Shown one piece after another: positions 1 through 61,792 of a DNA stretch of 61,792 nt. The notes under the pieces are model-generated. The model had not been told where the DNA came from and ran no database searches. It was given only the letters and a program-made list of their open reading frames with translations. Location of the stretch: positions 1 through 61,792 of the forward strand of contig JAHFSP010000005.1 of NCBI GenBank assembly GCA_023265685.1, read 5' to 3'. This stretch comes from Candidatus Woesearchaeota archaeon (GTDB taxonomy: Archaea > Nanobdellota > Nanobdellia > Woesearchaeales > GW2011-AR9). A program made the position numbers and the translations under genes. The stretch's first letter is position 1, and the number at the start of each line of letters is the position of its first letter.

Positions 1-72
1 TAAAGACAGTATAAGAGATAAAAATGCTCCAATAGATAGATTAAAGCAATGAGCTAACATCATCTCAAATCA

Positions 73-2607
73 TCATTTCGAGAAAAACTTCCCTAATCCC
101 GTCTGCTCACCTTTACCCAACAACATATCCTCACTATGCCCCAACACATTAAAGATACTCAATACAGCAGGTAAAACTTGATGATGTAAGTAATAATCAG
201 CATCATACTCACCTTCTTTCACATCTTCAACAATACTTGCTCGATCACCAACTGAACCTTGACCTTTAACAATAATATATCGTAAGACCATTCCTGCATG
301 AACTTTCTCGCCACGCTCAACCAACAACCGTGCAACACGAACATGCGGCCCAATAGAACTATATGCGGCAAGTTCACGAGTTAATTGCGTACTAATAACC
401 AACTCTTTAAGAGCCACTCTACCCCCAATCAACTCCGCAATACTCTTCTTGACAAACACCACAGCATCATCTACTTTATCCTTCAAAACAAGTTCCAGCA
501 CTTTCTGTTGCAAATCCTTCGCATACACCGACCAATTACGTCGCACCACCTCAAACCCCGTAATCTTGAGTGTTCCATTTTCCTTAAGCAACGCATACTT
601 CTTCTTCGCACCACGCTCACTCCCTTTCGTGCCTACAAAGATTGCTCGAGGATAATGACCCTCAAATTCTAATTCCATCATCCCCGGTAAAGAAGCATTA
701 ACCTCATCCATAAATCTCAATGCATCTCCAATCTTTTTCAAACCCAAAAGAAAAAAACATGAATCCGTATCACCATACACTACTTCAAAACCATCATGAC
801 GTGCCTGTTCAAGTGTTCGTTGAATATAATATCGCGCATACGCTGTTGTGGATGCAGCACATTCCAAGCAATACCATCGCGCCCCGTAAAATCCCAAATA
901 ACCATAAAATGAATTTGCGAGGATTTTATATGCGTACGAGCGCGCTTCCAAAAAAGCCTCATCTTGCTCTCGACCCGCCACGCGAGCCGCTTTCATATCC
1001 GCTTTTACCTGTGATCGATATCGAATCAAATCCGCCAATACCTGAGGAATAAACCCTGGTTTTGATGAAAACCAATACTCCTCTTTGCCCGGGACATGAA
1101 TCTTTGCTGTTCCATCCTCTACTTTAAACGATTCTGGACCAATGTTATGAGAAGTAATAATTGAGGGATACAGTGAACGAAAATCAAACACAACCACATC
1201 TTTATACAAACCAGGTTTTGGCTCAAAAACAAACGCCCCTTCAATAGACTCATCCATCCTCTCACCAATCTCCTCATCATCGGGTTTGTTAGGAGCAAGA
1301 ACATTAAATCCTATAGCACGATGCAAAATATAACTCTCCACCAACCGACTAAACCGCATCCGAATAACATCAAATGACGGCAACCCCACTATTTTTGTAA
1401 ATTCTTCGATATCAGACCGAAGTTTGAGATACAACCTATAAGTCAGTTTAGTATCCTGAAGGTTATATTCGCAAAACGTTGACAATCGATCAGAACCCTG
1501 ATCCCACAAAATAGAAAGCTCATCTAAATTAACTTCATGTTTCTTCTCACCCAACAACTCTTGTGAAACAGCATTAAGTGAATATGAATCTGTCTTAAGA
1601 TTCTTACCAAAAATATATTTCACGAATTTAAGTAAATCCAAATGTAACATCCCTTTGATACTCACCTCCGTATCGCGTGCTCCCGCTCCACGCCGCTCAT
1701 GAAAGCCTTTTCCATCAGCACCAAAGGTAAACACAACTCCACATTGATGAGCCCTCTCTACAAAATAGGGAAAATCAAATCCATCGGTGAAATAGCCCGT
1801 CACAATATCCGCATCATACGAACACATCAACTCATTAAATCGTTCCAATAACTCTTTCTCCCCAGCCACCGTCTCAACATATTTCAAAGTGTGATGAAAT
1901 TTTTTCCACGTGATAACCTTCTCAAATACTACTCCCGCAGCATCAAAACCATACAAAGCAACCATCAGAATTGGATTAATCCGAGAATCAATCTCCTTTT
2001 TATGAGCATACGTTTCGATATCAATAGCAAGTATTCGTAATGGCACCAGATGAACATCTTTACCCGATACCATCAACACCTGTGTTGCAACAAAATGATG
2101 AACTTTGGAGGAAAGTACAACGAGACGAGAATCTTCTTCTCCCTTACTCTTATCTAATTTTTTCGACTCAATTTCTGCTTCCCATAACACTCCCGGCACT
2201 AACCTCATATCACGAAGATAACGATGAACAAAAAGAATATCTTTTTCATAACAAGCAACGCCCTGCTTCTCAATCTCTTTGGCAATAAGAGGAACCGCTT
2301 TTGGATAATTAGTATATATTTTATAATAGTCTCCAACATGACCAAGGAGTTCTTTCTTAACAATTTCAAACTGCAACACTCGAGCAGCAACTCCTTGTGA
2401 ACCCGATGAAACAGATAAATTCAATAATTTTCTCTCAAAAACGTCTTGCACATTCTGACCATGAGGTACTGTTGCATAAAAGTAAGGAGCATAAGCAACC
2501 CGAACACATACTTTACCATACTTCTCACTACGACCATAAAGCAAAACGAGTACTTTCTCCTTCTCGATAACGTACTCAAAATCATAGGCCACAAATGAGA
2601 GCTTCAT
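73..2607 (-). CDS. polB: Family B DNA polymerase (archaeal, no intein)
   Basis: ExoI DIET, ExoII-like FTDGFDFPY, DFRSLYPSII, KILANSFYGY, YGDTDS, KKKY motifs. Start moved to ATG 2607 because a TATA box lies about 25 nt upstream; the ORF extends to 2640. Confidence 0.96.
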   Translation of the reverse strand: MKLSFVAYDFEYVIEKEKVLVLLYGRSEKYGKVCVRVAYAPYFYATVPHGQNVQDVFERKLLNLSVSSGSQGVAARVLQFEIVKKELLGHVGDYYKIYTNYPKAVPLIAKEIEKQGVACYEKDILFVHRYLRDMRLVPGVLWEAEIESKKLDKSKGEEDSRLVVLSSKVHHFVATQVLMVSGKDVHLVPLRILAIDIETYAHKKEIDSRINPILMVALYGFDAAGVVFEKVITWKKFHHTLKYVETVAGEKELLERFNELMCSYDADIVTGYFTDGFDFPYFVERAHQCGVVFTFGADGKGFHERRGAGARDTEVSIKGMLHLDLLKFVKYIFGKNLKTDSYSLNAVSQELLGEKKHEVNLDELSILWDQGSDRLSTFCEYNLQDTKLTYRLYLKLRSDIEEFTKIVGLPSFDVIRMRFSRLVESYILHRAIGFNVLAPNKPDDEEIGERMDESIEGAFVFEPKPGLYKDVVVFDFRSLYPSIITSHNIGPESFKVEDGTAKIHVPGKEEYWFSSKPGFIPQVLADLIRYRSQVKADMKAARVAGREQDEAFLEARSYAYKILANSFYGYLGFYGARWYCLECAASTTAYARYYIQRTLEQARHDGFEVVYGDTDSCFFLLGLKKIGDALRFMDEVNASLPGMMELEFEGHYPRAIFVGTKGSERGAKKKYALLKENGTLKITGFEVVRRNWSVYAKDLQQKVLELVLKDKVDDAVVFVKKSIAELIGGRVALKELVISTQLTRELAAYSSIGPHVRVARLLVERGEKVHAGMVLRYIIVKGQGSVGDRASIVEDVKEGEYDADYYLHHQVLPAVLSIFNVLGHSEDMLLGKGEQTGLGKFFSK

Positions 2608-2893
2608 TATCATATAACACAGACAATTTTTTATAAACATTCTGGAAAAAATGGTTCTGTAAAAAATATCAAATTTAAAACAGGAGGGGAAAAAGATGTC
2701 AAAAAATACCGCTGAAATTCTGTGCGAAAGATATTTGTCAGAAAAAATCTAAAAATAGACGAGAAAACCTAAGATTTGAATTATGAACCAACTAAAATCT
2801 AAAAATATCAAAAAACTATCCCTTGTGTGTGGTCTCACAATTTTTATATAGGAGAACAACATCATAACAGATTACAAAAAGTGAAAATGTTAT

Positions 2894-4186
2894 ATGGAAC
2901 CAAAAAAATTCTTATTCATTTCGAAAGACGCGCTTATCAGCGACACCGCCTGGCAAATATCTAAAGAAGGTAACGAAGTTAAGTATTTCATTGAAAGTGT
3001 TTCTGAACGTGAAATTGGTGAAGGTTTTGTTGATAAAGTTGACAATTGGGAAAAAGAAGTAGAGTGGGCAGACGTTATCGTCTTTGATGATGTTCTTGGA
3101 CAAGGTGCATTAGCACAAAAGTTACGTGAACAAGGTAAGCGGGTCATTGGAGGAAGTCCCTACACAGATAAACTTGAAGACGACCGTTCATTTGGTCAAG
3201 AAGAACTCAAAAAACACGGTATTGCCATCTTACCGTACGCAGAATTCACCTCTCTTGATACAGCGATTGCGTACGTCAAAGAAAATCCCGGGAAATATGT
3301 AATTAAACCTAGTGGTGAAGCACAAAACAAGAAAGGATTGCTCTTTGTTGGTGAAGAAGATGATGGAGCTGATGTTATTCGCGTTCTTGAATCATATAAT
3401 AAAACACGATCGGATTACATCACTATTGTCCAACTCCAAAAACGAATCACTGGCGTCGAAGTTGCCGTAGGAGCATTCTTTAACGGTCACGAATTTCTCT
3501 ACCCTATTAACATCAATTTCGAGCATAAAAAACTCTTTAATGGCAATCTTGGCCCCTCAACAGGAGAAATGGGAACCAGTATGTTCTGGAGCATGCCTAA
3601 TCGTCTATTCAATTCAACGCTCAAAAAGATCGAAGAGACTCTTAAAAGAGAACAGTATGTAGGATATATCGATCTTAATTGCATCGTCAACGGAAACGGG
3701 ATCTATCCTCTCGAATTTACAGCAAGATTCGGTTACCCCACAATTGCCATTCAACAAGAAGGTCTCAACATGCCCATTGGCGAATTCTTCTATCGTATGG
3801 CCGATGGAGAAAAATTTGAAATCAAAACTAAGAAAGGCTTTCAAGTGGGGGTACGTATCGTCGTTCCCCCATTTCCATTTTATGACGAAGAAACTTTCGA
3901 ATCACACTCCAAAGGCAGTACCATCGTCTTCAAAAAACCAGATTACAACGGAGTTCATATTGAAGACGTACGTCTTATCGACGGAGAATGGGTCGTCACC
4001 GGCCGCACGGGAATAATTCTGATTGTCTGTGGAACAGGACAGTCCATGCGTGAAGCAAAAAAACAAACCTACAACCGCATCCATAACATCCTGATCCCTC
4101 ACATGTATTACCGTACCGACATCAGTGACCGTTGGTACGAAGACAGTGATAAACTCCACAACTGGGGATATCTCAGAGAAGGGTAA
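2894..4186 (+). CDS. PurD-like ATP-grasp ligase (phosphoribosylamine-glycine ligase family, divergent)
   Basis: YVIKPSG, EHKKLF.G.LGPSTGEMG, LEFTARFG.P and YYRTDI resemble PurD; the canonical GSGGREHA N-terminal motif is missing. Confidence 0.75.
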   Translation: MEPKKFLFISKDALISDTAWQISKEGNEVKYFIESVSEREIGEGFVDKVDNWEKEVEWADVIVFDDVLGQGALAQKLREQGKRVIGGSPYTDKLEDDRSFGQEELKKHGIAILPYAEFTSLDTAIAYVKENPGKYVIKPSGEAQNKKGLLFVGEEDDGADVIRVLESYNKTRSDYITIVQLQKRITGVEVAVGAFFNGHEFLYPININFEHKKLFNGNLGPSTGEMGTSMFWSMPNRLFNSTLKKIEETLKREQYVGYIDLNCIVNGNGIYPLEFTARFGYPTIAIQQEGLNMPIGEFFYRMADGEKFEIKTKKGFQVGVRIVVPPFPFYDEETFESHSKGSTIVFKKPDYNGVHIEDVRLIDGEWVVTGRTGIILIVCGTGQSMREAKKQTYNRIHNILIPHMYYRTDISDRWYEDSDKLHNWGYLREG

Positions 4187-4252
4187 GGAAAAGAAGGACA
4201 AAAAGTAACAAAAAAAGCATAGTGACAAACAGTACATGAAGGCGCAATTTCT

Positions 4253-5308
4253 ATGAATTCAAATTCAGTAACAAAAAATCTTCAAAAAGGTAATGAACAT
4301 ATATCTCCTTCTACTAACCATAGTCCAGACTCCAATAGTCCGAACCTCAATAACCCCCGTCCTAATACTACTAACCCCAATACTCAAAAAAAAATCAACC
4401 TGAAAGTTATCAAAGACATCCAGGAATGTCAACAACTCTGGAACAAGTACTCCCCCCACAGAACTCTCTGGGATGAATGGGAAATCGCCCTAGTATTCTA
4501 TGATCCACTCATCAGCGAACCCCATTTTATTCTCGTAGAAGATGAAAATAATATACCTCTAGGTCTGTTCCCATTCATTTTCAAAAAAGAAACTGGCCTC
4601 TATCGTATGTTTGGGGGAGATTACGGAGAAGATTACCTCTTTTGGCTTGATCCAATCCACCTCAACATGATTATCCACCACATCCCAGGAGAAATTAAGA
4701 TTTTTGATATCAATGGCGATGCAGCAAAACAGGCTATCAAGAATGACCCAAAGCTCTCAACATTTCTCACATTTGATGATTACCACTATTTTATTGATCT
4801 TGAAAAATTTCATCATAAACTTGAAGAATATCTTCAAACATTTACCAAAAAACATCGCAAAAACTTTCTCTACGACTTACGTAAAATTCAAGAAACCCCT
4901 TACACATTTCACTGGGAAGGCATCGAACACTACGATGATTTTGTCAAATTTAGTGTAGCCAGGTTCCAAGAAGAATCTGATTTTATCGATGAACATTATG
5001 TCCGTTGTTTCAAAAAACTTCTTACTTTATTACACAAAAAACAAAAACTCCTCACTCTCACCGTCTCTTTAGATGGAATACTCCAAGGTCTTGAATTTGC
5101 CGTTTTCGACAAAGGGATATATTACGTGCTCAATGGAGGGTATAACCCCCAACATCAAAACCTAGGAAAACTCATCATCTTCAAACATCTTGAAAATGCA
5201 ATTAAACTCAAAGCCCAACGTATTGATTTCCTCTCCGGCGACACCGGCTGGAAAAAACTCTGGAACTCTCAAACCGAAGAATACTACTCTCTACGAAAAA
5301 TTTCCTAA
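4253..5308 (+). CDS. GNAT-family protein (Acetyltransf_6/FemAB-like)
   Basis: EEYLQTF.KKHRKN, YYVLNGGY..NLGKLI, IDFLSGD.GWKKLW pattern; low-complexity N-terminus, so the true start may be further downstream. Confidence 0.75.
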   Translation: MNSNSVTKNLQKGNEHISPSTNHSPDSNSPNLNNPRPNTTNPNTQKKINLKVIKDIQECQQLWNKYSPHRTLWDEWEIALVFYDPLISEPHFILVEDENNIPLGLFPFIFKKETGLYRMFGGDYGEDYLFWLDPIHLNMIIHHIPGEIKIFDINGDAAKQAIKNDPKLSTFLTFDDYHYFIDLEKFHHKLEEYLQTFTKKHRKNFLYDLRKIQETPYTFHWEGIEHYDDFVKFSVARFQEESDFIDEHYVRCFKKLLTLLHKKQKLLTLTVSLDGILQGLEFAVFDKGIYYVLNGGYNPQHQNLGKLIIFKHLENAIKLKAQRIDFLSGDTGWKKLWNSQTEEYYSLRKIS

Positions 5309-5401
5309 GAAAGATATAAAACAAAGAGATAAAAAGATGAATAAAAAACTTCCTCCAAAAAGAACAGAACAATCCCAAAAGAGATATTCATCGGCTCCAA
5401 C

Positions 5402-6085
5402 ATGAAAGACCAACAACCCCAATTCAATCTCGAACCTGTAAAAGCCTTCTACACCAAACACCTTCAAAAATATGCAGAAGGCGACATTCGTACCATGGGT
5501 TGGCATGACCAAAAAGAATATTGTATACGATTTGGCGTCATGACAGCATTTGCTGATCTTAAAAACCATTCTCTTCTTGATGTCGGCTGTGGTATCGGCG
5601 GACTCTATGATTATCTCAAAGACAAAGGAACCTCTGTTCAATATCACGGAGTAGATATCATGCCTCAAATGATCGAACGAGCACGCAAGAAATATCCCCA
5701 TTCAACAGTCCAACATTCCAATTTCGCAACTCATCAACCAGCAACCGACCCATCATTCCCAGCACCCACCTTCGAAGTATGTAATATTCTCACCCAAGAT
5801 GTACCACACTATGACTACGTGTTCTGCATTGGAGCACTAAATATAGAATCAGACAACTTCCACGAATTTTTCATGTCTATGCTCAATAAAATGATTAGCA
5901 TTGCCCACAAAGGTGTAGGAATCAATTTTTTGTGTAACAAAGACCGCTTATGTGCAGGCCCATACCATTTCGAAAACCCTCTTGAACTTAAAAAAGAACT
6001 TGAACACAAATATAATGTACGCGTCGTTGTTGACAATGAAGAGTCATTAATCGCCGAATGTTGCTTATTTATCTATAAAGAATAG
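5402..6085 (+). CDS. Class I SAM-dependent methyltransferase
   Basis: LLDVGCGIG motif I, GVDI, YDYVFCIGALN. Confidence 0.88.
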   Translation: MKDQQPQFNLEPVKAFYTKHLQKYAEGDIRTMGWHDQKEYCIRFGVMTAFADLKNHSLLDVGCGIGGLYDYLKDKGTSVQYHGVDIMPQMIERARKKYPHSTVQHSNFATHQPATDPSFPAPTFEVCNILTQDVPHYDYVFCIGALNIESDNFHEFFMSMLNKMISIAHKGVGINFLCNKDRLCAGPYHFENPLELKKELEHKYNVRVVVDNEESLIAECCLFIYKE

Positions 6086-6104
6086 AGAACAGAAATTTAG
6101 GGAT

Positions 6105-6710
6105 TTAGGGTATTCTCTTCAACGACTTAATCAAATAATTAGTTTCTTTCTCTTTTTTGCCACCAGACTCAATTTTACCCCTGTACTGCTCATCAACCTC
6201 ATTAACTCTTCCCTTACTCTCACGACGATTTTCAACATCTCCATGCTTCTCTTCCATTACAGTCGGCTTCTCTTTCAACCCTTCTTTGACAAACGTAATA
6301 GTATCTTTTGAAATTTGAGAAAATAATCTCTCCATCTCATCTTCAGGTAATTGTTTTCCTTCCCATTGTAATGCCAAACCATCATTCTCCATGCGTGGAA
6401 CAATTTCAATGCCAAAATGAGGAACACTTTGGTCAGCCCCCAAACCATTATTGATGATAATATTTGTACCATGACTCCCTAATCCTTCAAAGACCGCTGT
6501 ACTCATTTTTGTTGCCGTATTCACACATTTATTCAAAAGAGCATGTGGTACCAGCTCTAAAATAGTATGATGAACTCGCGGAAACACAACAAGATGCCCA
6601 GGGGTTATCGCCATATCTTTAACTGCTACGACAACATCATTATCTTCAAATAACACTTCTGCTCGACTTTCATGTTGAGCAATATCACAATAATCGCATT
6701 TAGTAGTCAT
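6105..6710 (-). CDS. HIT-family protein, degenerate HIT motif
   Basis: CDYC, PGHLVVFPRVH, NNG..ADQSVPHFGIEIVPR (canonical HxHxH replaced). Confidence 0.85.
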   Translation of the reverse strand: MTTKCDYCDIAQHESRAEVLFEDNDVVVAVKDMAITPGHLVVFPRVHHTILELVPHALLNKCVNTATKMSTAVFEGLGSHGTNIIINNGLGADQSVPHFGIEIVPRMENDGLALQWEGKQLPEDEMERLFSQISKDTITFVKEGLKEKPTVMEEKHGDVENRRESKGRVNEVDEQYRGKIESGGKKEKETNYLIKSLKRIP

Positions 6711-6722
6711 GGTTTCTCTCTT

Positions 6723-7625
6723 TTATTTAAACAAATTCGCAATATCATCTAACGACACATCTTGTTTTGATGTCTGTTTTTTCTGTAATGGCATCGGATC
6801 CTCTACCCCCTCTTCTGACTCATCTTCCACTTCTCTCTCTTTTGATGAGGTAGTACTTGGTATTGTTCCAAAACCTTTTTTCTTATTGCCCACACTTGAA
6901 GCTTTATCTGATTTCTTCACAGCTAATTTCTTCTTCACAACCCCTTTCCCCAACGCTCTTGCAACTTCTTCAGCATCAATTTCACGAAAGGAAGCATCAA
7001 CAGGTGAATGATCCACAGAATTATCCTTAAACGGTGAAACTCGCTCTCGAACGGCACCTATATCCACAATATGTACATCATTACCTTTTCTCTGCCCTTT
7101 TGCACCAGTTTCAAACGCTTTGGCAACCGCAGTAGCCAGAGCCGTACGAACATTTTCAATCATCGTCTTCTCCAACAACTTCTCACGAGCAGCAAGTAAG
7201 CCATCTCCCTCTTTACGTGCGATAACATGAATCAAAAAATGGGCAGAACGCTGTCCAGCAGCCATCCCATTAGCCACAAAAATGGTTGTACCCGTAACAC
7301 GTAGTGTTCGTAACAAAACCTGAGACAATAACTTACTCAATACAAAAAAATGATCCAAATCCGTTTGTTTAACTTGTGGCATGATCGCATAATGCTCTTT
7401 AGGGACCAATAATAAATGCCCTTTTGCCGCTGGATTAATATCAAGAATAACAATAGTACGCTCATCTTCATAGATTTTCTTTGCAGGAATTTTTCCCTGA
7501 ACAATCTGACAGAAAATACATTGTTGCTTTTGCAACGCAGCAAGCTGCTCTGGACTCATTGACTTAATTTTTTCTTCAAGTTCCTTACGCTGTTCAGCCG
7601 TTAATTGAGACACATCCATCATCAA
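6723..7625 (-). CDS. HIT-family protein with C-terminal low-complexity tail
   Basis: CIFCQI, LDINPAAKGHLLLVPKEH, AGQRSAHFLIHVI. Confidence 0.88.
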   Translation of the reverse strand: MMMDVSQLTAEQRKELEEKIKSMSPEQLAALQKQQCIFCQIVQGKIPAKKIYEDERTIVILDINPAAKGHLLLVPKEHYAIMPQVKQTDLDHFFVLSKLLSQVLLRTLRVTGTTIFVANGMAAGQRSAHFLIHVIARKEGDGLLAAREKLLEKTMIENVRTALATAVAKAFETGAKGQRKGNDVHIVDIGAVRERVSPFKDNSVDHSPVDASFREIDAEEVARALGKGVVKKKLAVKKSDKASSVGNKKKGFGTIPSTTSSKEREVEDESEEGVEDPMPLQKKQTSKQDVSLDDIANLFK

Positions 7626-7677
7626 GAGAAATGAGAAAGAGCTTTATAAAATTATAGCCAGCCTAGATGCTACGTAC

Positions 7678-8493
7678 CTATTCAAAAACGTCTTTCACAT
7701 TTCTAAAGTTCATTTTCACTAACGTTGTAGGATCTAGTCCTTTTTTCCTAACCATCTCCAACGCTTCATGTACATGGGTACTTCCCTTCGGCACAATAAA
7801 ACCCGCCCGACCTGAAATAAATCGTAACTGCTCAAGACCCGCAACTCGAGCAATAATTGATGCAGCAGCAACTTCAAGATACCGACTATCCGCCTTCTCC
7901 TCAATAACATCACCCACTAAACAACCAGGAAATTTATCGACAATATGAGTACCAGAACCCAACGCCACAGCGCATTCTTTATGTAACCTATTAAGCAGAA
8001 GTGTCTGATTAGTGTGAGCGTTATACTCCTCTGGGAGAATACTTCGTACCTCACATGCCGCAACCTCTTTGATTTTACGAGCCAGAGGAACCATCTCTTC
8101 ATCACGTAATTTCTTAGAATCATTCACGCCCATCTCCAACAACTTCGTACGCGCTGCTGCATCTGCTTTAACCGCAGCCACTACAATTCCCCCAAACGTA
8201 TCTCCTTTAAGCGTCTCATCGCTCCCAATAACCCATCCCGTTTCTTTTTCCAGTTCGAACACAGGTGCATCTTGAGTAAAACCCTGCTTAAGAAAAAGAG
8301 TACTAACCTTTGCAACCGCATCTTGTTTACCTTGTATCAACAATTTTCCAGAAGCGTATAAAACGCAACTAACACCCATCCCCTCAAGACGAGTGATTTC
8401 ATGTCCCGTTTTAAGAGGCTGTGAAACAAAACCATGCATACGCAGAAAAGCCAAACTTTTTGTATCAACGTGAATAAAAACAACCATATTCAT
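7678..8493 (-). CDS. rnhC: Ribonuclease HIII-like (N-terminal TBP-like domain plus RNase H)
   Basis: VLYASGKLLIQGK N-terminal signature; IGSDE.LKGD.FG, GVNDSKKL, KADSRYLEVAAASIIAR, PKGS. Confidence 0.85.
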   Translation of the reverse strand: MNMVVFIHVDTKSLAFLRMHGFVSQPLKTGHEITRLEGMGVSCVLYASGKLLIQGKQDAVAKVSTLFLKQGFTQDAPVFELEKETGWVIGSDETLKGDTFGGIVVAAVKADAAARTKLLEMGVNDSKKLRDEEMVPLARKIKEVAACEVRSILPEEYNAHTNQTLLLNRLHKECAVALGSGTHIVDKFPGCLVGDVIEEKADSRYLEVAAASIIARVAGLEQLRFISGRAGFIVPKGSTHVHEALEMVRKKGLDPTTLVKMNFRNVKDVFE

Positions 8494-8588
8494 CTCCCTC
8501 TTCTATATCGTCTTTGCTAAACATCAATACTAAAACAAATATCATTAATAAATATTCTTTCTAACCATACTTATTTTCATCATTTCCA

Positions 8589-9407
8589 TCACTTCCCTTC
8601 GAAATCCCCAAGACTTTTCTGTCTTTTTGCTTCTTCAATTCTCTTATAAGATTGCCAGCGTGTTCGAAAAAGACCCGGAAATTTGTCATGATGCGCAGCA
8701 AGAAATCGCTGGGTTTTTGGATCTGACGTATACCCTGAACCAAAATCAATACCAATCTCACGTTTAAGTCGATCAATCCAGCGATCACGCATGACCTTAG
8801 CCACAATCGATGCCGCACTAACAACCAGGTGATTGACATCTGCTTTATGTTCAACCACCAAAACAATCGAATCATGTAACGGAGGAGGTATTTTATCATG
8901 GAAATATTTCTTGTACGATTCAATATTCACACTTGGACAATCAATGATAGCTTTGTCTGGTGCAAGCTCGCTAACCATTCGTGAACTCGTATCTGCCTCC
9001 AGCCAGTTCAAATTTGATTCAGACAACGACAAGTCAATCGCATCAGGTTCGATAACCTCTACTCGAAAATCATGTACAACCTCTCGCAACCTTTCAAAAA
9101 GATCCTCGCGTACTTCAGAACTAAGTTGCTTGCTATCTTTAACCCCTAACCACGCCAGTTTTTGAATCTCCTCCTCTTTAAATGCCAGTGCTGCCATCAC
9201 CATCGGACCCAATACAGGACCACGACCAGCTTCATCAACACCTACAATGATTTGAGAACGTTGAGAAGACACAGGAGAAGAAGAAAGAGAAGACCCCTCC
9301 TTTTTTGTACGTGTTGAAGCTTTATCTTCAGACAATACCGGTGCTGATTTTATATTCTTCAACCTAGAAAAAACAGTCTCGGGAATTATAGCTTTGCGTA
9401 TAGCCAT
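8589..9407 (-). CDS. rnhB: Ribonuclease HII
   Basis: GVDEAGRGPVLGPMV, GVKDSK, EHKAD, AASIVAKV.RD, GSGYTSDP. Confidence 0.95.
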   Translation of the reverse strand: MAIRKAIIPETVFSRLKNIKSAPVLSEDKASTRTKKEGSSLSSSPVSSQRSQIIVGVDEAGRGPVLGPMVMAALAFKEEEIQKLAWLGVKDSKQLSSEVREDLFERLREVVHDFRVEVIEPDAIDLSLSESNLNWLEADTSSRMVSELAPDKAIIDCPSVNIESYKKYFHDKIPPPLHDSIVLVVEHKADVNHLVVSAASIVAKVMRDRWIDRLKREIGIDFGSGYTSDPKTQRFLAAHHDKFPGLFRTRWQSYKRIEEAKRQKSLGDFEGK

Positions 9408-9453
9408 ATAAAGCTAAATGTGAAGAGCAATTATATACTTTACTCTAAAAAAA

Positions 9454-11187
9454 CTACATTGTCTCAGGTCGTCTTAGTACAGACACAATAACTAACACAA
9501 TGAGAGAAACTACTAAAATTAATGCCAAATACCATAATATCCCAGTAACGCTAGACCCAACCACTCCGTGAAATAAATTCTCTTCCAAAACTTCAATCGT
9601 GGATGAGATGGGAAGAATCTGTGAGACCGTACTCATAGGAAAGATGATTTTTTCAGCAGGAACGAAAATGCCTCCTAAAAGGATGTTAATTAAAATAAAA
9701 AAGACGCATGCCAAAAGAGAAGACGCTTTATCTGAGATAAAGTATCCAATAATCAAACCAAATACACAATAAACACTAATCATCAAAAACAAAGCAAACA
9801 TAACCGGCATCAAACTCCAAGCACCAAATGAAAACGAAAGGTGAGCTATAACCAAAAACAACAACGATTCAAGAAGAGTAATAAACACAGCAGTCAACAG
9901 CAACGACCCAATAAACAGAACCGTATTACCACGAAAACGCATTAATCTATTACGCAAGTACGCTTTACCATGTACTTCCTCTTGAAACAAAATATTAGAC
10001 AGAATAATAGAAACAAACATCGCAAGCATTGCCAGAATCGTAGGAACTTTGTATTTAATATCACCTTGTCGTGGAGACACTTGACCTGGTTGATCAACGG
10101 AATAAATATCAGCTTGTTTAAAGCCAACTAAATCATCAACATTCCGATTTCCAATTTTACTAAATTTTGCCTGCTCTTCATCCAAATGAGTAAGAAGATC
10201 GCTCACCTCCTCTTGTCGATCTTGAATCGTTACTCGAGCCTGAACGATTTCATCACTCGTCTTAGCCAGAGCTTTATCAGCATTCACCAATGATTCACGA
10301 GCAGAATCAATGTTAGCAATTCCTGCAGCAAGATCAGTTTGAGCAGAACGTAGATCGCCGTCTGCTTGTAACAGCGTAAGATCAGCAGAGTCAATTTGAG
10401 CAATAGCTTGGGCTATAGCCACCTTAACTGCCGCATTCTGTCCAGCTTGATTTTGCAACCATACTAATTGATTTCGTGTTCCTGCCAAATTCGCCCGAGT
10501 CAACGCAATATTATTCAGATAAGGATTTTGAATGCTCCCGTTATAATACACCAATCGTTCTCGTGTCTGTGCAAGTTGTACCAACTGAGTTGAAATATTT
10601 GCCCGAGCAGAGACAATTTGATCTTGAGCAGTAACTAACGAAGCATCAGCATTACTCAAATCTCCTTGAAGTTTCTTACCTAAATTTTTACTTTGTTCAA
10701 AGAAATAATTAGCACTACGAATATCATCTAAAACTTCTCCCGTTTGTGAACGAATCCGCTGCTCTTCAAGCAACGCCAAATTGTGACGAATATCTGCAAT
10801 TAAAATAATTCCTACCTCCTCACGAGCGGGATCATAAAACATCTCGACCCCCTTATCTGAATGGTAAACACATAAATGAACTTTCTCAGCTTTTAGTTTT
10901 TCATAACAATCAGAAAGGCTGCCCATCTTAATGACTGACCATGAAGAAGGAAAGAGACTATTTTCACTAACAACCGAACTCTTACCTATAATCACACTAT
11001 TACCCCCCGAACTAGGAGCTAGTGCATCCTCAACATACCCTACTTGAACTCCATGAAGATCATTAGAGTATGCAATAACCAAAATCATCAACAACAGAAA
11101 AGGGCCAATAAATATTACACTCAACGTCGTCCAATTTCGCAGAAGATTTCGCGCATTCTTCTGTAATGATGCCAAAAATCTACGCAT
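9454..11187 (-). CDS. ABC-2 type permease with long extracellular coiled coil (YhgE/Pip-like)
   Basis: N-terminal TM, heptad-rich central region, 5-6 C-terminal TMs with LGGIFVP..ILP; overlaps the ABC ATPase gene. Confidence 0.8.
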   Translation of the reverse strand: MRRFLASLQKNARNLLRNWTTLSVIFIGPFLLLMILVIAYSNDLHGVQVGYVEDALAPSSGGNSVIIGKSSVVSENSLFPSSWSVIKMGSLSDCYEKLKAEKVHLCVYHSDKGVEMFYDPAREEVGIILIADIRHNLALLEEQRIRSQTGEVLDDIRSANYFFEQSKNLGKKLQGDLSNADASLVTAQDQIVSARANISTQLVQLAQTRERLVYYNGSIQNPYLNNIALTRANLAGTRNQLVWLQNQAGQNAAVKVAIAQAIAQIDSADLTLLQADGDLRSAQTDLAAGIANIDSARESLVNADKALAKTSDEIVQARVTIQDRQEEVSDLLTHLDEEQAKFSKIGNRNVDDLVGFKQADIYSVDQPGQVSPRQGDIKYKVPTILAMLAMFVSIILSNILFQEEVHGKAYLRNRLMRFRGNTVLFIGSLLLTAVFITLLESLLFLVIAHLSFSFGAWSLMPVMFALFLMISVYCVFGLIIGYFISDKASSLLACVFFILINILLGGIFVPAEKIIFPMSTVSQILPISSTIEVLEENLFHGVVGSSVTGILWYLALILVVSLIVLVIVSVLRRPETM

Positions 11188-11941
11188 TGACTAAACTCCG
11201 GAAAAGCTGTTCCAAATTAGCTGTTTTTAACGTATTAATCTTCTCCTGTAACATTGAAGAACTCAAAATCTCTTTATTATGAATAAATAAAATTGAAGAG
11301 CAATACTGTTGTACTTCTGGTAAATCATGACTTGAAACCAGTATCGTTGTCCCCTTGCGATTAATATCAGCAATCAACTCCCAAATTTGCTTCTTAGTAA
11401 TTACATCAAGTCCAGTTGTTGGCTCATCTACAATCAAAAAATCAGGGTCTGCAAGCAACGCCAACGCCAAATCCAGACGTCGCTTCATTCCACCAGACAA
11501 TCTTCCTGCCGCAGTCAACACTGCACGAGAAAGTCCTACCAACGACAAAAGTTCATGAAGCTTAGACGAAATCATCTTTCGTGACAAACCCGCCATCGTA
11601 CCAAAATACTCAAAATTTTCTTTCACAGTCAACAAAGGATAAAAAGAATAATCCTGGCTGGCAAACCCACTACGATGTGTAAACGTTGAATCCTTAAAGA
11701 GAATCATTCCTTCATCAGGTTGAATAAACTCAAGCAACAATTTGAATAATGTTGTTTTACCAGACCCACTTGGTCCAATTAAACCTACTAATTCCCCACG
11801 ATGAAGACTAAAATTAATATGGTTTAATACTGTTGATTTACCATACTTTTTAGAAACATTTTCAAAATGAACGATAGCATCTTTAGGAGAGTTCTGTGCT
11901 TCTCTGAATTTCTGGACTTGTTTAACGCGAACCTTTACCAC
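11180..11941 (-). CDS. ABC transporter ATP-binding protein
   Basis: GPSGSGKT, LSGGMKRR, LIVDEPTTGLD, SSH. Confidence 0.95.
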   Translation of the reverse strand: MVKVRVKQVQKFREAQNSPKDAIVHFENVSKKYGKSTVLNHINFSLHRGELVGLIGPSGSGKTTLFKLLLEFIQPDEGMILFKDSTFTHRSGFASQDYSFYPLLTVKENFEYFGTMAGLSRKMISSKLHELLSLVGLSRAVLTAAGRLSGGMKRRLDLALALLADPDFLIVDEPTTGLDVITKKQIWELIADINRKGTTILVSSHDLPEVQQYCSSILFIHNKEILSSSMLQEKINTLKTANLEQLFRSLVNA

Positions 11942-12212
11942 ACGAGCAAAAATAGGTTTAACTTTATATCCTTTGTGATAAGTATTGCAACAGACATATC
12001 AAAGAAGTGTAATCACAAGTTAAGGCTATTTTCGATTTTTCTTAGGTTGAATGGAAGGTTGAATAGAAAATGCTTTGATCTGATAATTTGATCTGACTAA
12101 TACTCTTCAAATCTGAAAAGAAACGGAAGCCAAAAAACATAGACCGTTCTTAAATTGCATAAACCTAAACCCTATCAGAACATTTAAATAAAAAATGATC
12201 CCCAGATTGATA

Positions 12213-13409
12213 ATGGACAGTGAAAAAGGTGTAGCAAAATTTAATGAAAGACTGGAAACATTACCCAATATTGATAAAGTAGCAGTAGCAAGAATCTATG
12301 ACATTTCCTCTGGACACTTGTTAACAGTTGTCCCAAACTTACCAGGCAAATCTGGTTCACTAAAGATCTTCTATGCAACACATGAAGAAGGAATCATTAA
12401 TCCACAAAGAGCATTAGATCTATTTGGAGATGAATTCATAGTAGAAGCAGTGGGAGATCAACACCCTAATATTCAATTGGTACAACAAGCACTTCTAGAC
12501 AAAAGAAGGTTACGTTTAGAAACAATAACTACTCAAAGTACAGGATTACTTTATGCGATTGTTAATGGCAGCGCAACCCCAGAAGAAAAATTTGAAGGAG
12601 TTCAATTGTTACAATCAGGTAGTCTTAGAACTGCGGAAAAAACATACGGTAAAACGGGAGATAAACCAATGTGGGAACCACAACAATACTCAATTGCCAC
12701 TTTAAATTGTGCTTTTGGATTATTTGCGATGGGTACCTTTCCGGAAAACCCGCAGTATGTAGATAAAATACCTTTATGGACTCAAAAAGTAACATTAAGA
12801 GAAGGCGTTCATTCTCCATTTATGACCGAACAAGAGTTAATTGCAACCGGAATTAGATTAATCCCTGGCTCATTTGTAAGAATGGGTGCATATGTAGGGA
12901 AAGGAACAACAGTTATGCCCGGTGGAATTGTCAATATTGGAGCATATGTCACCGGTGAAGGAGTTATGATTGACGGTGGAGCACGAGTCGCTTCAGGAGC
13001 CCAAGTTGGAAAAGGAGTGAAAATTGGTGCAGGAACAGGACTAGAAGGAGTTTTAGAACCTGCAGGAATGATCCCCACCATTGTTGAGGACTATGTACGC
13101 ATCGGTGCCAATTGTGAAGTAACCGGTATTATCGGAGAACGAGCATTAATCGCGAGTGGTGTGGTCATGGCAGCAGGAAAAAAGATATTTGACCTAAGAA
13201 CCAATGAATTTGTTGAGCCACTATATGTTAATACCGCAAATGGAATCAGAGCAATTCCTCACATTCCTACAAACAGAATCGCTGTTGGAGGAAGTTATGT
13301 CCCAGAGGGTTCAAAAGTCGGAAAAAATGTAGTACTCTTGCTTGAGAAAGATGCGAGTGATAGTTCATTTATGGGTGTCCAAAAAAACATCACTCTTTAT
13401 CAGAGATAA
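12213..13409 (+). CDS. dapD: DapD-like hexapeptide acyltransferase with N-terminal DUF2322-like domain
   Basis: C-terminal YVDKIPL, RLIPGSFVRMGAYVG, VNIGAYV, SGAQVGKGV, GVLEP, IVEDYVRIGA; N-terminal LETLP..PGKSGSL..HPNI. Start at ATG 12213 lies about 25 nt after TTTAAATA. Confidence 0.8.
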   Translation: MDSEKGVAKFNERLETLPNIDKVAVARIYDISSGHLLTVVPNLPGKSGSLKIFYATHEEGIINPQRALDLFGDEFIVEAVGDQHPNIQLVQQALLDKRRLRLETITTQSTGLLYAIVNGSATPEEKFEGVQLLQSGSLRTAEKTYGKTGDKPMWEPQQYSIATLNCAFGLFAMGTFPENPQYVDKIPLWTQKVTLREGVHSPFMTEQELIATGIRLIPGSFVRMGAYVGKGTTVMPGGIVNIGAYVTGEGVMIDGGARVASGAQVGKGVKIGAGTGLEGVLEPAGMIPTIVEDYVRIGANCEVTGIIGERALIASGVVMAAGKKIFDLRTNEFVEPLYVNTANGIRAIPHIPTNRIAVGGSYVPEGSKVGKNVVLLLEKDASDSSFMGVQKNITLYQR

Positions 13410-13459
13410 TTTTTTTTGAAACAATAATCTTCTAGATATTAGTTGAGAAAAACAAGTAC

Positions 13460-13756
13460 CTACAACCCAAACGCATCCGTAAACTCACGCATACGACGAA
13501 ACTCAGCTAAGAAATTAAGACCTTTATCAGTAATAACGACAGTTTTGAGGGGTTTTTCACGTTTACGCGCCAGCTCTTCAGTAATCTGAATCAACTCTTT
13601 CTCAACGAGCTCATCAAGATACGAATTAAGTAGTTTATGAGATAGATTTGACTTATACATCAAATGAGTCGGTTTAATTCTACCGCCTTTATTCTGAATA
13701 GCCACAAGGATATCTGAGACCAATTCCAACCGAGAACGTCGACCTGTCATCTTCAT
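13460..13756 (-). CDS. Archaeal winged-helix transcription regulator (HTH_45 type)
   Basis: RRSRLELVSDIL...KPTHLMYKSNLS...ITDKGLNFL; ATGA overlap with the upstream membrane gene. Confidence 0.88.
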   Translation of the reverse strand: MKMTGRRSRLELVSDILVAIQNKGGRIKPTHLMYKSNLSHKLLNSYLDELVEKELIQITEELARKREKPLKTVVITDKGLNFLAEFRRMREFTDAFGL

Positions 13757-14463
13757 CGCCTCGTCACAGCATGATATGTATACAGTAAACTCAGAAATCC
13801 TAAGAGGATCAAAAACTCACCCAGAACATAGACCGTAGGAACGAGGAAAACAAAAGTCAAAATAATATTTCCCAACAACATCAAAAAGAATGATGCTGTG
13901 ACCATCCATGCATTACGGCTTCGGCCACGCTGGGTATAATTCTTATAATAATGTAAAACGATCAAACCAAGTAATACAGTACAGGTAAGAAAGAAAACCT
14001 CATAGCGAAAATTACTGACAATAGCAATCAGCGTTACCAGATAAATAAAAAGACCAATCTGCGTCAATTCATGAAATGTATGAAGACGATCTCTCGATTT
14101 CTGCGAAGTAAAGAAGATTAATAGCCATCCACCAAGCATCGTGACCATCTGGAAAAAGAACGCAAAGCGATACAAAAGATGAGAAAACACCAGACTTGGT
14201 CCTGCGAGCGGCGCCAGAACTACTGCCGTCACATCACGTAATGGACGATACGCCAGAACACTTCCTGTAAGAATTTTACTTGCAAAACTCAAAGCAATAA
14301 GCACAAACGCGACAGAAAAATAAGCAAACTTATTCTCCATACGCTGCATACTATACAATCGCCAGCTATACGCCGCAATAAGTAACGCAACAACAAAGCC
14401 AATTGAGGAAAACAACAAGTCCCAAACAGCAAACCAATCAGGTGTGGAAAAGAGTTGAAACAT
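13753..14463 (-). CDS. Multi-pass (about 7 TM) membrane protein
   Basis: About seven hydrophobic segments; translationally coupled to the wHTH gene. Confidence 0.75.
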   Translation of the reverse strand: MFQLFSTPDWFAVWDLLFSSIGFVVALLIAAYSWRLYSMQRMENKFAYFSVAFVLIALSFASKILTGSVLAYRPLRDVTAVVLAPLAGPSLVFSHLLYRFAFFFQMVTMLGGWLLIFFTSQKSRDRLHTFHELTQIGLFIYLVTLIAIVSNFRYEVFFLTCTVLLGLIVLHYYKNYTQRGRSRNAWMVTASFFLMLLGNIILTFVFLVPTVYVLGEFLILLGFLSLLYTYHAVTRR

Positions 14464-14719
14464 AGTGATCACGATAGGATGCGAAAAAAGAGTACTTTTC
14501 CCCTTTAACCGTCCGTTTATTATTAGTTAATTTTAGTGTATTAGCTTATTATAAGACAAATGAACCCTTATTCTATACTTTTCTTCGCTATACCCTTCTT
14601 TGTATACTCTCTCAGGGAGCAGATTTGTCTTACTAACCAGTAACAAAAACAGAGGGCAGTTTAAAAACCTTGTGGAGAAAAAGCATGGGCGTAGTATCCG
14701 GATATTATTGCATGGGTAC

Positions 14720-16888
14720 CTATTCTAACGGCACACCGCTCCACAGCGTCCAATCCTCTGAAGGAGAATACCCACCAAATGTAAAATACGGAGGAGCATT
14801 CTGCCCAAACCAGCCATACCCAACATCTTCCCAACTTCGACCACGACCACCGCCCCGTCCTGCCATACCTCGGCCATACACCGGCATCCCAAAATGTCGC
14901 CACGTCTTCATAACAGAATTAAACCCAGAAGCATCAGTCGTATAATCCGCACCCGGCTCAATAATTATCTCGCCTTTGTAACCCCTCTCTTTCAACACCT
15001 TGATCATCTCACGAATCGGCGTGTTTCCTTCACCCGGAGCAAGATGATCATCATGATATCCATAATTGTCATCAATATGTACGTGGCCAATAAACGGTGC
15101 CATATTTTTAACCTTCTCAATCATCCACGAATCAAACTCTTTATCATTTGTCGCCAGAGATTTATTTGGATCGCCCTTCCAGTACTTACGCCACATATTA
15201 ATATGACCAGTATCAAATGTGATCGTGATATGCTGTTCAGCCCGCCTACGCGCCTCTTCATCACCAATCCTATTCTCTCTTTTAAGTAAATCCACCATTG
15301 CCTCCCGACTCTTCTGAACCAGATGCACTAACTCATCAGGATGTGACCCATACTGTTCCGGAAATAAATTCTCCATTGCCACCTGTAACGGCTTTTTCAA
15401 CTGACCTTGTTGAGCCAATTTATCCGTTTGCTTCATCGCTGTGAGTGCCAAACGCGCATACGAATCACACGCCTCCCTGAACGCATAGGCATCAGCACTC
15501 TGAACATGGCGAATTGTCTCAATAGCCTCTTCAGCCTGTGCCCATTGTGATGCACTCGCTTCACGAGCTTGCTTCATACGTGATTCATGATTTCTAATTT
15601 CTTCTTTAATTATCTGCGTAGGTAATTTCGACTCAGGAGGAATAAGATTAGTAGGCAAACGTAGAGTATTAATCTCTTGTTTAAGTCTCCATTTTTCATC
15701 ATCAGAAGTAGCATCTTCGAGCTTTTGATAAAACTCATATGCTTTACGTAATTTTTTAATCGCATCAACGGAGTCATCGAACCCCTGTCCATACTGATAC
15801 GACCATCCCCGAGCATTTGCCGCATTGGTTTCAAATGTCTCAATAATGTACGCCTCTTCCGGCTTAACATCAATCTCACTAAGTTTGTGTTCTTTAAACC
15901 GATACCAATACGATTTCTTAAGCTCCTGTTCCGTAATTTTTCCATCTTTAAAATCACGAAGTGTATCTTGTGCTCGTTGTGTCATTCGTTTCGCTTCTTT
16001 TTCTAAATCTGTCCAATCTAACTGTCGAACGACAAAATTCTGTTCCTTTTTATCATACTTTGGAACTCGTACCTCCGGCCTAACACGTTCACCAAAATAA
16101 TCAACATAAACCGGCCGTCCATTTTCATCAAGAGGAATCTTATCTGGATCAAACCGAGCAACTTTATGTTGTGTACCGTCGTAATCCTTGTAAACAAATC
16201 CCTCTTCCTCTGTAGGGGTATTCCATACCGGCCTTGCTACTTTTTTATTTTTTCTTGCTTCTTGAATCGTCGCACCTGTACGAATATCCACTACTCGATA
16301 CGATGCTCGCTCTGCTTCTTCAGGATGAATTTCAAATTTTCCTGCCCATTGTTTATCCTCTTTGTTCCACAACGCATCAGCAATAGGACGAGAAAACTCA
16401 CCAGTATGAACTACCACGGGCCCACCTTTAGCAACATCTGCTGCAAACTCAATTGCCCGTTTAACTTCATTAATGGAATGTGTTTTGCTTTGTTTAGAAA
16501 AATTACCCTGTTGATCCATTCCTGCAAGACCATAAACTCCAATCGTTGAGTGTGTAGTAAAATCAACTTGATTTACCTTTGCAATCTCCACGAGTGCCTG
16601 ACGTTGCTTAAGACCATACATTTCCGGTGTCTGTCCCTGACCAGACCCTTTTCCACTTCCCGTAAAAACAAACTCTAATTTTTTTCCTCCTGGACGTAAC
16701 TTTGCGGCAATCGCAGAAACGTTGGGAACTGGACCTAAACCCAAACTCATCCCCATATCTCCAATTCCTACCCCTATATTATCCGTCTGAACAGAATCAT
16801 GTGCATGATCGTGTGCACTAGAATGATGATCATGCTCTCCATAGCCCCGCTCCATAGGACTATAATACCCAGAACCAAACACTACCAT
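14720..16888 (-). CDS. Large xylose isomerase/endonuclease IV-like TIM-barrel metalloprotein with helical insertion
   Basis: TTHS, VVVHTGE, AMENL, FDTGH, HVHIDDN.GYHDDHLAPGEG, IIEPG; upstream GAGGT SD. Confidence 0.8.
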   Translation of the reverse strand: MVVFGSGYYSPMERGYGEHDHHSSAHDHAHDSVQTDNIGVGIGDMGMSLGLGPVPNVSAIAAKLRPGGKKLEFVFTGSGKGSGQGQTPEMYGLKQRQALVEIAKVNQVDFTTHSTIGVYGLAGMDQQGNFSKQSKTHSINEVKRAIEFAADVAKGGPVVVHTGEFSRPIADALWNKEDKQWAGKFEIHPEEAERASYRVVDIRTGATIQEARKNKKVARPVWNTPTEEEGFVYKDYDGTQHKVARFDPDKIPLDENGRPVYVDYFGERVRPEVRVPKYDKKEQNFVVRQLDWTDLEKEAKRMTQRAQDTLRDFKDGKITEQELKKSYWYRFKEHKLSEIDVKPEEAYIIETFETNAANARGWSYQYGQGFDDSVDAIKKLRKAYEFYQKLEDATSDDEKWRLKQEINTLRLPTNLIPPESKLPTQIIKEEIRNHESRMKQAREASASQWAQAEEAIETIRHVQSADAYAFREACDSYARLALTAMKQTDKLAQQGQLKKPLQVAMENLFPEQYGSHPDELVHLVQKSREAMVDLLKRENRIGDEEARRRAEQHITITFDTGHINMWRKYWKGDPNKSLATNDKEFDSWMIEKVKNMAPFIGHVHIDDNYGYHDDHLAPGEGNTPIREMIKVLKERGYKGEIIIEPGADYTTDASGFNSVMKTWRHFGMPVYGRGMAGRGGGRGRSWEDVGYGWFGQNAPPYFTFGGYSPSEDWTLWSGVPLE

Positions 16889-17043
16889 GAATCAACCTCT
16901 AATCTACCTCTTTTAATGTCTAAAAGCACATATGCCTATTTATGTGTTTTGAAAAAAATGAGTGGTAAAAACAGCGCACTCTTTCTATCGTTGACTAAAC
17001 CAAAAGACAAAAAATTTATAGACCAATCTACGATCAAGACACT

Positions 17044-17184
17044 ATGACTAAGAAAGTAACGCAAAACCTATCACAAAATCTATCAAAAGTCACTAACATC
17101 TCACATTTATATGGTGTTCTCAAAGGGTTCCCCATCACCGGACAACAAGTAAAAGATCAATCACGTAAAGTCTGGAATTATTAA
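17044..17184 (+). CDS. Small 46-aa protein (not in ORF track)
   Basis: MTKKVTQNLSQNLSKVTNISHLYGVLKGFPITGQQVKDQSRKVWNY; TTTATA box about 25-30 nt upstream of the ATG; fills an otherwise empty intergenic gap. Confidence 0.55.
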   Translation: MTKKVTQNLSQNLSKVTNISHLYGVLKGFPITGQQVKDQSRKVWNY

Positions 17185-17195
17185 TCTAAATCTAT

Positions 17196-17978
17196 TCAAT
17201 TCCCTTGATAATAATCATGCCCCACAAAACTCGTAGCATGTTTATACACATCACGAATTTTTAAGCCAAGACTCTGCGTCACTAAAGCAGCTTTCGCCAC
17301 ATCCTCGCTAAACGAAGAATATTTCCCTCGATCAATGTCACGTAACTTCTCTTCCATCGCTCCTGCAATATGTTCAGCACGCCGCAGCTCACCCGCAGTT
17401 GCATACCCCTTTTGTAAAACCAATTCACCGATAACTGCCATCTCTCGGTACAAATCAGCAGCAGGAATTTGTTTAAGATGAGATACATATCCCAAGTCAA
17501 ATGGTGCTGGAGCATGCTGATTCTCCAACCAATACTGTGCCATCGCTGGGTGCGGCAAATCTCGCACACTCGAACGTGAAACAGTCTGCTCTAAAGACCC
17601 AGATTCATCTTCATTCTCTTTTTTGGTAGAACTACGCTTAGATTGAATAGAACTAGCATTTGAAGCAGGTTTATAATCTAACTTTGAACTATGAATGTCA
17701 CGTAGTGTTGACAAAAGCTGCTTACCCTCTTCACTTAAGCCAGCCATGTTCTCTTGAGCAACTTGAGGGATAGGTACTTTTTCTTCAAATTTGCGTTTCT
17801 CTGTAATCTCCGTCTCACTTTCCTTGATGAGTTTCTCCATCTCCGCAATCTCTTTCTTCTTCTCACCCTCAAGCTGTTTAAGTCTCCTGATACGATCTTC
17901 AGGCTGTAAAGTTGCTACCGTTTCTTTTGCAGAAACACCTTTTACATCCTTTCCAGTATCCTTCGTATCTTTCGCCAT
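17196..17978 (-). CDS. Hypothetical protein (N-terminal coiled coil)
   Basis: 260-aa ORF with TTTAAA box upstream; charged helical N-terminus. Confidence 0.75.
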   Translation of the reverse strand: MAKDTKDTGKDVKGVSAKETVATLQPEDRIRRLKQLEGEKKKEIAEMEKLIKESETEITEKRKFEEKVPIPQVAQENMAGLSEEGKQLLSTLRDIHSSKLDYKPASNASSIQSKRSSTKKENEDESGSLEQTVSRSSVRDLPHPAMAQYWLENQHAPAPFDLGYVSHLKQIPAADLYREMAVIGELVLQKGYATAGELRRAEHIAGAMEEKLRDIDRGKYSSFSEDVAKAALVTQSLGLKIRDVYKHATSFVGHDYYQGN

Positions 17979-18081
17979 GTATCTAAAGAAAGACTCTCAA
18001 AAATTTAAATGTATAGTAAAATGTAGATGAGATTGAAAACATCGATAGAAAAAAGAGAAGAAAAAAAGAAAATAAAACTAT

Positions 18082-19686
18082 TTACTGACAACCTGGATTC
18101 GAACCTGCACGTACAGGGTTCATAGAACATCCTGCAGCGCCACAATCATGTTGCAAAGTCGTTAGATGGAATTGATCTCCGCACGTTGTTGAAGTCTCAT
18201 TCAAAAATACCGATCCTTCGCAACGTAAATTAGTAGCACTTACATTCATCATACTTGTCGGCTCTGTAGGGATACCTCTCCAAATATCACAACAAGAAGG
18301 AGGTACGTTGCCATCTGGATTACATCCTAAAGAAGCTGAAAGCCAGGAATCACGACAGGTAATCGTATTTGCATTTAATGTATTAAATCCAGCACCAGTA
18401 CAAGTATAAATTGTAAGTTGGTTGTTTTGACAAGAGTTGGTAAACACGCCCAATTGAGTCTCAACAGAAGGCCTATTCCATTCACCAGTATACCGACAGA
18501 ACTGTGCAACACTAGGAACACACTGCCCACCAACTGCACTAAAACCTGCATTACAAGTCACTTCACATTTATGCGCATCTGAACATTGACTAACTGCCCA
18601 ATACGAAAGCGAATGATTAGTAGGAAAAAAATTCTGATCATCGCCTGGACACAATTGACTATTAGCTGGAATTGGACCTACTATATGTGGAAGAACATCA
18701 TTGCATTGACAATCACTTCCAATACCATCCCGATTATTATCACCTTGACCAGGATTAGCAACAGCAGGACAATTATCATTCATCCACGTTCGACCATCTC
18801 CATCAGTATCAGCAACAGCACAATCAGGGATAAAATCATTGTTGGCATCACCTGCAGGGTGAGCAACAGTAGTCAAAACAGCAACGGAACTTTGGAATTC
18901 TGAAATACTTACACGACCGTTACAATCAGCATCCATAAGCCGCATTGCGGAAGGATTATTGCCACATGCTGCCAAAATTGCAGCTCGACCATTCGCTAAA
19001 GGCAAGTTATTAAAAACTGCCATGGCACAAGCACCATCTCCATTTGCAGCACCTTCACTTCGATCAACACGACCATCGTGATTAAGATCCCATTCGATTG
19101 GAAGATCAATAAGAGGAGCAACACATTGTCCATTCTGTAAAATTAATCCAGCATTACACATATACTCACACTTATTTGCACCACACACAGCAACAGCAAC
19201 CCGATCAACATTCGCAACTAATTTTAGATCATCACCAGCACACAACATAGCATTAGCAGGAACCGCACCTTGGCAACGAGGAGCAAAACACACACCATTA
19301 GAACATAATGGCGTAGCAACAGGACATCGACTAAAAGTTTGAACTAATCGACAGGTAGCACCAGAACATGCGGGAGTTGTAGCACCAGCAGCCTGACAAG
19401 TATAGGTAAAGCGAGTATAAACATTTCCTGCCTGACAACCATGAAGATAACCATTCATACGACCACCAACAATTGCCGCAACACCAGTTCCTTGACCGTT
19501 ATCTGTACAACTTAATGAATTTTGGACAACGGGAGCAGGAAGAGGAAGTGTGACCGCATTACCAGCACCCACACCACCAGAATGACCACTAAGAAAAAAC
19601 GCACCAAGCGCAACTACCACAACAGCAATAAGAACATACATCAATTTTTGATGTTTTGAAATAGTACTCTTTTTAGACATAATCAT
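18082..19686 (-). CDS. Secreted/membrane-anchored Cys-rich protein with EF-hand/dockerin-like and thrombospondin type 3-like Ca-binding repeats
   Basis: N-terminal TM; DLNHDGRVD and DADCNGRVS; DTDGDG...DNCPAVANPGQ.D.NRDGIG.DC; two internal PAN..LC.GDD...KCE..CNAG.....GQCV repeats. GGTGA SD suggests a start at 19686 or 19680. Confidence 0.8.
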   Translation of the reverse strand: MIMSKKSTISKHQKLMYVLIAVVVVALGAFFLSGHSGGVGAGNAVTLPLPAPVVQNSLSCTDNGQGTGVAAIVGGRMNGYLHGCQAGNVYTRFTYTCQAAGATTPACSGATCRLVQTFSRCPVATPLCSNGVCFAPRCQGAVPANAMLCAGDDLKLVANVDRVAVAVCGANKCEYMCNAGLILQNGQCVAPLIDLPIEWDLNHDGRVDRSEGAANGDGACAMAVFNNLPLANGRAAILAACGNNPSAMRLMDADCNGRVSISEFQSSVAVLTTVAHPAGDANNDFIPDCAVADTDGDGRTWMNDNCPAVANPGQGDNNRDGIGSDCQCNDVLPHIVGPIPANSQLCPGDDQNFFPTNHSLSYWAVSQCSDAHKCEVTCNAGFSAVGGQCVPSVAQFCRYTGEWNRPSVETQLGVFTNSCQNNQLTIYTCTGAGFNTLNANTITCRDSWLSASLGCNPDGNVPPSCCDIWRGIPTEPTSMMNVSATNLRCEGSVFLNETSTTCGDQFHLTTLQHDCGAAGCSMNPVRAGSNPGCQ

Positions 19687-19790
19687 CACCTTCTTTTTTG
19701 ATATAAGTGTATAATTTAATGATTTATATAGTTTTCGAGAGAGAGAAAGAGAGATGCACAAAAAAACACCCAACAAGTGCATTTAACACC

Positions 19791-21356
19791 CTACCAAGTT
19801 ATCATTTTATGTGATTTCTTAAAATTATGATACGCCGGCCAACAATTATTTATTGCATATTTCTTCAATTTATCTCTAGCTGAATCTGAAAGTTCTTCTT
19901 CATGATGACCTTCATGACCACCATGTCCCCCCCCACTTCTTTTCACATTATAAAAATCACCAAATAATTTCTGCATCACACTTTTCTTTACTACCTTACC
20001 CACGTGATGTTCATCAGATGAATGTTTTTCATGTTTTTTACGTGCCATATCACGCGCATCACGTGCTTCTTGAAGATAAATTTGGAGATCATCACCTAAT
20101 GCTTGCATTGCTTCTTGAACAGACTTAGAAACATTTCCCATCAACATCATTGCTTCTTCTTCTTTCATTTTCTTATAATTCTCAACTTCTTTATTTGTCC
20201 AAACATACACCCGATAGTTCATCTCGTAACGCCCAATATGAACCGGACCACGTTGATACCCCTCTTGAACAACTTTAAGCTCAGGACGAGTCCGATAATT
20301 AAACGTAGCCAAAACACACGCATTACCTGCCCCCTCATTTTTACGAGCAAGTATCTCAATATCAAGCATACTTCCCTCAAACGAAGAAATAATATCCGGA
20401 GAACGCATGTTCTGATCTTTAAACGAAAGTCTCTCAACATGACGCAAATAAGGCTTTACCCATTCTAGATACATATTAATAATCTGATAATGTTGTTCAA
20501 GATAATTTAACATAAATCGTTTACGATTAGCATGCTCCAAATGAGTGCTCTTTTTCCATTGCATGAATTGCTGTAAATGGCGACCTAAAACACGCAACAC
20601 ATTATTGTTAAAATCTTTTCCCAAAGCCTTAACATGATGCTCCAACTCATCTGTTTCTTTAAATGGAGGAGAATCAAAGAATAAGTCCGGGAGAGTAATA
20701 AATTCTAATTCTCGCGCCATCCCATACACCGACGCCGCGCTCTTACCCCCACCTTGAACTAAGTCTACAAAAATTCCTTTTAGTGTAACCTCAGCACTCT
20801 TTCCACGTGCCGTAATCGGTTTCGCCAGCTCTTTGTCTGCTTCTTTATAATACTCTAAACGTTCATCAATGATCCTCAACTCCCGTACCATCTGAAACAA
20901 CTCTTTAATCATTTTCCCCGTCGTTGCCAAGAATTGGGATACTTTATCCTGCTGTGCCCCTAAACGCTGTTGCGTAACACCAAAAAAAGCTGAATTCTCT
21001 GCTGCAGCAAATGAATCCTCTATCTTTTCCACTATATGAAAATTCTGACGAAGTTCTTCTAAAACCCAGAAATATGGTTCTTCTAAACTAAGATCATAAA
21101 CCTCATATGTTAAACGATACGATTTAATGGGTTTAGGAAACCCAGTCTTAGAAAAATCACTCCCTACATTCTTTGTCGCAAGGACCTCTTTATTTTCCTC
21201 AACAGCAACTTCTTTACCATGATCATCCTTTTTAAAAAAACCATGTTTAACTAAAAGCTCAGCACGCGTCATCGGAACACGCGGGTTAGCCATTTTCTCT
21301 TCCGCCTTGTGTTCTCCCCTCTTCTCATGTCCCAAACCAGAATGAACAGTGCCCAT
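19791..21356 (-). CDS. Conserved-looking hypothetical protein, largely helical
   Basis: Long ORF with motif-like EEPYFW, AAENSAFFG, QQRLGAQQDKVSQFL, VRELRIIDERL.YY. Confidence 0.8.
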   Translation of the reverse strand: MGTVHSGLGHEKRGEHKAEEKMANPRVPMTRAELLVKHGFFKKDDHGKEVAVEENKEVLATKNVGSDFSKTGFPKPIKSYRLTYEVYDLSLEEPYFWVLEELRQNFHIVEKIEDSFAAAENSAFFGVTQQRLGAQQDKVSQFLATTGKMIKELFQMVRELRIIDERLEYYKEADKELAKPITARGKSAEVTLKGIFVDLVQGGGKSAASVYGMARELEFITLPDLFFDSPPFKETDELEHHVKALGKDFNNNVLRVLGRHLQQFMQWKKSTHLEHANRKRFMLNYLEQHYQIINMYLEWVKPYLRHVERLSFKDQNMRSPDIISSFEGSMLDIEILARKNEGAGNACVLATFNYRTRPELKVVQEGYQRGPVHIGRYEMNYRVYVWTNKEVENYKKMKEEEAMMLMGNVSKSVQEAMQALGDDLQIYLQEARDARDMARKKHEKHSSDEHHVGKVVKKSVMQKLFGDFYNVKRSGGGHGGHEGHHEEELSDSARDKLKKYAINNCWPAYHNFKKSHKMITW

Positions 21357-21488
21357 ATCGTACCAATTTCCTCTTTTTAGTAAATACAACATAACGCCGT
21401 TAATAAAATTTTCGTCAGCGAGTATCCTAAGAAACTAAAAAACAAGAATAAAAAACAGTGAAAAGAACAATAAGCAGCAGAAGAAATC

Positions 21489-22391
21489 CTAATTTTGAGG
21501 CATGCATCCCCGCCCATAACTCTCTCGATCCCATTGCGCATTACAAACTTGACCACTCGATGAACAATCAGAAATTACTCTTAGAGGAGTAGAACCACAT
21601 GTAGTGTAAGTATCATTGATAAATGAAGTTCCCTCACAACGAAAATTATCTGCACGAACGACTCTACAACATTGACCAGTTGCAACATCACAGCCCAAAC
21701 GATCTACACACACAAGATCCTGAGCAATGGAAAACTGACCTTCACCACCAGCACGATGTGAATCACGAGATTCAGGTACCTCACTTGAACAAAAATAATT
21801 TTTAACACGAGCAAGATCAATATGGCCAATATCTCTAAAATCAACTGTAGCTGCATGTTGATTTCCAGTATACACACAAGTATTACGATGAACTCCAACG
21901 AGATCAATGGTACCAAACAACAACGAATCATATCGATTTTGAGCAACATCCGGTACTGCGAGATTATGGACATTAATGTAATGGCAAAATTGGGAAGCAG
22001 TAACAGGGGTAGATTCTTCAATAGAGACTAAAGTGGGTGGTGCTTGAATTACAGCAGCAGGAATAACGGCAAAACGCTCTTCGCACGCATCGCCAACGCC
22101 ATCTTGATCCAAATCAAAATTATCATCAGTATTCAACGCAGGACAACGATCACACCCATCACCATACACATCCCCATCTTGATTTAATTGGTCAGCATTG
22201 GAGATATACGCACAATTATCAACATCATCCATGACCTCATCACGATCACGATCAATAGGCCCCCCCGAAAAATGAGCATTCCCTACAACCGTATCGGATG
22301 AATGAGAAGACATCTTGTTAACAACAATACCACCAAGCACCAACAGTACTAAAACTGAAATAAGAATAAAATGAAAACGACGCTGATCCAT
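21489..22391 (-). CDS. Secreted thrombospondin type 3 repeat protein with Cys-rich C-terminal domain
   Basis: N-terminal TM; DRDRDEVMDDVDNCAYISNADQ.NQDGDVYGDGCDRC...DLDQDGVGDACE. Confidence 0.82.
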   Translation of the reverse strand: MDQRRFHFILISVLVLLVLGGIVVNKMSSHSSDTVVGNAHFSGGPIDRDRDEVMDDVDNCAYISNADQLNQDGDVYGDGCDRCPALNTDDNFDLDQDGVGDACEERFAVIPAAVIQAPPTLVSIEESTPVTASQFCHYINVHNLAVPDVAQNRYDSLLFGTIDLVGVHRNTCVYTGNQHAATVDFRDIGHIDLARVKNYFCSSEVPESRDSHRAGGEGQFSIAQDLVCVDRLGCDVATGQCCRVVRADNFRCEGTSFINDTYTTCGSTPLRVISDCSSSGQVCNAQWDRESYGRGCMPQN

Positions 22392-22549
22392 TGTAACACC
22401 CCTAAACAAATGTTAATAAGTTTTCTATAACAGTATAATAGTCCCTCAATTAACAACCCTCTTTTCATTCCTAGAAAGAATCAGAAATTTATATAGTTAT
22501 GGTTTTAGTAAGTTATGGTAAAAATCAGAAAATATCTCCCTACCAATTT

Positions 22550-23242
22550 CTACTCCTCTTTTGCACAAAAAAAGAACCAAAGCCCACCTTTCTCAACGAG
22601 CCGTACTTGATCAAAGTAGGCACCAAATAACCTAACCCATTCACCTTTGGTTTTTGTGGGAACTTCCTTTTGACGTTGCCATTCATCGACCGGCTTTCCA
22701 TTTAACACCGCAACAAACTTTCCTCCCTCCTTCACAACTCTCTTAGCCTCATTCAACAACCCAGTAATATTGTGCACATAATTGAGTAAAAACACTGCTG
22801 TAACACAATCAAATTCACTATCCTTAAACGGCAGCGTCTTTTCAACATCTCCCACAACTTTAACCCGACAATTCTCATTAAAACTAAGCATCTTCGCCGA
22901 AATATCAAAACCAACACCAGAAGTATAACTATACGCCCCACACCCTAAATCTAAAATATTCCCTGAACAAAATGAACCCAAAACAGACGAAATCATTCCT
23001 CGAACATCAGAAGAAATCTTTTGTCCCCATAAAAAAGCCTCTACATTCCAAAAAGCCACAATATTTTCTGGCCAACCTTTTGCCCAAGAAACAGAACCCG
23101 ACAAACGGCGCAGGTCTTCTTTTACATCAACCCCATACTGAAATTCAATTAATGTTTCGAGAAATTGCGCCTCAGCATCAAAACCTTTCTTTTCATACAT
23201 CCCTTTCTTTTCATGGACCCTATCACCCACCCCATCATCCAT
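22550..23242 (-). CDS. Class I SAM-dependent methyltransferase (type 11)
   Basis: ILDLGCGA, GFDIS.KML, LPFKDSEFD, EAKRVVKEGG. Confidence 0.88.
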   Translation of the reverse strand: MDDGVGDRVHEKKGMYEKKGFDAEAQFLETLIEFQYGVDVKEDLRRLSGSVSWAKGWPENIVAFWNVEAFLWGQKISSDVRGMISSVLGSFCSGNILDLGCGAYSYTSGVGFDISAKMLSFNENCRVKVVGDVEKTLPFKDSEFDCVTAVFLLNYVHNITGLLNEAKRVVKEGGKFVAVLNGKPVDEWQRQKEVPTKTKGEWVRLFGAYFDQVRLVEKGGLWFFFCAKEE

Positions 23243-23307
23243 TATAATCACCCTCTATTAACCATAAAAACTACGAAAGCTACATCACCCCACCAACCAT
23301 CAAAAAC

Positions 23308-24432
23308 CTAAAACAAAAATGTGGTTAAACTCATCAACGAATGAAAAAAGATTCCCCCTTGGACATTATTAATCATAAGCACAAAGACCAGAATAAATAT
23401 CCTCCCAAGACAGATAAATATTTCACGACTTACAAAATAGCTTACCGCGTGTCCCCGAGCCTTGTCAAACTCCATGGCTTCCAAAGGCGGTTGACGAACT
23501 CCTGTCACCAGAGCAGCCAGCGCACTCACCGCAAAAACATGAAAAGGTGTTGCAACTAATCCACTCGCAATCCAACTCACACATTCAAAAAGAGTCAAAA
23601 CATGAACTAAATGAGCTTTATCTTTGTGATCACTATACCTTCCAGCCACCCACATGAGTACTGCCGAACCTCCACCCATAACCGCACCTGCAATACCTAA
23701 CGTGAAATAACTCCCCAAAATAGTAAAGATAAACAACGGCCATAATACACCCGTAGCCATTGCTTCCGTCCCTTTTGACGAAAAATAAATTGAATTCTTC
23801 CAATGATCTTTTGACAAAACATCACGAAACGAAAAATGGTATTTGATATGGCTCTCTTTGCTCAAAAAAAGAACAATTGCTGAAGTCATTAAAATCATAC
23901 ATGCTAAGACAAAAACAACTTGGAAGTTAAACCACGTAATCAAAAATCCACCCAGAACAGGAGCAATAACTGTCGCCGTAATTTTATAAAAACTATTTTT
24001 CCCCACTTGTTCTCCTCGATGTGAATGATCACTTGCTTGATAAAACAATAAATTCATCCCCATCCAATAAAACGCCAGTGAGATACCCATTAATGTTGAT
24101 AAGACCACCAGCGGTACAGGCAAAGTTTTGAGAACCGAAAGAAGAATCAAAAAAGCAACATAAAAAGGAAGACTAAACAAAACAGCATGCTTGACGCCAA
24201 ACCGAGCCGCAAACGACGCCGCCAAAGGCGTAAAAATTGCAAAGATAATAGAATAAAAGATGAAAAATAATAATGTTTGAGTAAATGAATACCCCAATTC
24301 TTTATACAAATACAATGGAATAAACACACTAATCAACGAAACCGCAAAGAATCGTAGCATCAAAGAGACAGAAATATGAGACAGTTCACGAGAACCCTGA
24401 ACCCGACACCAAAATTCGTGACGACGCAACAT
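23308..24432 (-). CDS. MFS transporter
   Basis: About 12 TMs; APVLGG and GRYSDH MFS-type loops. Confidence 0.85.
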   Translation of the reverse strand: MLRRHEFWCRVQGSRELSHISVSLMLRFFAVSLISVFIPLYLYKELGYSFTQTLLFFIFYSIIFAIFTPLAASFAARFGVKHAVLFSLPFYVAFLILLSVLKTLPVPLVVLSTLMGISLAFYWMGMNLLFYQASDHSHRGEQVGKNSFYKITATVIAPVLGGFLITWFNFQVVFVLACMILMTSAIVLFLSKESHIKYHFSFRDVLSKDHWKNSIYFSSKGTEAMATGVLWPLFIFTILGSYFTLGIAGAVMGGGSAVLMWVAGRYSDHKDKAHLVHVLTLFECVSWIASGLVATPFHVFAVSALAALVTGVRQPPLEAMEFDKARGHAVSYFVSREIFICLGRIFILVFVLMINNVQGGIFFHSLMSLTTFLF

Positions 24433-24476
24433 ACCACAATAAACTTTATAAAAGAATATAAGTCTTTCCCCTGCGT

Positions 24477-24635
24477 GGACCCGTGGTCTAGTGGCTTACA
24501 TGAATTGATTCTTGAAAAAGAGACAGTTCATCTCCACACATGACGTTCGCCTGACTTGAAAAACTAATTTACCACAAGGAAAACGAGTTTCTCTCAGAGC
24601 GCGGAAGATCCCCGGTTCGAATCCGGGCGGGTCCA
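24477..24635 (+). tRNA. tRNA-Val(GAC) with two BHB introns (24497-24539 in D-loop; 24557-24599 at 37/38)
   Basis: Acceptor GGACCCG/CGGGTCC+A, T arm CCCGG-TTCGAAT-CCGGG, anticodon stem TTCGC/GCGGA. Removing both 43-nt BHB-bounded inserts gives a 73-nt cloverleaf. TATA-like sequence upstream. Confidence 0.88.
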
Positions 24636-24639
24636 CTCT

Positions 24640-24781
24640 TACTTCTTGTATCAAAACCAGGTCCCGGATTTGGAACGGGTCACGAACGCAGCGAAAGCGA
24701 AGTGACTCGACCCGGTTCGAATAGTTTCGCTCACGAAACGAACGAGAGCGAAGCTCGACTGTCCGGGCGGGTCCACTCTTA
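24640..24781 (+). repeat. tRNA-downstream element plus duplicated tRNA 3' end with T-loop insertion (copy 1)
   Basis: 24640-24710 matches 35155-35225 at 67/71 nt; 24711-24781 repeats CCCGGTTCGAA|TCCGGGCGGGTCCACTCTTA with a 40-nt hairpin insert (24722-24761). Confidence 0.9.
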
Positions 24782-24834
24782 TTTTAAAAGAAAGTCATCA
24801 ACATATATCTCTACTTACCATCCTCAACTGGCAT

Positions 24835-24867
24835 TTTCAACTGTACCTAAATTGGGGACAGTTGGAG
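24835..24867. terminator. Hairpin between the tRNA locus and the convergent S-layer gene
   Basis: CAACTGT(A)CC...GG(G)ACAGTTG inverted repeat; function inferred from position only. Confidence 0.3.
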
Positions 24868-25067
24868 CACAATGAATTCTCTCTTTTTGATCTTACCCCG
24901 TATTGTCTTGGAAAAGAGCATCAGTTAATAACCCTACAAACAAAATCCACTTCTTTTCTCAGATTGAATTTAATCTAACAACAATGAGAAAGAGGAGATT
25001 CTACACTACCAAAAAAACCATTCACAAAAAAGAAAGAGAAGAAAAAAAAAGAAAAAAACCGTTAGGT

Positions 25068-27779
25068 TTATTCTTCACCAGCTGCGACTGGAGCTGCTGC
25101 AGGGGCTGCGGCAGGAGCAGGTGCTCCTACACGAGCATCTTGGTAGGTTGTACCTTCAACTTCTACTTCCATACCAGAAAGTTCACCAGCTCTGTGGGCG
25201 ATTACTCGACCAGCAAGGCGGGTGTCAGCACCAGTGTAACCAGCTACTAACATAGCCATGTTACCGTTTGCGTGTTCGAATAATTTAACTCGAGCACGGC
25301 CAGGTGTGAATCCTTCTGTACAGTCAGCAGGGCTTCCTACAAGTTGAGCTGCAACGGTGTTAACACAAGGTCCACCAACAACAATCAAGTTTTGAGCAGC
25401 AACATCAGTTACTTCGCTGTCAAGACGAGTTGCATCAACAACGGTTACGCCTGAAAGTTCACCACGAGCATCGACTCCACCAGATACTGCGCCAGCTTCA
25501 ATAAAGACTTGAGCTTCTGCTTGCTGTTTAGGAACAGTTACAGTAAGTTCGTCAGCATTATTGTTGCTGCTGCCACTATCAGTTGCTTGAACAAGCAAGA
25601 GTCCGTAAGTAGTCATGGTTCGATCTTCATCAATATCCTGAAGACTTTGCATGGAGATGTTAGCGTTTAAGGTACTCTCTTCAGCACCAACATCCAAATC
25701 TACTTCGTTACTTGCAGCTTTCTGGATAAGAACTACAGTTGTCTCAGAGGCAGTTGCTTCATCAAGGTTGTCAGATGGGATACTCATGGTTACGTTGAAC
25801 GTATGTCCGTTACCAGCAGCTGCATTAAGCAAGTTACCAGAAGATACAACAGTCGAACCGGCAACACCAGTATATGACTGAGATTGTACACCAGTACTTG
25901 CGTTACCAGCTAATGGATTAATAACAAGTCCATTCTGCGATACAATCGCTGAACGAGATGTGTTAGTGATGGTTCCACTCTGATCTAAGTCCATAGTCAA
26001 GTTTCCGGTCGTCTCATCAACAACGAATGCATACGATTTACCACCAACAATGACTGCACCAACTCCTAAGCGAGTAATACTGTCTGAACTCATGTTGTTC
26101 CAATCAGCAATAACAGCTGCAACAGTTGCGTTTGTAGCTGCATCGTAGGTATCTTGGTAGGTTTGACCTGATCCAATGTCGCTAAATTGAACTTCGTTGT
26201 TACTTGTGTCTAAGCTATCAAAGCGAAGAACATACGTGTACGTTGTCTCATCAGCGCTTGCCATAGGGTCATCAGATAACACAACATACGCATCTTCGTC
26301 AATGACGAAATAACTTGTGTTATAGGTCTTCTCTATAAGAGAACTACTACTCTTGTTATAGCTCGATGGAAACTCTGTAAACCAAAGTCGGTCGCTGTCG
26401 TCTCCAAAGACAAAGTTGTTTCCGGAGTTGTCAACAAAAGGCACGTTATATTCAGTACCAGCAACGTTAGTGAATCGTAATGTATACGAATCATCGCTAC
26501 CAGCATCGAATTTAACTGTCTCAGAAGAAGCCTCATTAAGACCTTTGTAGGTTACATCCCAACCAGCGTGAAGCATACCTTGAGGTTCGTCAAGAGATTC
26601 ACGTAAGCCGTGTCCAGCAGAAATGAAAGCTTCATCGCCGCCTTTTCCATCAGCTTTAAGTTGGTACTTAATGTCGGTAATTTCAAGGGTTGTACTTGTG
26701 TTTGAACCAGTGATTTTAACCTGAGCATCTTCAATGTTTTCTTCATTGATTTTAACACCAGAGGTATAGAAAGAACTATCACTAATACTAGTATCTTCTA
26801 ACTCAATTTTGTCAGCACCAAGGAAGAATTCACATGATTGAATACCACCAGCAAAATCTTGGTAAAGTACTTCACTTACACCAATTTCAGTTCCGTCACT
26901 AAGACGATCAGTGTCACCATCGGTCAAAAGATCGGTAGTTTCACCGTTCACAACGAACTTACATTTGGTAGTATCAGCGAAGGCAAGTTCAACATTGTAC
27001 GCTTGACCATCAATGGTGTAGGATTTAGGAGTTCCTAAACTTACTACATCACGAACAGCGCCGCCCATCATTTCAAGTTGAACATCAGTAGCGCCGCCAC
27101 TTTCAGCGACTCTATTTGCATCAACAATGGTAAATTGTTTACCCATAATCCATACTGACTCATCTTCAAGATCATCTAAAGAGTTACTCACAAGGTCAGT
27201 TTCTAACCCTTCAGTAAATTCTAACTCGTATTCAAAGACATAGTCTCCATCTCCAAAGTAGAGAAAGTCGCTTGTTACGTCGTTATCATCTTCTGCAAAG
27301 GTAACCCGACCAGAATTTGATTTGGTACGAGTAAACGAACCTGCAGTTGTCTGAGTTTGAAGTCGTAAGAACTGATTTACTGGAGTTGTACCTTTATCAG
27401 TACTCATAGTATAAGACTTGAGTGCTTCAAGGTCAGAACCAGTTAAAGTTTCACGAACTTGACCAATATCTTCGTAGAGTTCAAGAAGATCTCCAGATTT
27501 AGAAACTGGAACTGCGTCTCCTTCAACAGTAACTTTACCAGCGCCTGCAGAAACAGGTTTATGGTACATCATACTTGCAGCGATATCAGTCATTGCAAGA
27601 TTATCAACAGATGCTGCGGCTTCTCCTACAACGAAATAGCCATTGAATACGCCATCCTTAACGAACATATCAGGATAGTTCTTCAAATCTGCAGCCAATG
27701 CGCCCATTGCGGTTGCACCAAGCATACCTACGCCAGCGCCAACAGCGAAAAGGCGTTTAACCACTCTTTTTATTTTCAT
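25068..27779 (-). CDS. S-layer protein
   Basis: Signal peptide ending ATAMGALA; N-terminal L..YP..F...G.FNG.FVVGE.A...D; C-terminal LDSEV....QNLIVVGGPCVN and LVAGY.G.DT; acidic, Ser/Thr-rich; GGAGGTG SD at 27789-27795. Confidence 0.92.
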   Translation of the reverse strand: MKIKRVVKRLFAVGAGVGMLGATAMGALAADLKNYPDMFVKDGVFNGYFVVGEAAASVDNLAMTDIAASMMYHKPVSAGAGKVTVEGDAVPVSKSGDLLELYEDIGQVRETLTGSDLEALKSYTMSTDKGTTPVNQFLRLQTQTTAGSFTRTKSNSGRVTFAEDDNDVTSDFLYFGDGDYVFEYELEFTEGLETDLVSNSLDDLEDESVWIMGKQFTIVDANRVAESGGATDVQLEMMGGAVRDVVSLGTPKSYTIDGQAYNVELAFADTTKCKFVVNGETTDLLTDGDTDRLSDGTEIGVSEVLYQDFAGGIQSCEFFLGADKIELEDTSISDSSFYTSGVKINEENIEDAQVKITGSNTSTTLEITDIKYQLKADGKGGDEAFISAGHGLRESLDEPQGMLHAGWDVTYKGLNEASSETVKFDAGSDDSYTLRFTNVAGTEYNVPFVDNSGNNFVFGDDSDRLWFTEFPSSYNKSSSSLIEKTYNTSYFVIDEDAYVVLSDDPMASADETTYTYVLRFDSLDTSNNEVQFSDIGSGQTYQDTYDAATNATVAAVIADWNNMSSDSITRLGVGAVIVGGKSYAFVVDETTGNLTMDLDQSGTITNTSRSAIVSQNGLVINPLAGNASTGVQSQSYTGVAGSTVVSSGNLLNAAAGNGHTFNVTMSIPSDNLDEATASETTVVLIQKAASNEVDLDVGAEESTLNANISMQSLQDIDEDRTMTTYGLLLVQATDSGSSNNNADELTVTVPKQQAEAQVFIEAGAVSGGVDARGELSGVTVVDATRLDSEVTDVAAQNLIVVGGPCVNTVAAQLVGSPADCTEGFTPGRARVKLFEHANGNMAMLVAGYTGADTRLAGRVIAHRAGELSGMEVEVEGTTYQDARVGAPAPAAAPAAAPVAAGEE

Positions 27780-27980
27780 TTCAAAACACACCTCCGTGTT
27801 TGAATATTCTAGTTGTTACCCAAGTCAACCTCTAAAAATTACGAACAACGCATCACGACGATACGCCTCTTTTCGAATTTAGAGGTCAGACTTGATGTAA
27901 AGCCAAAGAATGACCCGATAAGGATTAATCTAAGACTTTACTGTGTGTACCTCTCCAGACAGAAAAACGTTTTATAAGCC
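27780..27980 (-). promoter_or_regulatory. S-layer promoter and long structured 5' leader
   Basis: CTTATAAAA TATA box at about 27970-27978; long inverted repeat CAAGTC-ACCTCTAAA..CGAA / TTCG..TTTAGAGGT-GACTTG at about 27821-27895; SD next to the start. Confidence 0.6.
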
Positions 27981-28204
27981 TTTCGCAAAATCGAGGGTTA
28001 AAAAAACAAACTGTTTAGTTTTATGACTTATTTGTCGAAAATTTTTGAATATTATCAGTTCATCATCCGAAAATGACGAATTGCCAGATATAGAACAAAG
28101 TTCTATTTTTTTGAAGATTTGGAGTTCTTCAAAAGCCCACAATATCCTCAATCCCTCACAAACCAACATCACCTATATATAAGTACAGTTTTCTCAACAC
28201 GCAC

Positions 28205-28915
28205 ATGAACCCACACCTAAACCCTACTCCCAACGAAACAACACTCCCCTCAACTCTCCCCCTTCCCCATTTTTTCACCCAATATTATAGATCATTTGCC
28301 TCCCTTACCCCCATCCAAAGCAAGGCAATCGCCGCAGGTCTCTTAGAATCTCAATCACTTCTCATCTGCGCCCCCACCGCATCAGGCAAAACTCTTATTG
28401 CCACCATGGCCCTAAGCAGAATTCTTGGTCAAGGCAAAGGCATCTACCTTGTCCCCCTCAAAGCACTTGCCAATGAAAAATATAAAGAATACAAGAAACT
28501 TCTTGAAAACACACCCTACAAAGTAACTATTGCGACCGGTGATATGGACGAAATTGATGCACGACTTGAAAAATATGATCTTCTCATCCTTACAACAGAA
28601 AAATTCGATGCTCTCATCCGCCACCGAATTCCCTGGCTCAACCAAGTCAAAGTCGTAGTCATAGACGAAATTCATCTTCTCCAAGACACCAGCCGAGGTC
28701 CAACCCTCGAAATCATCCTAACCCTTCTCAAAACCAGAATCAAACCCCAACTCATCGGACTCTCAGCAACTATTGGCAACCCCGCACAACTCGCCGACTG
28801 GTTAAGCACAACTCTCGTTCAAGACACCTGGCGACCTGTTGAGTTACATCAAGGAATAGACACCCCGCAAGGCAAGACTCAATTCTACAATAAAGACAAA
28901 TCAAAACGAAACTGA
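28205..28915 (+). CDS. Ski2/Hel308-like helicase, N-terminal RecA domain only
   Basis: LTPIQ Q-motif, APTASGKT, VPLKALANEK, TTEKFD, IDEIH, GLSAT, WRPVEL; the ORF stops before the second RecA domain. Confidence 0.88.
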   Translation: MNPHLNPTPNETTLPSTLPLPHFFTQYYRSFASLTPIQSKAIAAGLLESQSLLICAPTASGKTLIATMALSRILGQGKGIYLVPLKALANEKYKEYKKLLENTPYKVTIATGDMDEIDARLEKYDLLILTTEKFDALIRHRIPWLNQVKVVVIDEIHLLQDTSRGPTLEIILTLLKTRIKPQLIGLSATIGNPAQLADWLSTTLVQDTWRPVELHQGIDTPQGKTQFYNKDKSKRN

Positions 28916-29190
28916 CAACGAACCGATTATACCCTCTAACAAGTCAACCCCCATATACTTACTAACTAAACACTTAGAGCACATACATTGTAAAAACTTA
29001 GATTGCTCACATAACCTTCCGAAATTAATCACTATGCCTGAATACCCCCGTAAGAATACCATTGTAAAATAAGATTATCAACGTTTTACCCATCAACACT
29101 AATCCCCGAAAAATTATAGAAAATAGCACGAAAAGATAAGAAAAATAAAATAGAAAAATAACACAAAAAATTAAACCAAACCGCTCAACA

Positions 29191-30924
29191 CTATCGTCGT
29201 GAAGGTGCTTTACTCTTCTTGCCACCCATCATAAACCATCCAACTAACACGATGGCGACAACAATGACAACAACCCAAATCCAAGTTGACGAACCCGAAC
29301 CGTTATCAACATCATCAGCAGGAGCAACGTCTGCTTGAGAAGGAGTTGGTTGTTCTGTTTGAGGCTGCGCATCACTTGGTTGAACTACAGGTGCCTGAAC
29401 AGGTTCCGTCGTTGTAGGTTTAATAGTTGGTTGAGGCGTAGATACAGGCTGTACAGCAACTTGACCTGGTTGGGCACCAACAGCAAAGTAACTAAAACTT
29501 GGAGTCGTTGCACTATATGAATGCATTTCTCCTTGTGCTGTATGGGTCGTACCTTTATAGGTTGTTGTAAGACGTACCCAATCATTATTGACATAATGAT
29601 ACAACGCAACACCCGCAGCAGCCACACCATTAGATTGAACCCATGCTGTAGGAACAAAGAAATTTACCTGAGCACCAGAAACAATATTAGGTTGTGACGA
29701 TGTTTTGGAAATTTCCATAAACTGATACGCTGTTGCACTAAGCGCACGGGTTCCTGCAGGACGTGTCGTTCCAAATGAACCTACAGAAAGGCGTAGGTCA
29801 GATGCATCTTTACTCAAAGTTGCAACAACAGAAGCAACAGCAATTCTGCTATCAGTGGAAGTCAATGTTGCAGTCTCACCTTGTTTAAGATTACTCCAAC
29901 TCTTCACAGTTGTACTAGTGGCAACATTTGTAACGATTGCTCCGCCACCTCCCCCACCACTGCTACTTCCACTCGAGGAAGATGCTGCAGAAACAGTAAA
30001 ACCAGTAGTGTTAGTCACACTATGACCAATATCATCTGTTGCAACACATGTTGCCGTATAACCACCAGCACTTGTCAGACCTAAATGACCACTAACCGAA
30101 GTAGTGACATTCGAATCCACACTATCCGTAGCCGTACAAGTACAAGTAGGATCAGTTCCTAAAGTAACACTCGTACAAGAAAGGGCAGTGAATGTAGGTG
30201 GATTTAAATCCACATAGAAAGTAGTGGTTTCTGTTGCGTTAGATAAATTAACCGAATTATTAGCAATAACAGTAAGTGTGTAGGACCCATCTCCCAAAAT
30301 AGAAATATTAAGAGAATTGTTTGACCACTGACTTACTAAAGCACCATATTGAAACGCAGGAGATAACCGAACCTGGCCACTACTATTAGACAAGTTATAA
30401 GTGACTGAAACTACATTGGTTACTGAGTCAGTGATAGTTGCATTTATCAAAGTACTCGTGTTAGTTTGGTTAAACACAACTCCACTACTAGGGGAAAGAA
30501 AGGTAACCAGTGGAGCCGAATTATCAACTCGAACATTCGTAATGTTCAGATTTGCAGTTGCAGCAAACGTCGTCGAGTTAAAGTTAGTACCGGCAGCCGA
30601 TTGGTTGAACGCATAACCAGTGACATTATAGTTCCCATCATTAAGAAGACGAGTATTAACCTGGTAGCGCCAAGATGTATTTGTTGCTTCGTTGGGTGTT
30701 GCGTTACTAAAGTTCGCAACCATAAACCCTCCCGACTGGTTCCAAAAACCCCAAGTAACGTTCGTAGCATTAATCGTAGTCATATTAAGCAAAAATGTAC
30801 CCGTAATGTTCTGGCTATTAATCGGCCCCAACACAGTGAGCGTAAGCTGACCTTCAGCAATTGCAACAACAAGTATAGCTGCAATAACCACAAATAAAGA
30901 TAATAATATTGTTGTACGTTTCAA
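29191..30924 (-). CDS. PGF-pre-PGF domain surface glycoprotein with Ig-like domains
   Basis: Signal peptide, many NxS/T sequons, VDNSAP and VDLNPP Ig ends, SSSGGGGG linker, YSATTPSFSYFAVG, Pro/Thr linker, C-terminal TM plus basic tail; GAGGTG SD before TTG 30924. Confidence 0.88.
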   Translation of the reverse strand: MKRTTILLSLFVVIAAILVVAIAEGQLTLTVLGPINSQNITGTFLLNMTTINATNVTWGFWNQSGGFMVANFSNATPNEATNTSWRYQVNTRLLNDGNYNVTGYAFNQSAAGTNFNSTTFAATANLNITNVRVDNSAPLVTFLSPSSGVVFNQTNTSTLINATITDSVTNVVSVTYNLSNSSGQVRLSPAFQYGALVSQWSNNSLNISILGDGSYTLTVIANNSVNLSNATETTTFYVDLNPPTFTALSCTSVTLGTDPTCTCTATDSVDSNVTTSVSGHLGLTSAGGYTATCVATDDIGHSVTNTTGFTVSAASSSSGSSSGGGGGGAIVTNVATSTTVKSWSNLKQGETATLTSTDSRIAVASVVATLSKDASDLRLSVGSFGTTRPAGTRALSATAYQFMEISKTSSQPNIVSGAQVNFFVPTAWVQSNGVAAAGVALYHYVNNDWVRLTTTYKGTTHTAQGEMHSYSATTPSFSYFAVGAQPGQVAVQPVSTPQPTIKPTTTEPVQAPVVQPSDAQPQTEQPTPSQADVAPADDVDNGSGSSTWIWVVVIVVAIVLVGWFMMGGKKSKAPSRR

Positions 30925-31186
30925 TCTAAACACCTCTTTTGATGACACTTTCAACCTAAAATAAATAACACAGAAAGTGAAACTAAGTTCTAGAACAGAT
31001 ATTCAGGTTAATAAAGATTTTGTTTTCAATAAATTAAAACAAGAGATAAAAATTACAAAAAAAAGTTATAAAAATTGTTAAATGCACTTTTTTAATAGAT
31101 TTTCAAGATAATGTTCAAATGTAAAATGCATCGAAAACTATCAACAATAAGTTAGAAAACAAGTTAAAGTTGACCTTCTGAAAATA

Positions 31187-32386
31187 TTACCCGAAATCTT
31201 TAATCACTTTAAGAACCAAATCGAATTCTCTACGAGCATACGTTTTCTTATATGAAGCAACCAGGCCACGCAAAATATCTTTATCAACAACCAACCCTTT
31301 ACGTACAAACCTCTCACGCAACCTACACAAATAATCCACAAATTGAGTTACATTTTGAGGACGTAAATCAGCGTGAGCTCGCTCAAAATCAATAAGAACT
31401 GGTACATACTTCACAACCCCCACAGAAGAAACTGTGTTTGAAATAATAATATGTTTAAACGGATGATGCATCTCCTCTTTGGTAATCCCTAATGTATCTA
31501 AAACAAAACACTGTTTTAACAAATCCATAACAACCCCCACAATCTCTTCAACGGAATGAGTCGTAATCCATTCCTCGAATAAAACTCCTTCAATAAACTC
31601 AAGAACCAGAAACCCCTCCCCTTTCACTAACAACCTAGCTCCAATTTTCTTCAAATTTACCTTCGACAAAATCTGCGCTTCACGAACACTACTTGCCATG
31701 GAAGCACTTCCCAACTGCTCAACTTTAATCGCAACCTTCCTCGTGCCTTTAAAACCACGATACACCCTCCCCCTCTTACCCTTAGCATGAAATGAAATAG
31801 ACCTAATACCCAGAGCCTCCAACTCAACAAGAAGAGAAGACCGAGTAATCTTATAGACATACAACTCCTCAAAAGAAATTTTCGTACTTCCGACAAGTTC
31901 CCAACCCAAAAGACGATCCCGCAAAATCTGATCAATCTTAACCTTATTAGTCAATGTTGAAAACAAAAATAAAACAATCCCCCCTCGATTAAGATGTGAA
32001 ACAACACTTTCAAAAAACCGTTCTGAAATCTCCCACCCATTTTTACCACCATATAATGCCAGATTATGAATACCCTCATCCTGCGGCAAATAAGGCGGAT
32101 TGAAAATAATTGTATCGAATTTTCCACGAACCTTTTCAAAAAGATCACTCTGAATAATTGTAAGCTTCGCAACTCTTTGCTTTCTTTTTTGAAAACACAA
32201 CTCTTCAATAACCGCAGGATTGATATCAACCGCTGTGACACTGCTCACTCGCTTATTTTTCAACGCCGTGAACGCCTGAATACCTGATCCCGTACCAACA
32301 TCAAGCACAGTACCAAAAGCATATTTTTCAACTACTTTAGCAAGAAGGATAGAATCCTCAGCGGGTTCGTAAATAGAATCGTGCAT
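31187..32386 (-). CDS. HemK2/Mtq2-type methyltransferase fused to a protein-kinase-like domain
   Basis: IYEPAEDS, LDVGTGSG, FNPPYLP; then AKGKRGRVY, VAIK, EAQIL, LEFIEG, HPFKHII, LIDFE. Confidence 0.88.
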   Translation of the reverse strand: MHDSIYEPAEDSILLAKVVEKYAFGTVLDVGTGSGIQAFTALKNKRVSSVTAVDINPAVIEELCFQKRKQRVAKLTIIQSDLFEKVRGKFDTIIFNPPYLPQDEGIHNLALYGGKNGWEISERFFESVVSHLNRGGIVLFLFSTLTNKVKIDQILRDRLLGWELVGSTKISFEELYVYKITRSSLLVELEALGIRSISFHAKGKRGRVYRGFKGTRKVAIKVEQLGSASMASSVREAQILSKVNLKKIGARLLVKGEGFLVLEFIEGVLFEEWITTHSVEEIVGVVMDLLKQCFVLDTLGITKEEMHHPFKHIIISNTVSSVGVVKYVPVLIDFERAHADLRPQNVTQFVDYLCRLRERFVRKGLVVDKDILRGLVASYKKTYARREFDLVLKVIKDFG

Positions 32387-32646
32387 ACACGCAAAACACC
32401 CCCTTCCTAAATAAATATTCCTAGATGAAATGTGATAGATATACCAATATACCCTCGTGAAGTTGATAGTGAAGTTTATAGCAAAGTACGATCTCAACAA
32501 TTCCAAAAGAAAATGTAAATCAAAACACCAGAATCAATTAACCACATTGAGCGAACTAAAAGCCTACCCAAAAATCACCCCATTAAAACTGCCACACCAC
32601 ATTTTTATTAAAAAAAAATCACATTGAAAACATCTATTCTTTCTCT

Positions 32647-33153
32647 TCAATTCTTCCTCTTCAACTCCGCAATCTCCTTCTTTAAGTGCAATAAAATTTC
32701 CAATTGCTTCTGATCAATCTGTAAATCGCGAATATCTTTCTCTAAATCCAATTCAGCTCGAGCCTGATCACGTTTAGCAGCACGATTCTGACTCATCAAA
32801 ATAATCGGAGCCTGCACCGCAGCCAGCATTGAAAGACCCAAATTGAGTAAAATGAAAGGAAAAGGATCATACGCAGATACCAAAATGACCGCATTAAGGA
32901 TAATCCATCCTATCAACACAACAAAAAAAGTAGTGATAAAACTCCAACTTCCACCAACCTCAGCGATTCTATCCGATAACTTATCAAGCTTCTTCAAATC
33001 TCTCTTATAAAGAAGATCAAGTCTTTGAAGAGTACTTTCAACTTTGTGAATTTCATGCTCAAAAACTTGAATAATATCCTCCTCCGCATCAAAAAGAACG
33101 CGAGACGTAGAATATGAAGATGAATCTTTATGAGTAAGTTTTTTCACAGCCAT
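32647..33153 (-). CDS. DUF1003 membrane protein
   Basis: SDRIAEVGGSWSFI, YDPFPFILLNL.LS.LAA.QAPIILMSQNR. Confidence 0.92.
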   Translation of the reverse strand: MAVKKLTHKDSSSYSTSRVLFDAEEDIIQVFEHEIHKVESTLQRLDLLYKRDLKKLDKLSDRIAEVGGSWSFITTFFVVLIGWIILNAVILVSAYDPFPFILLNLGLSMLAAVQAPIILMSQNRAAKRDQARAELDLEKDIRDLQIDQKQLEILLHLKKEIAELKRKN

Positions 33154-33155
33154 TC

Positions 33156-33270
33156 TAACACCATTTTTAACACCATTTTCATAGACATCTACGCCACCCT
33201 AATCTACTCTTTCTATACCCTTAATCTACACCTTCTACTTCCTAATCTACACTCTAAAATCTACACCCCA
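33156..33270. repeat. Decayed intergenic tandem repeats
   Basis: TAACACCATTTT x2, then several (T)AATCTACAC-like units. Confidence 0.55.
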
Positions 33271-33274
33271 AAAT

Positions 33275-34753
33275 TTACACCACCCTATATCCAATCGATT
33301 CTTTGAGAACATCATTTGCTAAATCACGATGCGACTCACTCTCACTATACACAGTATAGAGAACTGTTCCCTTAGAAACACGTACCCCATTACGAACATG
33401 AACATAAACGCCTGCCCCCTTATCCAAAGGAGCACCAGCAACTCGCGCCACCCGAGCAATAATCTCATTATCAATCTCTTTCACGACTCCAGCACGCACT
33501 GAACGCACATCAATTGTAAACGACCCCAATTTCATTGGCTTCTGGACACCCTGAGCCCGAATCATCTCTTGCATTTTCACATGAGCCTTCCCACTCACTA
33601 AAATTTCCGAAACGCGAGTAAACGCCTGACTCATTGAACATTTACAAACCATCTGGAGTAATTGGGCCGCCATAAAGAGAGCTTTAGAACGTAAATCTTG
33701 AGGTGCCGCAGGTTCATTACGTAACACCGACATAACATCATTTGCTTCCAGAAGAGGACCTACCCCATATCCAATCGGCTGTGAGCCATCAGTGATAATC
33801 ACACGCATCGTCATTCCTAAACGCTCTCCCACCGCCGTAAACATTTTTTTAAGATGCTCAGCTTCCGCACGTGTTTTGACCTTTGCCGTTTTCCCCATGG
33901 GAATATCAATCAAGACGTGTGACGAACCAACAGAATATTTCTTCGCCATGACTGATGCCAACATCTGACCCTCAGCATCAATTGAAAGAGGATGTTCAAC
34001 CGTAATAATCTTATCATCAGCAGGTGCTAAATTCATCGCCCCACCATGGACAATACATGCACCTGTTTTCTTAACAACCTGTTTGATTTTTTTCTCGGAA
34101 AGCATGACCTTTGCTAAACACTCCATTGTATCTGCTGTTCCCGCAGGTGATGTAATTGCCCGTGAACTAGTTTTAGGAATAGTATAACCAGCCGCCGCAA
34201 TAATGGGAATCACAATCATCGTCGTACGATTTCCAGGAAGTCCGCCTATACAATGTTTATCCAACGTTGGCTTTCCAAAATGAAGTTTTTCTCCCGTATC
34301 AACCATCGCTTTAGTCATATCAACCGTTTCGCGCAAATCCCATCCATGCACAAACCCCGCTGACACAAAATACGTTTTTTCAATATCACTTAATCGATCA
34401 TGAGTAATATCATCAATAATCGCAAATAACTCTTTATATGACAACTTTGTACCAAACAACTTCTTTCGAATATATTCCAGCGACTCCGGCTTACCAGCAT
34501 ATCGCACTCGCACCATATTCCCTTTTGTAACACGTAACTGCGTCAAGACCTCTTCAAACAAACCAATTGAACCTTCAGGCACCGCCTTTTCGTTTTGTGC
34601 AATATCAAGTAAACAAATAATTTCTTTGGGATGATCTTTAATTGCAATCCGATCTCCATTATGTAAATCGAGACGCAACGCATCATTCTTATGCAAGATA
34701 GCAACCAACGGACCACCCGTTGCAATATCCATATCCTTAACTTTAAAACGCAT
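33275..34753 (-). CDS. deoA: AMP phosphorylase (thymidine phosphorylase family)
   Basis: DKHCIGGLPGNRTT, PKTSSRAITSPAGTAD, APADDKII, DGSQPIG.GVGP.LEA, AGAP.DKGAG. Confidence 0.95.
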   Translation of the reverse strand: MRFKVKDMDIATGGPLVAILHKNDALRLDLHNGDRIAIKDHPKEIICLLDIAQNEKAVPEGSIGLFEEVLTQLRVTKGNMVRVRYAGKPESLEYIRKKLFGTKLSYKELFAIIDDITHDRLSDIEKTYFVSAGFVHGWDLRETVDMTKAMVDTGEKLHFGKPTLDKHCIGGLPGNRTTMIVIPIIAAAGYTIPKTSSRAITSPAGTADTMECLAKVMLSEKKIKQVVKKTGACIVHGGAMNLAPADDKIITVEHPLSIDAEGQMLASVMAKKYSVGSSHVLIDIPMGKTAKVKTRAEAEHLKKMFTAVGERLGMTMRVIITDGSQPIGYGVGPLLEANDVMSVLRNEPAAPQDLRSKALFMAAQLLQMVCKCSMSQAFTRVSEILVSGKAHVKMQEMIRAQGVQKPMKLGSFTIDVRSVRAGVVKEIDNEIIARVARVAGAPLDKGAGVYVHVRNGVRVSKGTVLYTVYSESESHRDLANDVLKESIGYRVV

Positions 34754-35010
34754 ACCTATCCCTCTTTTTTATGCAGCTCACTAATTCCACCTGCAAACCT
34801 ATCTAATCATCTATCTAATCAAAATGAATCATTTTATTGTTTATATAGATTTGGGATGGTCGAGTTGAGAAGAAAGCAAAACATCAAATCTTTAAATCTA
34901 GACACACACTTTTGAGCCTATTACAATCCTGTCCTGATCCTGCCTAGGTTCTGTCCAGGCCCATTACATAAAAAGATTTAAAAAACACCGCTTGATCTGA
35001 CCTGTTTAGT

Positions 35011-35150
35011 GGGCCCGTGGTCTAGCGGTTACGGAAATGAACAATTCCGCCACAGATGACAGCGCCCTTACAAGAAGACATGAATGGTTCAAACCAAACA
35101 AATGCTTCTCTGAAAGGCGTTAGTCCCCGGTTCAAATCCGGGCGGGCCCA
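35011..35150 (+). tRNA. tRNA-Val(TAC) with two introns (35031-35055 in D-loop; 35073-35114 at 37/38)
   Basis: Acceptor GGGCCCG/CGGGCCC+A, anticodon arm GCGCC-CTTACAA-GGCGT after splicing, T arm CCCGG-TTCAAAT-CCGGG; 73 nt mature; relaxed BHB motifs. Confidence 0.9.
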
Positions 35151-35154
35151 TTTA

Positions 35155-35291
35155 TACTTCTTTTATCAAAACCAGATTACGGATTTGGAACGGGTCACGA
35201 ACGCAGCGAAAGCGAAGTGACTCGACCCGGTTCAAATACCTTGTGAGGGACCACAAACCCCTCGGGTTTGAGTGTCCGGGCGGGCCCATTT
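35155..35291 (+). repeat. tRNA-downstream element plus duplicated tRNA 3' end with T-loop insertion (copy 2)
   Basis: 35155-35225 nearly identical to 24640-24710; 35226-35291 repeats CCCGGTTCAAA|TCCGGGCGGGCCCATTT with a 38-nt insert (35237-35274). Confidence 0.9.
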
Positions 35292-35373
35292 TTATTTTCC
35301 CATTCATTTCTTATAGCCCATATCTTTCTCTAAAACCACACTTTTTATATACCAAAACTAATCTAAGATCACC

Positions 35374-36120
35374 GTGGATCAAAAAATCTTTGACATGCTT
35401 CTCGAGGAAGAAGAGATTAGCTGGAAAGCTATTCTTCAAGACCTTGTAAAAAGTGAACAGATGGACCCTTGGGATATCGACATCAAACTTCTTGCCCAAA
35501 AATATCTTCAAGTCATTAAAGAAATGCAAGGACACGATCTCAAAATCTCTGGAAAAATTTTGCTCGCGGCTGCTTTCTTACTCAAACTCAAATGCGCAAA
35601 CTTACTCGAAAAAGATTTCACCCGACTCGATGAACTCATGAGTCAAACCGAAAGCCTCGAAGAACTCGAAGAAGAAATTTTTGAAGGTGTTGATGGCGAA
35701 AAACGTGTCAAAGAAAAATATCAACTCATCCCACGCAACCCTCAACCCCGTAACCGTAAAGTCTCACTCCACGACCTCATTGATGCTCTTCAACACGCCA
35801 TGGTCAGCAAAAAACGTTTCCTTGAAAAAATCAGACCCGTAAAATTCAAACTTCCCGAACACAAAGGTGACATCATGGAAGCCATTCGCGACGTCTATCA
35901 AAAATTGATTTACTATACACAAAAAGATTCCAAAACCACTATTCCGTTCAGTCGACTTCTCCCACCCAAAAGCGGCAAAGAAGACAAAGTCTACACCTTC
36001 GTTCCCCTCCTTCATCTCGAAAACCAACATCGCGTCGAAATGGAACAAAAGAAAGCATTTGAAGAAATTGCAGTAACGTTACGAAATAGAACACCTAAAA
36101 AGACAGCACAAAAAGCATAG
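35374..36120 (+). CDS. scpA: Segregation and condensation protein A (kleisin)
   Basis: MDPWDIDI..L...YL, SGK.LLAAA.LLKLK, RKVSL.DLIDAL, FVPLLHLE....VEMEQ...FEEI. Confidence 0.93.
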   Translation: MDQKIFDMLLEEEEISWKAILQDLVKSEQMDPWDIDIKLLAQKYLQVIKEMQGHDLKISGKILLAAAFLLKLKCANLLEKDFTRLDELMSQTESLEELEEEIFEGVDGEKRVKEKYQLIPRNPQPRNRKVSLHDLIDALQHAMVSKKRFLEKIRPVKFKLPEHKGDIMEAIRDVYQKLIYYTQKDSKTTIPFSRLLPPKSGKEDKVYTFVPLLHLENQHRVEMEQKKAFEEIAVTLRNRTPKKTAQKA

Positions 36121-36261
36121 CAACAACGCAAAACGTAACCCCACCAAATCTTCAATCTCTCCTCCACTTCTCGTGCCCTTCACAACCTTTTTAAACCTCC
36201 CAGCTACTTCTCAAATACAAAAAAACAAATAGCAAAAAGTGCAAATCGAGTAAAATAACCC

Positions 36262-38154
36262 ATGACCGCCGTAAAATCAACCAAGAACATCACCGTACCT
36301 ACAAAACTAGTCGACCAGGTCATTGGTCAGGAAGAAGCAGTTAACATTATCAAAAAAGCTGCAGGACAACGTCGTCACGTTCTTTTAATTGGTGATCCGG
36401 GAACCGGAAAAAGTATGTTAGGCCTAGCTCTCGCTGAACTCCTTCCTCGCTCTGACCTTAAAGACATTCTTGCATTTCCTAATCCCAACGACGAAAATAA
36501 TCCTACCATTCAAGAAACACCCGCAGGTAAAGGCCGCGATGAAGTCAAGCGGCTTCAAATTGATGCTAAAGAAATGCTCAAGAGTAACAATTTTCTCTTA
36601 TTCATTGTCGCAATCATCACCTTAATCGCACCCTGGTGGATACGCTATCACTACAAATCAGACATTATGTTTGCTGCATTCTTTCTCGGAGGCATGATTT
36701 TTCTTGCTGCCTTTGCCATGATGTTAAGCATGGGACCACGTATGTTCAAGCAAGGAATCATCATCGCACCCAAAGTCATCGTCGACAACTTTGGCAAAAA
36801 ACAAGCACCATTCTTTGACGCGACCGGTGCGCATGCCGGTGCTCTCTTAGGTGATGTTCTTCATGATCCATTTCAATCAGGTGGATTAGGAACCCCCGCT
36901 AACCAGCGCGTTGTCGCAGGAATGATCCACAAAGCCCACATGGGTGTCCTCTTTATCGACGAAATTGCGACGCTTCACCCTCGAACACAACAAGAACTTC
37001 TATCTGCAATTCAAGAAAAGAAATTTCCTATTACTGGTCAATCAGAACGTTCAGCAGGAGCCATGGTACGCACCGAAGCAGTACCTTGTGATTTCATTCT
37101 CGTTGCCGCAGGCAATCTCGAAACAATCAAAAAAATGCATCCCGCTCTACGCTCACGTATTCGTGGTTATGGATATGAAATCTATATGAACGAAACCATG
37201 ACCGATACCCCCGAGAACCGTGAAAAAGTCTCACGCTTCGTTGCCCAAGAAGTCAAAAAAGAAAACGGCAAAATTCCCCACTTTACCGGTGAAGGCGTCG
37301 CCTCAATTATTGAAGAATCACGACGACGTGCCAATCGTAAAGGTCACCTCACTCTTCATCTTCGTAATCTAGGAGGATTAATACGTGCTGCGGGCGATCT
37401 CGCCAAAGAAGAAGGTGTTGAAGTGACTGCTAAACACGTCAAAGCCGCAAAACTCCTTGCCCGTCCTCTTGAACAACAAATCGCCGACAAATACATCGAA
37501 CGCAAAAAAGAATACGAAGTCATCATGACCTCAGGCAAACGTGTTGGACGTGTCAATGGTCTTGCCGTAATTGGAGAAGGCAGTGCCCACTCTGGCATTC
37601 TCTTACCAATTGAAGCAGAAGTCACCCCCGGCGGTAAAAAATCAGAAATTATTGCGACAGGAAAACTCGGTGAAATCGCCAAAGAAGCAATCAAAAACGT
37701 CTCGGCTATTATTCTCAAATACTTTGGTGAAGACATCAAAGAAAAATACGACATCTTCGTCCAATTCCTTCAAACCTATGAAGGCGTCGAGGGCGATAGC
37801 GCTTCCATTGCGGTTGCGACAGCGATCATTTCCGCACTCAAAGACATTCCTATTCGACAAGATGTTGCCATGACCGGATCACTCTCTGTAAGAGGAGACG
37901 TTTTACCTGTAGGAGGTGTCTCATCGAAAGTAGAAGCAGCTATTGACACTGGTATCAAAGTAATTATCGTACCCCACTCCAACATGCAAGACATCGTTAT
38001 TGACGAAGCGAAACTTGCCACTGTCAAGATTATTCCAGTCCATACCATCCAAGAAGTCCTCGACAACGCCCTTGATTGGGAAGGCAAAGAAAGCCTACGA
38101 GAAAATATCTTTGGCGGAAAAGTAGGGAAAAAAGGGAAGAAACCAGCACAGTAA
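36262..38154 (+). CDS. lonB: Archaeal ATP-dependent Lon protease (LonB)
   Basis: GDPGTGKS, two TM insert, [14 protein letters not shown] catalytic Ser, [18 protein letters not shown]. Confidence 0.97.
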
Positions 38155-38202
38155 AAAGACCAACCAAAACCTTTAAAAACCACCTCCTAATTTAGCTTCA
38201 TT

Positions 38203-38580
38203 ATGGCACGATCTCAATTTCGATCTCAACGAAAACCCAGTGGCGGACGCTTTCATGCATTCCGTACTAAACGCAAATCTGAACTTGCTGGCTTTCCATC
38301 ACTAACCAAAGTGTCTCCTGATCGCAAGTTTCAAACCAAACGTGTTGTTGGTAACAATACCAAATTCTCGCTTCTAACCGTCCATGACATCAACGTCACC
38401 GATAAAAACGGAAAAACCAGTAAAACGCCTATTCTTAACGTTGTCGACAACGCTGCAAACAAAAACTTGGTTCGACGTAACATCGTCACCAAAGGCGCTG
38501 TTGTTGAAACAAAACTTGGTCGCGTTCGCGTCACCTCACGACCTGGACAAGAAGCCAGTGTTAATGGTAAATTAGTCTAG
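38203..38580 (+). CDS. rps8e: 30S ribosomal protein S8e
   Basis: RKPSGGR...R.KRK.ELA, RRNIVTKGAVVET..G..RVTSRPGQ. Confidence 0.96.
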   Translation: MARSQFRSQRKPSGGRFHAFRTKRKSELAGFPSLTKVSPDRKFQTKRVVGNNTKFSLLTVHDINVTDKNGKTSKTPILNVVDNAANKNLVRRNIVTKGAVVETKLGRVRVTSRPGQEASVNGKLV

Positions 38581-38687
38581 AGTTTTTATTTTTCTCTTTC
38601 ACACATTTTAATCTAATCTCTTCAAAGAGTATATTCTAATAAACAAAGGTATATAAGAACAAAGAAAGAGATTTCAATTGAAAAAAG

Positions 38688-40106
38688 ATGTGTGGAATAT
38701 TTGGTGCTTGGGGAGTTGAAAACGCAGCTGTTGCTACATTTTTAGGTCTCCATTCTCTTCAACATCGAGGACAAGAAAGTGTCGGAATAGGAACTCTTAA
38801 TGGCACAATTGAAGTCGCACGAGGATTGGGTATTTTATCGGCAGATGCAATTTCTTTAGAACAACTAACAAAGCTAAAAGGTGACAAATCTGTCGGACAA
38901 GTGCGTTATAGTACACAAGGCGACCCCAATATTCAAGAAGCCCAACCATTTGAATTTAGAAACCCTCACAATGGTCACCACATTGCTTACGTCCATAATG
39001 GTCAGTTAAATGGAAATAACGGATGGCAGACCACTCGCTCCGACTCAGAGCGATTTGGCCATGCATTTGCGCAGAGTTCAGGATCATTAGAAGAACGAGT
39101 TTTTGGAATGCTCTCAAAACTATCATCTCAAGGAAGTTATGCTCTCTGTATGCTTACGCACGATCCAAAAGAAGGCGATGCATTAATTGTTGCAAAAGAT
39201 CCCCATGGAAACCGACCTTTAGTTATGGGAAAAACACAACAGGGAGGATATGTTTTTGCTTCAGAGGATTGTGCTTTACAATCAGTACGCATCGGTTTGA
39301 GAATGCAATTTGAATTTCAGCGCGAGCTTGCTCAAGGAGAAGTAATAATTATCACTAAAGATGGCATGAAAACATATGGTCCTGACCTTCTCCCCAAGCC
39401 AATCAAACCTTCAACCCCATTACCCTGTTTTTTTGAAGCAGTCTACTTCGCTCGTCCTGACAGCCATATTTTCGGACACTCCGTTCATGCTATACGACAA
39501 AATTTAGGAAGACAGCTCGCTATCGAAGCACCTGTTAATGCCGACATTATTGTTCCTGTTCCCGATTCTGCTCAATATATTGCAGAAGGATACGCACGCC
39601 AAAGTGGAATTCAATTTGAAAAAGCGATTACCAGAAGCCATTACATTGGAAGAACATTTATTGATCCAGCAAGACTCATTAAGGTTGGAGATTTTGCCGA
39701 TTCTCGTCTTCTGTCAATAGTTCGAAAATTCGGATTTGTAGAAGAATTAATTCATGATCAACGTATCGTGCTTGTTGACGATTCAATTGTACGTGGAAAT
39801 ACCATGCGCTCCCTTGTAAAAACCCTCTATGAATTAGGTGCAAAAGAAGTTCATTTACGTATAGGTTCACCCCCTACGACAAACTCTTGTTATTTTGGAA
39901 TCAACACGCCAACGACGCAAGAATTAATTGCCAACGGACGTAATGTAGAACAAATAATGCAATTACTCGATTATGAAGCAACTTGCCACCCTACAAGTCT
40001 TCAATTTCTAAGCTATGAAGGAACAATGGCGCAAATCCCATACGCGAAAAATGGCGTATGTGATGCCTGTGTAACAGGAGATTATAAAATGCCTCAAGGA
40101 AAGTAA
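38688..40106 (+). CDS. purF: Amidophosphoribosyltransferase
   Basis: MCGIFG, LQHRGQESVG, VRYST, HNG, CFFE.VYFARPDS, PVPDS, LVDDSIVRGNT, CYFGI, CDAC.TGDY. Confidence 0.96.
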   Translation: MCGIFGAWGVENAAVATFLGLHSLQHRGQESVGIGTLNGTIEVARGLGILSADAISLEQLTKLKGDKSVGQVRYSTQGDPNIQEAQPFEFRNPHNGHHIAYVHNGQLNGNNGWQTTRSDSERFGHAFAQSSGSLEERVFGMLSKLSSQGSYALCMLTHDPKEGDALIVAKDPHGNRPLVMGKTQQGGYVFASEDCALQSVRIGLRMQFEFQRELAQGEVIIITKDGMKTYGPDLLPKPIKPSTPLPCFFEAVYFARPDSHIFGHSVHAIRQNLGRQLAIEAPVNADIIVPVPDSAQYIAEGYARQSGIQFEKAITRSHYIGRTFIDPARLIKVGDFADSRLLSIVRKFGFVEELIHDQRIVLVDDSIVRGNTMRSLVKTLYELGAKEVHLRIGSPPTTNSCYFGINTPTTQELIANGRNVEQIMQLLDYEATCHPTSLQFLSYEGTMAQIPYAKNGVCDACVTGDYKMPQGK

Positions 40107-40171
40107 CCGAGTACTACAGTAATCTACCCCTCATTTAGAAGCCAATAATTTCTCAAACCTCCCCCCCCAAC

Positions 40172-41008
40172 TCATTGGCCAAAATGATACCCTATCACTT
40201 CTTGTACGCGATCATTCCCAGGAACAATTTCAACTTTAGAGAGAAAATAACACAACTCTCCTCCAGATCGTACTCCCTCTACACAAACATAGGGAATATG
40301 TAAAGAAGACACATCAGCTATAATAGAATGAGAACCAGAAGCATACTCAAGACGAGAAAACCAACGCGGATCAAAATCGATCCCATCCATCAAAACCTGC
40401 TTTCCCCTCAATTTACCAACCAGTTTTTGTGAGTATGATTCTCCCATCAATGATAAAAACGCATTAGGGCGTCCCACATCGGGATCACAAATGCCCATCT
40501 CCCCAAGAGATACAACTATTGGACTCTGTCGAACACCCATCTCTTCTCCCGCCGTACGTACATGAAAATCTATAAATGAGTTGGAAGTAACAGGACCTTC
40601 GTCTTCTCTATCTTGATAGTGATGTAAAACCGCAATAGGCTGATCACGAAACTCATGAAAATATCCCACTAAAGCACGTACATTTCTGTCTACTTTTGGA
40701 TCATAGTTTAATCCATACGCGCAAAATAGTACATCTTGAACAATATCTCCTGTTGTACCCCCATTCACTATCTCTGCACGACGAGCATTAAATTCTTTCA
40801 TCAACGCATCATACACTTCCCTTTCCCGCTTATCAGTAGCTTGTGCCATAACATCCAACTGATCAAGACGCAATTGTAATTGAAGCGGTTGAGCAAGAGT
40901 TTTCAATGGATCATAAAGAAGTTCGACAGCTTTACGATCGGCAAACGCTGAAGTTCTTTGATACATATCTCGCAGTTCATAACATCTATCAAGAGAAACT
41001 AATTCCAT
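40172..41008 (-). CDS. Hypothetical protein
   Basis: ORF of about 278 aa with upstream TTTAAA box; no recognised motif. Confidence 0.65.
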   Translation of the reverse strand: MELVSLDRCYELRDMYQRTSAFADRKAVELLYDPLKTLAQPLQLQLRLDQLDVMAQATDKREREVYDALMKEFNARRAEIVNGGTTGDIVQDVLFCAYGLNYDPKVDRNVRALVGYFHEFRDQPIAVLHHYQDREDEGPVTSNSFIDFHVRTAGEEMGVRQSPIVVSLGEMGICDPDVGRPNAFLSLMGESYSQKLVGKLRGKQVLMDGIDFDPRWFSRLEYASGSHSIIADVSSLHIPYVCVEGVRSGGELCYFLSKVEIVPGNDRVQEVIGYHFGQ

Positions 41009-41161
41009 TTTTAACCTTAATATTATCACGATAAAGACCTCTTTAAAAAACTTATGAGAAAAAGAGGAATTGGGTAATAAAAGTTAGAATAAAAACTTAC
41101 CACTGGACGCACTGGTCAACTCCCAGAACGGTATATAAACCACCCCCACCCTCATAATTCC

Positions 41162-41323
41162 ATGAAAAACGTTACGAAAAACGAGGTGATATCAATGGTC
41201 GACTTAACGACGAAAACCATTCGAAACTTGTTTGAGAAACAAGTACAAGATTTGACCTTTCGCACGCGCATGCACAAAGAAGATTCATTTGATGTACAAT
41301 TTAATGGAGGCTGGTTACGATGA
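41162..41323 (+). CDS. Small protein (53 aa, or 42 aa from ATG 41195)
   Basis: TATATAAA box at about 41132; GAGGTGA SD before ATG 41195; MVDLTTKTIRNLFEKQVQDLTFRTRMHKEDSFDVQFNGGWLR. Confidence 0.55.
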   Translation: MKNVTKNEVISMVDLTTKTIRNLFEKQVQDLTFRTRMHKEDSFDVQFNGGWLR

Positions 41324-41427
41324 GTATGAAAGAACGAATTTTAGAACTACAACGCAAATACGAGGTTGATCCCATGGAAACACAAACCTATATCGATGAT
41401 TTTGAGTATGAACCAATAGCGTGTTAA
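41320..41427 (+). CDS. Small acidic protein (35 aa)
   Basis: GGAGG SD; ATGA overlap with the preceding ORF; MSMKERILELQRKYEVDPMETQTYIDDFEYEPIAC. Confidence 0.55.
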   Translation: MSMKERILELQRKYEVDPMETQTYIDDFEYEPIAC

Positions 41428-41617
41428 ATATTGCTAAAAGAAATCTAATCAAAATTATTTTTGATTTATATTATTTTTGATTTGCTTCTATTGATTTTTA
41501 GAAATGGTCAACAATATTAATCTTAGTAAGATCTCCAACCACCGCAAATTAGGAAGTAGAAGAAGCAAGTACACTCTCCAAAATATCCAGTGTTTACCAA
41601 TTCACCATTGGTCATTG

Positions 41618-41661
41618 ACCAGACATACACCAGACATACACCAGACATACACCAGACATAC
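41618..41661. repeat. Perfect tandem repeat (ACCAGACATAC)x4
   Basis: Four exact 11-bp units read directly from the sequence. Confidence 0.95.
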
Positions 41662-41680
41662 TCTTGACAATCAAAAAAGA

Positions 41681-44023
41681 TCACCGACGTATTTGTGCAA
41701 CAGCTTGAGGATTTAATTGTATATGTTGTAGATTTTGACCAACATCATGTAACCTATCACTAACCTGAATAATATGTCCCACTGGATCTTCTCCTGGATG
41801 ATTATGAGCCACTTCTTCTTCTTTGATTAAGCCAACCCTGTTCCAATCAATTATGGACCTAATATTTTGCGCTACTAAAGGGCACACCTGAGTCCCACTA
41901 ATAAGATTAGCAATAGCATTACCACAAATCCCTGCAGCATCAGCGTGACGACCGCGATAAGAGGGAGTATTGAATAAATCCATACATTGAGGACTATAAT
42001 CGTATCCATATTGCTCGTGGCCCCTTCCATAACGATGTAAAAATTCGTGACTAAGCAAGGAATTCATCCCTCCCCCATAGCCGTATCGAGTAGTAGGTCC
42101 TGTAAGAAACCATCGTTGAATCGCATCCGAAGATCTTCCCTGCATAAAATCAACATTTACACCTATAAATGCAAATGCATTTTGACCACGAGGATGATCA
42201 GGGTTAGATGTAGGTTGAACATATCGATTACAAAATTGATTACTTTCATCAATTATTGGCCAACTTACCCCTGCAGAATGAACCCTACTAAACCAAAAGA
42301 ACGCTTCAGGGAAATAGGTATTATGGTCAGCATACCACTGACGAATAAAATCATTCTCAGTTCCTCCACGATATTGATCGGGAAACCGGGCATGATATAT
42401 ATTTCTCACCTGATAACCATAATTTTGATTAGGTGTTTGTGAACAAAGATACATACTTGCCCTATTAAACGTTTCACGAATAACCGAATCAGGCACATCA
42501 ATAAAAGTAGTATCAATAAAAACATCAGCAGTAATCAAATGCTCATAACGGCACAACACCGGTTGAAAACGACCACCACGACATACAGCATTCGCCCCTT
42601 CTCCTCCAACAACATCATATTCCCCTACTGAAGAAACAAATTCAGACGGAGTAAAAGAATCAAGTATTCCATTAACGGTATTACTCCCCCACGTAGCAAC
42701 GTCTGCTTGCGGCTCCATACTATGATATGGACCACATCCTAACCAATTACTATTATAACATGCCAAATTTGACACAATTTGACCAGTGTCATAGCAAGTA
42801 CCATCTAACGCAACACACTGATCTTGTTTTTGACAAACTCCATGACGAGCAGCAGGAACTGTACGAAGTTCACCAGGACCGTAACTTTGAGTTTTGATAA
42901 GCCAGTTATTCCCAGCACCACATTTTAATGGACTATTAGGAAGATAAAATTGACCAACATCACGACAAATATAAGTACCTGCCCCCATATCTACCAAACA
43001 CTGGTTTTGTCGTGCGCAAACACCCTCTTGCAGAGCTGAGACTCCAGGCATAACGCTTCGTACAGCATACCCCCAATTATGGTTAGCACTACATGTTAAA
43101 CCGTTTATGAGGGTATTAAGGGGTTGACATCCATTTACCGTATCAACACACATCGCTTGTTGAGGACACGCTGCCTTGTGAAGAGATGGAAGACCGATAT
43201 TTTCTCCAGGAAAATAACTTTGAATGGCATACGCCCAATTATGATCAGAACCACAAATATACCCACGCTCTACCGTCCCAAGATTTAAACATACCTGAAC
43301 ACTATTAACACACTGATTAGCCTGTTGACAAATTCCCTTTCGACCAGCAGGAGCCGTACGATCCTCATCAGGAACATAACTTTGAATGGCATATCCCCAA
43401 TTATTGTCAAATCCACACGTTAAACCACTCACGACAGTTCCAGCTGCAACACAGGTTCCATCTAACTTGAGACATTGATTAGATCCACGACCCTGAGCTG
43501 GCGGACAAAAACCATGTCGAGCAGCAGGTCTATTTCGATCCTCATTAGGAACATAACTCGCTATCGCATAGCCCCAAGTATGATTAGGACCGCAAGTTAA
43601 TTGACCATTGAGAGTTCCTTGTACAACACACTCTCCGTTAAAACGAACACACATATCTCGCTGTTGACACACACCTTGATTTACGGCACCATTAGAGAAA
43701 GTACTTGTCGTCGCATACCCCCAATTATTGTCAGAACCGCAAGTTAAACCACTTGCAACAGTACCAACAGCAACACATGTTCCATCAGCAGCAACACACA
43801 TAGTTTGTTGAGGACACATTCTCATTATCGTCACTATTTGTCCCTGTTCATCAGGAGCCTGACTTGTCACCTCATACCCACCTTGAACCTGTCGAAACGC
43901 ATTGCCCGTCACACTAGCAGAGAACGAAAAAGAATTATGATCAACATAAAACGCACCCAATACCAACGCCATCAATACGATAACAATATATGGAAGAGTA
44001 TGGCGCACCAAAAAAGTAAGCAA
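41681..44023 (-). CDS. Secreted Cys-rich repeat protein with C-terminal zinc metalloprotease motif
   Basis: N-terminal TM; about 7 repeats of about 50 aa C.Q...C...DG.C...GT...GLTCG..NNWGYA; HEFLHRYGRGH (HExxHxxGxxH). Confidence 0.82.
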   Translation of the reverse strand: MLTFLVRHTLPYIVIVLMALVLGAFYVDHNSFSFSASVTGNAFRQVQGGYEVTSQAPDEQGQIVTIMRMCPQQTMCVAADGTCVAVGTVASGLTCGSDNNWGYATTSTFSNGAVNQGVCQQRDMCVRFNGECVVQGTLNGQLTCGPNHTWGYAIASYVPNEDRNRPAARHGFCPPAQGRGSNQCLKLDGTCVAAGTVVSGLTCGFDNNWGYAIQSYVPDEDRTAPAGRKGICQQANQCVNSVQVCLNLGTVERGYICGSDHNWAYAIQSYFPGENIGLPSLHKAACPQQAMCVDTVNGCQPLNTLINGLTCSANHNWGYAVRSVMPGVSALQEGVCARQNQCLVDMGAGTYICRDVGQFYLPNSPLKCGAGNNWLIKTQSYGPGELRTVPAARHGVCQKQDQCVALDGTCYDTGQIVSNLACYNSNWLGCGPYHSMEPQADVATWGSNTVNGILDSFTPSEFVSSVGEYDVVGGEGANAVCRGGRFQPVLCRYEHLITADVFIDTTFIDVPDSVIRETFNRASMYLCSQTPNQNYGYQVRNIYHARFPDQYRGGTENDFIRQWYADHNTYFPEAFFWFSRVHSAGVSWPIIDESNQFCNRYVQPTSNPDHPRGQNAFAFIGVNVDFMQGRSSDAIQRWFLTGPTTRYGYGGGMNSLLSHEFLHRYGRGHEQYGYDYSPQCMDLFNTPSYRGRHADAAGICGNAIANLISGTQVCPLVAQNIRSIIDWNRVGLIKEEEVAHNHPGEDPVGHIIQVSDRLHDVGQNLQHIQLNPQAVAQIRR

Positions 44024-44152
44024 TTCAACATATAAAAAAGATTGGCAACACTACAAAGTAACAAAACCTACTCCCTCAAAAAACCATCGCCTCAAGCATG
44101 CTGCCCGTCATTTGCCGAAAGACTTTAAAGTAGCCCTCCCCTCCACTTTGCA

Positions 44153-44719
44153 ATGGAGATTATAACCCCTACAGAGTTTAAAAAACAAGAAGAAAAATTC
44201 TGTGAAAAAATAACCAAAGGTGCCATATTCATTTATCCTACTGACACCATCTATGGCATCGGTTGCAACGCCCATAACGCTACCTCCATAAACCTTATTC
44301 GTAAACTCAAACAGCGCCCCACACAACCTTTTTCTATCTGTGTTCCATCCAAAATCTGGATTAAACAACATTGTACCATCGATAAAAAAATTCAACAAGC
44401 AATCAACAAACTTCCTGGCCCTTATACTCTTCTCCTCCAACTTAAAAACAAAAAAGCCATCGCCAGTAATGTTAATGGCAACCTAGAAACCGTTGGCGTA
44501 CGAATCACAAAACACTGGTTTCAGAGATATATCTTTAAAATGGATTTGCCCATCGTCACAACGTCAGTAAATAAACATGGCCAACCATTCATGACCTCAT
44601 TAGGAAATCTCAATCCAAATTTTGAACGGAATGTCGAGTTCTGTATCTACGAAGGACCAAAAGACGGTCGACCCTCAACAATTATAGACCCGCAAAAAGA
44701 AGAATACAAAGAAAGGTAG
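44153..44719 (+). CDS. tsaC: Threonylcarbamoyl-AMP synthase (Sua5/YrdC/TsaC)
   Basis: YPTDTIYGIGC, KQRP..P, LPGPYT, VGVR, TTSVN, PSTIID. Confidence 0.93.
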   Translation: MEIITPTEFKKQEEKFCEKITKGAIFIYPTDTIYGIGCNAHNATSINLIRKLKQRPTQPFSICVPSKIWIKQHCTIDKKIQQAINKLPGPYTLLLQLKNKKAIASNVNGNLETVGVRITKHWFQRYIFKMDLPIVTTSVNKHGQPFMTSLGNLNPNFERNVEFCIYEGPKDGRPSTIIDPQKEEYKER

Positions 44720-44750
44720 AAAAAAAGAAAACAAAAATCTAAATCAACTT

Positions 44751-45152
44751 CTAAACCCATACCGCCAAAATCACACCACTAATCAATAAGCACACTAAAT
44801 AATAGCCAGTATTAAGCACATAAAGTGAAAACGGTTTATTTTCCCATAAAACACTACCAAAAGCAACAGTTGCAATAAATCCAAGCCAACCAATCACTCC
44901 AATAAACATACCTTCAAGTGCTGTCGTTGCACCAGCATAACGAACCAAGTGAGCAAGAATAAACGTCATCAATAAAGCAGTCACTAAACCTCCAAAATAT
45001 CGCAGACCCATATTTGACTTATCCATTTTTTTAGGATCAATTTTCATTAAACGAACCCATTGCTTACCAAATAATGGACCGTACCATAAAGCACCTAACA
45101 CATACTGGATCAAACCAGCAACCACAATTGCAACATAATTCAATGTAACCAT
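44751..45152 (-). CDS. DUF1761 membrane protein
   Basis: NYVAIVVA....LGALWYGPLFGKQW, WLGF, WE.KP...Y..N.GY. Confidence 0.9.
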   Translation of the reverse strand: MVTLNYVAIVVAGLIQYVLGALWYGPLFGKQWVRLMKIDPKKMDKSNMGLRYFGGLVTALLMTFILAHLVRYAGATTALEGMFIGVIGWLGFIATVAFGSVLWENKPFSLYVLNTGYYLVCLLISGVILAVWV

Positions 45153-45240
45153 ACGAACACCTCTAACCTAACCAATAAAAGAGAGTTTAAATAATTACCC
45201 ATTAACAAAAACACGATTTAACAAAAACGTACAACAAGAC

Positions 45241-46284
45241 TTACTTCACTAACACAACCTTCTCCCCATCAACCAAAATAGTTGGATTCTTAAAAACCTG
45301 CGGCAAGTATAAAGGCAACGTTCCTTTTCGACCCCGCACGCACAACTCAATAGAAGCAGTTCCTAAAACTAAATGATCCAGAGTACGTGATCCAATTAAA
45401 AGAGAATGAGGATTCAAACCAACACCTATCCCTGCAACCAAACCCACCATTTCCAAATCATACCCCCTCTCCCCTAACCGTTCCATCATTTCTTCAAAAA
45501 CACCAGCATGCTTACCTTCCCAAGAAACAATTTTTCCATCAACAACTAACAGTGTGACTGGCTCATCGAGTAAAATACTTTGAGAATCAGTTGCAATACT
45601 TCCATCAACTACCACCGTTCCATTCGCCATTATTTTCTCAGAAAAACGTAAATACAATATACCAGGAGGAATATCGCCCCCATGCCCCCTTGTAAGATAT
45701 TCACCACATTCTAGAACCGACCCTCTACCCTCAATACTAACAGTTAAATCAGTTCCCGCTGTAGTTTTAAATCGTAACTCCTTCGCTTTATCCAATTTCT
45801 TCTTAAGAACAGCTGCCTGCTTACGCATCCGCTCTGAACTCACAAACATCGACTCCCATAAAAGACCACAATGATTTAATGAAATTTGATTTAAACCAGT
45901 CGTCAGAATAAAACGATGTCCCTGCCGTTCACAAAATATCTCAAAACCAATCAAAGAAGAAAAACGACCCACACAATCAGAAACAGCAACAATAATGATA
46001 CTATTTTTCTCCAACATTTCTAACGCTTTCACAACATGAGCATCCATAAACATAAATTCTTTTTTAAGCTCCTGAAACAAACAAGTCACATGTAAATCAT
46101 TCTTACGAGCACCTAAGTAATATCCATAGGCGACCATCGCTGACAACTGCTTTTCACCAACCCCATAATCACTAATTATCAAAACCTGTTCCTTGCGCAA
46201 ATGCACTGCATGTTTGAGCAATTTATAGAAACGAGATGCTTCTTTATCTACTTTAGCACGAAGAGCATCAGAAAGACCGAACAT
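45241..46284 (-). CDS. Peptidase M29 (aminopeptidase T)-like protein, metal ligands degenerate
   Basis: T.AGTDL.VSI, ANGTVVVDGS, PVTL.V.DG.I, GVGLNP, VF.NPTI.VDG. Confidence 0.75.
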   Translation of the reverse strand: MFGLSDALRAKVDKEASRFYKLLKHAVHLRKEQVLIISDYGVGEKQLSAMVAYGYYLGARKNDLHVTCLFQELKKEFMFMDAHVVKALEMLEKNSIIIVAVSDCVGRFSSLIGFEIFCERQGHRFILTTGLNQISLNHCGLLWESMFVSSERMRKQAAVLKKKLDKAKELRFKTTAGTDLTVSIEGRGSVLECGEYLTRGHGGDIPPGILYLRFSEKIMANGTVVVDGSIATDSQSILLDEPVTLLVVDGKIVSWEGKHAGVFEEMMERLGERGYDLEMVGLVAGIGVGLNPHSLLIGSRTLDHLVLGTASIELCVRGRKGTLPLYLPQVFKNPTILVDGEKVVLVK

Positions 46285-46334
46285 TACCTAAAGACCACTT
46301 GCCCACTTAAAAAGATTGTGTAGATCAAGAGCAG

Positions 46335-47099
46335 TTACTGGTCCTGAATTATAACTATTGCACCACCTAGAAGGGTCGTTTCACTTCCTCTATCACCAAT
46401 AACATAACCCCATGGATTAAGGAGTGCAGAAGCATTATCATCATACATCCAATCTCCTCCTCGATTAATTCGTCGTAAATGAAATCGCGCATGAGGATAC
46501 GTAATAACTCTATCGCATTGAATATATTCCTGTTTTTCCAACACGCTAACTACTCCCTCTAATGAAGTATAAACTGGTTCTGAAACAGTAGCTTGTGAAA
46601 CGTAGCCCCAATGACCATCTTTAGTATTATAAATTGTAAGAGCATGTGCAACTAAGCCCTCTTGTATTGGTTGCACATACGTAAGAAAAACGTCACCAAT
46701 AAAATCCATGTTAAATAAAAATGGAATCGGAAGAACCGCATACTCATCACAAACACCATATCCCCTGTTAGTTGTCCCTAAAGGACTCCCATATGAAATA
46801 TCTAACAAAGCAACCTTAAAACGAGCACTCAAAACATGTGGGTAAGAAATACCACTTCCAGCAAGGAATTTTCTATATCCCTCTAAGTCATGAACACTTG
46901 CAACCATACTATCAAAATCTTCCGGAGAAAAAATATGGGTTGGTTCAATAATATTATCCTGAGCAGGAACGGGAGGTAATTTTTCTACATTACATTGAAG
47001 AGGGTTTTGAACAGACCACTGTCCTCCATACGGCCAAGCACGAGCCGATCCACAGCCCACCAGAAGAGATAAGAGTGTAACGCCAGCAATGTGTCGCAT
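46335..47099 (-). CDS. Putative lipoprotein with transglutaminase-like Cys/His motif
   Basis: LLVGC lipobox-like; RGYGVCDEYA and AHA motifs. Confidence 0.6.
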   Translation of the reverse strand: MRHIAGVTLLSLLVGCGSARAWPYGGQWSVQNPLQCNVEKLPPVPAQDNIIEPTHIFSPEDFDSMVASVHDLEGYRKFLAGSGISYPHVLSARFKVALLDISYGSPLGTTNRGYGVCDEYAVLPIPFLFNMDFIGDVFLTYVQPIQEGLVAHALTIYNTKDGHWGYVSQATVSEPVYTSLEGVVSVLEKQEYIQCDRVITYPHARFHLRRINRGGDWMYDDNASALLNPWGYVIGDRGSETTLLGGAIVIIQDQ

Positions 47100-47196
47100 T
47101 AACAAGCAAGTACTTTTGAAGCTTATATATACTTTGATTATGGAGAATATAGAGGAATTGATTATTACTTTTCACAATTATTATTACTTCTCACAA

Positions 47197-48186
47197 TTAA
47201 GTCACTTTCCTAAACTTCGCTACGAAAAAACCTTCTGTATCGTTATCCTGTGGCCACAATCGCAACGAGTGTTTCACATCAGGATGATAGTCAACGCCTT
47301 TAAACGACATTACTGGTGCACCTAAGATCAAACCCGGTAACGTAACCGGAACGACACGCGCACTCGGCTCTGTCTTCAACAAATAATCAACCACACCTTC
47401 ATTCTCCTCAGGCTCAACCGAACAGGTTGAATACACCATCTCGCCACCCGGTTTCAAATTAGCGAACGCCGTCGTAACCAACTCCTTTTGTTGACGCGCC
47501 AGCTTAGAAATCATGTTGGCATTCCAAATCATTACCGTCTTAAGACTCTTACGAATCGTTCCTGTCCCAGAACAAGGAGCGTCTACCAAAATTTTATCAA
47601 ATACAAAACCTGCAAACCGTTTACCATGCATTAATGTAATCACACAATTTGTTAAACAACATCGCTGAACGTTAATGCCCAAAGATGCCAATCGTAATCC
47701 TTTGTAATCATTAGCAACTAAAACCCCAGTATTATTCATCATCGCCGCAAGTTGCGTCGTCTTACTACCTGGTGACGCACACATATCTAACACCAGATCA
47801 CCCTCAACCGGAACCAGCACAATTGGCGGCACCATCGACGCTGCTTCTTGAACATAAATATACCCAATTTGATGCTCCAACAGATTACCCACATCTTTAC
47901 GATCAGGATGAGTTATCCAAAACCCTTCAGGGCACCAAGGAATCTGCTCGAGAATCCACCCCTTAGCAGCTAACCTTTTCTTTACCTCAGCCACAGAACA
48001 CAAAATAGTATTGACCCGAATCGACCGTCGTAAATAAGAGAGTGAATATCTCTTAAATTCACCCCAATCCGTCAGTGCGCTATACCGCTCCACAAATTCT
48101 TTCTTAAAGACCATATCCTGTGCCGATTCAATAGGTTTGAGTACATGCGGCTTTTGCTTTGTCTTATCTTGCTTCTGTTTTTGCAT
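47197..48186 (-). CDS. RsmB/NOP2-family RNA m5C methyltransferase
   Basis: YVQEAASM, LDMCASPGSKTT, LVDAPCSGTG, VYSTCS..PEENE, EGFFVAK. Confidence 0.96.
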   Translation of the reverse strand: MQKQKQDKTKQKPHVLKPIESAQDMVFKKEFVERYSALTDWGEFKRYSLSYLRRSIRVNTILCSVAEVKKRLAAKGWILEQIPWCPEGFWITHPDRKDVGNLLEHQIGYIYVQEAASMVPPIVLVPVEGDLVLDMCASPGSKTTQLAAMMNNTGVLVANDYKGLRLASLGINVQRCCLTNCVITLMHGKRFAGFVFDKILVDAPCSGTGTIRKSLKTVMIWNANMISKLARQQKELVTTAFANLKPGGEMVYSTCSVEPEENEGVVDYLLKTEPSARVVPVTLPGLILGAPVMSFKGVDYHPDVKHSLRLWPQDNDTEGFFVAKFRKVT

Positions 48187-48321
48187 TAAAGAAGTATTAC
48201 GAGAGTGATTTAAAAAATGTCTGGAGAATACAAAGAGCAACCTATAAATACCAAAAACTCTTTCCAAAACTAAAAAGAATAAAAAGAAATCTCACAGTAC
48301 ACAAAAAGAGGTTGATGTTTC

Positions 48322-49338
48322 ATGATTAATGTTGCTATTAATGGTTTTGGCCGTATCGGCCGTATGGTTCTTCGAGCTGGCTGGAAAGATAAAAAAATCA
48401 ACTTCGTGGCAATCAATGACCCTGGCGACACCAAAATGATGGCACACCTTCTCAAATATGATTCCGTGCATGGACCATTCGCAGAAAATGTTTCCTATAC
48501 GCAAAACTCATTAATTATCGGTAAAAAGAAAATTATCGTCACTGGCGAAAAAGATCCCACCAAATTAGATTGGAAAAAACATAAAATAGATGTTGTTATC
48601 GAAAGTACAGGTAGATTTACCAAGCCGCAAGACGCACAGATCCATATCAAACAAGGTGCCAAAAAAGTTCTCATCTCAGCCCCTTGTAAATGTGAAGAAA
48701 AAGAATGGCCTAAAAACGCCGTAACTCTCGTTATGGGAGTTAATGAAAAAGACTACAAAAAAGCAACACACCAGATTATCTCTAATGCTTCGTGTACCAC
48801 CAACTGTGTTGCACCAGTACTCAAAGTAATTCAGGACTCTATTGGTATCAAACAATGTTTCTTCACCACCGTTCATGCCTATACCGCAACCGAACATCTT
48901 GTCGATGGCGCAGGTGATAAAGACATTCGCCGAACCCGAGCCGCCGGTATTAACATCATACCAACATCAAGTGGTGCTGATATTGCCGTCATTCAAACTA
49001 TTCCCTCACTGAAAAATAAAGTGCGCGGTTCAGCTTTTCGTGTTCCCGTAGTAGATGGCAGCGTAACCACATTTACCATCGAAACCAACCGCGATGTAAC
49101 GCCCCAAGATGTTAACAAACTTTTCCTTCAAGCATCAAAAGGAAAAATGAAAGGCATTCTAGAATACAGCACCGATGAACTTGTCTCAACCGACATCATC
49201 CACAACCCCCATTCAACCATCGTTGACTCCCTCCTAACCACCGTTGTCAATAAACGCATGCTTGAAGTCGTTGCCTGGTACGATAACGAGTGGGGGTACA
49301 GCTGCAGAATGGTGGACATGATTAAACATATATCTTAA
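48322..49338 (+). CDS. gap: Type I (bacterial-like) glyceraldehyde-3-phosphate dehydrogenase
   Basis: [38 protein letters not shown]. Confidence 0.97.
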
Positions 49339-49340
49339 CA

Positions 49341-49400
49341 CTCAAATTCTCAAGTCCCAAATTCTTAACTCTCAAATCTTTAAATCCAGAATTCTTAAAA
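49341..49400. repeat. Imperfect 15-bp tandem repeat x4
   Basis: CTCAAATTCTCAAGT / CCCAAATTCTTAACT / CTCAAATCTTTAAAT / CCAGAATTCTTAAAA. Confidence 0.6.
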
Positions 49401-49448
49401 CTAAAGTTAATAGGTAAGCTTTTTATTCTCTCTTCTTTTTCACATCCC

Positions 49449-50222
49449 ATGCCCAAAACAAAACCCCTCATCATCATCGCTGGACCCTGCTCCATTGAAT
49501 CAGAAAAACAATTTCTCACTATTGCCAAAGCCGTCAAAGCAGCAGGTGCTACCCACATTCGCGGCGGTGCATTCAAACCCAGAACCGAACCTACCGCATT
49601 CCAAGGTCATGGTCATGACGTACTACACCTGCTCGACAAAGCAAACCAACTCACCAAACTTCCCGTCGTCACCGAAATTCTCGATACCGAAGACATTGAA
49701 CAAGTCGCCCAACATACTGACATTCTTCAGATAGGCACTCGCAATATGCACAACACTGCTTTACTCAAAAAGATCGCTCAACGCACACCGCAAAAAACCA
49801 TTCTTCTCAAACGAGGTTTCGCCGCAACCAAAAAAGAACTTCTTGGTGCCATTGGCTATCTTCATCATCACGGCCACAAAGGTCAAATTATTGTTTGTGA
49901 ACGTGGCATACGTACCTTTGCCGACGGAGAATACAGTCGATTTACCCTCGATGTCAACTTCATCGCTGCCTGCAAAAAAGATCCGAAATTTCATTACCCC
50001 ATTATTGTAGACCCCTCTCATCCCGCAGGAAAAGCAGAATTAGTCGAATCACTCGCCTATGCGGGCATTGCTGCCGGAGCCGATGGCATAATTATCGAAG
50101 TGAGCATGAGCCCATTCATCGAAGTTGCCAAATCAGACAAAGACCAGCAAATAACTCCCGCCACACTCAAACGAATTATTCAGAATGCAAATAAGATACA
50201 TAAAATAGCAAACAAGAAATAA
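49449..50222 (+). CDS. aroF: DAHP synthase type I-beta (no regulatory domain)
   Basis: [48 protein letters not shown]. Confidence 0.92.
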
Positions 50223-50298
50223 AATAGTAAAACCGTAAACCAGAAGAAACGCAATTAAGAACCCACCCAAAGCGCATCCCTTACTTAAAGCACGCCCC

Positions 50299-52194
50299 TC
50301 ACTCAAAATACATCTTCTTCACATCTTTAACCTTCTGTACCCGACGAATCATATCCTTCAACTCTTCAATATCACGCGGCACAACGAGAAACGAACAGAC
50401 TGCGTGTCCTTCATTAAGCATCTTTGCTTTTGCCTCTTTAATCTCAAACCCAGCTCGTGCAATCGTGTGTAATAAATCAGCCAACAACCCACTCCTTTCC
50501 GTAGACTCTACAAAGAACCGAATTTTTTGATTAAATTCTTTTTTCCAATTAACATTTACCCAACGTTCTTCCTCTTTAAGAGCATCACGGCAATCTGGAC
50601 GATGAACCGACACGACGCGACGTTTATTCACAATTCCCACAATTTCCTGTCCCGGAAGAGCCACACAACAGCGCGCCAAGATACACGTAGCGTTTGGAAA
50701 CTGCGAAGATTCAACTAATACACCCTCTCCTTCTGCAATAAGCGGTTTAAGAGGACGAAAGTGCAACGGTGCAATTGTTTCATATTCCTTAAGCGCCTTA
50801 CGAATTTTTTGACGAGATTTTGCCGACGTGACAATCTTGAGCCAAGCCCGACGTGGACGCTGATTTTTCGCCGTTAATATTTCAATAACATCACCTGAAA
50901 GCAAAACACGTTTGAGCGGCACAAACTTTCCATTAACCCTTCCGCCAATAGTCGTGTTACCAATATGCTCATGAACTTGATACGCAAAATCAAGTAATGT
51001 AGCACCTGTAGGCAATTCTTTTACATCCCCTTTAGGCGTATAACAATGAATCTTATCTCCAAACAAATCAACTTTCACACTCTCCATGAAATTCTTTCCT
51101 TCATCAGAACGTTGAAGATCCAACACACTCTTAAGCCAGCCCACCTTTTTCTCAAATAACGGATCAGACCTACTCCCTTTATACTTCCAATGTGCCGCAA
51201 TTCCTTCTTCTGCAAACTCATTCATTTCAGGCGTACGAATCTGTACCTCAATAACATCCCCATTAGGCAACCGCAACCCCGTATGAATAGATTGATACAA
51301 ATTCATCTTTGGCGCAGAGATATAATCTTTAAGACGACCTTCAATAGGTTCGAAATTTTCGTGAAGTAACCCCAGCAACGCATAACAATCTTTTTCACCT
51401 TCAACTAAGACTCGAATACCTAACAGGTCATGTTGCTCATGAAGAGGCACTCGTCGTGTAATAATTTTACGATAAATACTATACACATTCTTAGGACGGC
51501 CCTTTATCGAAACCACCGTCACCTTTCCTAACGCAAGACGCTTAATCTGATCTATTGCCAAACTTATTTTACGTTCTCGTTGTTCACGCGACTCTTCAAG
51601 AAAATGTGAAATCTCCTGATACTTACGTTGATTCACAATACTAAACGCTAAATCTTCAAGTTGACTACGCATACGTTCCAGTGCCAGCCGTGATGCCAAC
51701 GGAGCATACACATCAAGAACCTCTTGTGCAATACGTTTCTGATCTTTCACACCTAACGCATGTATTGTTCGCAAATTATCCAACTTGCTCGCCAGTTTAA
51801 TGATGATAACCCGCACATCTTTAAGTGTCGTTAACAACAATTTACGCAACGCATCAGCTTCCAATTTTACATTCTTCGTCTTAATGGTTGCAAGATCATC
51901 AAGACCACGTAATAACGCAACAACTTCCTCGCCAAAAACAGTTTGAACCTCATGACTACCCGTAATCCGCAACACTCCTTGTAAAATCCCTGCCACAATC
52001 AATTCTGGTTGTGCGTTATTTTCTAGCAGAATTTCAGCCACACGACGATTATGATCAAACACACTATCTCCACCCAGACGCTTCACCACACCCAATAATC
52101 TCTCAGAAAGATCTAACGCCTGGGCAAACCGCCCGCAATGAAGCGCAGTATAGCCTGCTTTCTTACATCCAGACAAAAACAAAGAATGATCCAT
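50299..52194 (-). CDS. rel: Long RelA/SpoT homologue (degenerate HD, synthetase, TGS, Zn-finger, ACT)
   Basis: YAPLASRL, GRPKNVYSIYRK, DLLGIRV, RLKDYI..PK.N.YQSIHT, EVQIRT, AAHWKYK, TPKGDV..LP.GAT.LDFAY.VH, ARCC..LPG.EIVG, VHR.DC, R.GLLADL. Confidence 0.95.
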   Translation of the reverse strand: MDHSLFLSGCKKAGYTALHCGRFAQALDLSERLLGVVKRLGGDSVFDHNRRVAEILLENNAQPELIVAGILQGVLRITGSHEVQTVFGEEVVALLRGLDDLATIKTKNVKLEADALRKLLLTTLKDVRVIIIKLASKLDNLRTIHALGVKDQKRIAQEVLDVYAPLASRLALERMRSQLEDLAFSIVNQRKYQEISHFLEESREQRERKISLAIDQIKRLALGKVTVVSIKGRPKNVYSIYRKIITRRVPLHEQHDLLGIRVLVEGEKDCYALLGLLHENFEPIEGRLKDYISAPKMNLYQSIHTGLRLPNGDVIEVQIRTPEMNEFAEEGIAAHWKYKGSRSDPLFEKKVGWLKSVLDLQRSDEGKNFMESVKVDLFGDKIHCYTPKGDVKELPTGATLLDFAYQVHEHIGNTTIGGRVNGKFVPLKRVLLSGDVIEILTAKNQRPRRAWLKIVTSAKSRQKIRKALKEYETIAPLHFRPLKPLIAEGEGVLVESSQFPNATCILARCCVALPGQEIVGIVNKRRVVSVHRPDCRDALKEEERWVNVNWKKEFNQKIRFFVESTERSGLLADLLHTIARAGFEIKEAKAKMLNEGHAVCSFLVVPRDIEELKDMIRRVQKVKDVKKMYFE

Positions 52195-52257
52195 AACCCT
52201 AGGAGAGGTACACTAGAATAAAAAGGTTAGGGAAGCAAGTCTTATAATGTGCTAAAC

Positions 52258-53523
52258 TCAAAACCGAACCAACTCAATCTCCATCAATCGATTATACTTC
52301 GCGACTCTCTCCCCACGTGCAGGTGCTCCCGCTTTAATCTGCCCACATCCAAGTGCAACAGCTAAATCCGCAATAAAAGTATCCATCGTCTCTCCTGAGC
52401 GATGCGACACCATCACATTCAAACCATGTGAAAACATCAACTCAGCAGCATCCAGAGCCTCACTCACCGTTCCGATCTGATTTACTTTAAGCAACAAACA
52501 TGAAATACTTCCCCTCTCCAAAGCTCTTCCAACTCGTTCAACATTCGTAACAGTAAGATCATCTCCCACAATCTGAACTTTTGTACCCATTTGAGAACGA
52601 AGTAACGCAAAAGACGCAAAGTCCTCTTGCTCAAACGCATCTTCTATAGAAACAAGAGGATATTTCTTCACAAGACCAACATATAACCTAAGTAATTCTT
52701 CCTTACTCAACTTCTTTCCATCAACAGTATATTTTCCACTTTTGGAATCATAAAACTCAGACGCAGCACAATCTAACGCCAGATCTACCTTCCCTTTATA
52801 GCCAGCATCATGAATCGCTCTCATCAACATCTCCAACGCCTCATGTATCGATTTCATTGGCGGAGCAAATCCTCCCTCATCACCAACATTCGTCGCATTT
52901 GAGCCATACGTACGATGTAAATTTCTTTTCAAAACATGATACACTTCACTTGCTACTCGCAGATTCTCCGAAAACGTTTTCATACGAGGAACTATCATAA
53001 ATTCCTGAAACGCCAACGAATTATCAGCATGTTTTCCACCATTAACAACGTTAAAATACGCACGAGGGAGCACCATTTTTCTCTTACCACGTGCCTTACC
53101 ACCAATTTTCTCACCAACCAACTCATTCAAATACGCAAACAATTCAACCTTTTTCTCATCAGCAGCCACCCGACAACACGCAAGCGACACCGCAAGAATC
53201 GCATTCGCTCCTAATCTCTTCTTACTTTTCGTCCCATCCAGTAAACATAATAATCGATCAATTTCTCGTTGATCACAACAATCTTTCCCTTTCAAAGACC
53301 GTGCAATAATTGTATTTACATGGCCAACCGCTTTCAAAACACCATTACCACCATACCGTTTTCCACCATCACGCAACTCCATTGCCTCATGAACGCCGGT
53401 ACTCGCACCTGATGGTACACTCGCAACCCCTCTTCCCTTAGAAGAAACAACCGTAGCCTCAATTGTAGGATTGCCTCGGCTATCCAGAATCTCACGTGCA
53501 GTAATACTAACTATTTTTGCCAT
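52258..53523 (-). CDS. eno: Enolase
   Basis: ILDSRGNPT, PSGASTG..EA, GDEGGFAP, LLKVNQIG, SHRSGET, KYNRL. Confidence 0.98.
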   Translation of the reverse strand: MAKIVSITAREILDSRGNPTIEATVVSSKGRGVASVPSGASTGVHEAMELRDGGKRYGGNGVLKAVGHVNTIIARSLKGKDCCDQREIDRLLCLLDGTKSKKRLGANAILAVSLACCRVAADEKKVELFAYLNELVGEKIGGKARGKRKMVLPRAYFNVVNGGKHADNSLAFQEFMIVPRMKTFSENLRVASEVYHVLKRNLHRTYGSNATNVGDEGGFAPPMKSIHEALEMLMRAIHDAGYKGKVDLALDCAASEFYDSKSGKYTVDGKKLSKEELLRLYVGLVKKYPLVSIEDAFEQEDFASFALLRSQMGTKVQIVGDDLTVTNVERVGRALERGSISCLLLKVNQIGTVSEALDAAELMFSHGLNVMVSHRSGETMDTFIADLAVALGCGQIKAGAPARGERVAKYNRLMEIELVRF

Positions 53524-53611
53524 TTGTGTAATCTCAGAAAGAATTTTAACTTAAAGAATGTTTCGATTACAATAAGAAAGACATTTATATCTTTAAAGCA
53601 TATCACTACCC

Positions 53612-54271
53612 GTGGACACCTTCATCCAACTCAACAAAAAACATAGTAAAATTCCAAAACAGTTCCAAACAGATGATAACCGGTTCTCAGAATCATTTGT
53701 AGAATATATTCTCAAAAATTACACCAAAAAAACAGCGTTAATTATTGATCCTTTTGCAGGCCTAGGAACTACTCTTAAAGTATCAGAAAAGATGAATCAT
53801 ACGGCCTATGGTTTTGAAATAGACTATTCTCGCTACCAATACATCAAAAAACAACTCCAACATCCAAAAAATATCATCCATGACAGTGCTTTCAATCTAA
53901 ACAAACACCCTCTCCCCAAATTTGACCTTTGCCTAACCTCGCCGCCCTATATGCATAAAGATTATCATCGAAATCCTCTACGTAAAGAAACAAAAGGGGA
54001 TTATCAACAATATCTTGATGATCTTCTCAAAATCTACAGAAAAATAAAACCCCAGATGAAACAAAACTCGTACATCATTATTGAAGCTTCTAATCTTAAA
54101 GGAAAATATGTAACTACATTAGCTTGGGACATAACTCAAAAAATTTCTAAGATCTTCGATTTTGAAGGAGAAACTGTAATTCATTGGAAGAATCAGAAAG
54201 CCAAATCACAAAAAGGAACCTACGGGTACGGATACGACATCAGTTACTGTCTTGTTTTCAGAAAAAAATAA
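53612..54271 (+). CDS. Amino-type (N4/N6) methyltransferase, orphan
   Basis: IIDPFAGLGTT motif I followed by TSPPY motif IV; substrate (DNA or RNA) not determinable. Confidence 0.8.
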   Translation: MDTFIQLNKKHSKIPKQFQTDDNRFSESFVEYILKNYTKKTALIIDPFAGLGTTLKVSEKMNHTAYGFEIDYSRYQYIKKQLQHPKNIIHDSAFNLNKHPLPKFDLCLTSPPYMHKDYHRNPLRKETKGDYQQYLDDLLKIYRKIKPQMKQNSYIIIEASNLKGKYVTTLAWDITQKISKIFDFEGETVIHWKNQKAKSQKGTYGYGYDISYCLVFRKK

Positions 54272-54319
54272 TTCTAAACTGGCCTACTCATTAATCTTTC
54301 CATTTAATCCTTTCCCTAC

Positions 54320-55084
54320 CTACCCTTCTTTTGCATCCGGCATTACATACGTCAATACCAAAGGTTTTCGAGTCACATCAATACTTGCGACAACCAACGC
54401 CTCCACACCAGTCTCGACAGAAACGGCTTCCTTAACCTTACCCACATTCTGCCATTCAGGTAGATCACTCATCTTCATCTCTAACATAGAAACTAAACGT
54501 AAACTCTTAATATGTGCGGTAGAGCCCATAATCTTAGTATGGGAAGATTTCTGTAAATATCGTACAATATCCCACAAATTTTTAGAGGAGGTCATCCAAT
54601 TATACTTATCAAACCGAGTTAAATCAACGATTTTATACGCCCGAAGCCTCTTCTTACGATCTTCACTTGTGAAATATTCATGAAAATATGACATCACTAA
54701 CTCCCGAACACTCTTGTAAACAGGATCTCGATAGCGTAACACCGAATGATTCGTCTTTGAAATAGCACCCCATCGTCCATGTTGTTGAAAAAGAGCAACG
54801 ACGTGATCAGTATCACCTTTTGTTTCAAGATCAAGAAGTAATGGTCGCTGTCCATAAAATCGTAAAATAGCCGCTGCCACCAGTGCCGCTTCAAAACAAT
54901 GAGCATGATTTCTTTCTAACGTTGCCTTCGCAGACATATACGTCTCACCATGGTTTTCAAAATTAATAGGAAGCAAATCCAAATAATCCTGAATTTTTTG
55001 GGGTGTATTAAGCCGTTTGAAAAGTGAGATTTGCTCTTTTGTAAACTCTTTTTTAAAATCAAAGTCGATTTTCATTTCAGACAT
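54320..55084 (-). CDS. Conserved hypothetical protein, transglutaminase-like Cys/His
   Basis: TP.KIQDYL, AHCFEAAL.AA, DHVVALF, WGAISKTNH..LRYRDPVY.S.REL.MSYFHEYF. Confidence 0.78.
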   Translation of the reverse strand: MSEMKIDFDFKKEFTKEQISLFKRLNTPQKIQDYLDLLPINFENHGETYMSAKATLERNHAHCFEAALVAAAILRFYGQRPLLLDLETKGDTDHVVALFQQHGRWGAISKTNHSVLRYRDPVYKSVRELVMSYFHEYFTSEDRKKRLRAYKIVDLTRFDKYNWMTSSKNLWDIVRYLQKSSHTKIMGSTAHIKSLRLVSMLEMKMSDLPEWQNVGKVKEAVSVETGVEALVVASIDVTRKPLVLTYVMPDAKEG

Positions 55085-55306
55085 CTCATGTTGTAATTAA
55101 TAGGAATATAAAAACGTTTTCATTTTGTAAAAAGTCTAAAAACTAAAGAGAAACTAATAAAAAAATTAAAAATACATTTTTTATCGACGGGAATATCAAT
55201 AAAATAATAACTAATTTAAAAATTCAAAACGAAAATCAAAAACTAAAAATAAAATTCTCATCAATCACCACAATTCATATAAACCTACTAAACTAAAAAT
55301 AAATGT

Positions 55307-57712
55307 ATGCAATTAAATTACATCACGCTCCACAACATTCGTTCATACCAGAATCAAACGATTCCATTTAGTGAAGGCATAACTCTATTAGCTGGTGATA
55401 TTGGTGTTGGAAAATCAACCATTCTTCTTGCCATCGAATTTGCTCTTTTTGGCAGCTCACGTACCGAACTACCTGCAGAACTTCTCTTACGTAAGGGTAC
55501 TACGCAAGGCTATGTTGAACTCTGTTTTCTCATTAATAATCAAGAAATAATTGTACGTCGTGGTCTCAAAAAAGAAAACGACACCATTAAACAACTTGCA
55601 GGTCACATTATCAAAAACGGCGTCAAAAAAGACCTCATGCCCGTAGAACTTAAATCCGAACTTCTGACATTATTAGGCTACCCCTCTGAAATCCTTAGTA
55701 AAAACAAAAATTACATCTACCGTTATACCGTGTATACACCCCAAGAAGAAATGAAACACATCCTTGAACAAGATGCAGAAAGTCGGCTTGACGTCTTGAG
55801 AAAAATTTTCAATCTTGACAAGTACAAAACAATTCGTGAAAATACTGCAATATATTGTAAAAATCTACGAAATGAGATCACCATCAGTAAAACAAAGTGC
55901 GAACCCCTTCCAAACCATCTCAAAACACAAGAACAGCTTCAACAACAAAGAGAAAGTAAAGAACAAGAGATCGCTGTTCTTCAACCCCAATACGAACTTG
56001 CAGCTCAAGAACACAAAACCTGCCGCACTCTCAGAGAAAATCTCCAAAAAGACCAAATAAAAGCAACCCTGATTCAACAACGCAAAGCCTCATGTGAAGC
56101 CGTACTCCAACAACAACAACGCCAGCACCAACAACTCACACAACAACACCAACACCTCACCCAAAAACTCCTTATCCTTCCTCCTCAAACCCAAAACCTA
56201 CAAGAACGTAAAATCGAAATAACTAATCTTGAACAAGAACAACAACAGCATAATAGCAAAATTGCCTCCCTTCAACAACTCTCGCAACAACTCCACAAAC
56301 AAATTACCCAACTCCATACACAAACTCACCAGTTTGAATCACAAATCGCTACTTTTACTCAAAAAGAACAAGAAAAAGTCCGTATTGAACAAGAACTTGC
56401 GAAAACCATCAATCTTAACCAAGAATTAGAAATCAGCAACCGCACTCTTAACGAAGTAACAGCCATCATTGTCACACAACAAACTTTGCTTACTCAAAGC
56501 CAAAACATCGAGAGAAATTTCCAACAACTCGCCACCTGTCCCACATGCCTACAAGAGGTATCATCAGAATATAAACACTCTATCCTCAATACTCAACACC
56601 AAACACAGCATGAAATTGTAACCATTCTTACTCACAAAAAACAAGAAGAAACTACTCTACTCACCCAGCAGCGCTCTCTTCAACAACAACAAGAACAACG
56701 ACGAAAATATGAACAACAACACGTCCAACTCCACACCGAGCTTCTCTCTCTTATCGAAAAGAAAACTCAACATCAGCAATTACGTACTCACATTCAAACA
56801 CTCTCCATCGAACACAACGCCACTCTCAAAGAATTGGCAACTATAAACAACCCAGAAAAAATTACCCAACTCCAACAACGCCTCATTCATCTTCACACCA
56901 CCATCGAAAAAGAACGAGAACGACAACTCCTACAAGAACAACAACTCCAGATCACTAAAAGTATCCATCAACTTGAAGAAGAGATAGAAAAAAATCGCCA
57001 AATTCTCCAAAAAGAAGAAACAGAATTCTCAAAATACTCCGCAATCGCCCAAAAACTCCAAGACTGCCTACATCAAGAAGAAATTCTCCAAATCAAACTA
57101 AACACTAAAGCACTACAAAAAGTAAAAGGAGAAACAGAGCATACGGCCATCCTAACCACCCAAAAAGAGCTCAATAAAATAATTACCCAACTCGAAAAAG
57201 AAAAACAACATCTTCTCCACATTCAACAGCTTAATATGTGGCTTGAGGATCACTTCATGGCTCTCACCTTGACTATTGAAAAACATGTAATGGTCACCAT
57301 TCATCAACTTTTCAATGAACTATTTCGAGATTGGTTTGGCTTACTCATGCAAGACGATACTATTAATGCACGAATTGATGACACGTTTAACCCCATTATT
57401 GAACAAAATGGCCATGAGATATCATTTAGTAACCTCAGTGGCGGAGAAAAAACCTCTTGTGCCCTTGCATATCGACTTGCTCTTAACCGAGTCATAAACG
57501 ACGTCATTCACGAAGTCAAAACCAAAGACCTCCTCATTCTTGACGAACCAACTGATGGTTTTAGTTCAGAACAACTAGATCGTGTGCGCGACGTTCTTGA
57601 AAAATTGAATCTCAAACAGATTATTATAGTATCACATGAAGCCAAAATCGAAAGTTTCGTCGACCACATCATTCGCATCAAAAAAGACAGCCATATCAGT
57701 GAGGTGTGGTAG
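55307..57712 (+). CDS. rad50: Rad50/SbcC-like SMC-family ATPase
   Basis: L.NIRSY, GDIGVGKST, YTPQ Q-loop, CPTC zinc hook, LSGGE, LILDEPT, VSH. Confidence 0.88.
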   Translation: MQLNYITLHNIRSYQNQTIPFSEGITLLAGDIGVGKSTILLAIEFALFGSSRTELPAELLLRKGTTQGYVELCFLINNQEIIVRRGLKKENDTIKQLAGHIIKNGVKKDLMPVELKSELLTLLGYPSEILSKNKNYIYRYTVYTPQEEMKHILEQDAESRLDVLRKIFNLDKYKTIRENTAIYCKNLRNEITISKTKCEPLPNHLKTQEQLQQQRESKEQEIAVLQPQYELAAQEHKTCRTLRENLQKDQIKATLIQQRKASCEAVLQQQQRQHQQLTQQHQHLTQKLLILPPQTQNLQERKIEITNLEQEQQQHNSKIASLQQLSQQLHKQITQLHTQTHQFESQIATFTQKEQEKVRIEQELAKTINLNQELEISNRTLNEVTAIIVTQQTLLTQSQNIERNFQQLATCPTCLQEVSSEYKHSILNTQHQTQHEIVTILTHKKQEETTLLTQQRSLQQQQEQRRKYEQQHVQLHTELLSLIEKKTQHQQLRTHIQTLSIEHNATLKELATINNPEKITQLQQRLIHLHTTIEKERERQLLQEQQLQITKSIHQLEEEIEKNRQILQKEETEFSKYSAIAQKLQDCLHQEEILQIKLNTKALQKVKGETEHTAILTTQKELNKIITQLEKEKQHLLHIQQLNMWLEDHFMALTLTIEKHVMVTIHQLFNELFRDWFGLLMQDDTINARIDDTFNPIIEQNGHEISFSNLSGGEKTSCALAYRLALNRVINDVIHEVKTKDLLILDEPTDGFSSEQLDRVRDVLEKLNLKQIIIVSHEAKIESFVDHIIRIKKDSHISEVW

Positions 57713-57850
57713 AAAAGTGATATTGTAACCAGTTATCAGCCTCTATACCGGATTATCAATCTCAATCCCCAATCTAAAGCTTCTAAAAGTAATCTTAAAG
57801 TAACCTTACGCAAGGTAAGAGTTTAAATAGAAATAGAAATTTTGGAGGTC

Positions 57851-59056
57851 ATGTTTGAAGATGAAAGATTAGTCGGACTTCTAGAAGCCTATTATGAAAA
57901 ATCAGGAAGACGTCCTACCATTCGACATGGAAGTCTCCATCAAGATGGTAATTTCAGAAGAATCGTTCAAAGAGATTTACGCTCATTGGCTCAACGTGTA
58001 GATCTTGATATAAACGCACCACTTTGGACAGCATTATTAGTACAATCAGTTCAAGGTCACGCCCAACAGGGACACTGTGAATTCCAAGGACAACAGTACC
58101 CTGAAGCAACCATACCTGATATCATTCTAGCAGCAAATTTGGATTTAGATAAAATTAAAGTAGCACGCCAAAAATTAATCGATGATGTGTATAACTGGGC
58201 TAATTTGGCTCTTGAAGAAAAAAACCCACCCAGAAGACTCGTGATTGATGGTCAGCCCCTATTAGGAGCAAATTTTTTAAGAAATTATGAAGTAGAACCC
58301 ACCAATGTCCTACAAGGTATGATCCTTGCAGGATATATGGATAATTTCACAGCGAGAGAAAAAACCGTTGTAAAACACCCTTTAACTTTAAACGGTAAAA
58401 GAACTCTTGAAATTGGAGGAGGGGAAACCTATCTTGTAAACCAAAGAAATGTAATCCGATTTTTAGGAGATTACATGGGCCTGACCGAAAAAGGACACGA
58501 CAAAGAAGATATACAACTACTACGTGACGCAGAAGTAATTGTAGACAAACCTGGAAAAGGAATTTTAAGCGCCTATATTCGAAGAAAAGTAGGAGCTGGA
58601 ACTTCAGATGATATGGCTTTTGTAATTATTGGAAAACGTTACGGCATAGACGCCATGTTAGGAGCATTTGTCGTTGATGCGGTTGACACGTATGATAAAT
58701 GTACAAAATATCCTCAAGAAGGAGGCCATGATGAAAGAATAGCAGAAGTTATTCAAAATGGATGGAAAAGTACACATAAGACCTACTTGATCAGTGAAGA
58801 AGAAATTACCGATCTAATCTATTACGCAGCAAAAGGAAATACTCCCCAACTGTCTTTAAGCTCTTCACATAGACGTCTTGTACAATTACCCGGAGATCAC
58901 GTAGCCCCCACCATTGTCCTTCATGTCCAATATGTTAAAGGAGATAAACCAAAAAATTTCCCACTAGGTTTTAATCAAGTCCCCAGTGATTCTTTTTATG
59001 ACAATGCAGATTATAGGTGGAAACATTTGAGTGGAAACCTAACACCAGAAAAATAA
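57851..59056 (+). CDS. Hypothetical protein
   Basis: ORF of about 401 aa, GGAGG SD and TTTAAATA box; no recognised family. Confidence 0.75.
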   Translation: MFEDERLVGLLEAYYEKSGRRPTIRHGSLHQDGNFRRIVQRDLRSLAQRVDLDINAPLWTALLVQSVQGHAQQGHCEFQGQQYPEATIPDIILAANLDLDKIKVARQKLIDDVYNWANLALEEKNPPRRLVIDGQPLLGANFLRNYEVEPTNVLQGMILAGYMDNFTAREKTVVKHPLTLNGKRTLEIGGGETYLVNQRNVIRFLGDYMGLTEKGHDKEDIQLLRDAEVIVDKPGKGILSAYIRRKVGAGTSDDMAFVIIGKRYGIDAMLGAFVVDAVDTYDKCTKYPQEGGHDERIAEVIQNGWKSTHKTYLISEEEITDLIYYAAKGNTPQLSLSSSHRRLVQLPGDHVAPTIVLHVQYVKGDKPKNFPLGFNQVPSDSFYDNADYRWKHLSGNLTPEK

Positions 59057-59059
59057 ACC

Positions 59060-59141
59060 TATTCTTGGCCGAGGCTATCCCACCGCTTCCAACGGTCGCT
59101 TCGCAGCAAGCTGCGGGGTATTAGACCCACAAAGGGAATAA
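59060..59141. repeat. GC-rich palindromic REP/IS200-IS605-end-like element
   Basis: CTTCGCAGC-AA-GCTGCGGGG-TATT hairpin, ACCG..CGGT hairpin, outer TATTC/GAATA; GC-rich in an AT-rich spacer. Confidence 0.55.
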
Positions 59142-59218
59142 AGTGTGCGAGTTACTAACCTATTACTTACAAAACGTCTCATTAAAACTTCTTATCAAGC
59201 TACAAATTTCTTATCAAG

Positions 59219-59956
59219 CTACTTTTCCTTCTTCAAAAACTCCTCAATCATCGCAATATCTTCTTTCTTACCCAAATCCAACCAATAATCATGTATCATC
59301 AGAACTCTCATCTTCCCTCGCGCAGCCAAAACATTCACCGCATCCGTAAGTTCAATCTCCCCCCGTTGAGAAAGAGGAAGATCGCGTAATTCTACCCAAA
59401 TATCCTTCGTAAACTTGTAAATACCAGCACTTGCTAAATCTCCCATAAACTGCTGTGGCTTCTCCACGACTCTCTCTAAAAATAATTCATTCGTCTGCCC
59501 TTGCTTCATCCTAGATCCATCCCAAACTTTCAAAATCCCATATCGAGAAGGATCAGAAACCTTCTTTCCCATCATATAACAAAAATCATCACGAACATTC
59601 AATTTCTTCAAATCACGCACCGACAACAACCCATCACCACCTACCACAACAAAAGATTCTTCTCCACAAAAATACCGAGCCACTCGTAACGCATCACCAG
59701 TTCCTTTTTGCTCTTTCTGCTCAAGTAACGTTATAGTACAACGATGATCTTGAGCATACACCTGAAAAAACTCCGCTACTCTTTCCTTCTTATACCCAAC
59801 TACTACACCAAAATCAGAAAATCCCGCAGCAATCAGATGATCCAACACATAAGATAGAAACGCTCGACCACAAATCGGAATCAATACTTTGGGGATAGTA
59901 TCAGTAAGAGGAGCCAGTCGTGTCCCTCTTCCTGCCGCTAAAATAACAACTTTCAT
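59219..59956 (-). CDS. Sugar-phosphate nucleotidyltransferase (NTP_transferase)
   Basis: ILAAGRGTRL.PLT..IPK, Q.EQKGTGDA, YG, VVEKP, RGEIELTDA, WLDLG. Confidence 0.93.
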   Translation of the reverse strand: MKVVILAAGRGTRLAPLTDTIPKVLIPICGRAFLSYVLDHLIAAGFSDFGVVVGYKKERVAEFFQVYAQDHRCTITLLEQKEQKGTGDALRVARYFCGEESFVVVGGDGLLSVRDLKKLNVRDDFCYMMGKKVSDPSRYGILKVWDGSRMKQGQTNELFLERVVEKPQQFMGDLASAGIYKFTKDIWVELRDLPLSQRGEIELTDAVNVLAARGKMRVLMIHDYWLDLGKKEDIAMIEEFLKKEK

Positions 59957-60663
59957 AATCCACCTTTCTCAATTTTCGCCAAAACAGCAAGTATTTCACG
60001 AAGACTTTTTACCGAAGCAGTCGCCATCTTCTTTCCTTTCTCATCATTTCTTCCCCTACCCCATTGAACATGAATCGTTTTCATCCCCAACAACGTCGCC
60101 GGCATCAAATCCGTATCAAATTTATCCCCAATAACCACGCTCTTTAAAGGCGAAATCTGAAAATGTTTAATCACCTCTTGATACGCCACCTTCTTGTCAT
60201 AGACCGAAGTAATAATAATCTTACGAAAAAGAGTAGAGGCAATACCTGCACTCACCATCTTATGAAACTGCAACCTCTCCTCACCTTTTGAAACGAGAAC
60301 TAAAATATGCACAGAAGATAACTCATTCAAAACCTCGCAAGTCCCAGGTAACACAGTATACACATTCTTATCCAAATTACCATAATACGCTTTCTCACCA
60401 ATCAAAAAGAATTTTTGAGCATCACCACTTTTCTCAAACCTAATTACTTCTAAACTAACCGCTTCTAAAAACGACTTCAGTGCAGCTGATCCAGTTATAG
60501 CACCAGCATCAATCTCTCGTAAGCGACGTAAAGCATCTTCTCTACCCCACGGCAACTTCAGCCCCGCAGCACACATTGCATCAAGAGCATCCACTGTTTT
60601 ATATTCACGTGCAACTCTCATCGAATCAATTAACGTATCATCAAGATCAAATATGAGTAACAA
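59953..60663 (-). CDS. HAD-superfamily hydrolase
   Basis: IFDLDDTL, LVSKG, VIGDKFDTD..PA..LGM.T. Confidence 0.92.
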   Translation of the reverse strand: MLLIFDLDDTLIDSMRVAREYKTVDALDAMCAAGLKLPWGREDALRRLREIDAGAITGSAALKSFLEAVSLEVIRFEKSGDAQKFFLIGEKAYYGNLDKNVYTVLPGTCEVLNELSSVHILVLVSKGEERLQFHKMVSAGIASTLFRKIIITSVYDKKVAYQEVIKHFQISPLKSVVIGDKFDTDLMPATLLGMKTIHVQWGRGRNDEKGKKMATASVKSLREILAVLAKIEKGGL

Positions 60664-61621
60664 TCTCCATCACCTGCTTTGCAACTTTTTCTGGGTCATG
60701 ACGAATTAACGCTCGTTGACTTGCCAACGCATCGCCAGTCTTACGCGTACCAATCGTACCACTCAATAAATCTGCCCGCACCACCCGAGAATCATCACCT
60801 AAATCATCCATAACTAATTCAGCCTCTGTTGCATAACGTTTGAGAACGAATGCAGAGGGTGATGCCGTATTGACAAGAATAGATGTGAAAATATCCTCAT
60901 CCAAGAATTTGGTAATCTCACGAACATAATCACTCGTCTTAAAGCCACTTGTTTGACCCTTACGATTCATCAGATTTACCAACAATATTTTCTGCGCCTT
61001 CGTCTTACACAAAGCAGTACGAATCTTATCAATAAGTAAAACTGGAATCAGAGAAGTATACAAACCTCCCGGAGCGATCACCACAGCATCAGCAGCCAAA
61101 ATTTCATCGACCGCATGCTGATCCACACGAGGTTTTGGTTCAAGATAAATGGTTTTATAGCCTTGATCAAGCTTATCAGAAGTATAAATCTCCCCTTCTC
61201 CATTAAGTAACGTACCATCGGCAAGTACCATGCGTAAGCGCACTTGATTTGTCGTTGCAGGAATCACCTGTCCTTTAATTGCCAGAATCCGACCAACTTC
61301 TTCCACAGCTTGTTCAAAACTTCCAGTAACTTTTTCAAGCGCCGAAAGAAAAATATTACCAAAACTGTGGCCTTTAAGACCACCATTCTCAAAACGATAA
61401 TTCATCAAATCACGCATCAAATCACTTGAATTAGAAAGAGCAACCAGACATTGCCGTACATCACCTGGAGGAAGAACGCCCAACTCATCACGCAAAATTC
61501 CCGTACTTCCACCATCATCAGCCATGGAAACAATCGCACTGATATCTACATTATATCGTTTCAAACCACTCAAGACAACAAAATTCCCCGTTCCACCACC
61601 GATCACAACAATTTTAGTCAT
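60647..61621 (-). CDS. yvcK: YvcK/GlmR (CofD-like) family protein
   Basis: VVIGGGTG, ADDGGSTG.LR.ELG.LPPGD.R.CL, GHSFGN, APGGLYTS.IP, IRHDP.K. Confidence 0.93.
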   Translation of the reverse strand: MTKIVVIGGGTGNFVVLSGLKRYNVDISAIVSMADDGGSTGILRDELGVLPPGDVRQCLVALSNSSDLMRDLMNYRFENGGLKGHSFGNIFLSALEKVTGSFEQAVEEVGRILAIKGQVIPATTNQVRLRMVLADGTLLNGEGEIYTSDKLDQGYKTIYLEPKPRVDQHAVDEILAADAVVIAPGGLYTSLIPVLLIDKIRTALCKTKAQKILLVNLMNRKGQTSGFKTSDYVREITKFLDEDIFTSILVNTASPSAFVLKRYATEAELVMDDLGDDSRVVRADLLSGTIGTRKTGDALASQRALIRHDPEKVAKQVMEIVTHI

Positions 61622-61684
61622 AAAACAAGTACAAGAAAAGCATCTTTTAAAGGTTATGGAAGAGAAAAATGAGTAAGAAAATAA

Positions 61685-61734
61685 AGAACGGCCTACCCCG
61701 GGCTAAAAGCCACGGGGCATTTATCGGCCGTTCT
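61685..61734. repeat. GC-rich palindromic REP/IS200-IS605-end-like element
   Basis: AGAACGGCC...GGCCGTTCT outer stem with inner CCCCG-GGCT-AAA-AGCC-A-CGGGG-CATT. Confidence 0.55.
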
Positions 61735-61792
61735 ACTTTATTAAATTAGTTTTTTCTGGTTCGAACCAACCCATTTATTTGATTCATCAATG

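Follow-up and report, generated by a model that had tools for sequence, protein, structure and literature searches.

Why should a tRNA gene be followed by a second copy of its own 3' end? In the window analysed here, a stretch of 61,792 nt from a Candidatus Woesearchaeota archaeon, two tRNA-Val genes 10 kb apart (loci A and B) are each trailed by the same short sequence and then by a repeat of the T arm, acceptor strand and a few trailer bases of that very gene. Direct repeats of tRNA 3' ends are the classic mark of integrative elements. A first-pass annotation of the window proposed three readings of the arrangement: a non-autonomous element that targets tRNA genes, an integration decoy, or an intermediate in the gain or loss of tRNA introns. 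Here we ask what the repeated unit is, where else it occurs in the family and how it might have arisen. All coordinates are on the forward strand, and the genome to which the window belongs is called G000.

Two complete tRNA-Val genes

Are the genes in front of the repeats intact? Default ARAGORN finds no tRNA in the window, nor does Rfam at the gathering score; when introns are allowed, ARAGORN mis-types the two genes as Ser and SeC. Once the D-loop and anticodon introns are cut out by their coordinates, the program returns Val(gac) and Val(tac). Loci A and B are complete multi-intron tRNA-Val genes with the anticodons GAC and UAC, respectively.

At locus A, tRNA-Val(GAC) occupies 24477-24635, as judged from sequence, from ARAGORN after splicing and from an ortholog with identical exon layout in a genome of the same genus, G001. 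The three exons (24477-24498, 24541-24556 and 24600-24635) are separated by a D-loop intron (24499-24540) and an anticodon-loop intron at position 37/38 (24557-24599). Its first 3' end comprises the T arm (24611-24627), the 3' acceptor strand (24628-24634) and the discriminator (24635), followed by the trailer CTCTTA (24636-24641), which recurs after the distal copy. At locus B, the same kinds of evidence, including a syntenic G001 ortholog, place tRNA-Val(UAC) at 35011-35150, with exons at 35011-35031, 35057-35072 and 35115-35150, a D-loop intron at 35032-35056, an anticodon intron at 35073-35114 and the first T arm at 35126-35142.

Because contiguous exons yield complete tRNA-Val genes, a split or permuted tRNA is ruled out. 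These loci do resemble the split and permuted genes of Nanoarchaeum, Caldivirga and Thermofilum (Chan et al. 2011, PMC3218864) in that tRNA pieces lie beside complementary sequences and maturation depends on bulge-helix-bulge (BHB) motifs; here, however, the genes are contiguous and complete and the extra piece is a duplicate, not the sole copy. The 10 kb between the loci is likewise no mobile element: it holds ordinary genes in synteny with G001, and the break in synteny, between 32387 and 32654, lies away from the tRNAs.

A shared module and a second 3' end

The sequences at 24640-24710 and 35155-35225 agree at 67 of 71 positions (94% between modules), which confirms the four mismatches first counted, and BLAST aligns the two loci at 91% over 115 nt (E about 5e-37). 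We delimit module A at 24642-24710 from this identity, from a score of 65.5 bits with a covariance model, R1, and from its fold. It consists of a spacer (24642-24662), an inverted T-arm-like arm, H1 (24663-24679), a capped hairpin, H2 (24677-24708), and the linker CTCGA (24706-24710). Module B (35154-35225), placed by sequence, covariance model, fold and alignment to A, has a spacer, a degenerate H1 (35178-35194), H2 (35192-35223) and a linker that runs to 35225. In H2 a stem of GTCAC/GTGAC closes a loop in which a mini-hairpin is flanked by GAAC and GAA. Both the antisense-like copy of the T arm and the CGGGTCAC/GTGACTCG hairpin reported earlier are thus present in the module.

The module has no Rfam family: the window gives 0 matches at the gathering score and, in E-value mode, only sub-threshold tmRNA or snoRNA matches, and the loci of four relatives give nothing relevant. 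Inspected by hand, H2 lacks the U33, the 4-bp central helix and the tandem G.A register of an intron-bearing anticodon arm, a BHB or a K-turn. Nor is the distal copy part of a tandem pseudo-tRNA, as the spacer and inverted arm are unlike an acceptor strand or a D arm.

Behind each module the repeat is exact. At locus A the first 3' end and its trailer reappear at 24711-24721 plus 24762-24781, split by 40 nt; at locus B, 35126-35153 reappears at 35226-35236 plus 35275-35291, split by 38 nt. The duplicated segment begins with the first T-arm base and ends 3-6 bases beyond the discriminator, and each repeat carries the alleles of its own gene, both A alleles at A and both B alleles at B, just as the first-pass annotation had it.

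Distal copy A (24711-24785), assigned from its BHB fold and from intron matches in three other tRNA genes, is composed of the 5' strand and loop of the T stem (24711-24721), a T-loop BHB intron (24722-24761), position 60 with the 3' strand of the T stem (24762-24767), the acceptor strand (24768-24774), the discriminator (24775), the trailer copy (24776-24781) and a T run (24782-24785). In distal copy B (35226-35293), assigned from sequence and a fully paired BHB central helix (4/4), the same parts fall at 35226-35236, 35237-35274 (intron), 35275-35280, 35281-35287 and 35288 (discriminator), and the T run follows directly at 35289-35293.

Could so repetitive an arrangement be an assembly artefact, made of collapsed or chimeric tRNA repeats? 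De Bruijn contigs do break at the T arm and the shared intron, with loose ends at 24621, 24674, 24711, 24722 and 24771. We examined two DNA and two RNA runs from one groundwater study, of which one DNA run may be the source sample. A contig from each DNA run (24612-24740 and 24606-24740) spans the first copy, the module and the distal T arm with 0 differences; locus B has almost no contig cover, so this check holds for locus A only. The same architecture is found in independent genomes, as described below, and an artefact is scarcely credible.

T-loop introns and splicing

The interruptions in the distal copies had been described as hairpins of 38-40 nt. The lengths stand (40 nt at A, 38 nt at B), but the inserts are standard introns of a kind common in G000: they have the form of archaeal BHB introns at T-loop position 59/60, with an outer helix, 3-nt bulges on opposite strands and a predicted cleavage that leaves a T loop of 7 nt. 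At A, the T stem has 5 bp, the central helix 3 of 4 pairs, the bulges are AA|T and TG|T, and the inner helix has 10 bp; at B the central helix is complete (4/4) and the bulges are the same. Removal of the short intron restores the exact T arm at both loci. A T-loop intron is also found in 16 further candidate tRNA genes of G000, and the T loop plus intron of locus A matches three other tRNA genes at 46/47, 46/47 and 43/47 positions.

Is there a machinery to remove such introns? G000 encodes a splicing endonuclease, EndA (PF01974, 104.8 bits, contig C44). RNA contigs cover only 25081-27948, the S-layer gene region, which lies outside the tRNA loci. Within it the RNA contigs of two runs lack a 30-nt BHB-bounded stretch (27840-27869) that the DNA contigs contain, and BHB splicing therefore appears to operate in the source organism.

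Non-canonical BHB introns, and their transposition between tRNA genes, are on record from the Thermoproteales (Fujishima et al. 2010; Sugahara et al. 2008; both as cited in section 2.5 of bioRxiv 10.64898/2026.10.13.758758). Those introns too are short, lie each at a BHB in non-canonical positions, of which the T loop is one, and occur nearly identical in different tRNA types of one genome, as does one family here in four genes (91-98%). What differs is the host, a DPANN Woesearchaeon, and the presence of one intron family that contains a conserved capped hairpin together with an internal copy of the exon it interrupts; the module also occurs as a whole 3'-end duplication and at targets other than tRNAs.

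The T loop of the first copy, acting as a 5' half-site, may also pair with the 3' half-site in the distal copy. With such pairing, 140 nt (A) or 138 nt (B) would come out as a single intron, leaving the identical tRNA: the sequences from the short- and long-intron routes are the same and are typed by ARAGORN as Val(gac) and Val(tac). In its outer and central helices the predicted long intron is identical to the short one; its contiguous inner helix measures 0 bp. A 72-nt intron in the tRNA-Ser(CGA) gene on contig C13 of G000 is built alike, with the outer and central helices of the long BHB and an inner helix of 0 bp; it contains H2 and an internal copy of the 5' part of the T arm, and its central helix is perfect (TTCG/CGAA).

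The module in related genomes

How widespread is the module? The covariance model, whose construction had been proposed as a check, matches 33 of the 114 family genomes at E<=0.01, and the H2 pattern matches 4 of the 114; among the R1 loci listed, 13 of 30 are tRNA-linked. An exact pattern search across 401 genomes of the order returned G000 as the sole match, which says little because the sample contained only 7 genomes of its own family.

We find 11 two-copy tRNA loci (Val, Pro and Ser) in nine family genomes and one metagenome sequence (two in G000, one each in G001, G047, G490, G474, G477, G043, G505 and G048, and L065/L070). The targets in other genomes are Val(UAC), Val(GAC), Pro(UGG) and Ser, and it is always the gene's own 3' end that is duplicated. 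The module is thus not the product of one duplicated tRNA-Val locus, the account that the first-pass annotation had named as a refutation, since it stands at Val, Pro and Ser genes of other genomes. By eye, the insert between the copies measures roughly 70-110 nt in each of the 11 loci. On its right, H2 and the linker border directly on the distal repeat at every locus; its left part, spacer and inverted arm, is variable and derived from the target. Between genera the spacer shows no conservation, and no inverted arm is recognisable in G047.

At a further six or seven loci the module comes with a duplication of only 11 nt, and this short-duplication version is itself a T-loop intron of 55-72 nt (C13 of G000, G059, G021, G057, G473 and the metagenome locus L064/L071, with a looser case in G060). 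The suggestion of an intermediate in intron gain or loss finds real support here, in a hairpin and internal T-arm copy that form long T-loop introns at other tRNA loci. Nothing we tested speaks in favour of an integration decoy.

When did the module reach loci A and B? Module B is roughly three quarters identical to its G001 ortholog (counted by eye from the alignment); locus A of G001 has no module and keeps a T-loop intron. That A is closer to B than B is to its own ortholog, and that locus A of G001 lacks the module, indicates that the module was probably copied within the lineage of G000. The direction of change at locus A is ambiguous: a recent gain takes about as many events as a two-copy state of ancient date that was lost in G001, followed by conversion by B. 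In a ScpA tree built for dating gains and losses, the two-copy state is scattered, and only 2 of the 12 inner branches are well supported. A resemblance of the locus-A intron of G001 to the reverse complement of H2 (score 22) was equalled by 5 of 500 shuffles and is too weak to use.

Target-specific duplication remains the simplest reading of the own-allele repeats, as first proposed; the alternative to it is concerted evolution between the two copies. A rival explanation dispenses with mobility altogether: tRNA 3' ends would have undergone partial tandem duplication once or a few times long ago, gene conversion would have kept both the copies and the paralogous loci alike, and H2 would be a common structural hairpin that lay at the junction by chance. 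The Val(UAC) two-copy loci of G043, G505, G048 and G047 share the GACGAGAGAGGG variant upstream of H2, which suggests common descent; single-copy relatives, locus A of G001 among them, are easily accounted for if the direct repeats recombined and lost what lay between; and one intron family occupies copy 1 in G505 but copy 2 in G043, the pattern expected from exchange between the copies. What such an account must explain away is that the conserved H2 comes with own-allele duplicates at four tRNA identities and three unrelated non-tRNA targets, at each of which the inverted arm is target-derived. Module A is, moreover, far closer to B than B is to its ortholog, and the tree, for all its poor resolution, scatters the two-copy state. 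We consider this explanation unlikely.

The module away from tRNA genes

H2 also occurs at the 3' ends of ORFs, in intergenic hairpins and in MITE-like repeats of relatives. The idea of a non-autonomous element that targets tRNAs therefore survives in part: the module recurs at several tRNAs but is not specific to them.

Three of the 14 non-tRNA H2 loci examined (L099, L100 and L090) show direct and inverted duplication of the target. At each of the three, the direct repeat scored above all 200 shuffles, and each inverted arm is the reverse complement of the start of the direct repeat. At L099 the last ~35 nt of an ORF stand in three tandem copies with H2 hairpins between them. The other 11 loci have no direct repeat, and H2 is therefore not always linked to a duplication.

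Is the module then a transposon? The variable spacer and the missing inverted arm of G047 make it a poor fit to a fixed transposon. It resembles MITEs and small palindromic repeats in being a small non-coding hairpin insert flanked by a direct repeat. Unlike MITEs, its duplications are 11-37 nt long, its spacer is not conserved and no terminal inverted repeats of its own are seen at the tRNA loci; the hairpin is its sole constant portion, since some of the insert is copied from the target in inverted orientation.

Search for an enzyme

What might have inserted the module? The claim that no integrase lies nearby stands: a Pfam scan of 10 ORFs across 22.5-38.2 kb reveals none. The whole genome of G000 contains one tyrosine recombinase (PF00589), on contig C9. 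Casposon or CRISPR-like staggered integration was considered and set aside, Cas1 being found in 0 of 4 genomes. The module has features like the subterminal hairpins of IS200/IS605, but a TnpB domain is found in 0 of 5 genomes. Y1 transposases occur in two of five genomes (G000, with three matches, and G008) and are absent from G001, G047 and G490; the three G000 copies are flanked by hairpins of other kinds, and their flanks show no similarity to the module. Among the enzymes examined (Cas1, TnpB, integrase and Y1 transposase), none accompanies the module as the partner gene that the first-pass annotation had suggested seeking.

The direct repeats nonetheless invite comparison with attL and attR, since they copy the 3' part of a tRNA and the upstream copy completes the gene. 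An integrase-borne element might have entered the tRNA 3' end and later lost its body, leaving about 70 nt between the att copies. In a precedent of this kind the element is reportedly 1.8 kb long and carries a recombinase gene. The insert here, in contrast to that precedent, is about 70 nt, gene-free and provided with an inverted copy of the target. Both cases tie intron gain and a displaced tRNA fragment to the insertion of foreign DNA into a tRNA gene, and gain of tRNA introns and fragments through a mobile element has been proposed (Sugahara et al. 2012, PMC3293823). Against an att relic, neither an element body nor an integrase is seen between the copies in the 11 two-copy loci; the DNA between A and B is ordinary chromosome; the single tyrosine recombinase is on another contig; and the H2 pattern has 0 matches in viral contigs. 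Both repeats at A hold A alleles, not the hybrid sites expected had a B-type element integrated, and inverted target copies and targets at ORF ends are not features of att sites. We regard a relic of this sort as very unlikely.

A proposed duplicative insertion that may seed introns

With moderate confidence, we read each locus as a functional tRNA-Val gene in three exons that acquired a duplicative insertion, specific to the lineage and of a kind that would seed tRNA introns. The insertion comprises a spacer that varies, the beginning of the target (in this case the T arm) copied in inverted orientation, H2 and the short linker CTCGA; it is bracketed by a direct duplication of the target, with a normal T-loop (59/60) BHB intron in the distal duplicate. 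The event would take place in DNA, the target being copied locally. The mature 3' end would then come from the first copy and the remainder be cut off as a 3' trailer, which would make the distal copy redundant. Long-range splicing from the first T loop would be a second route to the same tRNA. Were the first 3' end to be lost, the two-copy locus would become a gene with a new long T-loop intron.

One observation sits uneasily with this scheme. Across genera the distal copies are nearly identical to the first copies while the spacers diverge; such constancy requires selection or repeated gene conversion, and a redundant relic does not predict it. Might the distal copy instead be a selected, regularly used 3' exon of a regulated or fail-safe gene? 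The sequence from the first T loop to the distal 3' splice site would then be a long BHB intron with a pseudo 3' end inside it, and H2 would aid folding or splicing. The exon parts of the distal copy are identical to the first copy at 25 of 25 positions in loci A and B, and by eye also in G043, G505, G477 and L065. The distal acceptor strand tracks the gene's own 5' acceptor across genera (CGGGTCC, CGGGCCC, CAGGCCC, CAGCCCC and CGTTGGC), G000 has T runs of at least four after the distal copy and none after copy 1 at A, and intron-form genes must splice across the same internal decoy.

Other loci argue the opposite. A T6-T8 run comes right after the first copy in G047 and G064, and distal copies are decaying at locus B of G001 and in G490 (21/25 and worse, by eye). 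The distal copies of G047, G477 and G490 have no T-loop insertion and hence no 3' half-site, which bars the long-range splicing route in these three; that of G477 is a perfect 26-nt repeat. The first copy is a complete 3' end in every case, and the module is also found at ORF ends, where the logic of tRNA splicing fails to apply. We hold a regulated gene to be improbable and prefer the duplicative insertion.

A broader claim, which we advance more tentatively and think somewhat doubtful, is that H2 marks a new kind of small duplicative insertion in Woesearchaeales. The conserved capped hairpin would be placed beside its target together with the target's beginning in inverted orientation and a direct duplication of 11-37 nt, by an enzyme or by fold-back repair, and would directly create BHB introns where the target is a T arm. 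Repeats of 4-30 bp at intron borders, and an argument for transposon-like insertion of introns, are set out by Rogers and Bendich (2025, PMC11782384).

If true, this would be a concrete route by which archaeal tRNA introns are born. The lineage displays what look like both ends of the pathway, in related genomes and partly at orthologous loci: at one end a complete gene with the module and a duplicated 3' end, at the other a T-loop intron, to all appearances spliced, that is made of the module and contains an exon copy. The presence of both forms in one lineage makes intron birth by duplicative insertion directly testable. The arrangement also partly explains why standard tools miss tRNA genes in DPANN genomes. 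Missing or undetected tRNAs are reported by Kaneta et al. (2018, PMC5829648) and in a 2026 Nanobdellota preprint (10.64898/2026.05.13.725050), in which tRNA-Val is listed as missing in 15 of 54 Pacearchaeales. Our findings bear on how archaeal tRNA introns arrive, and may show one way in which they originate.

Results

The sequences show the anatomy of the module behind the two tRNA-Val genes of this genome (G000), its recurrence in relatives and the two forms it takes. Both genes, tRNA-Val(GAC) at 24477-24635 (locus A) and tRNA-Val(UAC) at 35011-35150 (locus B), are followed by a common 71-mer (24640-24710 and 35155-35225; 67/71 bases identical), and BLAST aligns the two loci over 115 nt at 91% identity (E ~5e-37). 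What stays constant in the module is the capped hairpin H2; CTCGA comes next, and then the T arm of a distal copy of the tRNA 3' end. An imperfect copy of the T arm in inverted orientation precedes H2 and, when folded, can pair with either of the two direct T arms. Locus A repeats 24611-24641 (T arm, acceptor 3' strand, discriminator and six trailer bases) exactly at 24711-24721 and 24762-24781; at locus B, 35126-35153 returns at 35226-35236 and 35275-35291. The 71-mer and the repeats, each bearing its own gene's alleles, are as a first-pass annotation described them. Assembly artefact had been a concern; at locus A, DNA contigs from two runs, both of one groundwater study and one perhaps the source sample, run from the first copy through the module into the distal T arm without a single difference, locus B being barely covered.

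Could these repeats be an att relic of an integrative element? This is unlikely. The absence of a nearby integrase noted earlier holds, as none was found; no element body was seen at any locus; the repeats carry each gene's own alleles; and the 10 kb separating A from B is syntenic chromosome.

The host is a DPANN archaeon; the LonB encoded nearby shares 93% identity with a protein labelled Candidatus Woesearchaeota by its source, and G000 encodes a splicing endonuclease. Neither ARAGORN with default settings nor Rfam at its gathering score detects a tRNA in the whole window, and ARAGORN with introns allowed mistypes both loci. Manual reading places one intron in the D loop and one in the anticodon loop (37/38) of each gene; once these are cut out by coordinates, ARAGORN types the two genes as tRNA-Val(gac) and tRNA-Val(tac). 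In tRNA-Val(GAC), a perfect bulge-helix-bulge (BHB) at the anticodon intron (24551-24557 and 24600; central CTGA/TCAG) predicts a mature CTGACTC loop, hence a pyrimidine at position 37, conserved in the ortholog (L013) of the same-genus genome G001. A pyrimidine at that position is unusual.

The hairpins interrupting the distal copies proved to be ordinary T-loop introns at 59/60, the T-loop counterpart of 37/38. Their outer helix is the T stem, their bulges are 3 nt long, and the central helix forms three of four pairs at A and all four at B. A structural scan of G000 gives 19 T-loop insertions; with both distal copies and a doubtful match set aside, 16 further candidate tRNA genes remain. 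The T loop plus intron of locus A matches segments of three other tRNA genes (contigs C55, C51 and C33) at 46/47, 46/47 and 43/47 bases, the same phenomenon as the intron sharing between tRNA types known in Thermoproteales. A third H2 of G000 interrupts a tRNA-Ser(CGA) gene on contig C13 inside its T loop, and the exonic T-arm 5' strand and loop (11 nt) are repeated after H2; the whole 72-nt insert is BHB-bounded with a perfect central helix.

BHB splicing may extend beyond tRNAs. On the minus strand at 27840-27869, upstream of an S-layer-like gene (25068-27791), the RNA contigs of both metatranscriptome runs, at depths of 17.7 and 52.3, lack exactly 30 nt, a gap found in no DNA contig. The stretch is BHB-bounded on that strand (outer helix 8 bp, central helix CGAA/TTCG, bulges AA|G and TA|A), and the predicted cuts coincide with it within a 1-nt alignment ambiguity. 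It may be a BHB intron of the S-layer mRNA leader; its presence in DNA and absence from RNA contigs suggest that the endonuclease acts on BHB-type helices in this organism. Nearby, a 236-aa ORF (28205-28915) encodes the N-terminal DEAD-box domain of a helicase and no more, and may represent a gene that is truncated or split. Synteny with G001 breaks at 32387-32654: 20.0-32.4 kb of the window corresponds to 786-798 kb there, and 32.65-38.6 kb to 738-744 kb.

The module is not confined to A and B, as one recent duplication of a tRNA-Val locus would have it. We counted 11 loci with the module between two copies of the 3' end: Val-UAC in six genomes (G000, G001, G047, G043, G505, G048), Val-GAC in G000, Pro-UGG in G490 and G477, and Ser in G474 and one metagenome sequence. 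Six more hold it inside a T-loop intron (G000 C13, G059, G021, G057, G473 and a metagenomic tRNA-Pro), with G060 a looser case. Over 25 exonic bases, compared by reading printed sequences, distal and first copies are identical at six loci (A, B, G477, G043, G505 and the metagenomic Ser locus), agree at 24 in G474, 23 in G047 and 21 in G001, and fare worse in G048 and G490. First copies are not always intron-free, since that of G505 carries a T-loop intron. In G001 the locus B ortholog has the module with a decaying distal copy; the locus A ortholog has one 3' end only and a different T-loop intron. An analogous architecture with another cap occurs at L029 of G064, where a tRNA-Val precedes two more partial 3'-end copies that include CCA and T runs; in place of H2, a different hairpin of the TTCTAACC..GGTTAGG type stands before each copy.

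As a sequence pattern, H2 matches 4/114 family genomes, one genome among 401 sampled across the order (only seven of them from this family), and no viral contigs. Among GTDB species genomes it recovers only G490 and G047, both already found, and two high-GC chance matches; in metagenomes it hits 12 contigs, seven of them GC-rich (>=0.55); of the five inspected, four are tRNA-linked and one is low-GC without a tRNA link. A covariance model matches 33/114 family genomes (E<=0.01). H2 is not always linked to a tRNA: among 30 covariance-model loci listed, 13 are tRNA-linked and 17 are not.

Hairpins like H2 also follow ORFs, lie within intergenic hairpins and recur some ten times across two G008 repeat families. 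Three non-tRNA loci have the full architecture of target, short spacer, inverted target start, H2, linker and target again, with direct repeats of 28-37 aligned bases, each better than 200/200 shuffles; such a repeat is absent at 11 of the 14 non-tRNA H2 loci examined. One non-tRNA locus has an ORF end in three tandem copies. Of the G008 families (L111-L115 and L108-L110), one of ~190 bp is MITE-like, as its ends are mutually inverted repeats with TA-rich flanks. G000 itself has three IS200-like Y1 transposase genes (C51:79415-79777, C24:7614-7973, C21:181-540); those on C24 and C21 share 98% identity over 611 bp, and the one on C51 lies between copies of a 22-nt direct repeat with a hairpin inside.

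Discussion

How would a tRNA mature from a two-copy locus? The first copy could complete the cloverleaf, the remainder being cut away as trailer. Alternatively, the first-copy T loop could pair with the distal 3' half-site, excising 140 nt (A) or 138 nt (B). Spliced by coordinates and read by ARAGORN, both routes yield the identical tRNA. That the distal copy is a selected alternative 3' exon would account for its conservation, and yet we think this improbable: it fails at three loci lacking a 3' half-site and at ORF-end targets.

Module A shares 94% identity with B, far more than B shares with its counterpart in G001, which indicates copying within the G000 lineage. The module's presence at A and not at the G001 ortholog of A may reflect recent gain, or loss in G001 by recombination between repeats. 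For Val(UAC), old duplications with gene conversion are possible; a variant on the upstream side of H2 is common to four genera there, and the ScpA tree is too weak to discriminate. As for origin, inverted and direct target copies around a constant hairpin might arise, we guess, by fold-back template switching at a palindrome or through some nuclease or integrase.

Published work already covers non-canonical introns, introns shared by several tRNAs and the disruption of tRNA genes by elements. In the main texts of openly accessible articles, we found no account of a hairpin module coupled to target duplication at the 3' ends of tRNAs, nor of Woesearchaeal T-loop introns. How introns arrive is still open according to a 2026 preprint (bioRxiv 10.64898/2026.10.13.758758). 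In our reading, losing the redundant first 3' end would turn a two-copy locus into a gene of the intron form, whereas a decaying distal copy, as in G001 and G490, would leave a plain one. There is a fair chance that H2 is the hallmark of a small duplicative element of a new kind.

Follow-up and report, generated by a model that had tools for sequence, protein, structure and literature searches.

A second 3' end with a T-loop BHB intron follows two archaeal tRNA-Val genes and is probably the displaced end of once three-intron genes

The 61.8-kb window, by which we mean the whole stretch of DNA analysed here, is a piece of archaeal chromosome of about 40% GC, and a family scan of its open reading frames (ORFs) showed that it encodes a family B DNA polymerase, LonB, S8e, ScpA and an S-layer protein. 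The window has two tRNA genes, hereafter locus 1 and locus 2, which lie on the + strand and are each specific for valine. ARAGORN found no tRNA gene in the unspliced window, and an Rfam search of the whole window gave no match at the gathering score and none at E<=0.5. Both genes escape these tools because of their D-loop introns, and a genome annotation would miss tRNA-Val. A custom T-arm/acceptor scan of the window returned seven rows, four of which are the two valine loci; the remaining three had AT-rich 'acceptors' and resembled chance matches. Motif matches at 18095 and 45410 were also set aside, as they lie within ordinary sequence.

The complete tRNA-Val(GAC) gene of locus 1 occupies 24477-24635 on the + strand, with exons at 24477-24496, 24540-24556 and 24600-24635. 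These are separated by a D-loop intron (24497-24539), whose BHB was read by hand, and an anticodon-loop intron (24557-24599), and splicing in silico yields a 73-nt product that ARAGORN calls as tRNA-Val(gac). The sole good BHB of the anticodon intron is CTGA/TCAG with bulges CT/T and AG/C, at 24556/24599, with a central helix (H) of 4/4 and an exon-side helix (h) of 5 bp. Splicing here (window positions 24550-24605) leaves U37 in a loop reading CUGACUC, which is unusual. Position 37 of tRNA is normally a purine, and hand reading of two related genes described below (L061 and L100) gave G37. At locus 2, the complete tRNA-Val(UAC) gene spans 35011-35150 on the + strand, with a D-loop intron at 35031-35055 and an anticodon-loop intron at 35073-35114; splicing at 37/38 gives a 73-nt tRNA-Val(tac). 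The central helix of the latter intron, read by hand, is just 2/4, and the endonuclease of this organism must therefore accept relaxed motifs. No splicing endonuclease gene was found among the 47 window ORFs scanned. Comparison of the mature tRNAs shows 19 differences in 73 positions, and in both complete genes the T-loop is free of an intron.

Downstream of each complete gene, the same order of elements is found: a 6-nt trailer, a 69-nt module, a second copy of tRNA positions 49-59, an insert, a second copy of positions 60-73 and a T-rich run, all on the + strand. At locus 1, the trailer CTCTTA (24636-24641) and the module (24642-24710) are followed by the copy of positions 49-59 (CCCGGTTCGAA, 24711-24721), an insert of 40 nt (24722-24761) and the copy of positions 60-73 (TCCGGGCGGGTCCA, 24762-24775), and then by CTCTTATTTT, which provides the sole run of four T residues found downstream of the gene. 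Taken together, 24711-24775 repeats positions 49-73 of tRNA-Val(GAC), with the insert separating 59 from 60. At locus 2, the trailer TTTATA (35151-35156) and the module (35157-35225, identical to that of locus 1 at 65 of 69 positions) precede a second 3' end at 35226-35288, which comprises positions 49-59 (35226-35236), an insert of 38 nt (35237-35274) and positions 60-73 (35275-35288), and then TTTTTATTTT. The 49-59 copies are direct repeats whose starts lie exactly 100 nt apart at both loci.

Upstream and downstream exon pieces show no difference in 25 nt at either locus, and this holds for positions 57 and 70 too, which differ between the loci and follow the local gene. The trailer is repeated after the downstream copy, with 6/6 matches at locus 1 (24776-24781) and 5/6 at locus 2, and in the 20 positions made up by the upstream 60-73 and the trailer, the loci differ at 5. 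Since positions 57 and 70 and the trailer are locus-specific, the upstream copy appears to have been made from the local gene. The strong T-runs sit after the downstream copy. At locus 1, no T-run longer than two follows the upstream copy, and read-through into the second end is therefore likely there; a T4 run in the module of locus 2 may stop some transcripts. An assembly artefact from mixed alleles could not have yielded the same 69-nt module at two loci and was rejected.

The insertion between the halves of the T-loop can thus be described as a 100-nt unit, made up of an intron-free local 60-73, the 6-nt trailer, the 69-nt module and the 49-59 copy. It spans 24622-24721 and 35137-35236 and is carried by both tRNA genes of the window. 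The original prediction had recognised the displaced end but overlooked this insertion and the conserved module within it. Conservation of the module between the loci includes an uninterrupted block of 54 invariant columns (24665-24718 at locus 1), which extends over the first 8 nt of the second T-arm, and its 39-nt core has two matches in the window against none expected from 100 shuffles. Beyond these two + strand copies adjoining the complete tRNAs, neither a further copy nor a complement was found in the 61.8-kb window. The module includes a stretch antisense to the T-arm, 17 nt long at locus 1 (24663-24679) and 15 nt at locus 2 (35180-35194), whose reverse complement aligned to the locus 2 pre-tRNA with a score above all of 200 shuffles. 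A hairpin with an 8-bp stem (24676-24709 at locus 1, 35191-35224 at locus 2) resembles the 3' two-thirds of the locus 1 T-loop intron, at a score reached by none of 200 shuffles. The GC content of the module is 52% and 46% at the two loci and that of the hairpin 62%, in a genome of 40%. A near-identical module with T-arm antisense at both loci is unusual and is the stranger part of this arrangement, and it hints at a directed rather than a random step.

We considered whether the module belongs to a known class of RNA. A C/D box guide RNA acting on the T-arm was rejected, since the boxes (TGATGA, CTGA) are absent from 24636-24790 and from 35151-35303. In the module hairpin, inspection by eye revealed neither a K-turn nor an H/ACA layout. 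The module is also not the decayed 5' half of a second tRNA, as it has no sense similarity to either pre-tRNA (p=0.96, with scores at the shuffle mean). The best Rfam match around locus 1, to permuted tmRNA, was weak (20.3 bits, E=0.034, where the cut-off is 47) and at chance level, and this candidate was discarded because the acceptor-like pairing GGTCCCG/CGGGTCC is missing at locus 2.

Both inserts in the second copy have the layout of a T-loop intron. At locus 1 it reads CCCGG-TTCG-(AA/T)-AGTTTCGCTC...GAGCGAAGCT-CGAC-(TG/T)-CCGGG, in which the BHB scan finds an exon-side helix h of 5 bp (the T-stem CCCGG/CCGGG), a central helix H of 3/4 (TTCG/CGAC, with one U.C mismatch), an intron-side helix h' of 10 bp and two 3-nt bulges, AA/T and TG/T. 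None of 20,000 shuffles of the insert reached H>=3 with h'>=10. If each bulge is cut after its second nucleotide, the resulting tRNA is the same as that obtained with the upstream copy, and ARAGORN calls it as tRNA-Val(GAC) of 73 nt. The original prediction had placed a T-loop (59/60) BHB intron in 24711-24775; the sequence is as it described, and the scan agrees. Its claim that cleavage at AA/T and TG/T regenerates the T-arm exactly is equally borne out by the spliced product. Of its helix claims, the 3/4 central helix, the two 3-nt bulges and the length of 10 bp stand, and only the label 'outer' is wrong, this helix being the intron-side one.

At locus 2, the central helix is 4/4 (TTCA/TGAG, with one G.U), h is 5 bp and the 3' bulge is again TGT, and direct reading shows a splicing product identical to the upstream copy. 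Here h' is 1 bp in strict register and 4 bp when one extra U on the 3' strand is skipped; shuffles reached the motif 25 times in 20,000 in the relaxed form and 127 times in 20,000 in the strict register. Locus 1 has a strict BHB and locus 2 a relaxed one. G57 of locus 1 faces a C and A57 of locus 2 faces a U, and apart from this the inserts are unrelated in sequence. That the pairing in 35237-35274 follows the G/A57 difference, with TTCA/TGAG and the TGT bulge, had been correctly anticipated. RNA folding, which had been put forward as a check, gave less: the energy of 24711-24775 is unremarkable (z=-1.72, with 11 of 200 shuffles folding as well), and the locus 2 copy (z=+0.16, 107 of 200 shuffles) has a minimum free energy (MFE) structure without the BHB. 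A lenient BHB scan of the two loci, each about 300 nt, returned 88 candidates at locus 1 and 70 at locus 2. The case draws its weight not from folding energy but from the length of h', the precise location and the faithful regeneration of the exons.

To judge from its sequence, the displaced intron is plausible as an EndA substrate that is cleaved, because its geometry is at least as good as that of the gene's own introns and because the irregularity at locus 2 recurs in 5 of 14 intact archaeal tRNAs. The available text of one report describes broad specificity for several types of archaeal splicing endonuclease, and frequent tRNA gene disruption in DPANN lineages (PMC5829648).

These intact tRNAs come from a scan of genome contigs for a T-arm pattern with a 15-45-nt loop insert, which gave 102 loci, 15 of them with archaeal titles; the window's own genome was not in the set. 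As the pattern itself demanded a T-loop insert, the scan shows that a three-intron state exists at related loci and says nothing on its frequency or on that of intron-free T-loops in relatives. Removal of the insert at 59/60 left an intact tRNA gene at 14 archaeal loci, 12 of which ARAGORN finds directly, while L027 and L061 are called once the D-loop intron is removed as well. The controls were the 88 loci that are not tRNAs with a T-loop insert, namely the bacterial records and L003. All 14 intact tRNAs have H>=3, and h'>=3 is seen in 8 of them in strict and 12 in relaxed register, while 3 and 6 of the 88 controls pass the strict and the relaxed BHB test, respectively. The one-extra-nucleotide irregularity of locus 2 is the feature shared with five of the 14.

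Seven of the 14 are tRNA-Val genes (L005, L016, L026, L027, L047, L061 and L100). A 59/60 intron is therefore present in intact tRNA-Val of relatives, which had been named as a check, and these same-site inserts support the earlier suggestion of a displaced ancestral 3' end of a three-intron tRNA. L061 (Val-GAC) and L027 (Val-UAC) have three introns, one in the D-loop (after GGCT and before ATGAC), one in the anticodon loop and one in the T-loop, and the D-loop and anticodon sites are those of the window genes. When the 2-kb flanks of the 14 loci were compared with the window, 4 of the 14 window proteins queried had a match. The flanks of L061 encode homologues of window ORFs 19791-21392 (58% over 305 aa) and 22550-23251 (46%), those of L027 a homologue of ORF 31187-32506 (42% over 415 aa), and L005 (Val-UAC) adjoins a ScpA homologue (41%). 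Gene order and orientation are kept in part only, the orientation of the tRNA relative to shared neighbours differs in L061 and L005, and these syntenic relatives are distant, at 41-58% protein identity.

Two further observations concern the related loci themselves. In L042, from another archaeal MAG, a tRNA with anticodon-loop and T-loop introns has a 30-nt copy of its anticodon intron, 97% identical (1955-1984, 2062-2091), right after its 3' end (...CCCACCA); such intron-trailer repeats were seen in none of 12 other archaeal loci examined. In L026 (1946-2200 and beyond), a tRNA-Val(CAC) with a T-loop intron is followed by tRNA-like 5' starts (GGGTCCGTGGTCTAG..., GCCCCTGTAGTCTAG...), with intact T-arms at +282 and +649, and the T-loop insert is found in the first gene of this cluster only.

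With moderate confidence, we interpret 24711-24775 and 35226-35288 as the displaced original 3' ends (positions 49-73) of tRNA-Val genes that formerly contained three introns. The downstream copy is best taken for the original end because L061 and L027 are three-intron tRNA-Val genes lying beside homologues of the window's neighbouring genes. Old, gene-specific introns also fit, since the base opposite position 57 tracks each gene while the inserts are otherwise unrelated. Read in this direction of change, the ancestral gene would have had introns in the D-loop, the anticodon loop and the T-loop at 59/60, and the 100-nt segment would have come to occupy the 59/60 site of both tRNA-Val genes in this lineage. 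The upstream, intron-free copy would now complete the tRNA during transcription, in keeping with the predicted fold of a transcript that ends at this copy, which forms a cloverleaf by itself. The module and the old 3' end would probably be transcribed by read-through as an extended 3' trailer, at locus 1 at any rate. The displaced end would have retained its own T-loop BHB intron and the T-rich terminator of the gene; the old intron would form its BHB within the trailer and could be cut and rejoined by endonuclease and ligase, the product presumably being redundant. With old intron-bearing and new intron-free ends 100 nt apart in one gene, twice, the arrangement looks like an intermediate in the loss of a T-loop intron; if the short repeats recombined, either a two-intron gene or the ancestral one with three introns would result. 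The gain and loss of archaeal tRNA introns and the fragmentation of tRNA genes are a long-standing question for which real intermediates are few, the Caldiarchaeum tRNA-Thr locus among them.

Several points count against a displaced end, among them the distance of the syntenic relatives and a predicted preference of full-length transcripts for the downstream copy. The downstream exons show no decay, and a relic must therefore be young, homogenised or selected. The 54 invariant nucleotides of the module, despite 19 differences in 73 between the tRNAs, argue for function, recent spread or gene conversion. Finally, the upstream 60-73 and trailer are locus-specific and yet intron-free, for which no standard mechanism accounts. 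Candidate origins are an RNA-templated copy of a spliced precursor, template switching during replication, or an older arrangement kept under gene conversion or selection; template switching would fit because of the inverted T-arm and the intron-like piece in the module.

These points bear on a possible, though not a likely, alternative, namely that the second 3' end is functional: the antisense in the module would act as a switch or mask, either copy would complete the tRNA, and a backup or regulated route would be under selection. The absence of copy differences at both loci, despite two differences between the loci, would then reflect constraint, as would the spacing of exactly 100 nt, found twice, the 54 invariant nucleotides, and the 17- and 15-nt antisense with its T-arm similarity beyond all of 200 shuffles. 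The predicted folds of full-length transcripts point the same way, as the downstream copy is the preferred partner of the 5' acceptor strand. The predicted advantage is 8.0 kcal/mol at locus 1, because the module antisense can occupy the upstream T-arm there, and 6.5 kcal/mol at locus 2; in addition, no terminator lies between the copies at locus 1. However, a tRNA completed with the downstream copy would contain 100 surplus nt between positions 48 and 49, and no BHB was found to excise them. The module is missing from all 14 related loci, and its acceptor-like pairing GGTCCCG occurs at locus 1 only. Both routes also lead to the same tRNA, which offers no gain in product; for the same reason, the proposal that the fragment serves as an alternative 3' exon loses its force, as the choice of either end would be without consequence.

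An attachment-site scar, which is compatible with the displaced-end explanation, seems rather unlikely. Here, an integrase element with an intron-free attP would have recombined within positions 49-59 and displaced the intron-bearing end, leaving the 69 nt as its remnant; the observed layout would result if an integrase recombined an attP lacking the intron with an attB that has it. A direct repeat of positions 49-73 plus 6 nt flanks the inserted DNA at both loci, att sites of which one has an intron and the other lacks it have been proposed to recombine (in the available text of PMC3293823), and introns have been discussed as obstacles to integration (likewise in PMC4090602). Against this, only 69 nt lie between the repeats, and no integrase, transposase, reverse transcriptase or recombinase family was detected among the 47 window ORFs scanned, 12 of which matched no family at all. 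The 'element-side' 60-73 and trailer are specific to each locus, yet the 69 nt are nearly identical, and the same remnant could occur at both loci only through a pair of identical deletions or a miniature element. The module was found in none of the 102 fetched loci nor in phage and plasmid collections; the four matches in the phage collection cover the 30-nt T-arm only.

A more speculative and quite unlikely possibility is that the 100-nt unit is the trace of a small mobile or circularisable unit without genes, which would locate tRNA-Val through its 15-17-nt T-arm antisense and insert at 59/60 while copying the host's spliced 3' end by an RNA-templated or template-switching route. In the predicted circular fold, the antisense pairs with both ends of the unit and aligns them at 59/60. 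The circular fold is not more stable than the linear one, and its z-scores are -3.05 (3 of 300 shuffles) at locus 1 and -1.55 (23 of 300) at locus 2. If such a unit did exist, an intron bypass or a step of gene fragmentation would have been caught midway.

It is very unlikely that each locus has one long T-loop intron, in which A59 of the upstream copy is spliced to T60 of the downstream copy, removing 140 nt at locus 1 or 138 nt at locus 2; the upstream 60-73, the module and the second 49-59 would then lie within the intron as a pseudo-exon. The identical upstream 49-57 could pair equally well to give the exon-side half of the BHB (h=5, H=3/4 or 4/4, 3' bulge TGT), and the MFE structure of the full locus 2 transcript has exactly such a pairing. 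In register, however, neither locus offers any intron-side helix (h'=0), the second copy makes a far better hairpin locally, and the upstream copy is a complete end that forms first. We give next to no credence to the second end as the 3' piece of a split, trans-spliced tRNA whose leader, the module, pairs with the trailer of a separate 5' gene: the fragment does have an intact T-arm, acceptor strand and terminator, and the module is GC-rich for this genome, but no complement of the module exists elsewhere in the 61.8-kb window, the fragment begins at position 49 and matches the tRNA directly upstream, itself complete, and reading of the module found no convincing archaeal TATA-like box. The trans-splicing partner proposed in the original prediction likewise lacks support, as the window has no complementary leader.

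Positions of introns in archaeal tRNAs have reportedly been listed by Marck and Grosjean in 2003 and by Sugahara in 2008. The intron in the displaced end resembles known non-canonical BHB introns in its two 3-nt bulges 4 bp apart, its cleavage after the second bulge nucleotide, its occurrence in strict (hBHBh') and relaxed forms, and its 59/60 site, which is used in 14 intact archaeal tRNAs. Unlike them, it lies in a redundant, displaced 3' end, whereas the working copy has lost it. An intron-like sequence at more than one place, as with the module hairpin and the locus 1 T-loop intron or the trailer of L042, is also reminiscent of the intron transposition among tRNA genes that Fujishima is said to have described for Thermoproteales in 2010; here, in contrast, the copy is not within the frame of the mature tRNA and lacks its own BHB. 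Among the systems covered in the available text of published work, archaeal tRNAs have non-canonical BHB introns, including T-loop ones, in genes with up to three introns (PMC4033280, PMC5829648), and split, tri-split and permuted tRNA genes occur in Nanoarchaeum, Caldivirga and Thermofilum (PMC4033280). The latter share with our loci pieces that are bounded at intron-like positions and a dependence on BHB processing but, as far as that text describes them, differ from them, since we find no separate 5' partner within the window, no leader-trailer BHB and no permuted order. [quoted passage not shown] As that report's available text describes it, a 1.8-kb insert with a recombinase gene parts a 5' fragment from the gene in Caldiarchaeum, whereas here 69 gene-less nucleotides part a 3' fragment; both tRNA-Val isoacceptor genes share the insert, and the duplicated part is locus-specific. 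The locus is a variant of known non-canonical BHB introns and of tRNA fragments derived from rearrangement, and not a new kind of element.

Elsewhere in the window, the family scan of ORFs brought up several minor observations. The ORF at 50299-52194 (- strand) encodes a full RelA/SpoT-type protein with HD, RelA_SpoT, TGS and ACT domains in this archaeal context; the family is mostly bacterial. A 236-aa ORF at 28205-28915 (+ strand) has only the N-terminal domain of a DEAD/helicase, and a 219-aa ORF at 53612-54271 (+ strand) aligns with just the final third of the N6_N4 DNA methylase profile; each may be a truncated or split gene. Finally, 6105-7625 and 7678-9407 (both - strand) hold neighbouring pairs of paralogues, namely two HIT-domain proteins and two RNase HII genes.

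Follow-up and report, generated by a model that had tools for sequence, protein, structure and literature searches.

Does an archaeon possess a long RelA/SpoT homologue (RSH) of its own, and could such an enzyme make (p)ppGpp in response to an archaeal ribosome? The question is raised by one gene in the window—the whole stretch of 61,792 nucleotides of Candidatus Woesearchaeota DNA analysed here. (p)ppGpp signalling is usually regarded as a bacterial and plastid trait, and a preliminary description of the gene had called long RSHs a bacterial/plastid hallmark. This is the view of 2011, when an RSH survey, in the part available, recorded no long RSH in archaea (PMC3153485); it has been overtaken by the report in 2021 of RelA/SpoT in DPANN archaea, namely in 41.7% of Woesearchaeota, 69.0% of Diapherotrites, 21.3% of Pacearchaeota, and 19.0% of Nanoarchaeota, with acquisition from Bacteria predicted (PMC8407392). 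The available part of that report gives presence and predicted origin and does not mention hydrolase loss, a missing helical domain, or gene order. It was the only source in the literature search to mention RelA/SpoT in DPANN: a 2026 Nanobdellota preprint features no occurrence of ppGpp, SpoT, alarmone, or stringent, and the available supplementary files of PMC7229694 none of Woesearchaeota, Pacearchaeota, Archaea, Diapherotrites, or Nanoarchaeota. In the examined archaea H. volcanii and S. acidocaldarius, both without an RSH gene, (p)ppGpp was undetected (PMC8646023).

The gene under study is the following:

50299..52194, minus strand: long RelA/SpoT homologue (RSH) of 631 aa; intact ORF with ATG start, identified by Pfam, TIGR00691, AF2 model, and Foldseek

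The analysis confirms that this archaeal genome carries a long RSH. The domain order, as judged by Pfam, the AF2 model, and alignments, is pseudo-hydrolase, synthetase, TGS, short linker, zinc finger, and ACT/RRM. The protein passes the NCBIfam model TIGR00691 (spoT_relA) with 512.6 bits against a cut-off of 499.2 and is matched by 26 solved RSH chains—the best being 6yxa (B. subtilis Rel, E 4.5e-111), whose alignment is colinear with residues 39–470. The AF2 model (pLDDT 84.7, pTM 0.70) has as top Foldseek matches RelA on the 70S ribosome, B. subtilis Rel, and full-length SpoT. The 120 closest relatives form a tight family of 609–752 aa; one relative, P0002, shows 81% identity and comes from a contig of about 1.47 Mb.

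Membership in three narrower groups was rejected. For the bifunctional Rel/SpoT type [HS], the hydrolase catalytic set is replaced, PF01966 finds no match, and the SpoT equivalog NF008303 reaches 388.7 bits where 947 is the cut-off; for RelA of beta/gamma-proteobacteria, NF008124 scores 331 bits against 728, the synthetase motif reads RLKD, and the protein branches within a short archaeal clan; for the small alarmone synthetases (SAS), the YjbM model scores 28.3 bits against 320, and five domains are present beyond the synthetase.

The N-terminal domain retains its fold and has lost the residues of its active site:

51685..52119, minus strand: HD_4 domain, aa 26–170, catalytic residues replaced (Pfam PF13328, E 4.2e-30)

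The region is a helical bundle in the AF2 model. In the residue alignment with 6yxa, 'gilqgvlritg' stands opposite 'gflhdvvedt' and 'klaskldnlrt' opposite 'kladrlhnmrt': H48 is kept, HD is replaced by Q72 G73, ED by R76 I77, and KLADRLHN by KLASKLDN. The motifs GILQGVL and KLASKLDN, quoted in the preliminary description for a dead hydrolase domain, are present, and its diagnosis is borne out by the relatives, none of which (0/120) carries the full set H..HD..ED..D..H. At the position of the HD dyad, 73 of the 120 have HG, 17 have QG, and 4 have HD; the ED pair is retained in 0 and the KLAD aspartate in 3, H48 in 117, and an Asp three residues past the lost Asp in 116. The HD model PF01966, which matches all three controls, does not match the window RSH even at E<=10. 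The mean frequency of the commonest residue in this domain is 0.67. By these alignments, the hydrolase catalytic residues are lost throughout the window-RSH subfamily. Public records commonly call members of the clade 'bifunctional synthetase/hydrolase', which is probably a misnomer.

The synthetase domain features the opposite picture, with more strongly conserved columns (mean frequency of the commonest residue 0.81 vs 0.67 in the pseudo-hydrolase domain):

51172..51501, minus strand: (p)ppGpp synthetase domain RelA_SpoT, aa 232–341 (PF04607, E 6.8e-36)

In an alignment of 85 archaeal and bacterial long RSHs, R233, K235, K243, D256, Y300, H304, E316, and Q318 are invariant. As its RxKD motif the domain has RLKD (residues 287–290), and the blocks GRPKNVYSIYRK, DLLGIRV, EVQIRT, and AAHWKYK are also carried; [R/K]xKD occurs in 119 of the 120 closest relatives (RLKD 107, KLKD 11, RIKD 1). 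[quoted passage not shown] The RxKD-type synthetase described as intact is indeed so, with RLKD and the invariant catalytic columns of the 85 sequences, and the window RSH appears able to make (p)ppGpp.

The C-terminal half carries the domains by which bacterial long RSHs contact tRNA and ribosome, with one exception:

50872..51051, minus strand: TGS domain, aa 382–441, containing H408 (PF02824, E 1.7e-20)
50698..50781, minus strand: short, partly disordered linker, aa 472–499, replacing the ~100-aa helical domain of bacterial long RSHs (alignment, model)
50545..50697, minus strand: zinc-finger/conserved-cysteine domain, aa 500–550, with C509, C510, H531, and C535 (invariant columns)
50314..50523, minus strand: ACT/RRM domain, aa 558–627 (ACT_4 PF13291, E 5.2e-08, 33.9 bits against a cut-off of 27)

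H408 of the TGS domain is by alignment the counterpart of H420 in B. subtilis Rel and of H432 in E. coli RelA; all 510 of 510 proteins have H in this column, and across the domain the commonest residue reaches a mean frequency of 0.82 (vs 0.67 in the pseudo-hydrolase domain). This histidine touches the tRNA CCA end in bacterial Rel/RelA (PMC7797070). The zinc-finger region forms β-strands at 494–550 in the AF2 model, and its residues are conserved to a similar degree: CC in 508, H in 509, and C in 509 of the 510 proteins. In bacterial Rel, they touch the A-site finger (PMC6606846). The ACT/RRM domain is modelled as β-α-β-β-α-β.

The exception is the helical domain, some 100 residues that separate TGS from the zinc finger in bacterial long RSHs and are absent from the window RSH. 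Residues 470 to 488 align with 546 to 647 of 8fr8_I, the linker from TGS to zinc finger counts 34 residues against a median of 109, and in the AF2 model there are zero helices between 471 and 536, with pLDDT below 50 at residues 474–488. The helical-domain model PF19296 finds no match in the window RSH at E<=10 and scores 48.9 bits on the bacterial control P0375. The designation 'full-length RSH' hence holds for an intact long RSH with synthetase, TGS, zinc finger, and ACT, and fails for the helical domain. Four rows of the canonical bacterial clade also have comparatively short linkers, of 50–59 residues.

In B. subtilis Rel, TGS and helical domain together bind deacylated tRNA stably, and TGS alone forms no stable complex (PMC7797070); in C. 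crescentus Rel, changes in the helical region deregulate synthesis (PMC6606846). Since the window RSH is without the helical domain that holds deacylated tRNA together with TGS, bacterial-style ribosome coupling cannot be assumed, and because TGS alone is insufficient in B. subtilis, sensing of tRNA and ribosome is perhaps weakened or replaced. Given the invariance of the TGS histidine and of the zinc-finger residues, a stringent-like response on archaeal ribosomes stays plausible.

The surroundings of the gene bear on its residence in the archaeal genome:

52258..53523, minus strand: enolase, directly upstream of the RSH (TIGR01060, 512.7 bits)
48322..49338, plus strand: type I (bacterial-type) GAPDH, convergent with the RSH (TIGR01534, 403.5 bits)
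52217..52224, minus strand: TATA-like box TTTTTATT, 23–30 bases before the RSH ATG (sequence)

In 11 Woesearchaeota-clade loci, enolase lies upstream of the RSH in nine—a contig end cuts the remaining two—and GAPDH downstream on the opposite strand likewise in nine; an RsmF-like gene is near the RSH in seven and TsaC in five. The order enolase–RSH–GAPDH persists among diverged Woesearchaeota-type loci with a protein identity of just 50–59%. An A/T-only run of at least 7 bases, a raw count in A+T-rich DNA, precedes the RSH in all 13 archaeal loci including the window, starting at −36 to −29 and ending at −25 to −19. The TATA-like box probably serves as an archaeal promoter, from which an mRNA with a short leader or none would be transcribed. 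The window is marked as archaeal by genes for family B DNA polymerase, archaeal LonB, ribosomal protein S8e, Rad50, a Hel308 fragment, AMP phosphorylase, and S-layer and PGF-pre-PGF proteins; archaeal genes flank the RSH on both sides for tens of kilobases, and 12 of the 13 related loci are labelled archaeal. The window also encodes a PurF homologue (38688..40106). The GC3 skew of the RSH is +0.69, 30 of the 31 other minus-strand genes span +0.23 to +0.89, and every plus-strand gene is opposite; GC and GC3 also agree with the neighbouring genes. The RSH is a long-resident gene of an archaeal, non-chimeric contig. The preliminary description is confirmed in placing the RSH in an archaeon, as judged by the marker genes across the window, and in regarding it as long-resident, as judged by gene order in 9/11 loci, shared strand bias, and the promoter-like box at a conserved position. 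A chimeric contig, which it had named as a possible refutation, is contradicted by archaeal flanks, recurring gene order, and matching composition.

RSHs without the helical domain (short forms) and long forms split on one branch with a UFBoot of 100 and an SH-aLRT of 99, and all of the 200 bootstrap trees (100%) recover it. This careful tree is unrooted, has 61 rows with the linker columns excluded and only nearest matches as bacterial rows, and its bootstrap is not settled (correlation 0.973); a quick tree of 85 rows gives the same single branch. Helical-domain-less RSHs are a single clan in unrooted trees. Both the HMM classification and the phylogeny, proposed as checks beforehand, place the window RSH: it passes TIGR00691 (512.6 vs 499.2) and falls in the short archaeal clan. 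Among the matches listed, the organism-labelled short proteins are archaeal in 11 of 11 cases and the long ones bacterial in 25 of 25; the short loci are archaeal (12/12), and the sole long locus is bacterial. The nearest long forms by profile score among the matches listed belong to Bacillota, with 49–56% identity over about 70–78% of the query. Short forms may also occur in bacteria: the ESM Atlas clusters nearest to the short form P0124 are mostly bacterial (72%, 86%, and 100%), a measure of feature similarity with few labelled members and no alignment, and not designed for taxonomy. Inside the short clan, hydrolase-intact and hydrolase-lost forms are interspersed, with at least six changes of hydrolase state in the 85-row tree, and the hydrolase loss of the window RSH is therefore independent of that of E. 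coli RelA.

A synthetase-only enzyme had been expected to require a separate hydrolase or a second RSH. The search of the 61.8-kb window and of the related loci yielded neither: translated in six frames, the window and 13 loci (262.7 kb in all) contain no second RSH-type HD or synthetase domain, and the 47 window ORFs scanned contain no member of the Nudix, PPX/GppA, and SAH families. The full hydrolase set is kept by 65 of 245 short forms, including P0403 and P0497 (Woesearchaeota), P0494 (Nanoarchaeia), and P0347 (Nanoarchaeota). Four contigs of at least 600 kb carry the hydrolase-lost form; compared by eye for length, none recurs in the truncated lists of the 120 top matches, which is no evidence about co-occurrence of the two forms.

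Taken together, the sequence points to the window RSH as probably—with some reserve—a monofunctional long-RSH alarmone synthetase of type [hS], whose gene is inherited stably in the chromosome of a DPANN archaeon of Woesearchaeota type. In RSH shorthand, [hS] stands for pseudo-hydrolase plus active synthetase. The enzyme would move pyrophosphate from ATP onto GDP or GTP, yielding (p)ppGpp, and the pseudo-hydrolase domain would persist for a structural or allosteric role beside the synthetase, as it does in E. coli RelA. Uncharged tRNA on a stalled ribosome would still activate the enzyme via TGS, zinc finger, and ACT/RRM; with just ~34 residues from TGS to zinc finger, the geometry of sensing must be unlike that in bacteria. 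An ancestor of several DPANN groups would have taken up a bacterial Rel, whose hydrolase site decayed later and more than once. Removal of (p)ppGpp would fall to another enzyme, the obvious candidate being the hydrolase-intact short RSH of other Woesearchaeota/Nanoarchaeota.

Two alternatives concern what the protein does with the domains it has. An active synthetase deaf to the ribosome, with C-terminal domains that serve as a sensor of metabolites or proteins (ACT for amino acids, TGS for a partner) or solely as an autoinhibitory module, is unlikely but deserves weight: the helical domain is absent, the TGS of B. subtilis alone holds tRNA unstably (PMC7797070), helical-region changes deregulate synthesis in C. 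crescentus Rel (PMC6606846), and the gene lies between glycolytic genes in 9/11 loci. An abandoned contact with tRNA and ribosome is, however, hard to reconcile with this degree of conservation—510/510 for the CCA-contacting histidine and 508–509 of 510 for the zinc-finger residues. Improbable is a bifunctional synthetase/hydrolase with a rearranged active site, using, for example, the conserved Asp of KLxxKLDN. Such an enzyme would fit the kept HD_4 fold, H48 in 117/120 relatives, the Asp three residues after the lost one in 116/120, and the name 'bifunctional (p)ppGpp synthetase/guanosine-3',5'-bis(diphosphate) 3'-pyrophosphohydrolase' borne by close relatives. That name stems from automatic annotation, however, and HD and ED are replaced by QG and RI, with ED in 0/120 and HD in 4/120 relatives, no PF01966 match at E<=10, and a SpoT equivalog score of 388.7 bits against 947.

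The other alternatives concern product, destination, and origin. Synthesis of another nucleotide such as (p)ppApp, or a toxin function that arrests growth in the manner of some small alarmone synthetases, is very improbable. Some RSH synthetase domains are toxins of toxin–antitoxin pairs (10.1101/575399), and no hydrolase was found near the gene; the protein groups, however, with long RSHs, keeps the columns invariant across 85 of them, scores 28.3 bits against 320 with the small-synthetase model, and neighbours enolase and GAPDH in place of a two-gene toxin–antitoxin layout. It is hardly credible that the alarmone is exported and acts on the host of a presumed episymbiont: the general DPANN lifestyle as proposed in PMC8407392 and the lack of a hydrolase in the window and 13 loci would suit this, but there is no export sign or gene-linked transporter in the window or related loci, the N-terminal 25 residues, inspected by eye, are not a hydrophobic leader, and all regulatory domains of an intracellular sensor are retained. 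Closest to negligible is the idea that chimerism or contamination of the contig brought in a bacterial gene, or that the gene was transferred very recently and is still unintegrated. The family is bacterial in origin, its nearest listed long forms are from Bacillota, and bacterial acquisition is predicted in PMC8407392; against this stand archaeal flanks, neighbours recurring in 9/11 diverged loci, matching GC, GC3, and GC3 skew, an archaeal-type TATA-like box in 13/13 loci, and the tightness of the 120 closest relatives (609–752 aa).

Beyond the monofunctional synthetase, a wider arrangement is possible, if doubtful: DPANN would have their own (p)ppGpp system derived from a helical-domain-less RSH, split in Woesearchaeota into a synthetase-only sensor and a hydrolase-competent partner in parallel to RelA/SpoT, with the sensor reading uncharged tRNA on the archaeal ribosome via TGS, zinc finger, and RRM in a new geometry. 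If true, a stringent factor would for the first time be seen at work on a ribosome that is neither bacterial nor organellar. The window-RSH subfamily is large and conserved, is fixed in the chromosome, and appears to be strongly constrained at the residues for synthesis and tRNA sensing, which makes archaeal use of (p)ppGpp and its targets a question addressable with one cloned gene. In lacking the helical domain, the window RSH is in addition a deletion experiment performed by nature on the coupling of tRNA sensing to catalysis in long RSHs.

The bacterial bifunctional Rel proteins (B. subtilis, 6yxa; M. smegmatis/tuberculosis type, 8fr8) have the domain order HD, synthetase, TGS, zinc finger, and ACT/RRM in common with the window RSH, and B. 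subtilis Rel also resembles it in the RxKD motif and in the residue pairs D264/D256 and H420/H408. The hydrolase residues are intact in bacterial Rel and replaced in the window RSH; of the helical domain, which comprises residues 470–583 in B. subtilis Rel (PMC7797070), the window RSH keeps only the first helix and a disordered linker. The hosts are bacteria for the bifunctional Rel and an archaeon for the window RSH.

E. coli RelA (5iqr, 5kps) is a monofunctional [hS] enzyme with a degenerate hydrolase beside an active synthetase, and the window RSH is built likewise, its synthetase activity being predicted. RelA is the top Foldseek match, yet the window RSH lacks the helical domain and carries RLKD. 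The synthetase motif of RelA is the acidic ExDD.

The hydrolase-intact short RSHs of DPANN (P0403, P0497, P0494, P0347) keep H..HD..ED..KLADRLHN and match PF01966, whereas the window RSH does neither; the hydrolase-intact short forms in the alignment are only 33–39% identical to it. They share with it the clan, the phylum-level labels, and a short linker, which in these four counts 29–33 residues.

The RSH of the window is a RelA/SpoT homologue encoded by an unbroken ORF of 631 codons with an ATG start. The gene and the Pfam domains of its product are the following:

50299..52194, minus strand: RSH gene
Residues 26–170: HD_4 (E 4.2e-30)
Residues 232–341: RelA_SpoT (E 6.8e-36)
Residues 382–441: TGS (E 1.7e-20)
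Residues 558–627: ACT_4 (E 5.2e-08)

The protein passes the NCBIfam spoT_relA subfamily model (512.6 bits; cut-off 499.2) and stays far under the cut-offs of the NCBIfam equivalog models for SpoT (388.7 bits; cut-off 947) and RelA (331 bits; cut-off 728). It is matched by 26 solved RSH chains—the top one being Bacillus subtilis Rel, 6yxa, with an E-value of 4.5e-111—and both the ORF call and the alignment to 6yxa agree with the coordinates and motif readings of the preliminary description. An AlphaFold2 model based on an 85-sequence alignment (mean pLDDT 84.7; pTM 0.70) has as its closest structures RelA on the 70S ribosome, B. subtilis Rel, and full-length SpoT.

The hydrolase domain had been described as dead, and the alignments bear this out. 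When the RSH is aligned residue by residue with B. subtilis Rel, its 'gilqgvlritg' lies opposite 'gflhdvvedt' of 6yxa and its 'klaskldnlrt' opposite 'kladrlhnmrt'. Hence, QG stands in place of the HD dyad and RI in place of the ED pair, Ser replaces the Asp of KLAD, and Asp replaces the His of LHN (KLADRLHN becomes KLASKLDN). The lone residue left of the hydrolase set is the first histidine, H48. The replaced residues are presumably the catalytic and metal-binding ones in Rel. The generic HD model PF01966 gives no match to the window protein even at E ≤ 10 and matches the controls, namely one bacterial and two hydrolase-intact archaeal relatives. The loss is subfamily-wide and no private lesion of the window protein: the full residue set is found in 0 of the 120 closest relatives (56–100% identity; 609–752 aa). 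Their HD dyad is HG in 73, QG in 17, and HS in 6 and is still HD in 4; the ED pair is retained in none and the Asp of KLAD in 3, and the His of LHN is replaced by Asp in 116. In canonical proteins, which carry a helical domain between TGS and zinc finger, these residues are near-invariant (HD in 261 and ED in 257 of 265). The source records of many close relatives of the hydrolase-lost form carry the name 'bifunctional (p)ppGpp synthetase/...pyrophosphohydrolase', and the term 'bifunctional' is probably wrong for this clade.

The synthetase motifs are intact, as previously stated. The charge motif is RLKD, with [R/K]xKD present in 119 of the 120 closest relatives, and the columns invariant across 85 archaeal and bacterial long RSHs include R233, K235, K243, D256, Y300, H304, E316, and Q318. 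D256 is the counterpart of D264 of B. subtilis Rel, where the exchange D264G is reported to kill synthesis (PMC7797070). The sensor residues are similarly retained: H408 of the TGS domain, the counterpart of B. subtilis H420 (reported to touch the CCA end of tRNA; PMC7797070), is His in all 510 proteins examined, and the zinc-finger residues are conserved as CC in 508, H in 509, and C in 509 of these. As judged by the mean frequency of the commonest residue in the closest 120 relatives, synthetase (0.81) and TGS (0.82) are the best-conserved domains, and among the folded parts the pseudo-hydrolase domain is conserved least (0.67), though 25 of its 145 columns are at least 95% conserved. Such a pattern of substitution fits selection for synthesis and regulation, with the old hydrolase domain probably retained as a scaffold.

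The description of the RSH as full-length holds for the HD_4, synthetase, TGS, zinc-finger, and ACT domains and not for the helical domain, which is missing. The protein is approximately 100 residues shorter than bacterial long RSHs, and its residues 470 to 488 align with 546 to 647 of the mycobacterial Rel chain 8fr8_I. In the model, the TGS strands are followed by a helix (458–471), disorder (474–488; pLDDT <50), and then the zinc-finger strands. PF19296 (RelA_AH_RIS) finds nothing in the window protein at E ≤ 10 and scores 48.9 bits on a Clostridia control; precomputed domain lists likewise have it absent from short forms and present in long forms. The linker, counted from where the TGS-proximal helix ends up to the first cysteine of the zinc finger, is shorter than 60 residues in 245 of the 510 proteins gathered from searches—exactly 34 in 148 of these 245—and spans 66–127 residues (median 109) in the other 265. 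Two studies present the helical domain as a standard component of long RSHs (PMC6606846; PMC7797070), and in B. subtilis, TGS plus helical domain is reported to bind tRNA stably, whereas isolated TGS does not (PMC7797070). Therefore, with this domain absent, bacterial-style coupling to tRNA and ribosome is no safe assumption for the RSH.

When 1.84 billion representative proteins were scanned in full, 18,960 matched at E ≤ 0.001; the best 150 of these mix short forms (one matched stretch) with canonical ones (two stretches, broken around residue 470). In a FastTree tree of 158 rows, 123 rows form a canonical clade with starred support of 100, and all forms with linkers of 25–36 residues lie outside. 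Four rows with linkers of 50–59 lie inside this clade, so canonical lineages have also been partly shortened. Short and long forms are separated by one branch in a quick IQ-TREE run on 85 rows with linker columns removed (SH-aLRT 99) and in a careful run on 61 rows (UFBoot 100; SH-aLRT 99; 100% of 200 bootstrap trees), the latter not fully settled at a bootstrap correlation of 0.973. Within the short clan of the 85-row tree, the window RSH falls in a starred 27-row set, and a 31-row set with starred support of 100 adds Pacearchaeota-like sequences; hydrolase residues are absent from every row of both. Between this group and the canonical forms come the hydrolase-intact short forms, intermingled with further degenerate ones, and the tree requires at least six changes of hydrolase state. 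The full set is present in 65 of 245 short proteins versus 246 of 265 long ones. Where an organism name is visible, short forms are archaeal (11 of 11 proteins among the matches listed, and 12 loci) and long forms bacterial (25 of 25 proteins among the matches listed, mostly Bacillota, and one locus). Counter to a strict rule that short equals archaeal, the ESM Atlas clusters most feature-similar to the short relative P0124 are labelled mostly bacterial—a comparison made by features, not alignment, with few labelled members. On these trees, which are unrooted and hold only the nearest bacterial matches, our preferred reading is that the gene was transferred once from a Bacillota-like donor, that the helical domain was lost next, and that the hydrolase was lost repeatedly thereafter.

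The surroundings of the gene bear on whether it is resident. The window is archaeal in its gene content, which includes a family B DNA polymerase, archaeal LonB, ribosomal protein S8e, Rad50, a Hel308 fragment, AMP phosphorylase, an S-layer protein, and a PGF-pre-PGF protein; it gave no tRNA or Rfam matches. Further features are:

6105..6710 and 6723..7625, minus strand: tandem HIT-family genes
7678..8493 and 8589..9407, minus strand: RNase HIII-like gene and RNase HII, adjacent, after the HIT pair
25068..27791, minus strand: S-layer-like gene, 907 aa
28205..28915, plus strand: Hel308-like ORF, 236 aa
48322..49338, plus strand: GAPDH
49449..50222, plus strand: DAHP synthase (TIGR01361, 284.5 bits)
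53612..54271, plus strand: small N6/N4 DNA methyltransferase (PF01555)

A scan of one genome per species yielded 13 related RSH loci. In 11, the encoded protein is 50–59% identical to the window RSH, and the record titles read Woesearchaeota, Nanoarchaeota, 'archaeon', or, in 4 of the 11, 'uncultured Methanosarcinales archaeon', which looks like an automatic label, archaeal even so. The remaining two are from Pacearchaeota (39% identity) and Bacteriovoracaceae (35%; canonical linker of 115 residues). Enolase lies upstream on the same strand in 9 of the 11 closer loci, the other 2 ending at a contig edge within approximately 140 bases; type I GAPDH lies downstream on the opposite strand in 9 (L001, L003, L004, L006–L010, and L012), and an RsmF-like methyltransferase and TsaC are neighbors in 7 and 5, respectively. 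The GAPDH of the window is likewise of the bacterial/eukaryotic type I (TIGR01534, 403.5 bits, versus 29.8 for the archaeal type II model); thus, a second bacterial-type gene is fixed in the same neighborhood. The DAHP synthase between GAPDH and RSH is found in the window alone, with no counterpart there in the 13 related loci; its GC3 skew of −0.74 is in line with the local strand bias. The DNA methyltransferase, of lower G+C (0.34), adjoins enolase; none of the related loci carries a counterpart, and no neighboring restriction enzyme was recognised.

The GC3 skew of the RSH is +0.69, within the range of +0.23 to +0.89 held on the coding strand by 30 of the 31 other minus-strand genes, and plus-strand genes range from −0.20 to −0.77 (16 of 16). 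The RSH therefore shares the strand-wide mutational signature of its surroundings, which, together with the recurring gene order, upholds the earlier view of a resident gene. A chimeric contig, previously offered as a possible refutation, fails against the archaeal flanking genes, recurring neighbors, and shared skew: the RSH is a real, resident archaeal gene. The strand asymmetry is very strong, seemingly unusually so for an archaeon, and independent of gene direction; the plus-strand GC skew lies between about −0.06 and −0.38 in almost all 2-kb steps of 1..61792, and genes cover 38.6 kb on the G-rich versus 16.0 kb on the other strand. The 62 kb as a whole resemble a single replication arm whose heavy strand is G/T-rich. 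The S-layer-like gene is the sole minus-strand gene of opposite GC3 skew (−0.38), which could reflect a recent inversion, acquisition, or a composition constraint of the protein. The Hel308-like ORF covers just the first ~210 positions of 700–740-residue models, and since the next gene follows 275 bases downstream on the other strand, it looks like a truncated helicase or a stand-alone DEAD-box domain.

Upstream of the RSH start codon, an uninterrupted A/T stretch of 7 bases or more occurs in all 13 archaeal loci, the window among them—a raw count in A+T-rich DNA—starting at −36 to −29 and ending at −25 to −19 (for locus L002, counted from an ATG two codons inside the listed TTG start). In the window, it is TTTTTATT at −30..−23. 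We read the stretch as a putative archaeal TATA box before a leaderless or short-leader transcript.

The RSH has every conserved synthetase residue, has lost all of the hydrolase set but H48, keeps TGS, zinc finger, and ACT intact, and features a minimal TGS–zinc finger tether; probably, it is an active, synthetase-only, resident archaeal enzyme. It would convert ATP and GTP or GDP to pppGpp or ppGpp, with the C-terminal modules holding it off pending a signal. This signal may be uncharged tRNA on a stalled archaeal ribosome, given that the CCA-contacting histidine is invariant, as are the residues of the A-site-finger-contacting domain; in bacteria, the zinc-finger domain is described as touching the A-site finger (PMC6606846). 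Specific activation by ribosome and tRNA, as suggested by these residues, is put forward tentatively, at slightly less than an even chance. As to product removal, a six-frame translation of the window and 13 loci (262.7 kb) held no second RSH-type HD or synthetase domain, and the 47 window ORFs scanned held no Nudix, PPX/GppA, or small-hydrolase families. Natural candidates for degrading the product are hydrolase-intact short RSHs labelled Woesearchaeota (P0403 and P0497).

That this archaeal group has RSHs has already been published and also stands in public annotation. A 2011 survey found only small RSHs in few archaeal species and treated the absence of long ones as an archaeal trait (PMC3153485). 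Its 2019/2020 update is reported to hold 13 long-RSH subfamilies, and the part of its supplementary files covered has none of the DPANN names searched for (10.1101/575399). Comparative genomics of DPANN from 2021 reports RelA/SpoT in 69.0% of Diapherotrites, 41.7% of Woesearchaeota, 21.3% of Pacearchaeota, and 19.0% of Nanoarchaeota, and names Bacteria as its probable source (PMC8407392). The literature searched, of incomplete coverage, does not describe the loss of the hydrolase, the absence of the helical domain, or the conserved RSH setting in these archaea. According to a 2021 survey of nucleotide messengers, (p)ppGpp was not found in H. volcanii and S. acidocaldarius, both without the enzymes (PMC8646023); the RSH bears on whether some archaea use it. 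What appears to be new is the anatomy: a DPANN-associated long RSH without the helical domain and, inside this form, a large, predicted synthetase-only subfamily of Woesearchaeota.
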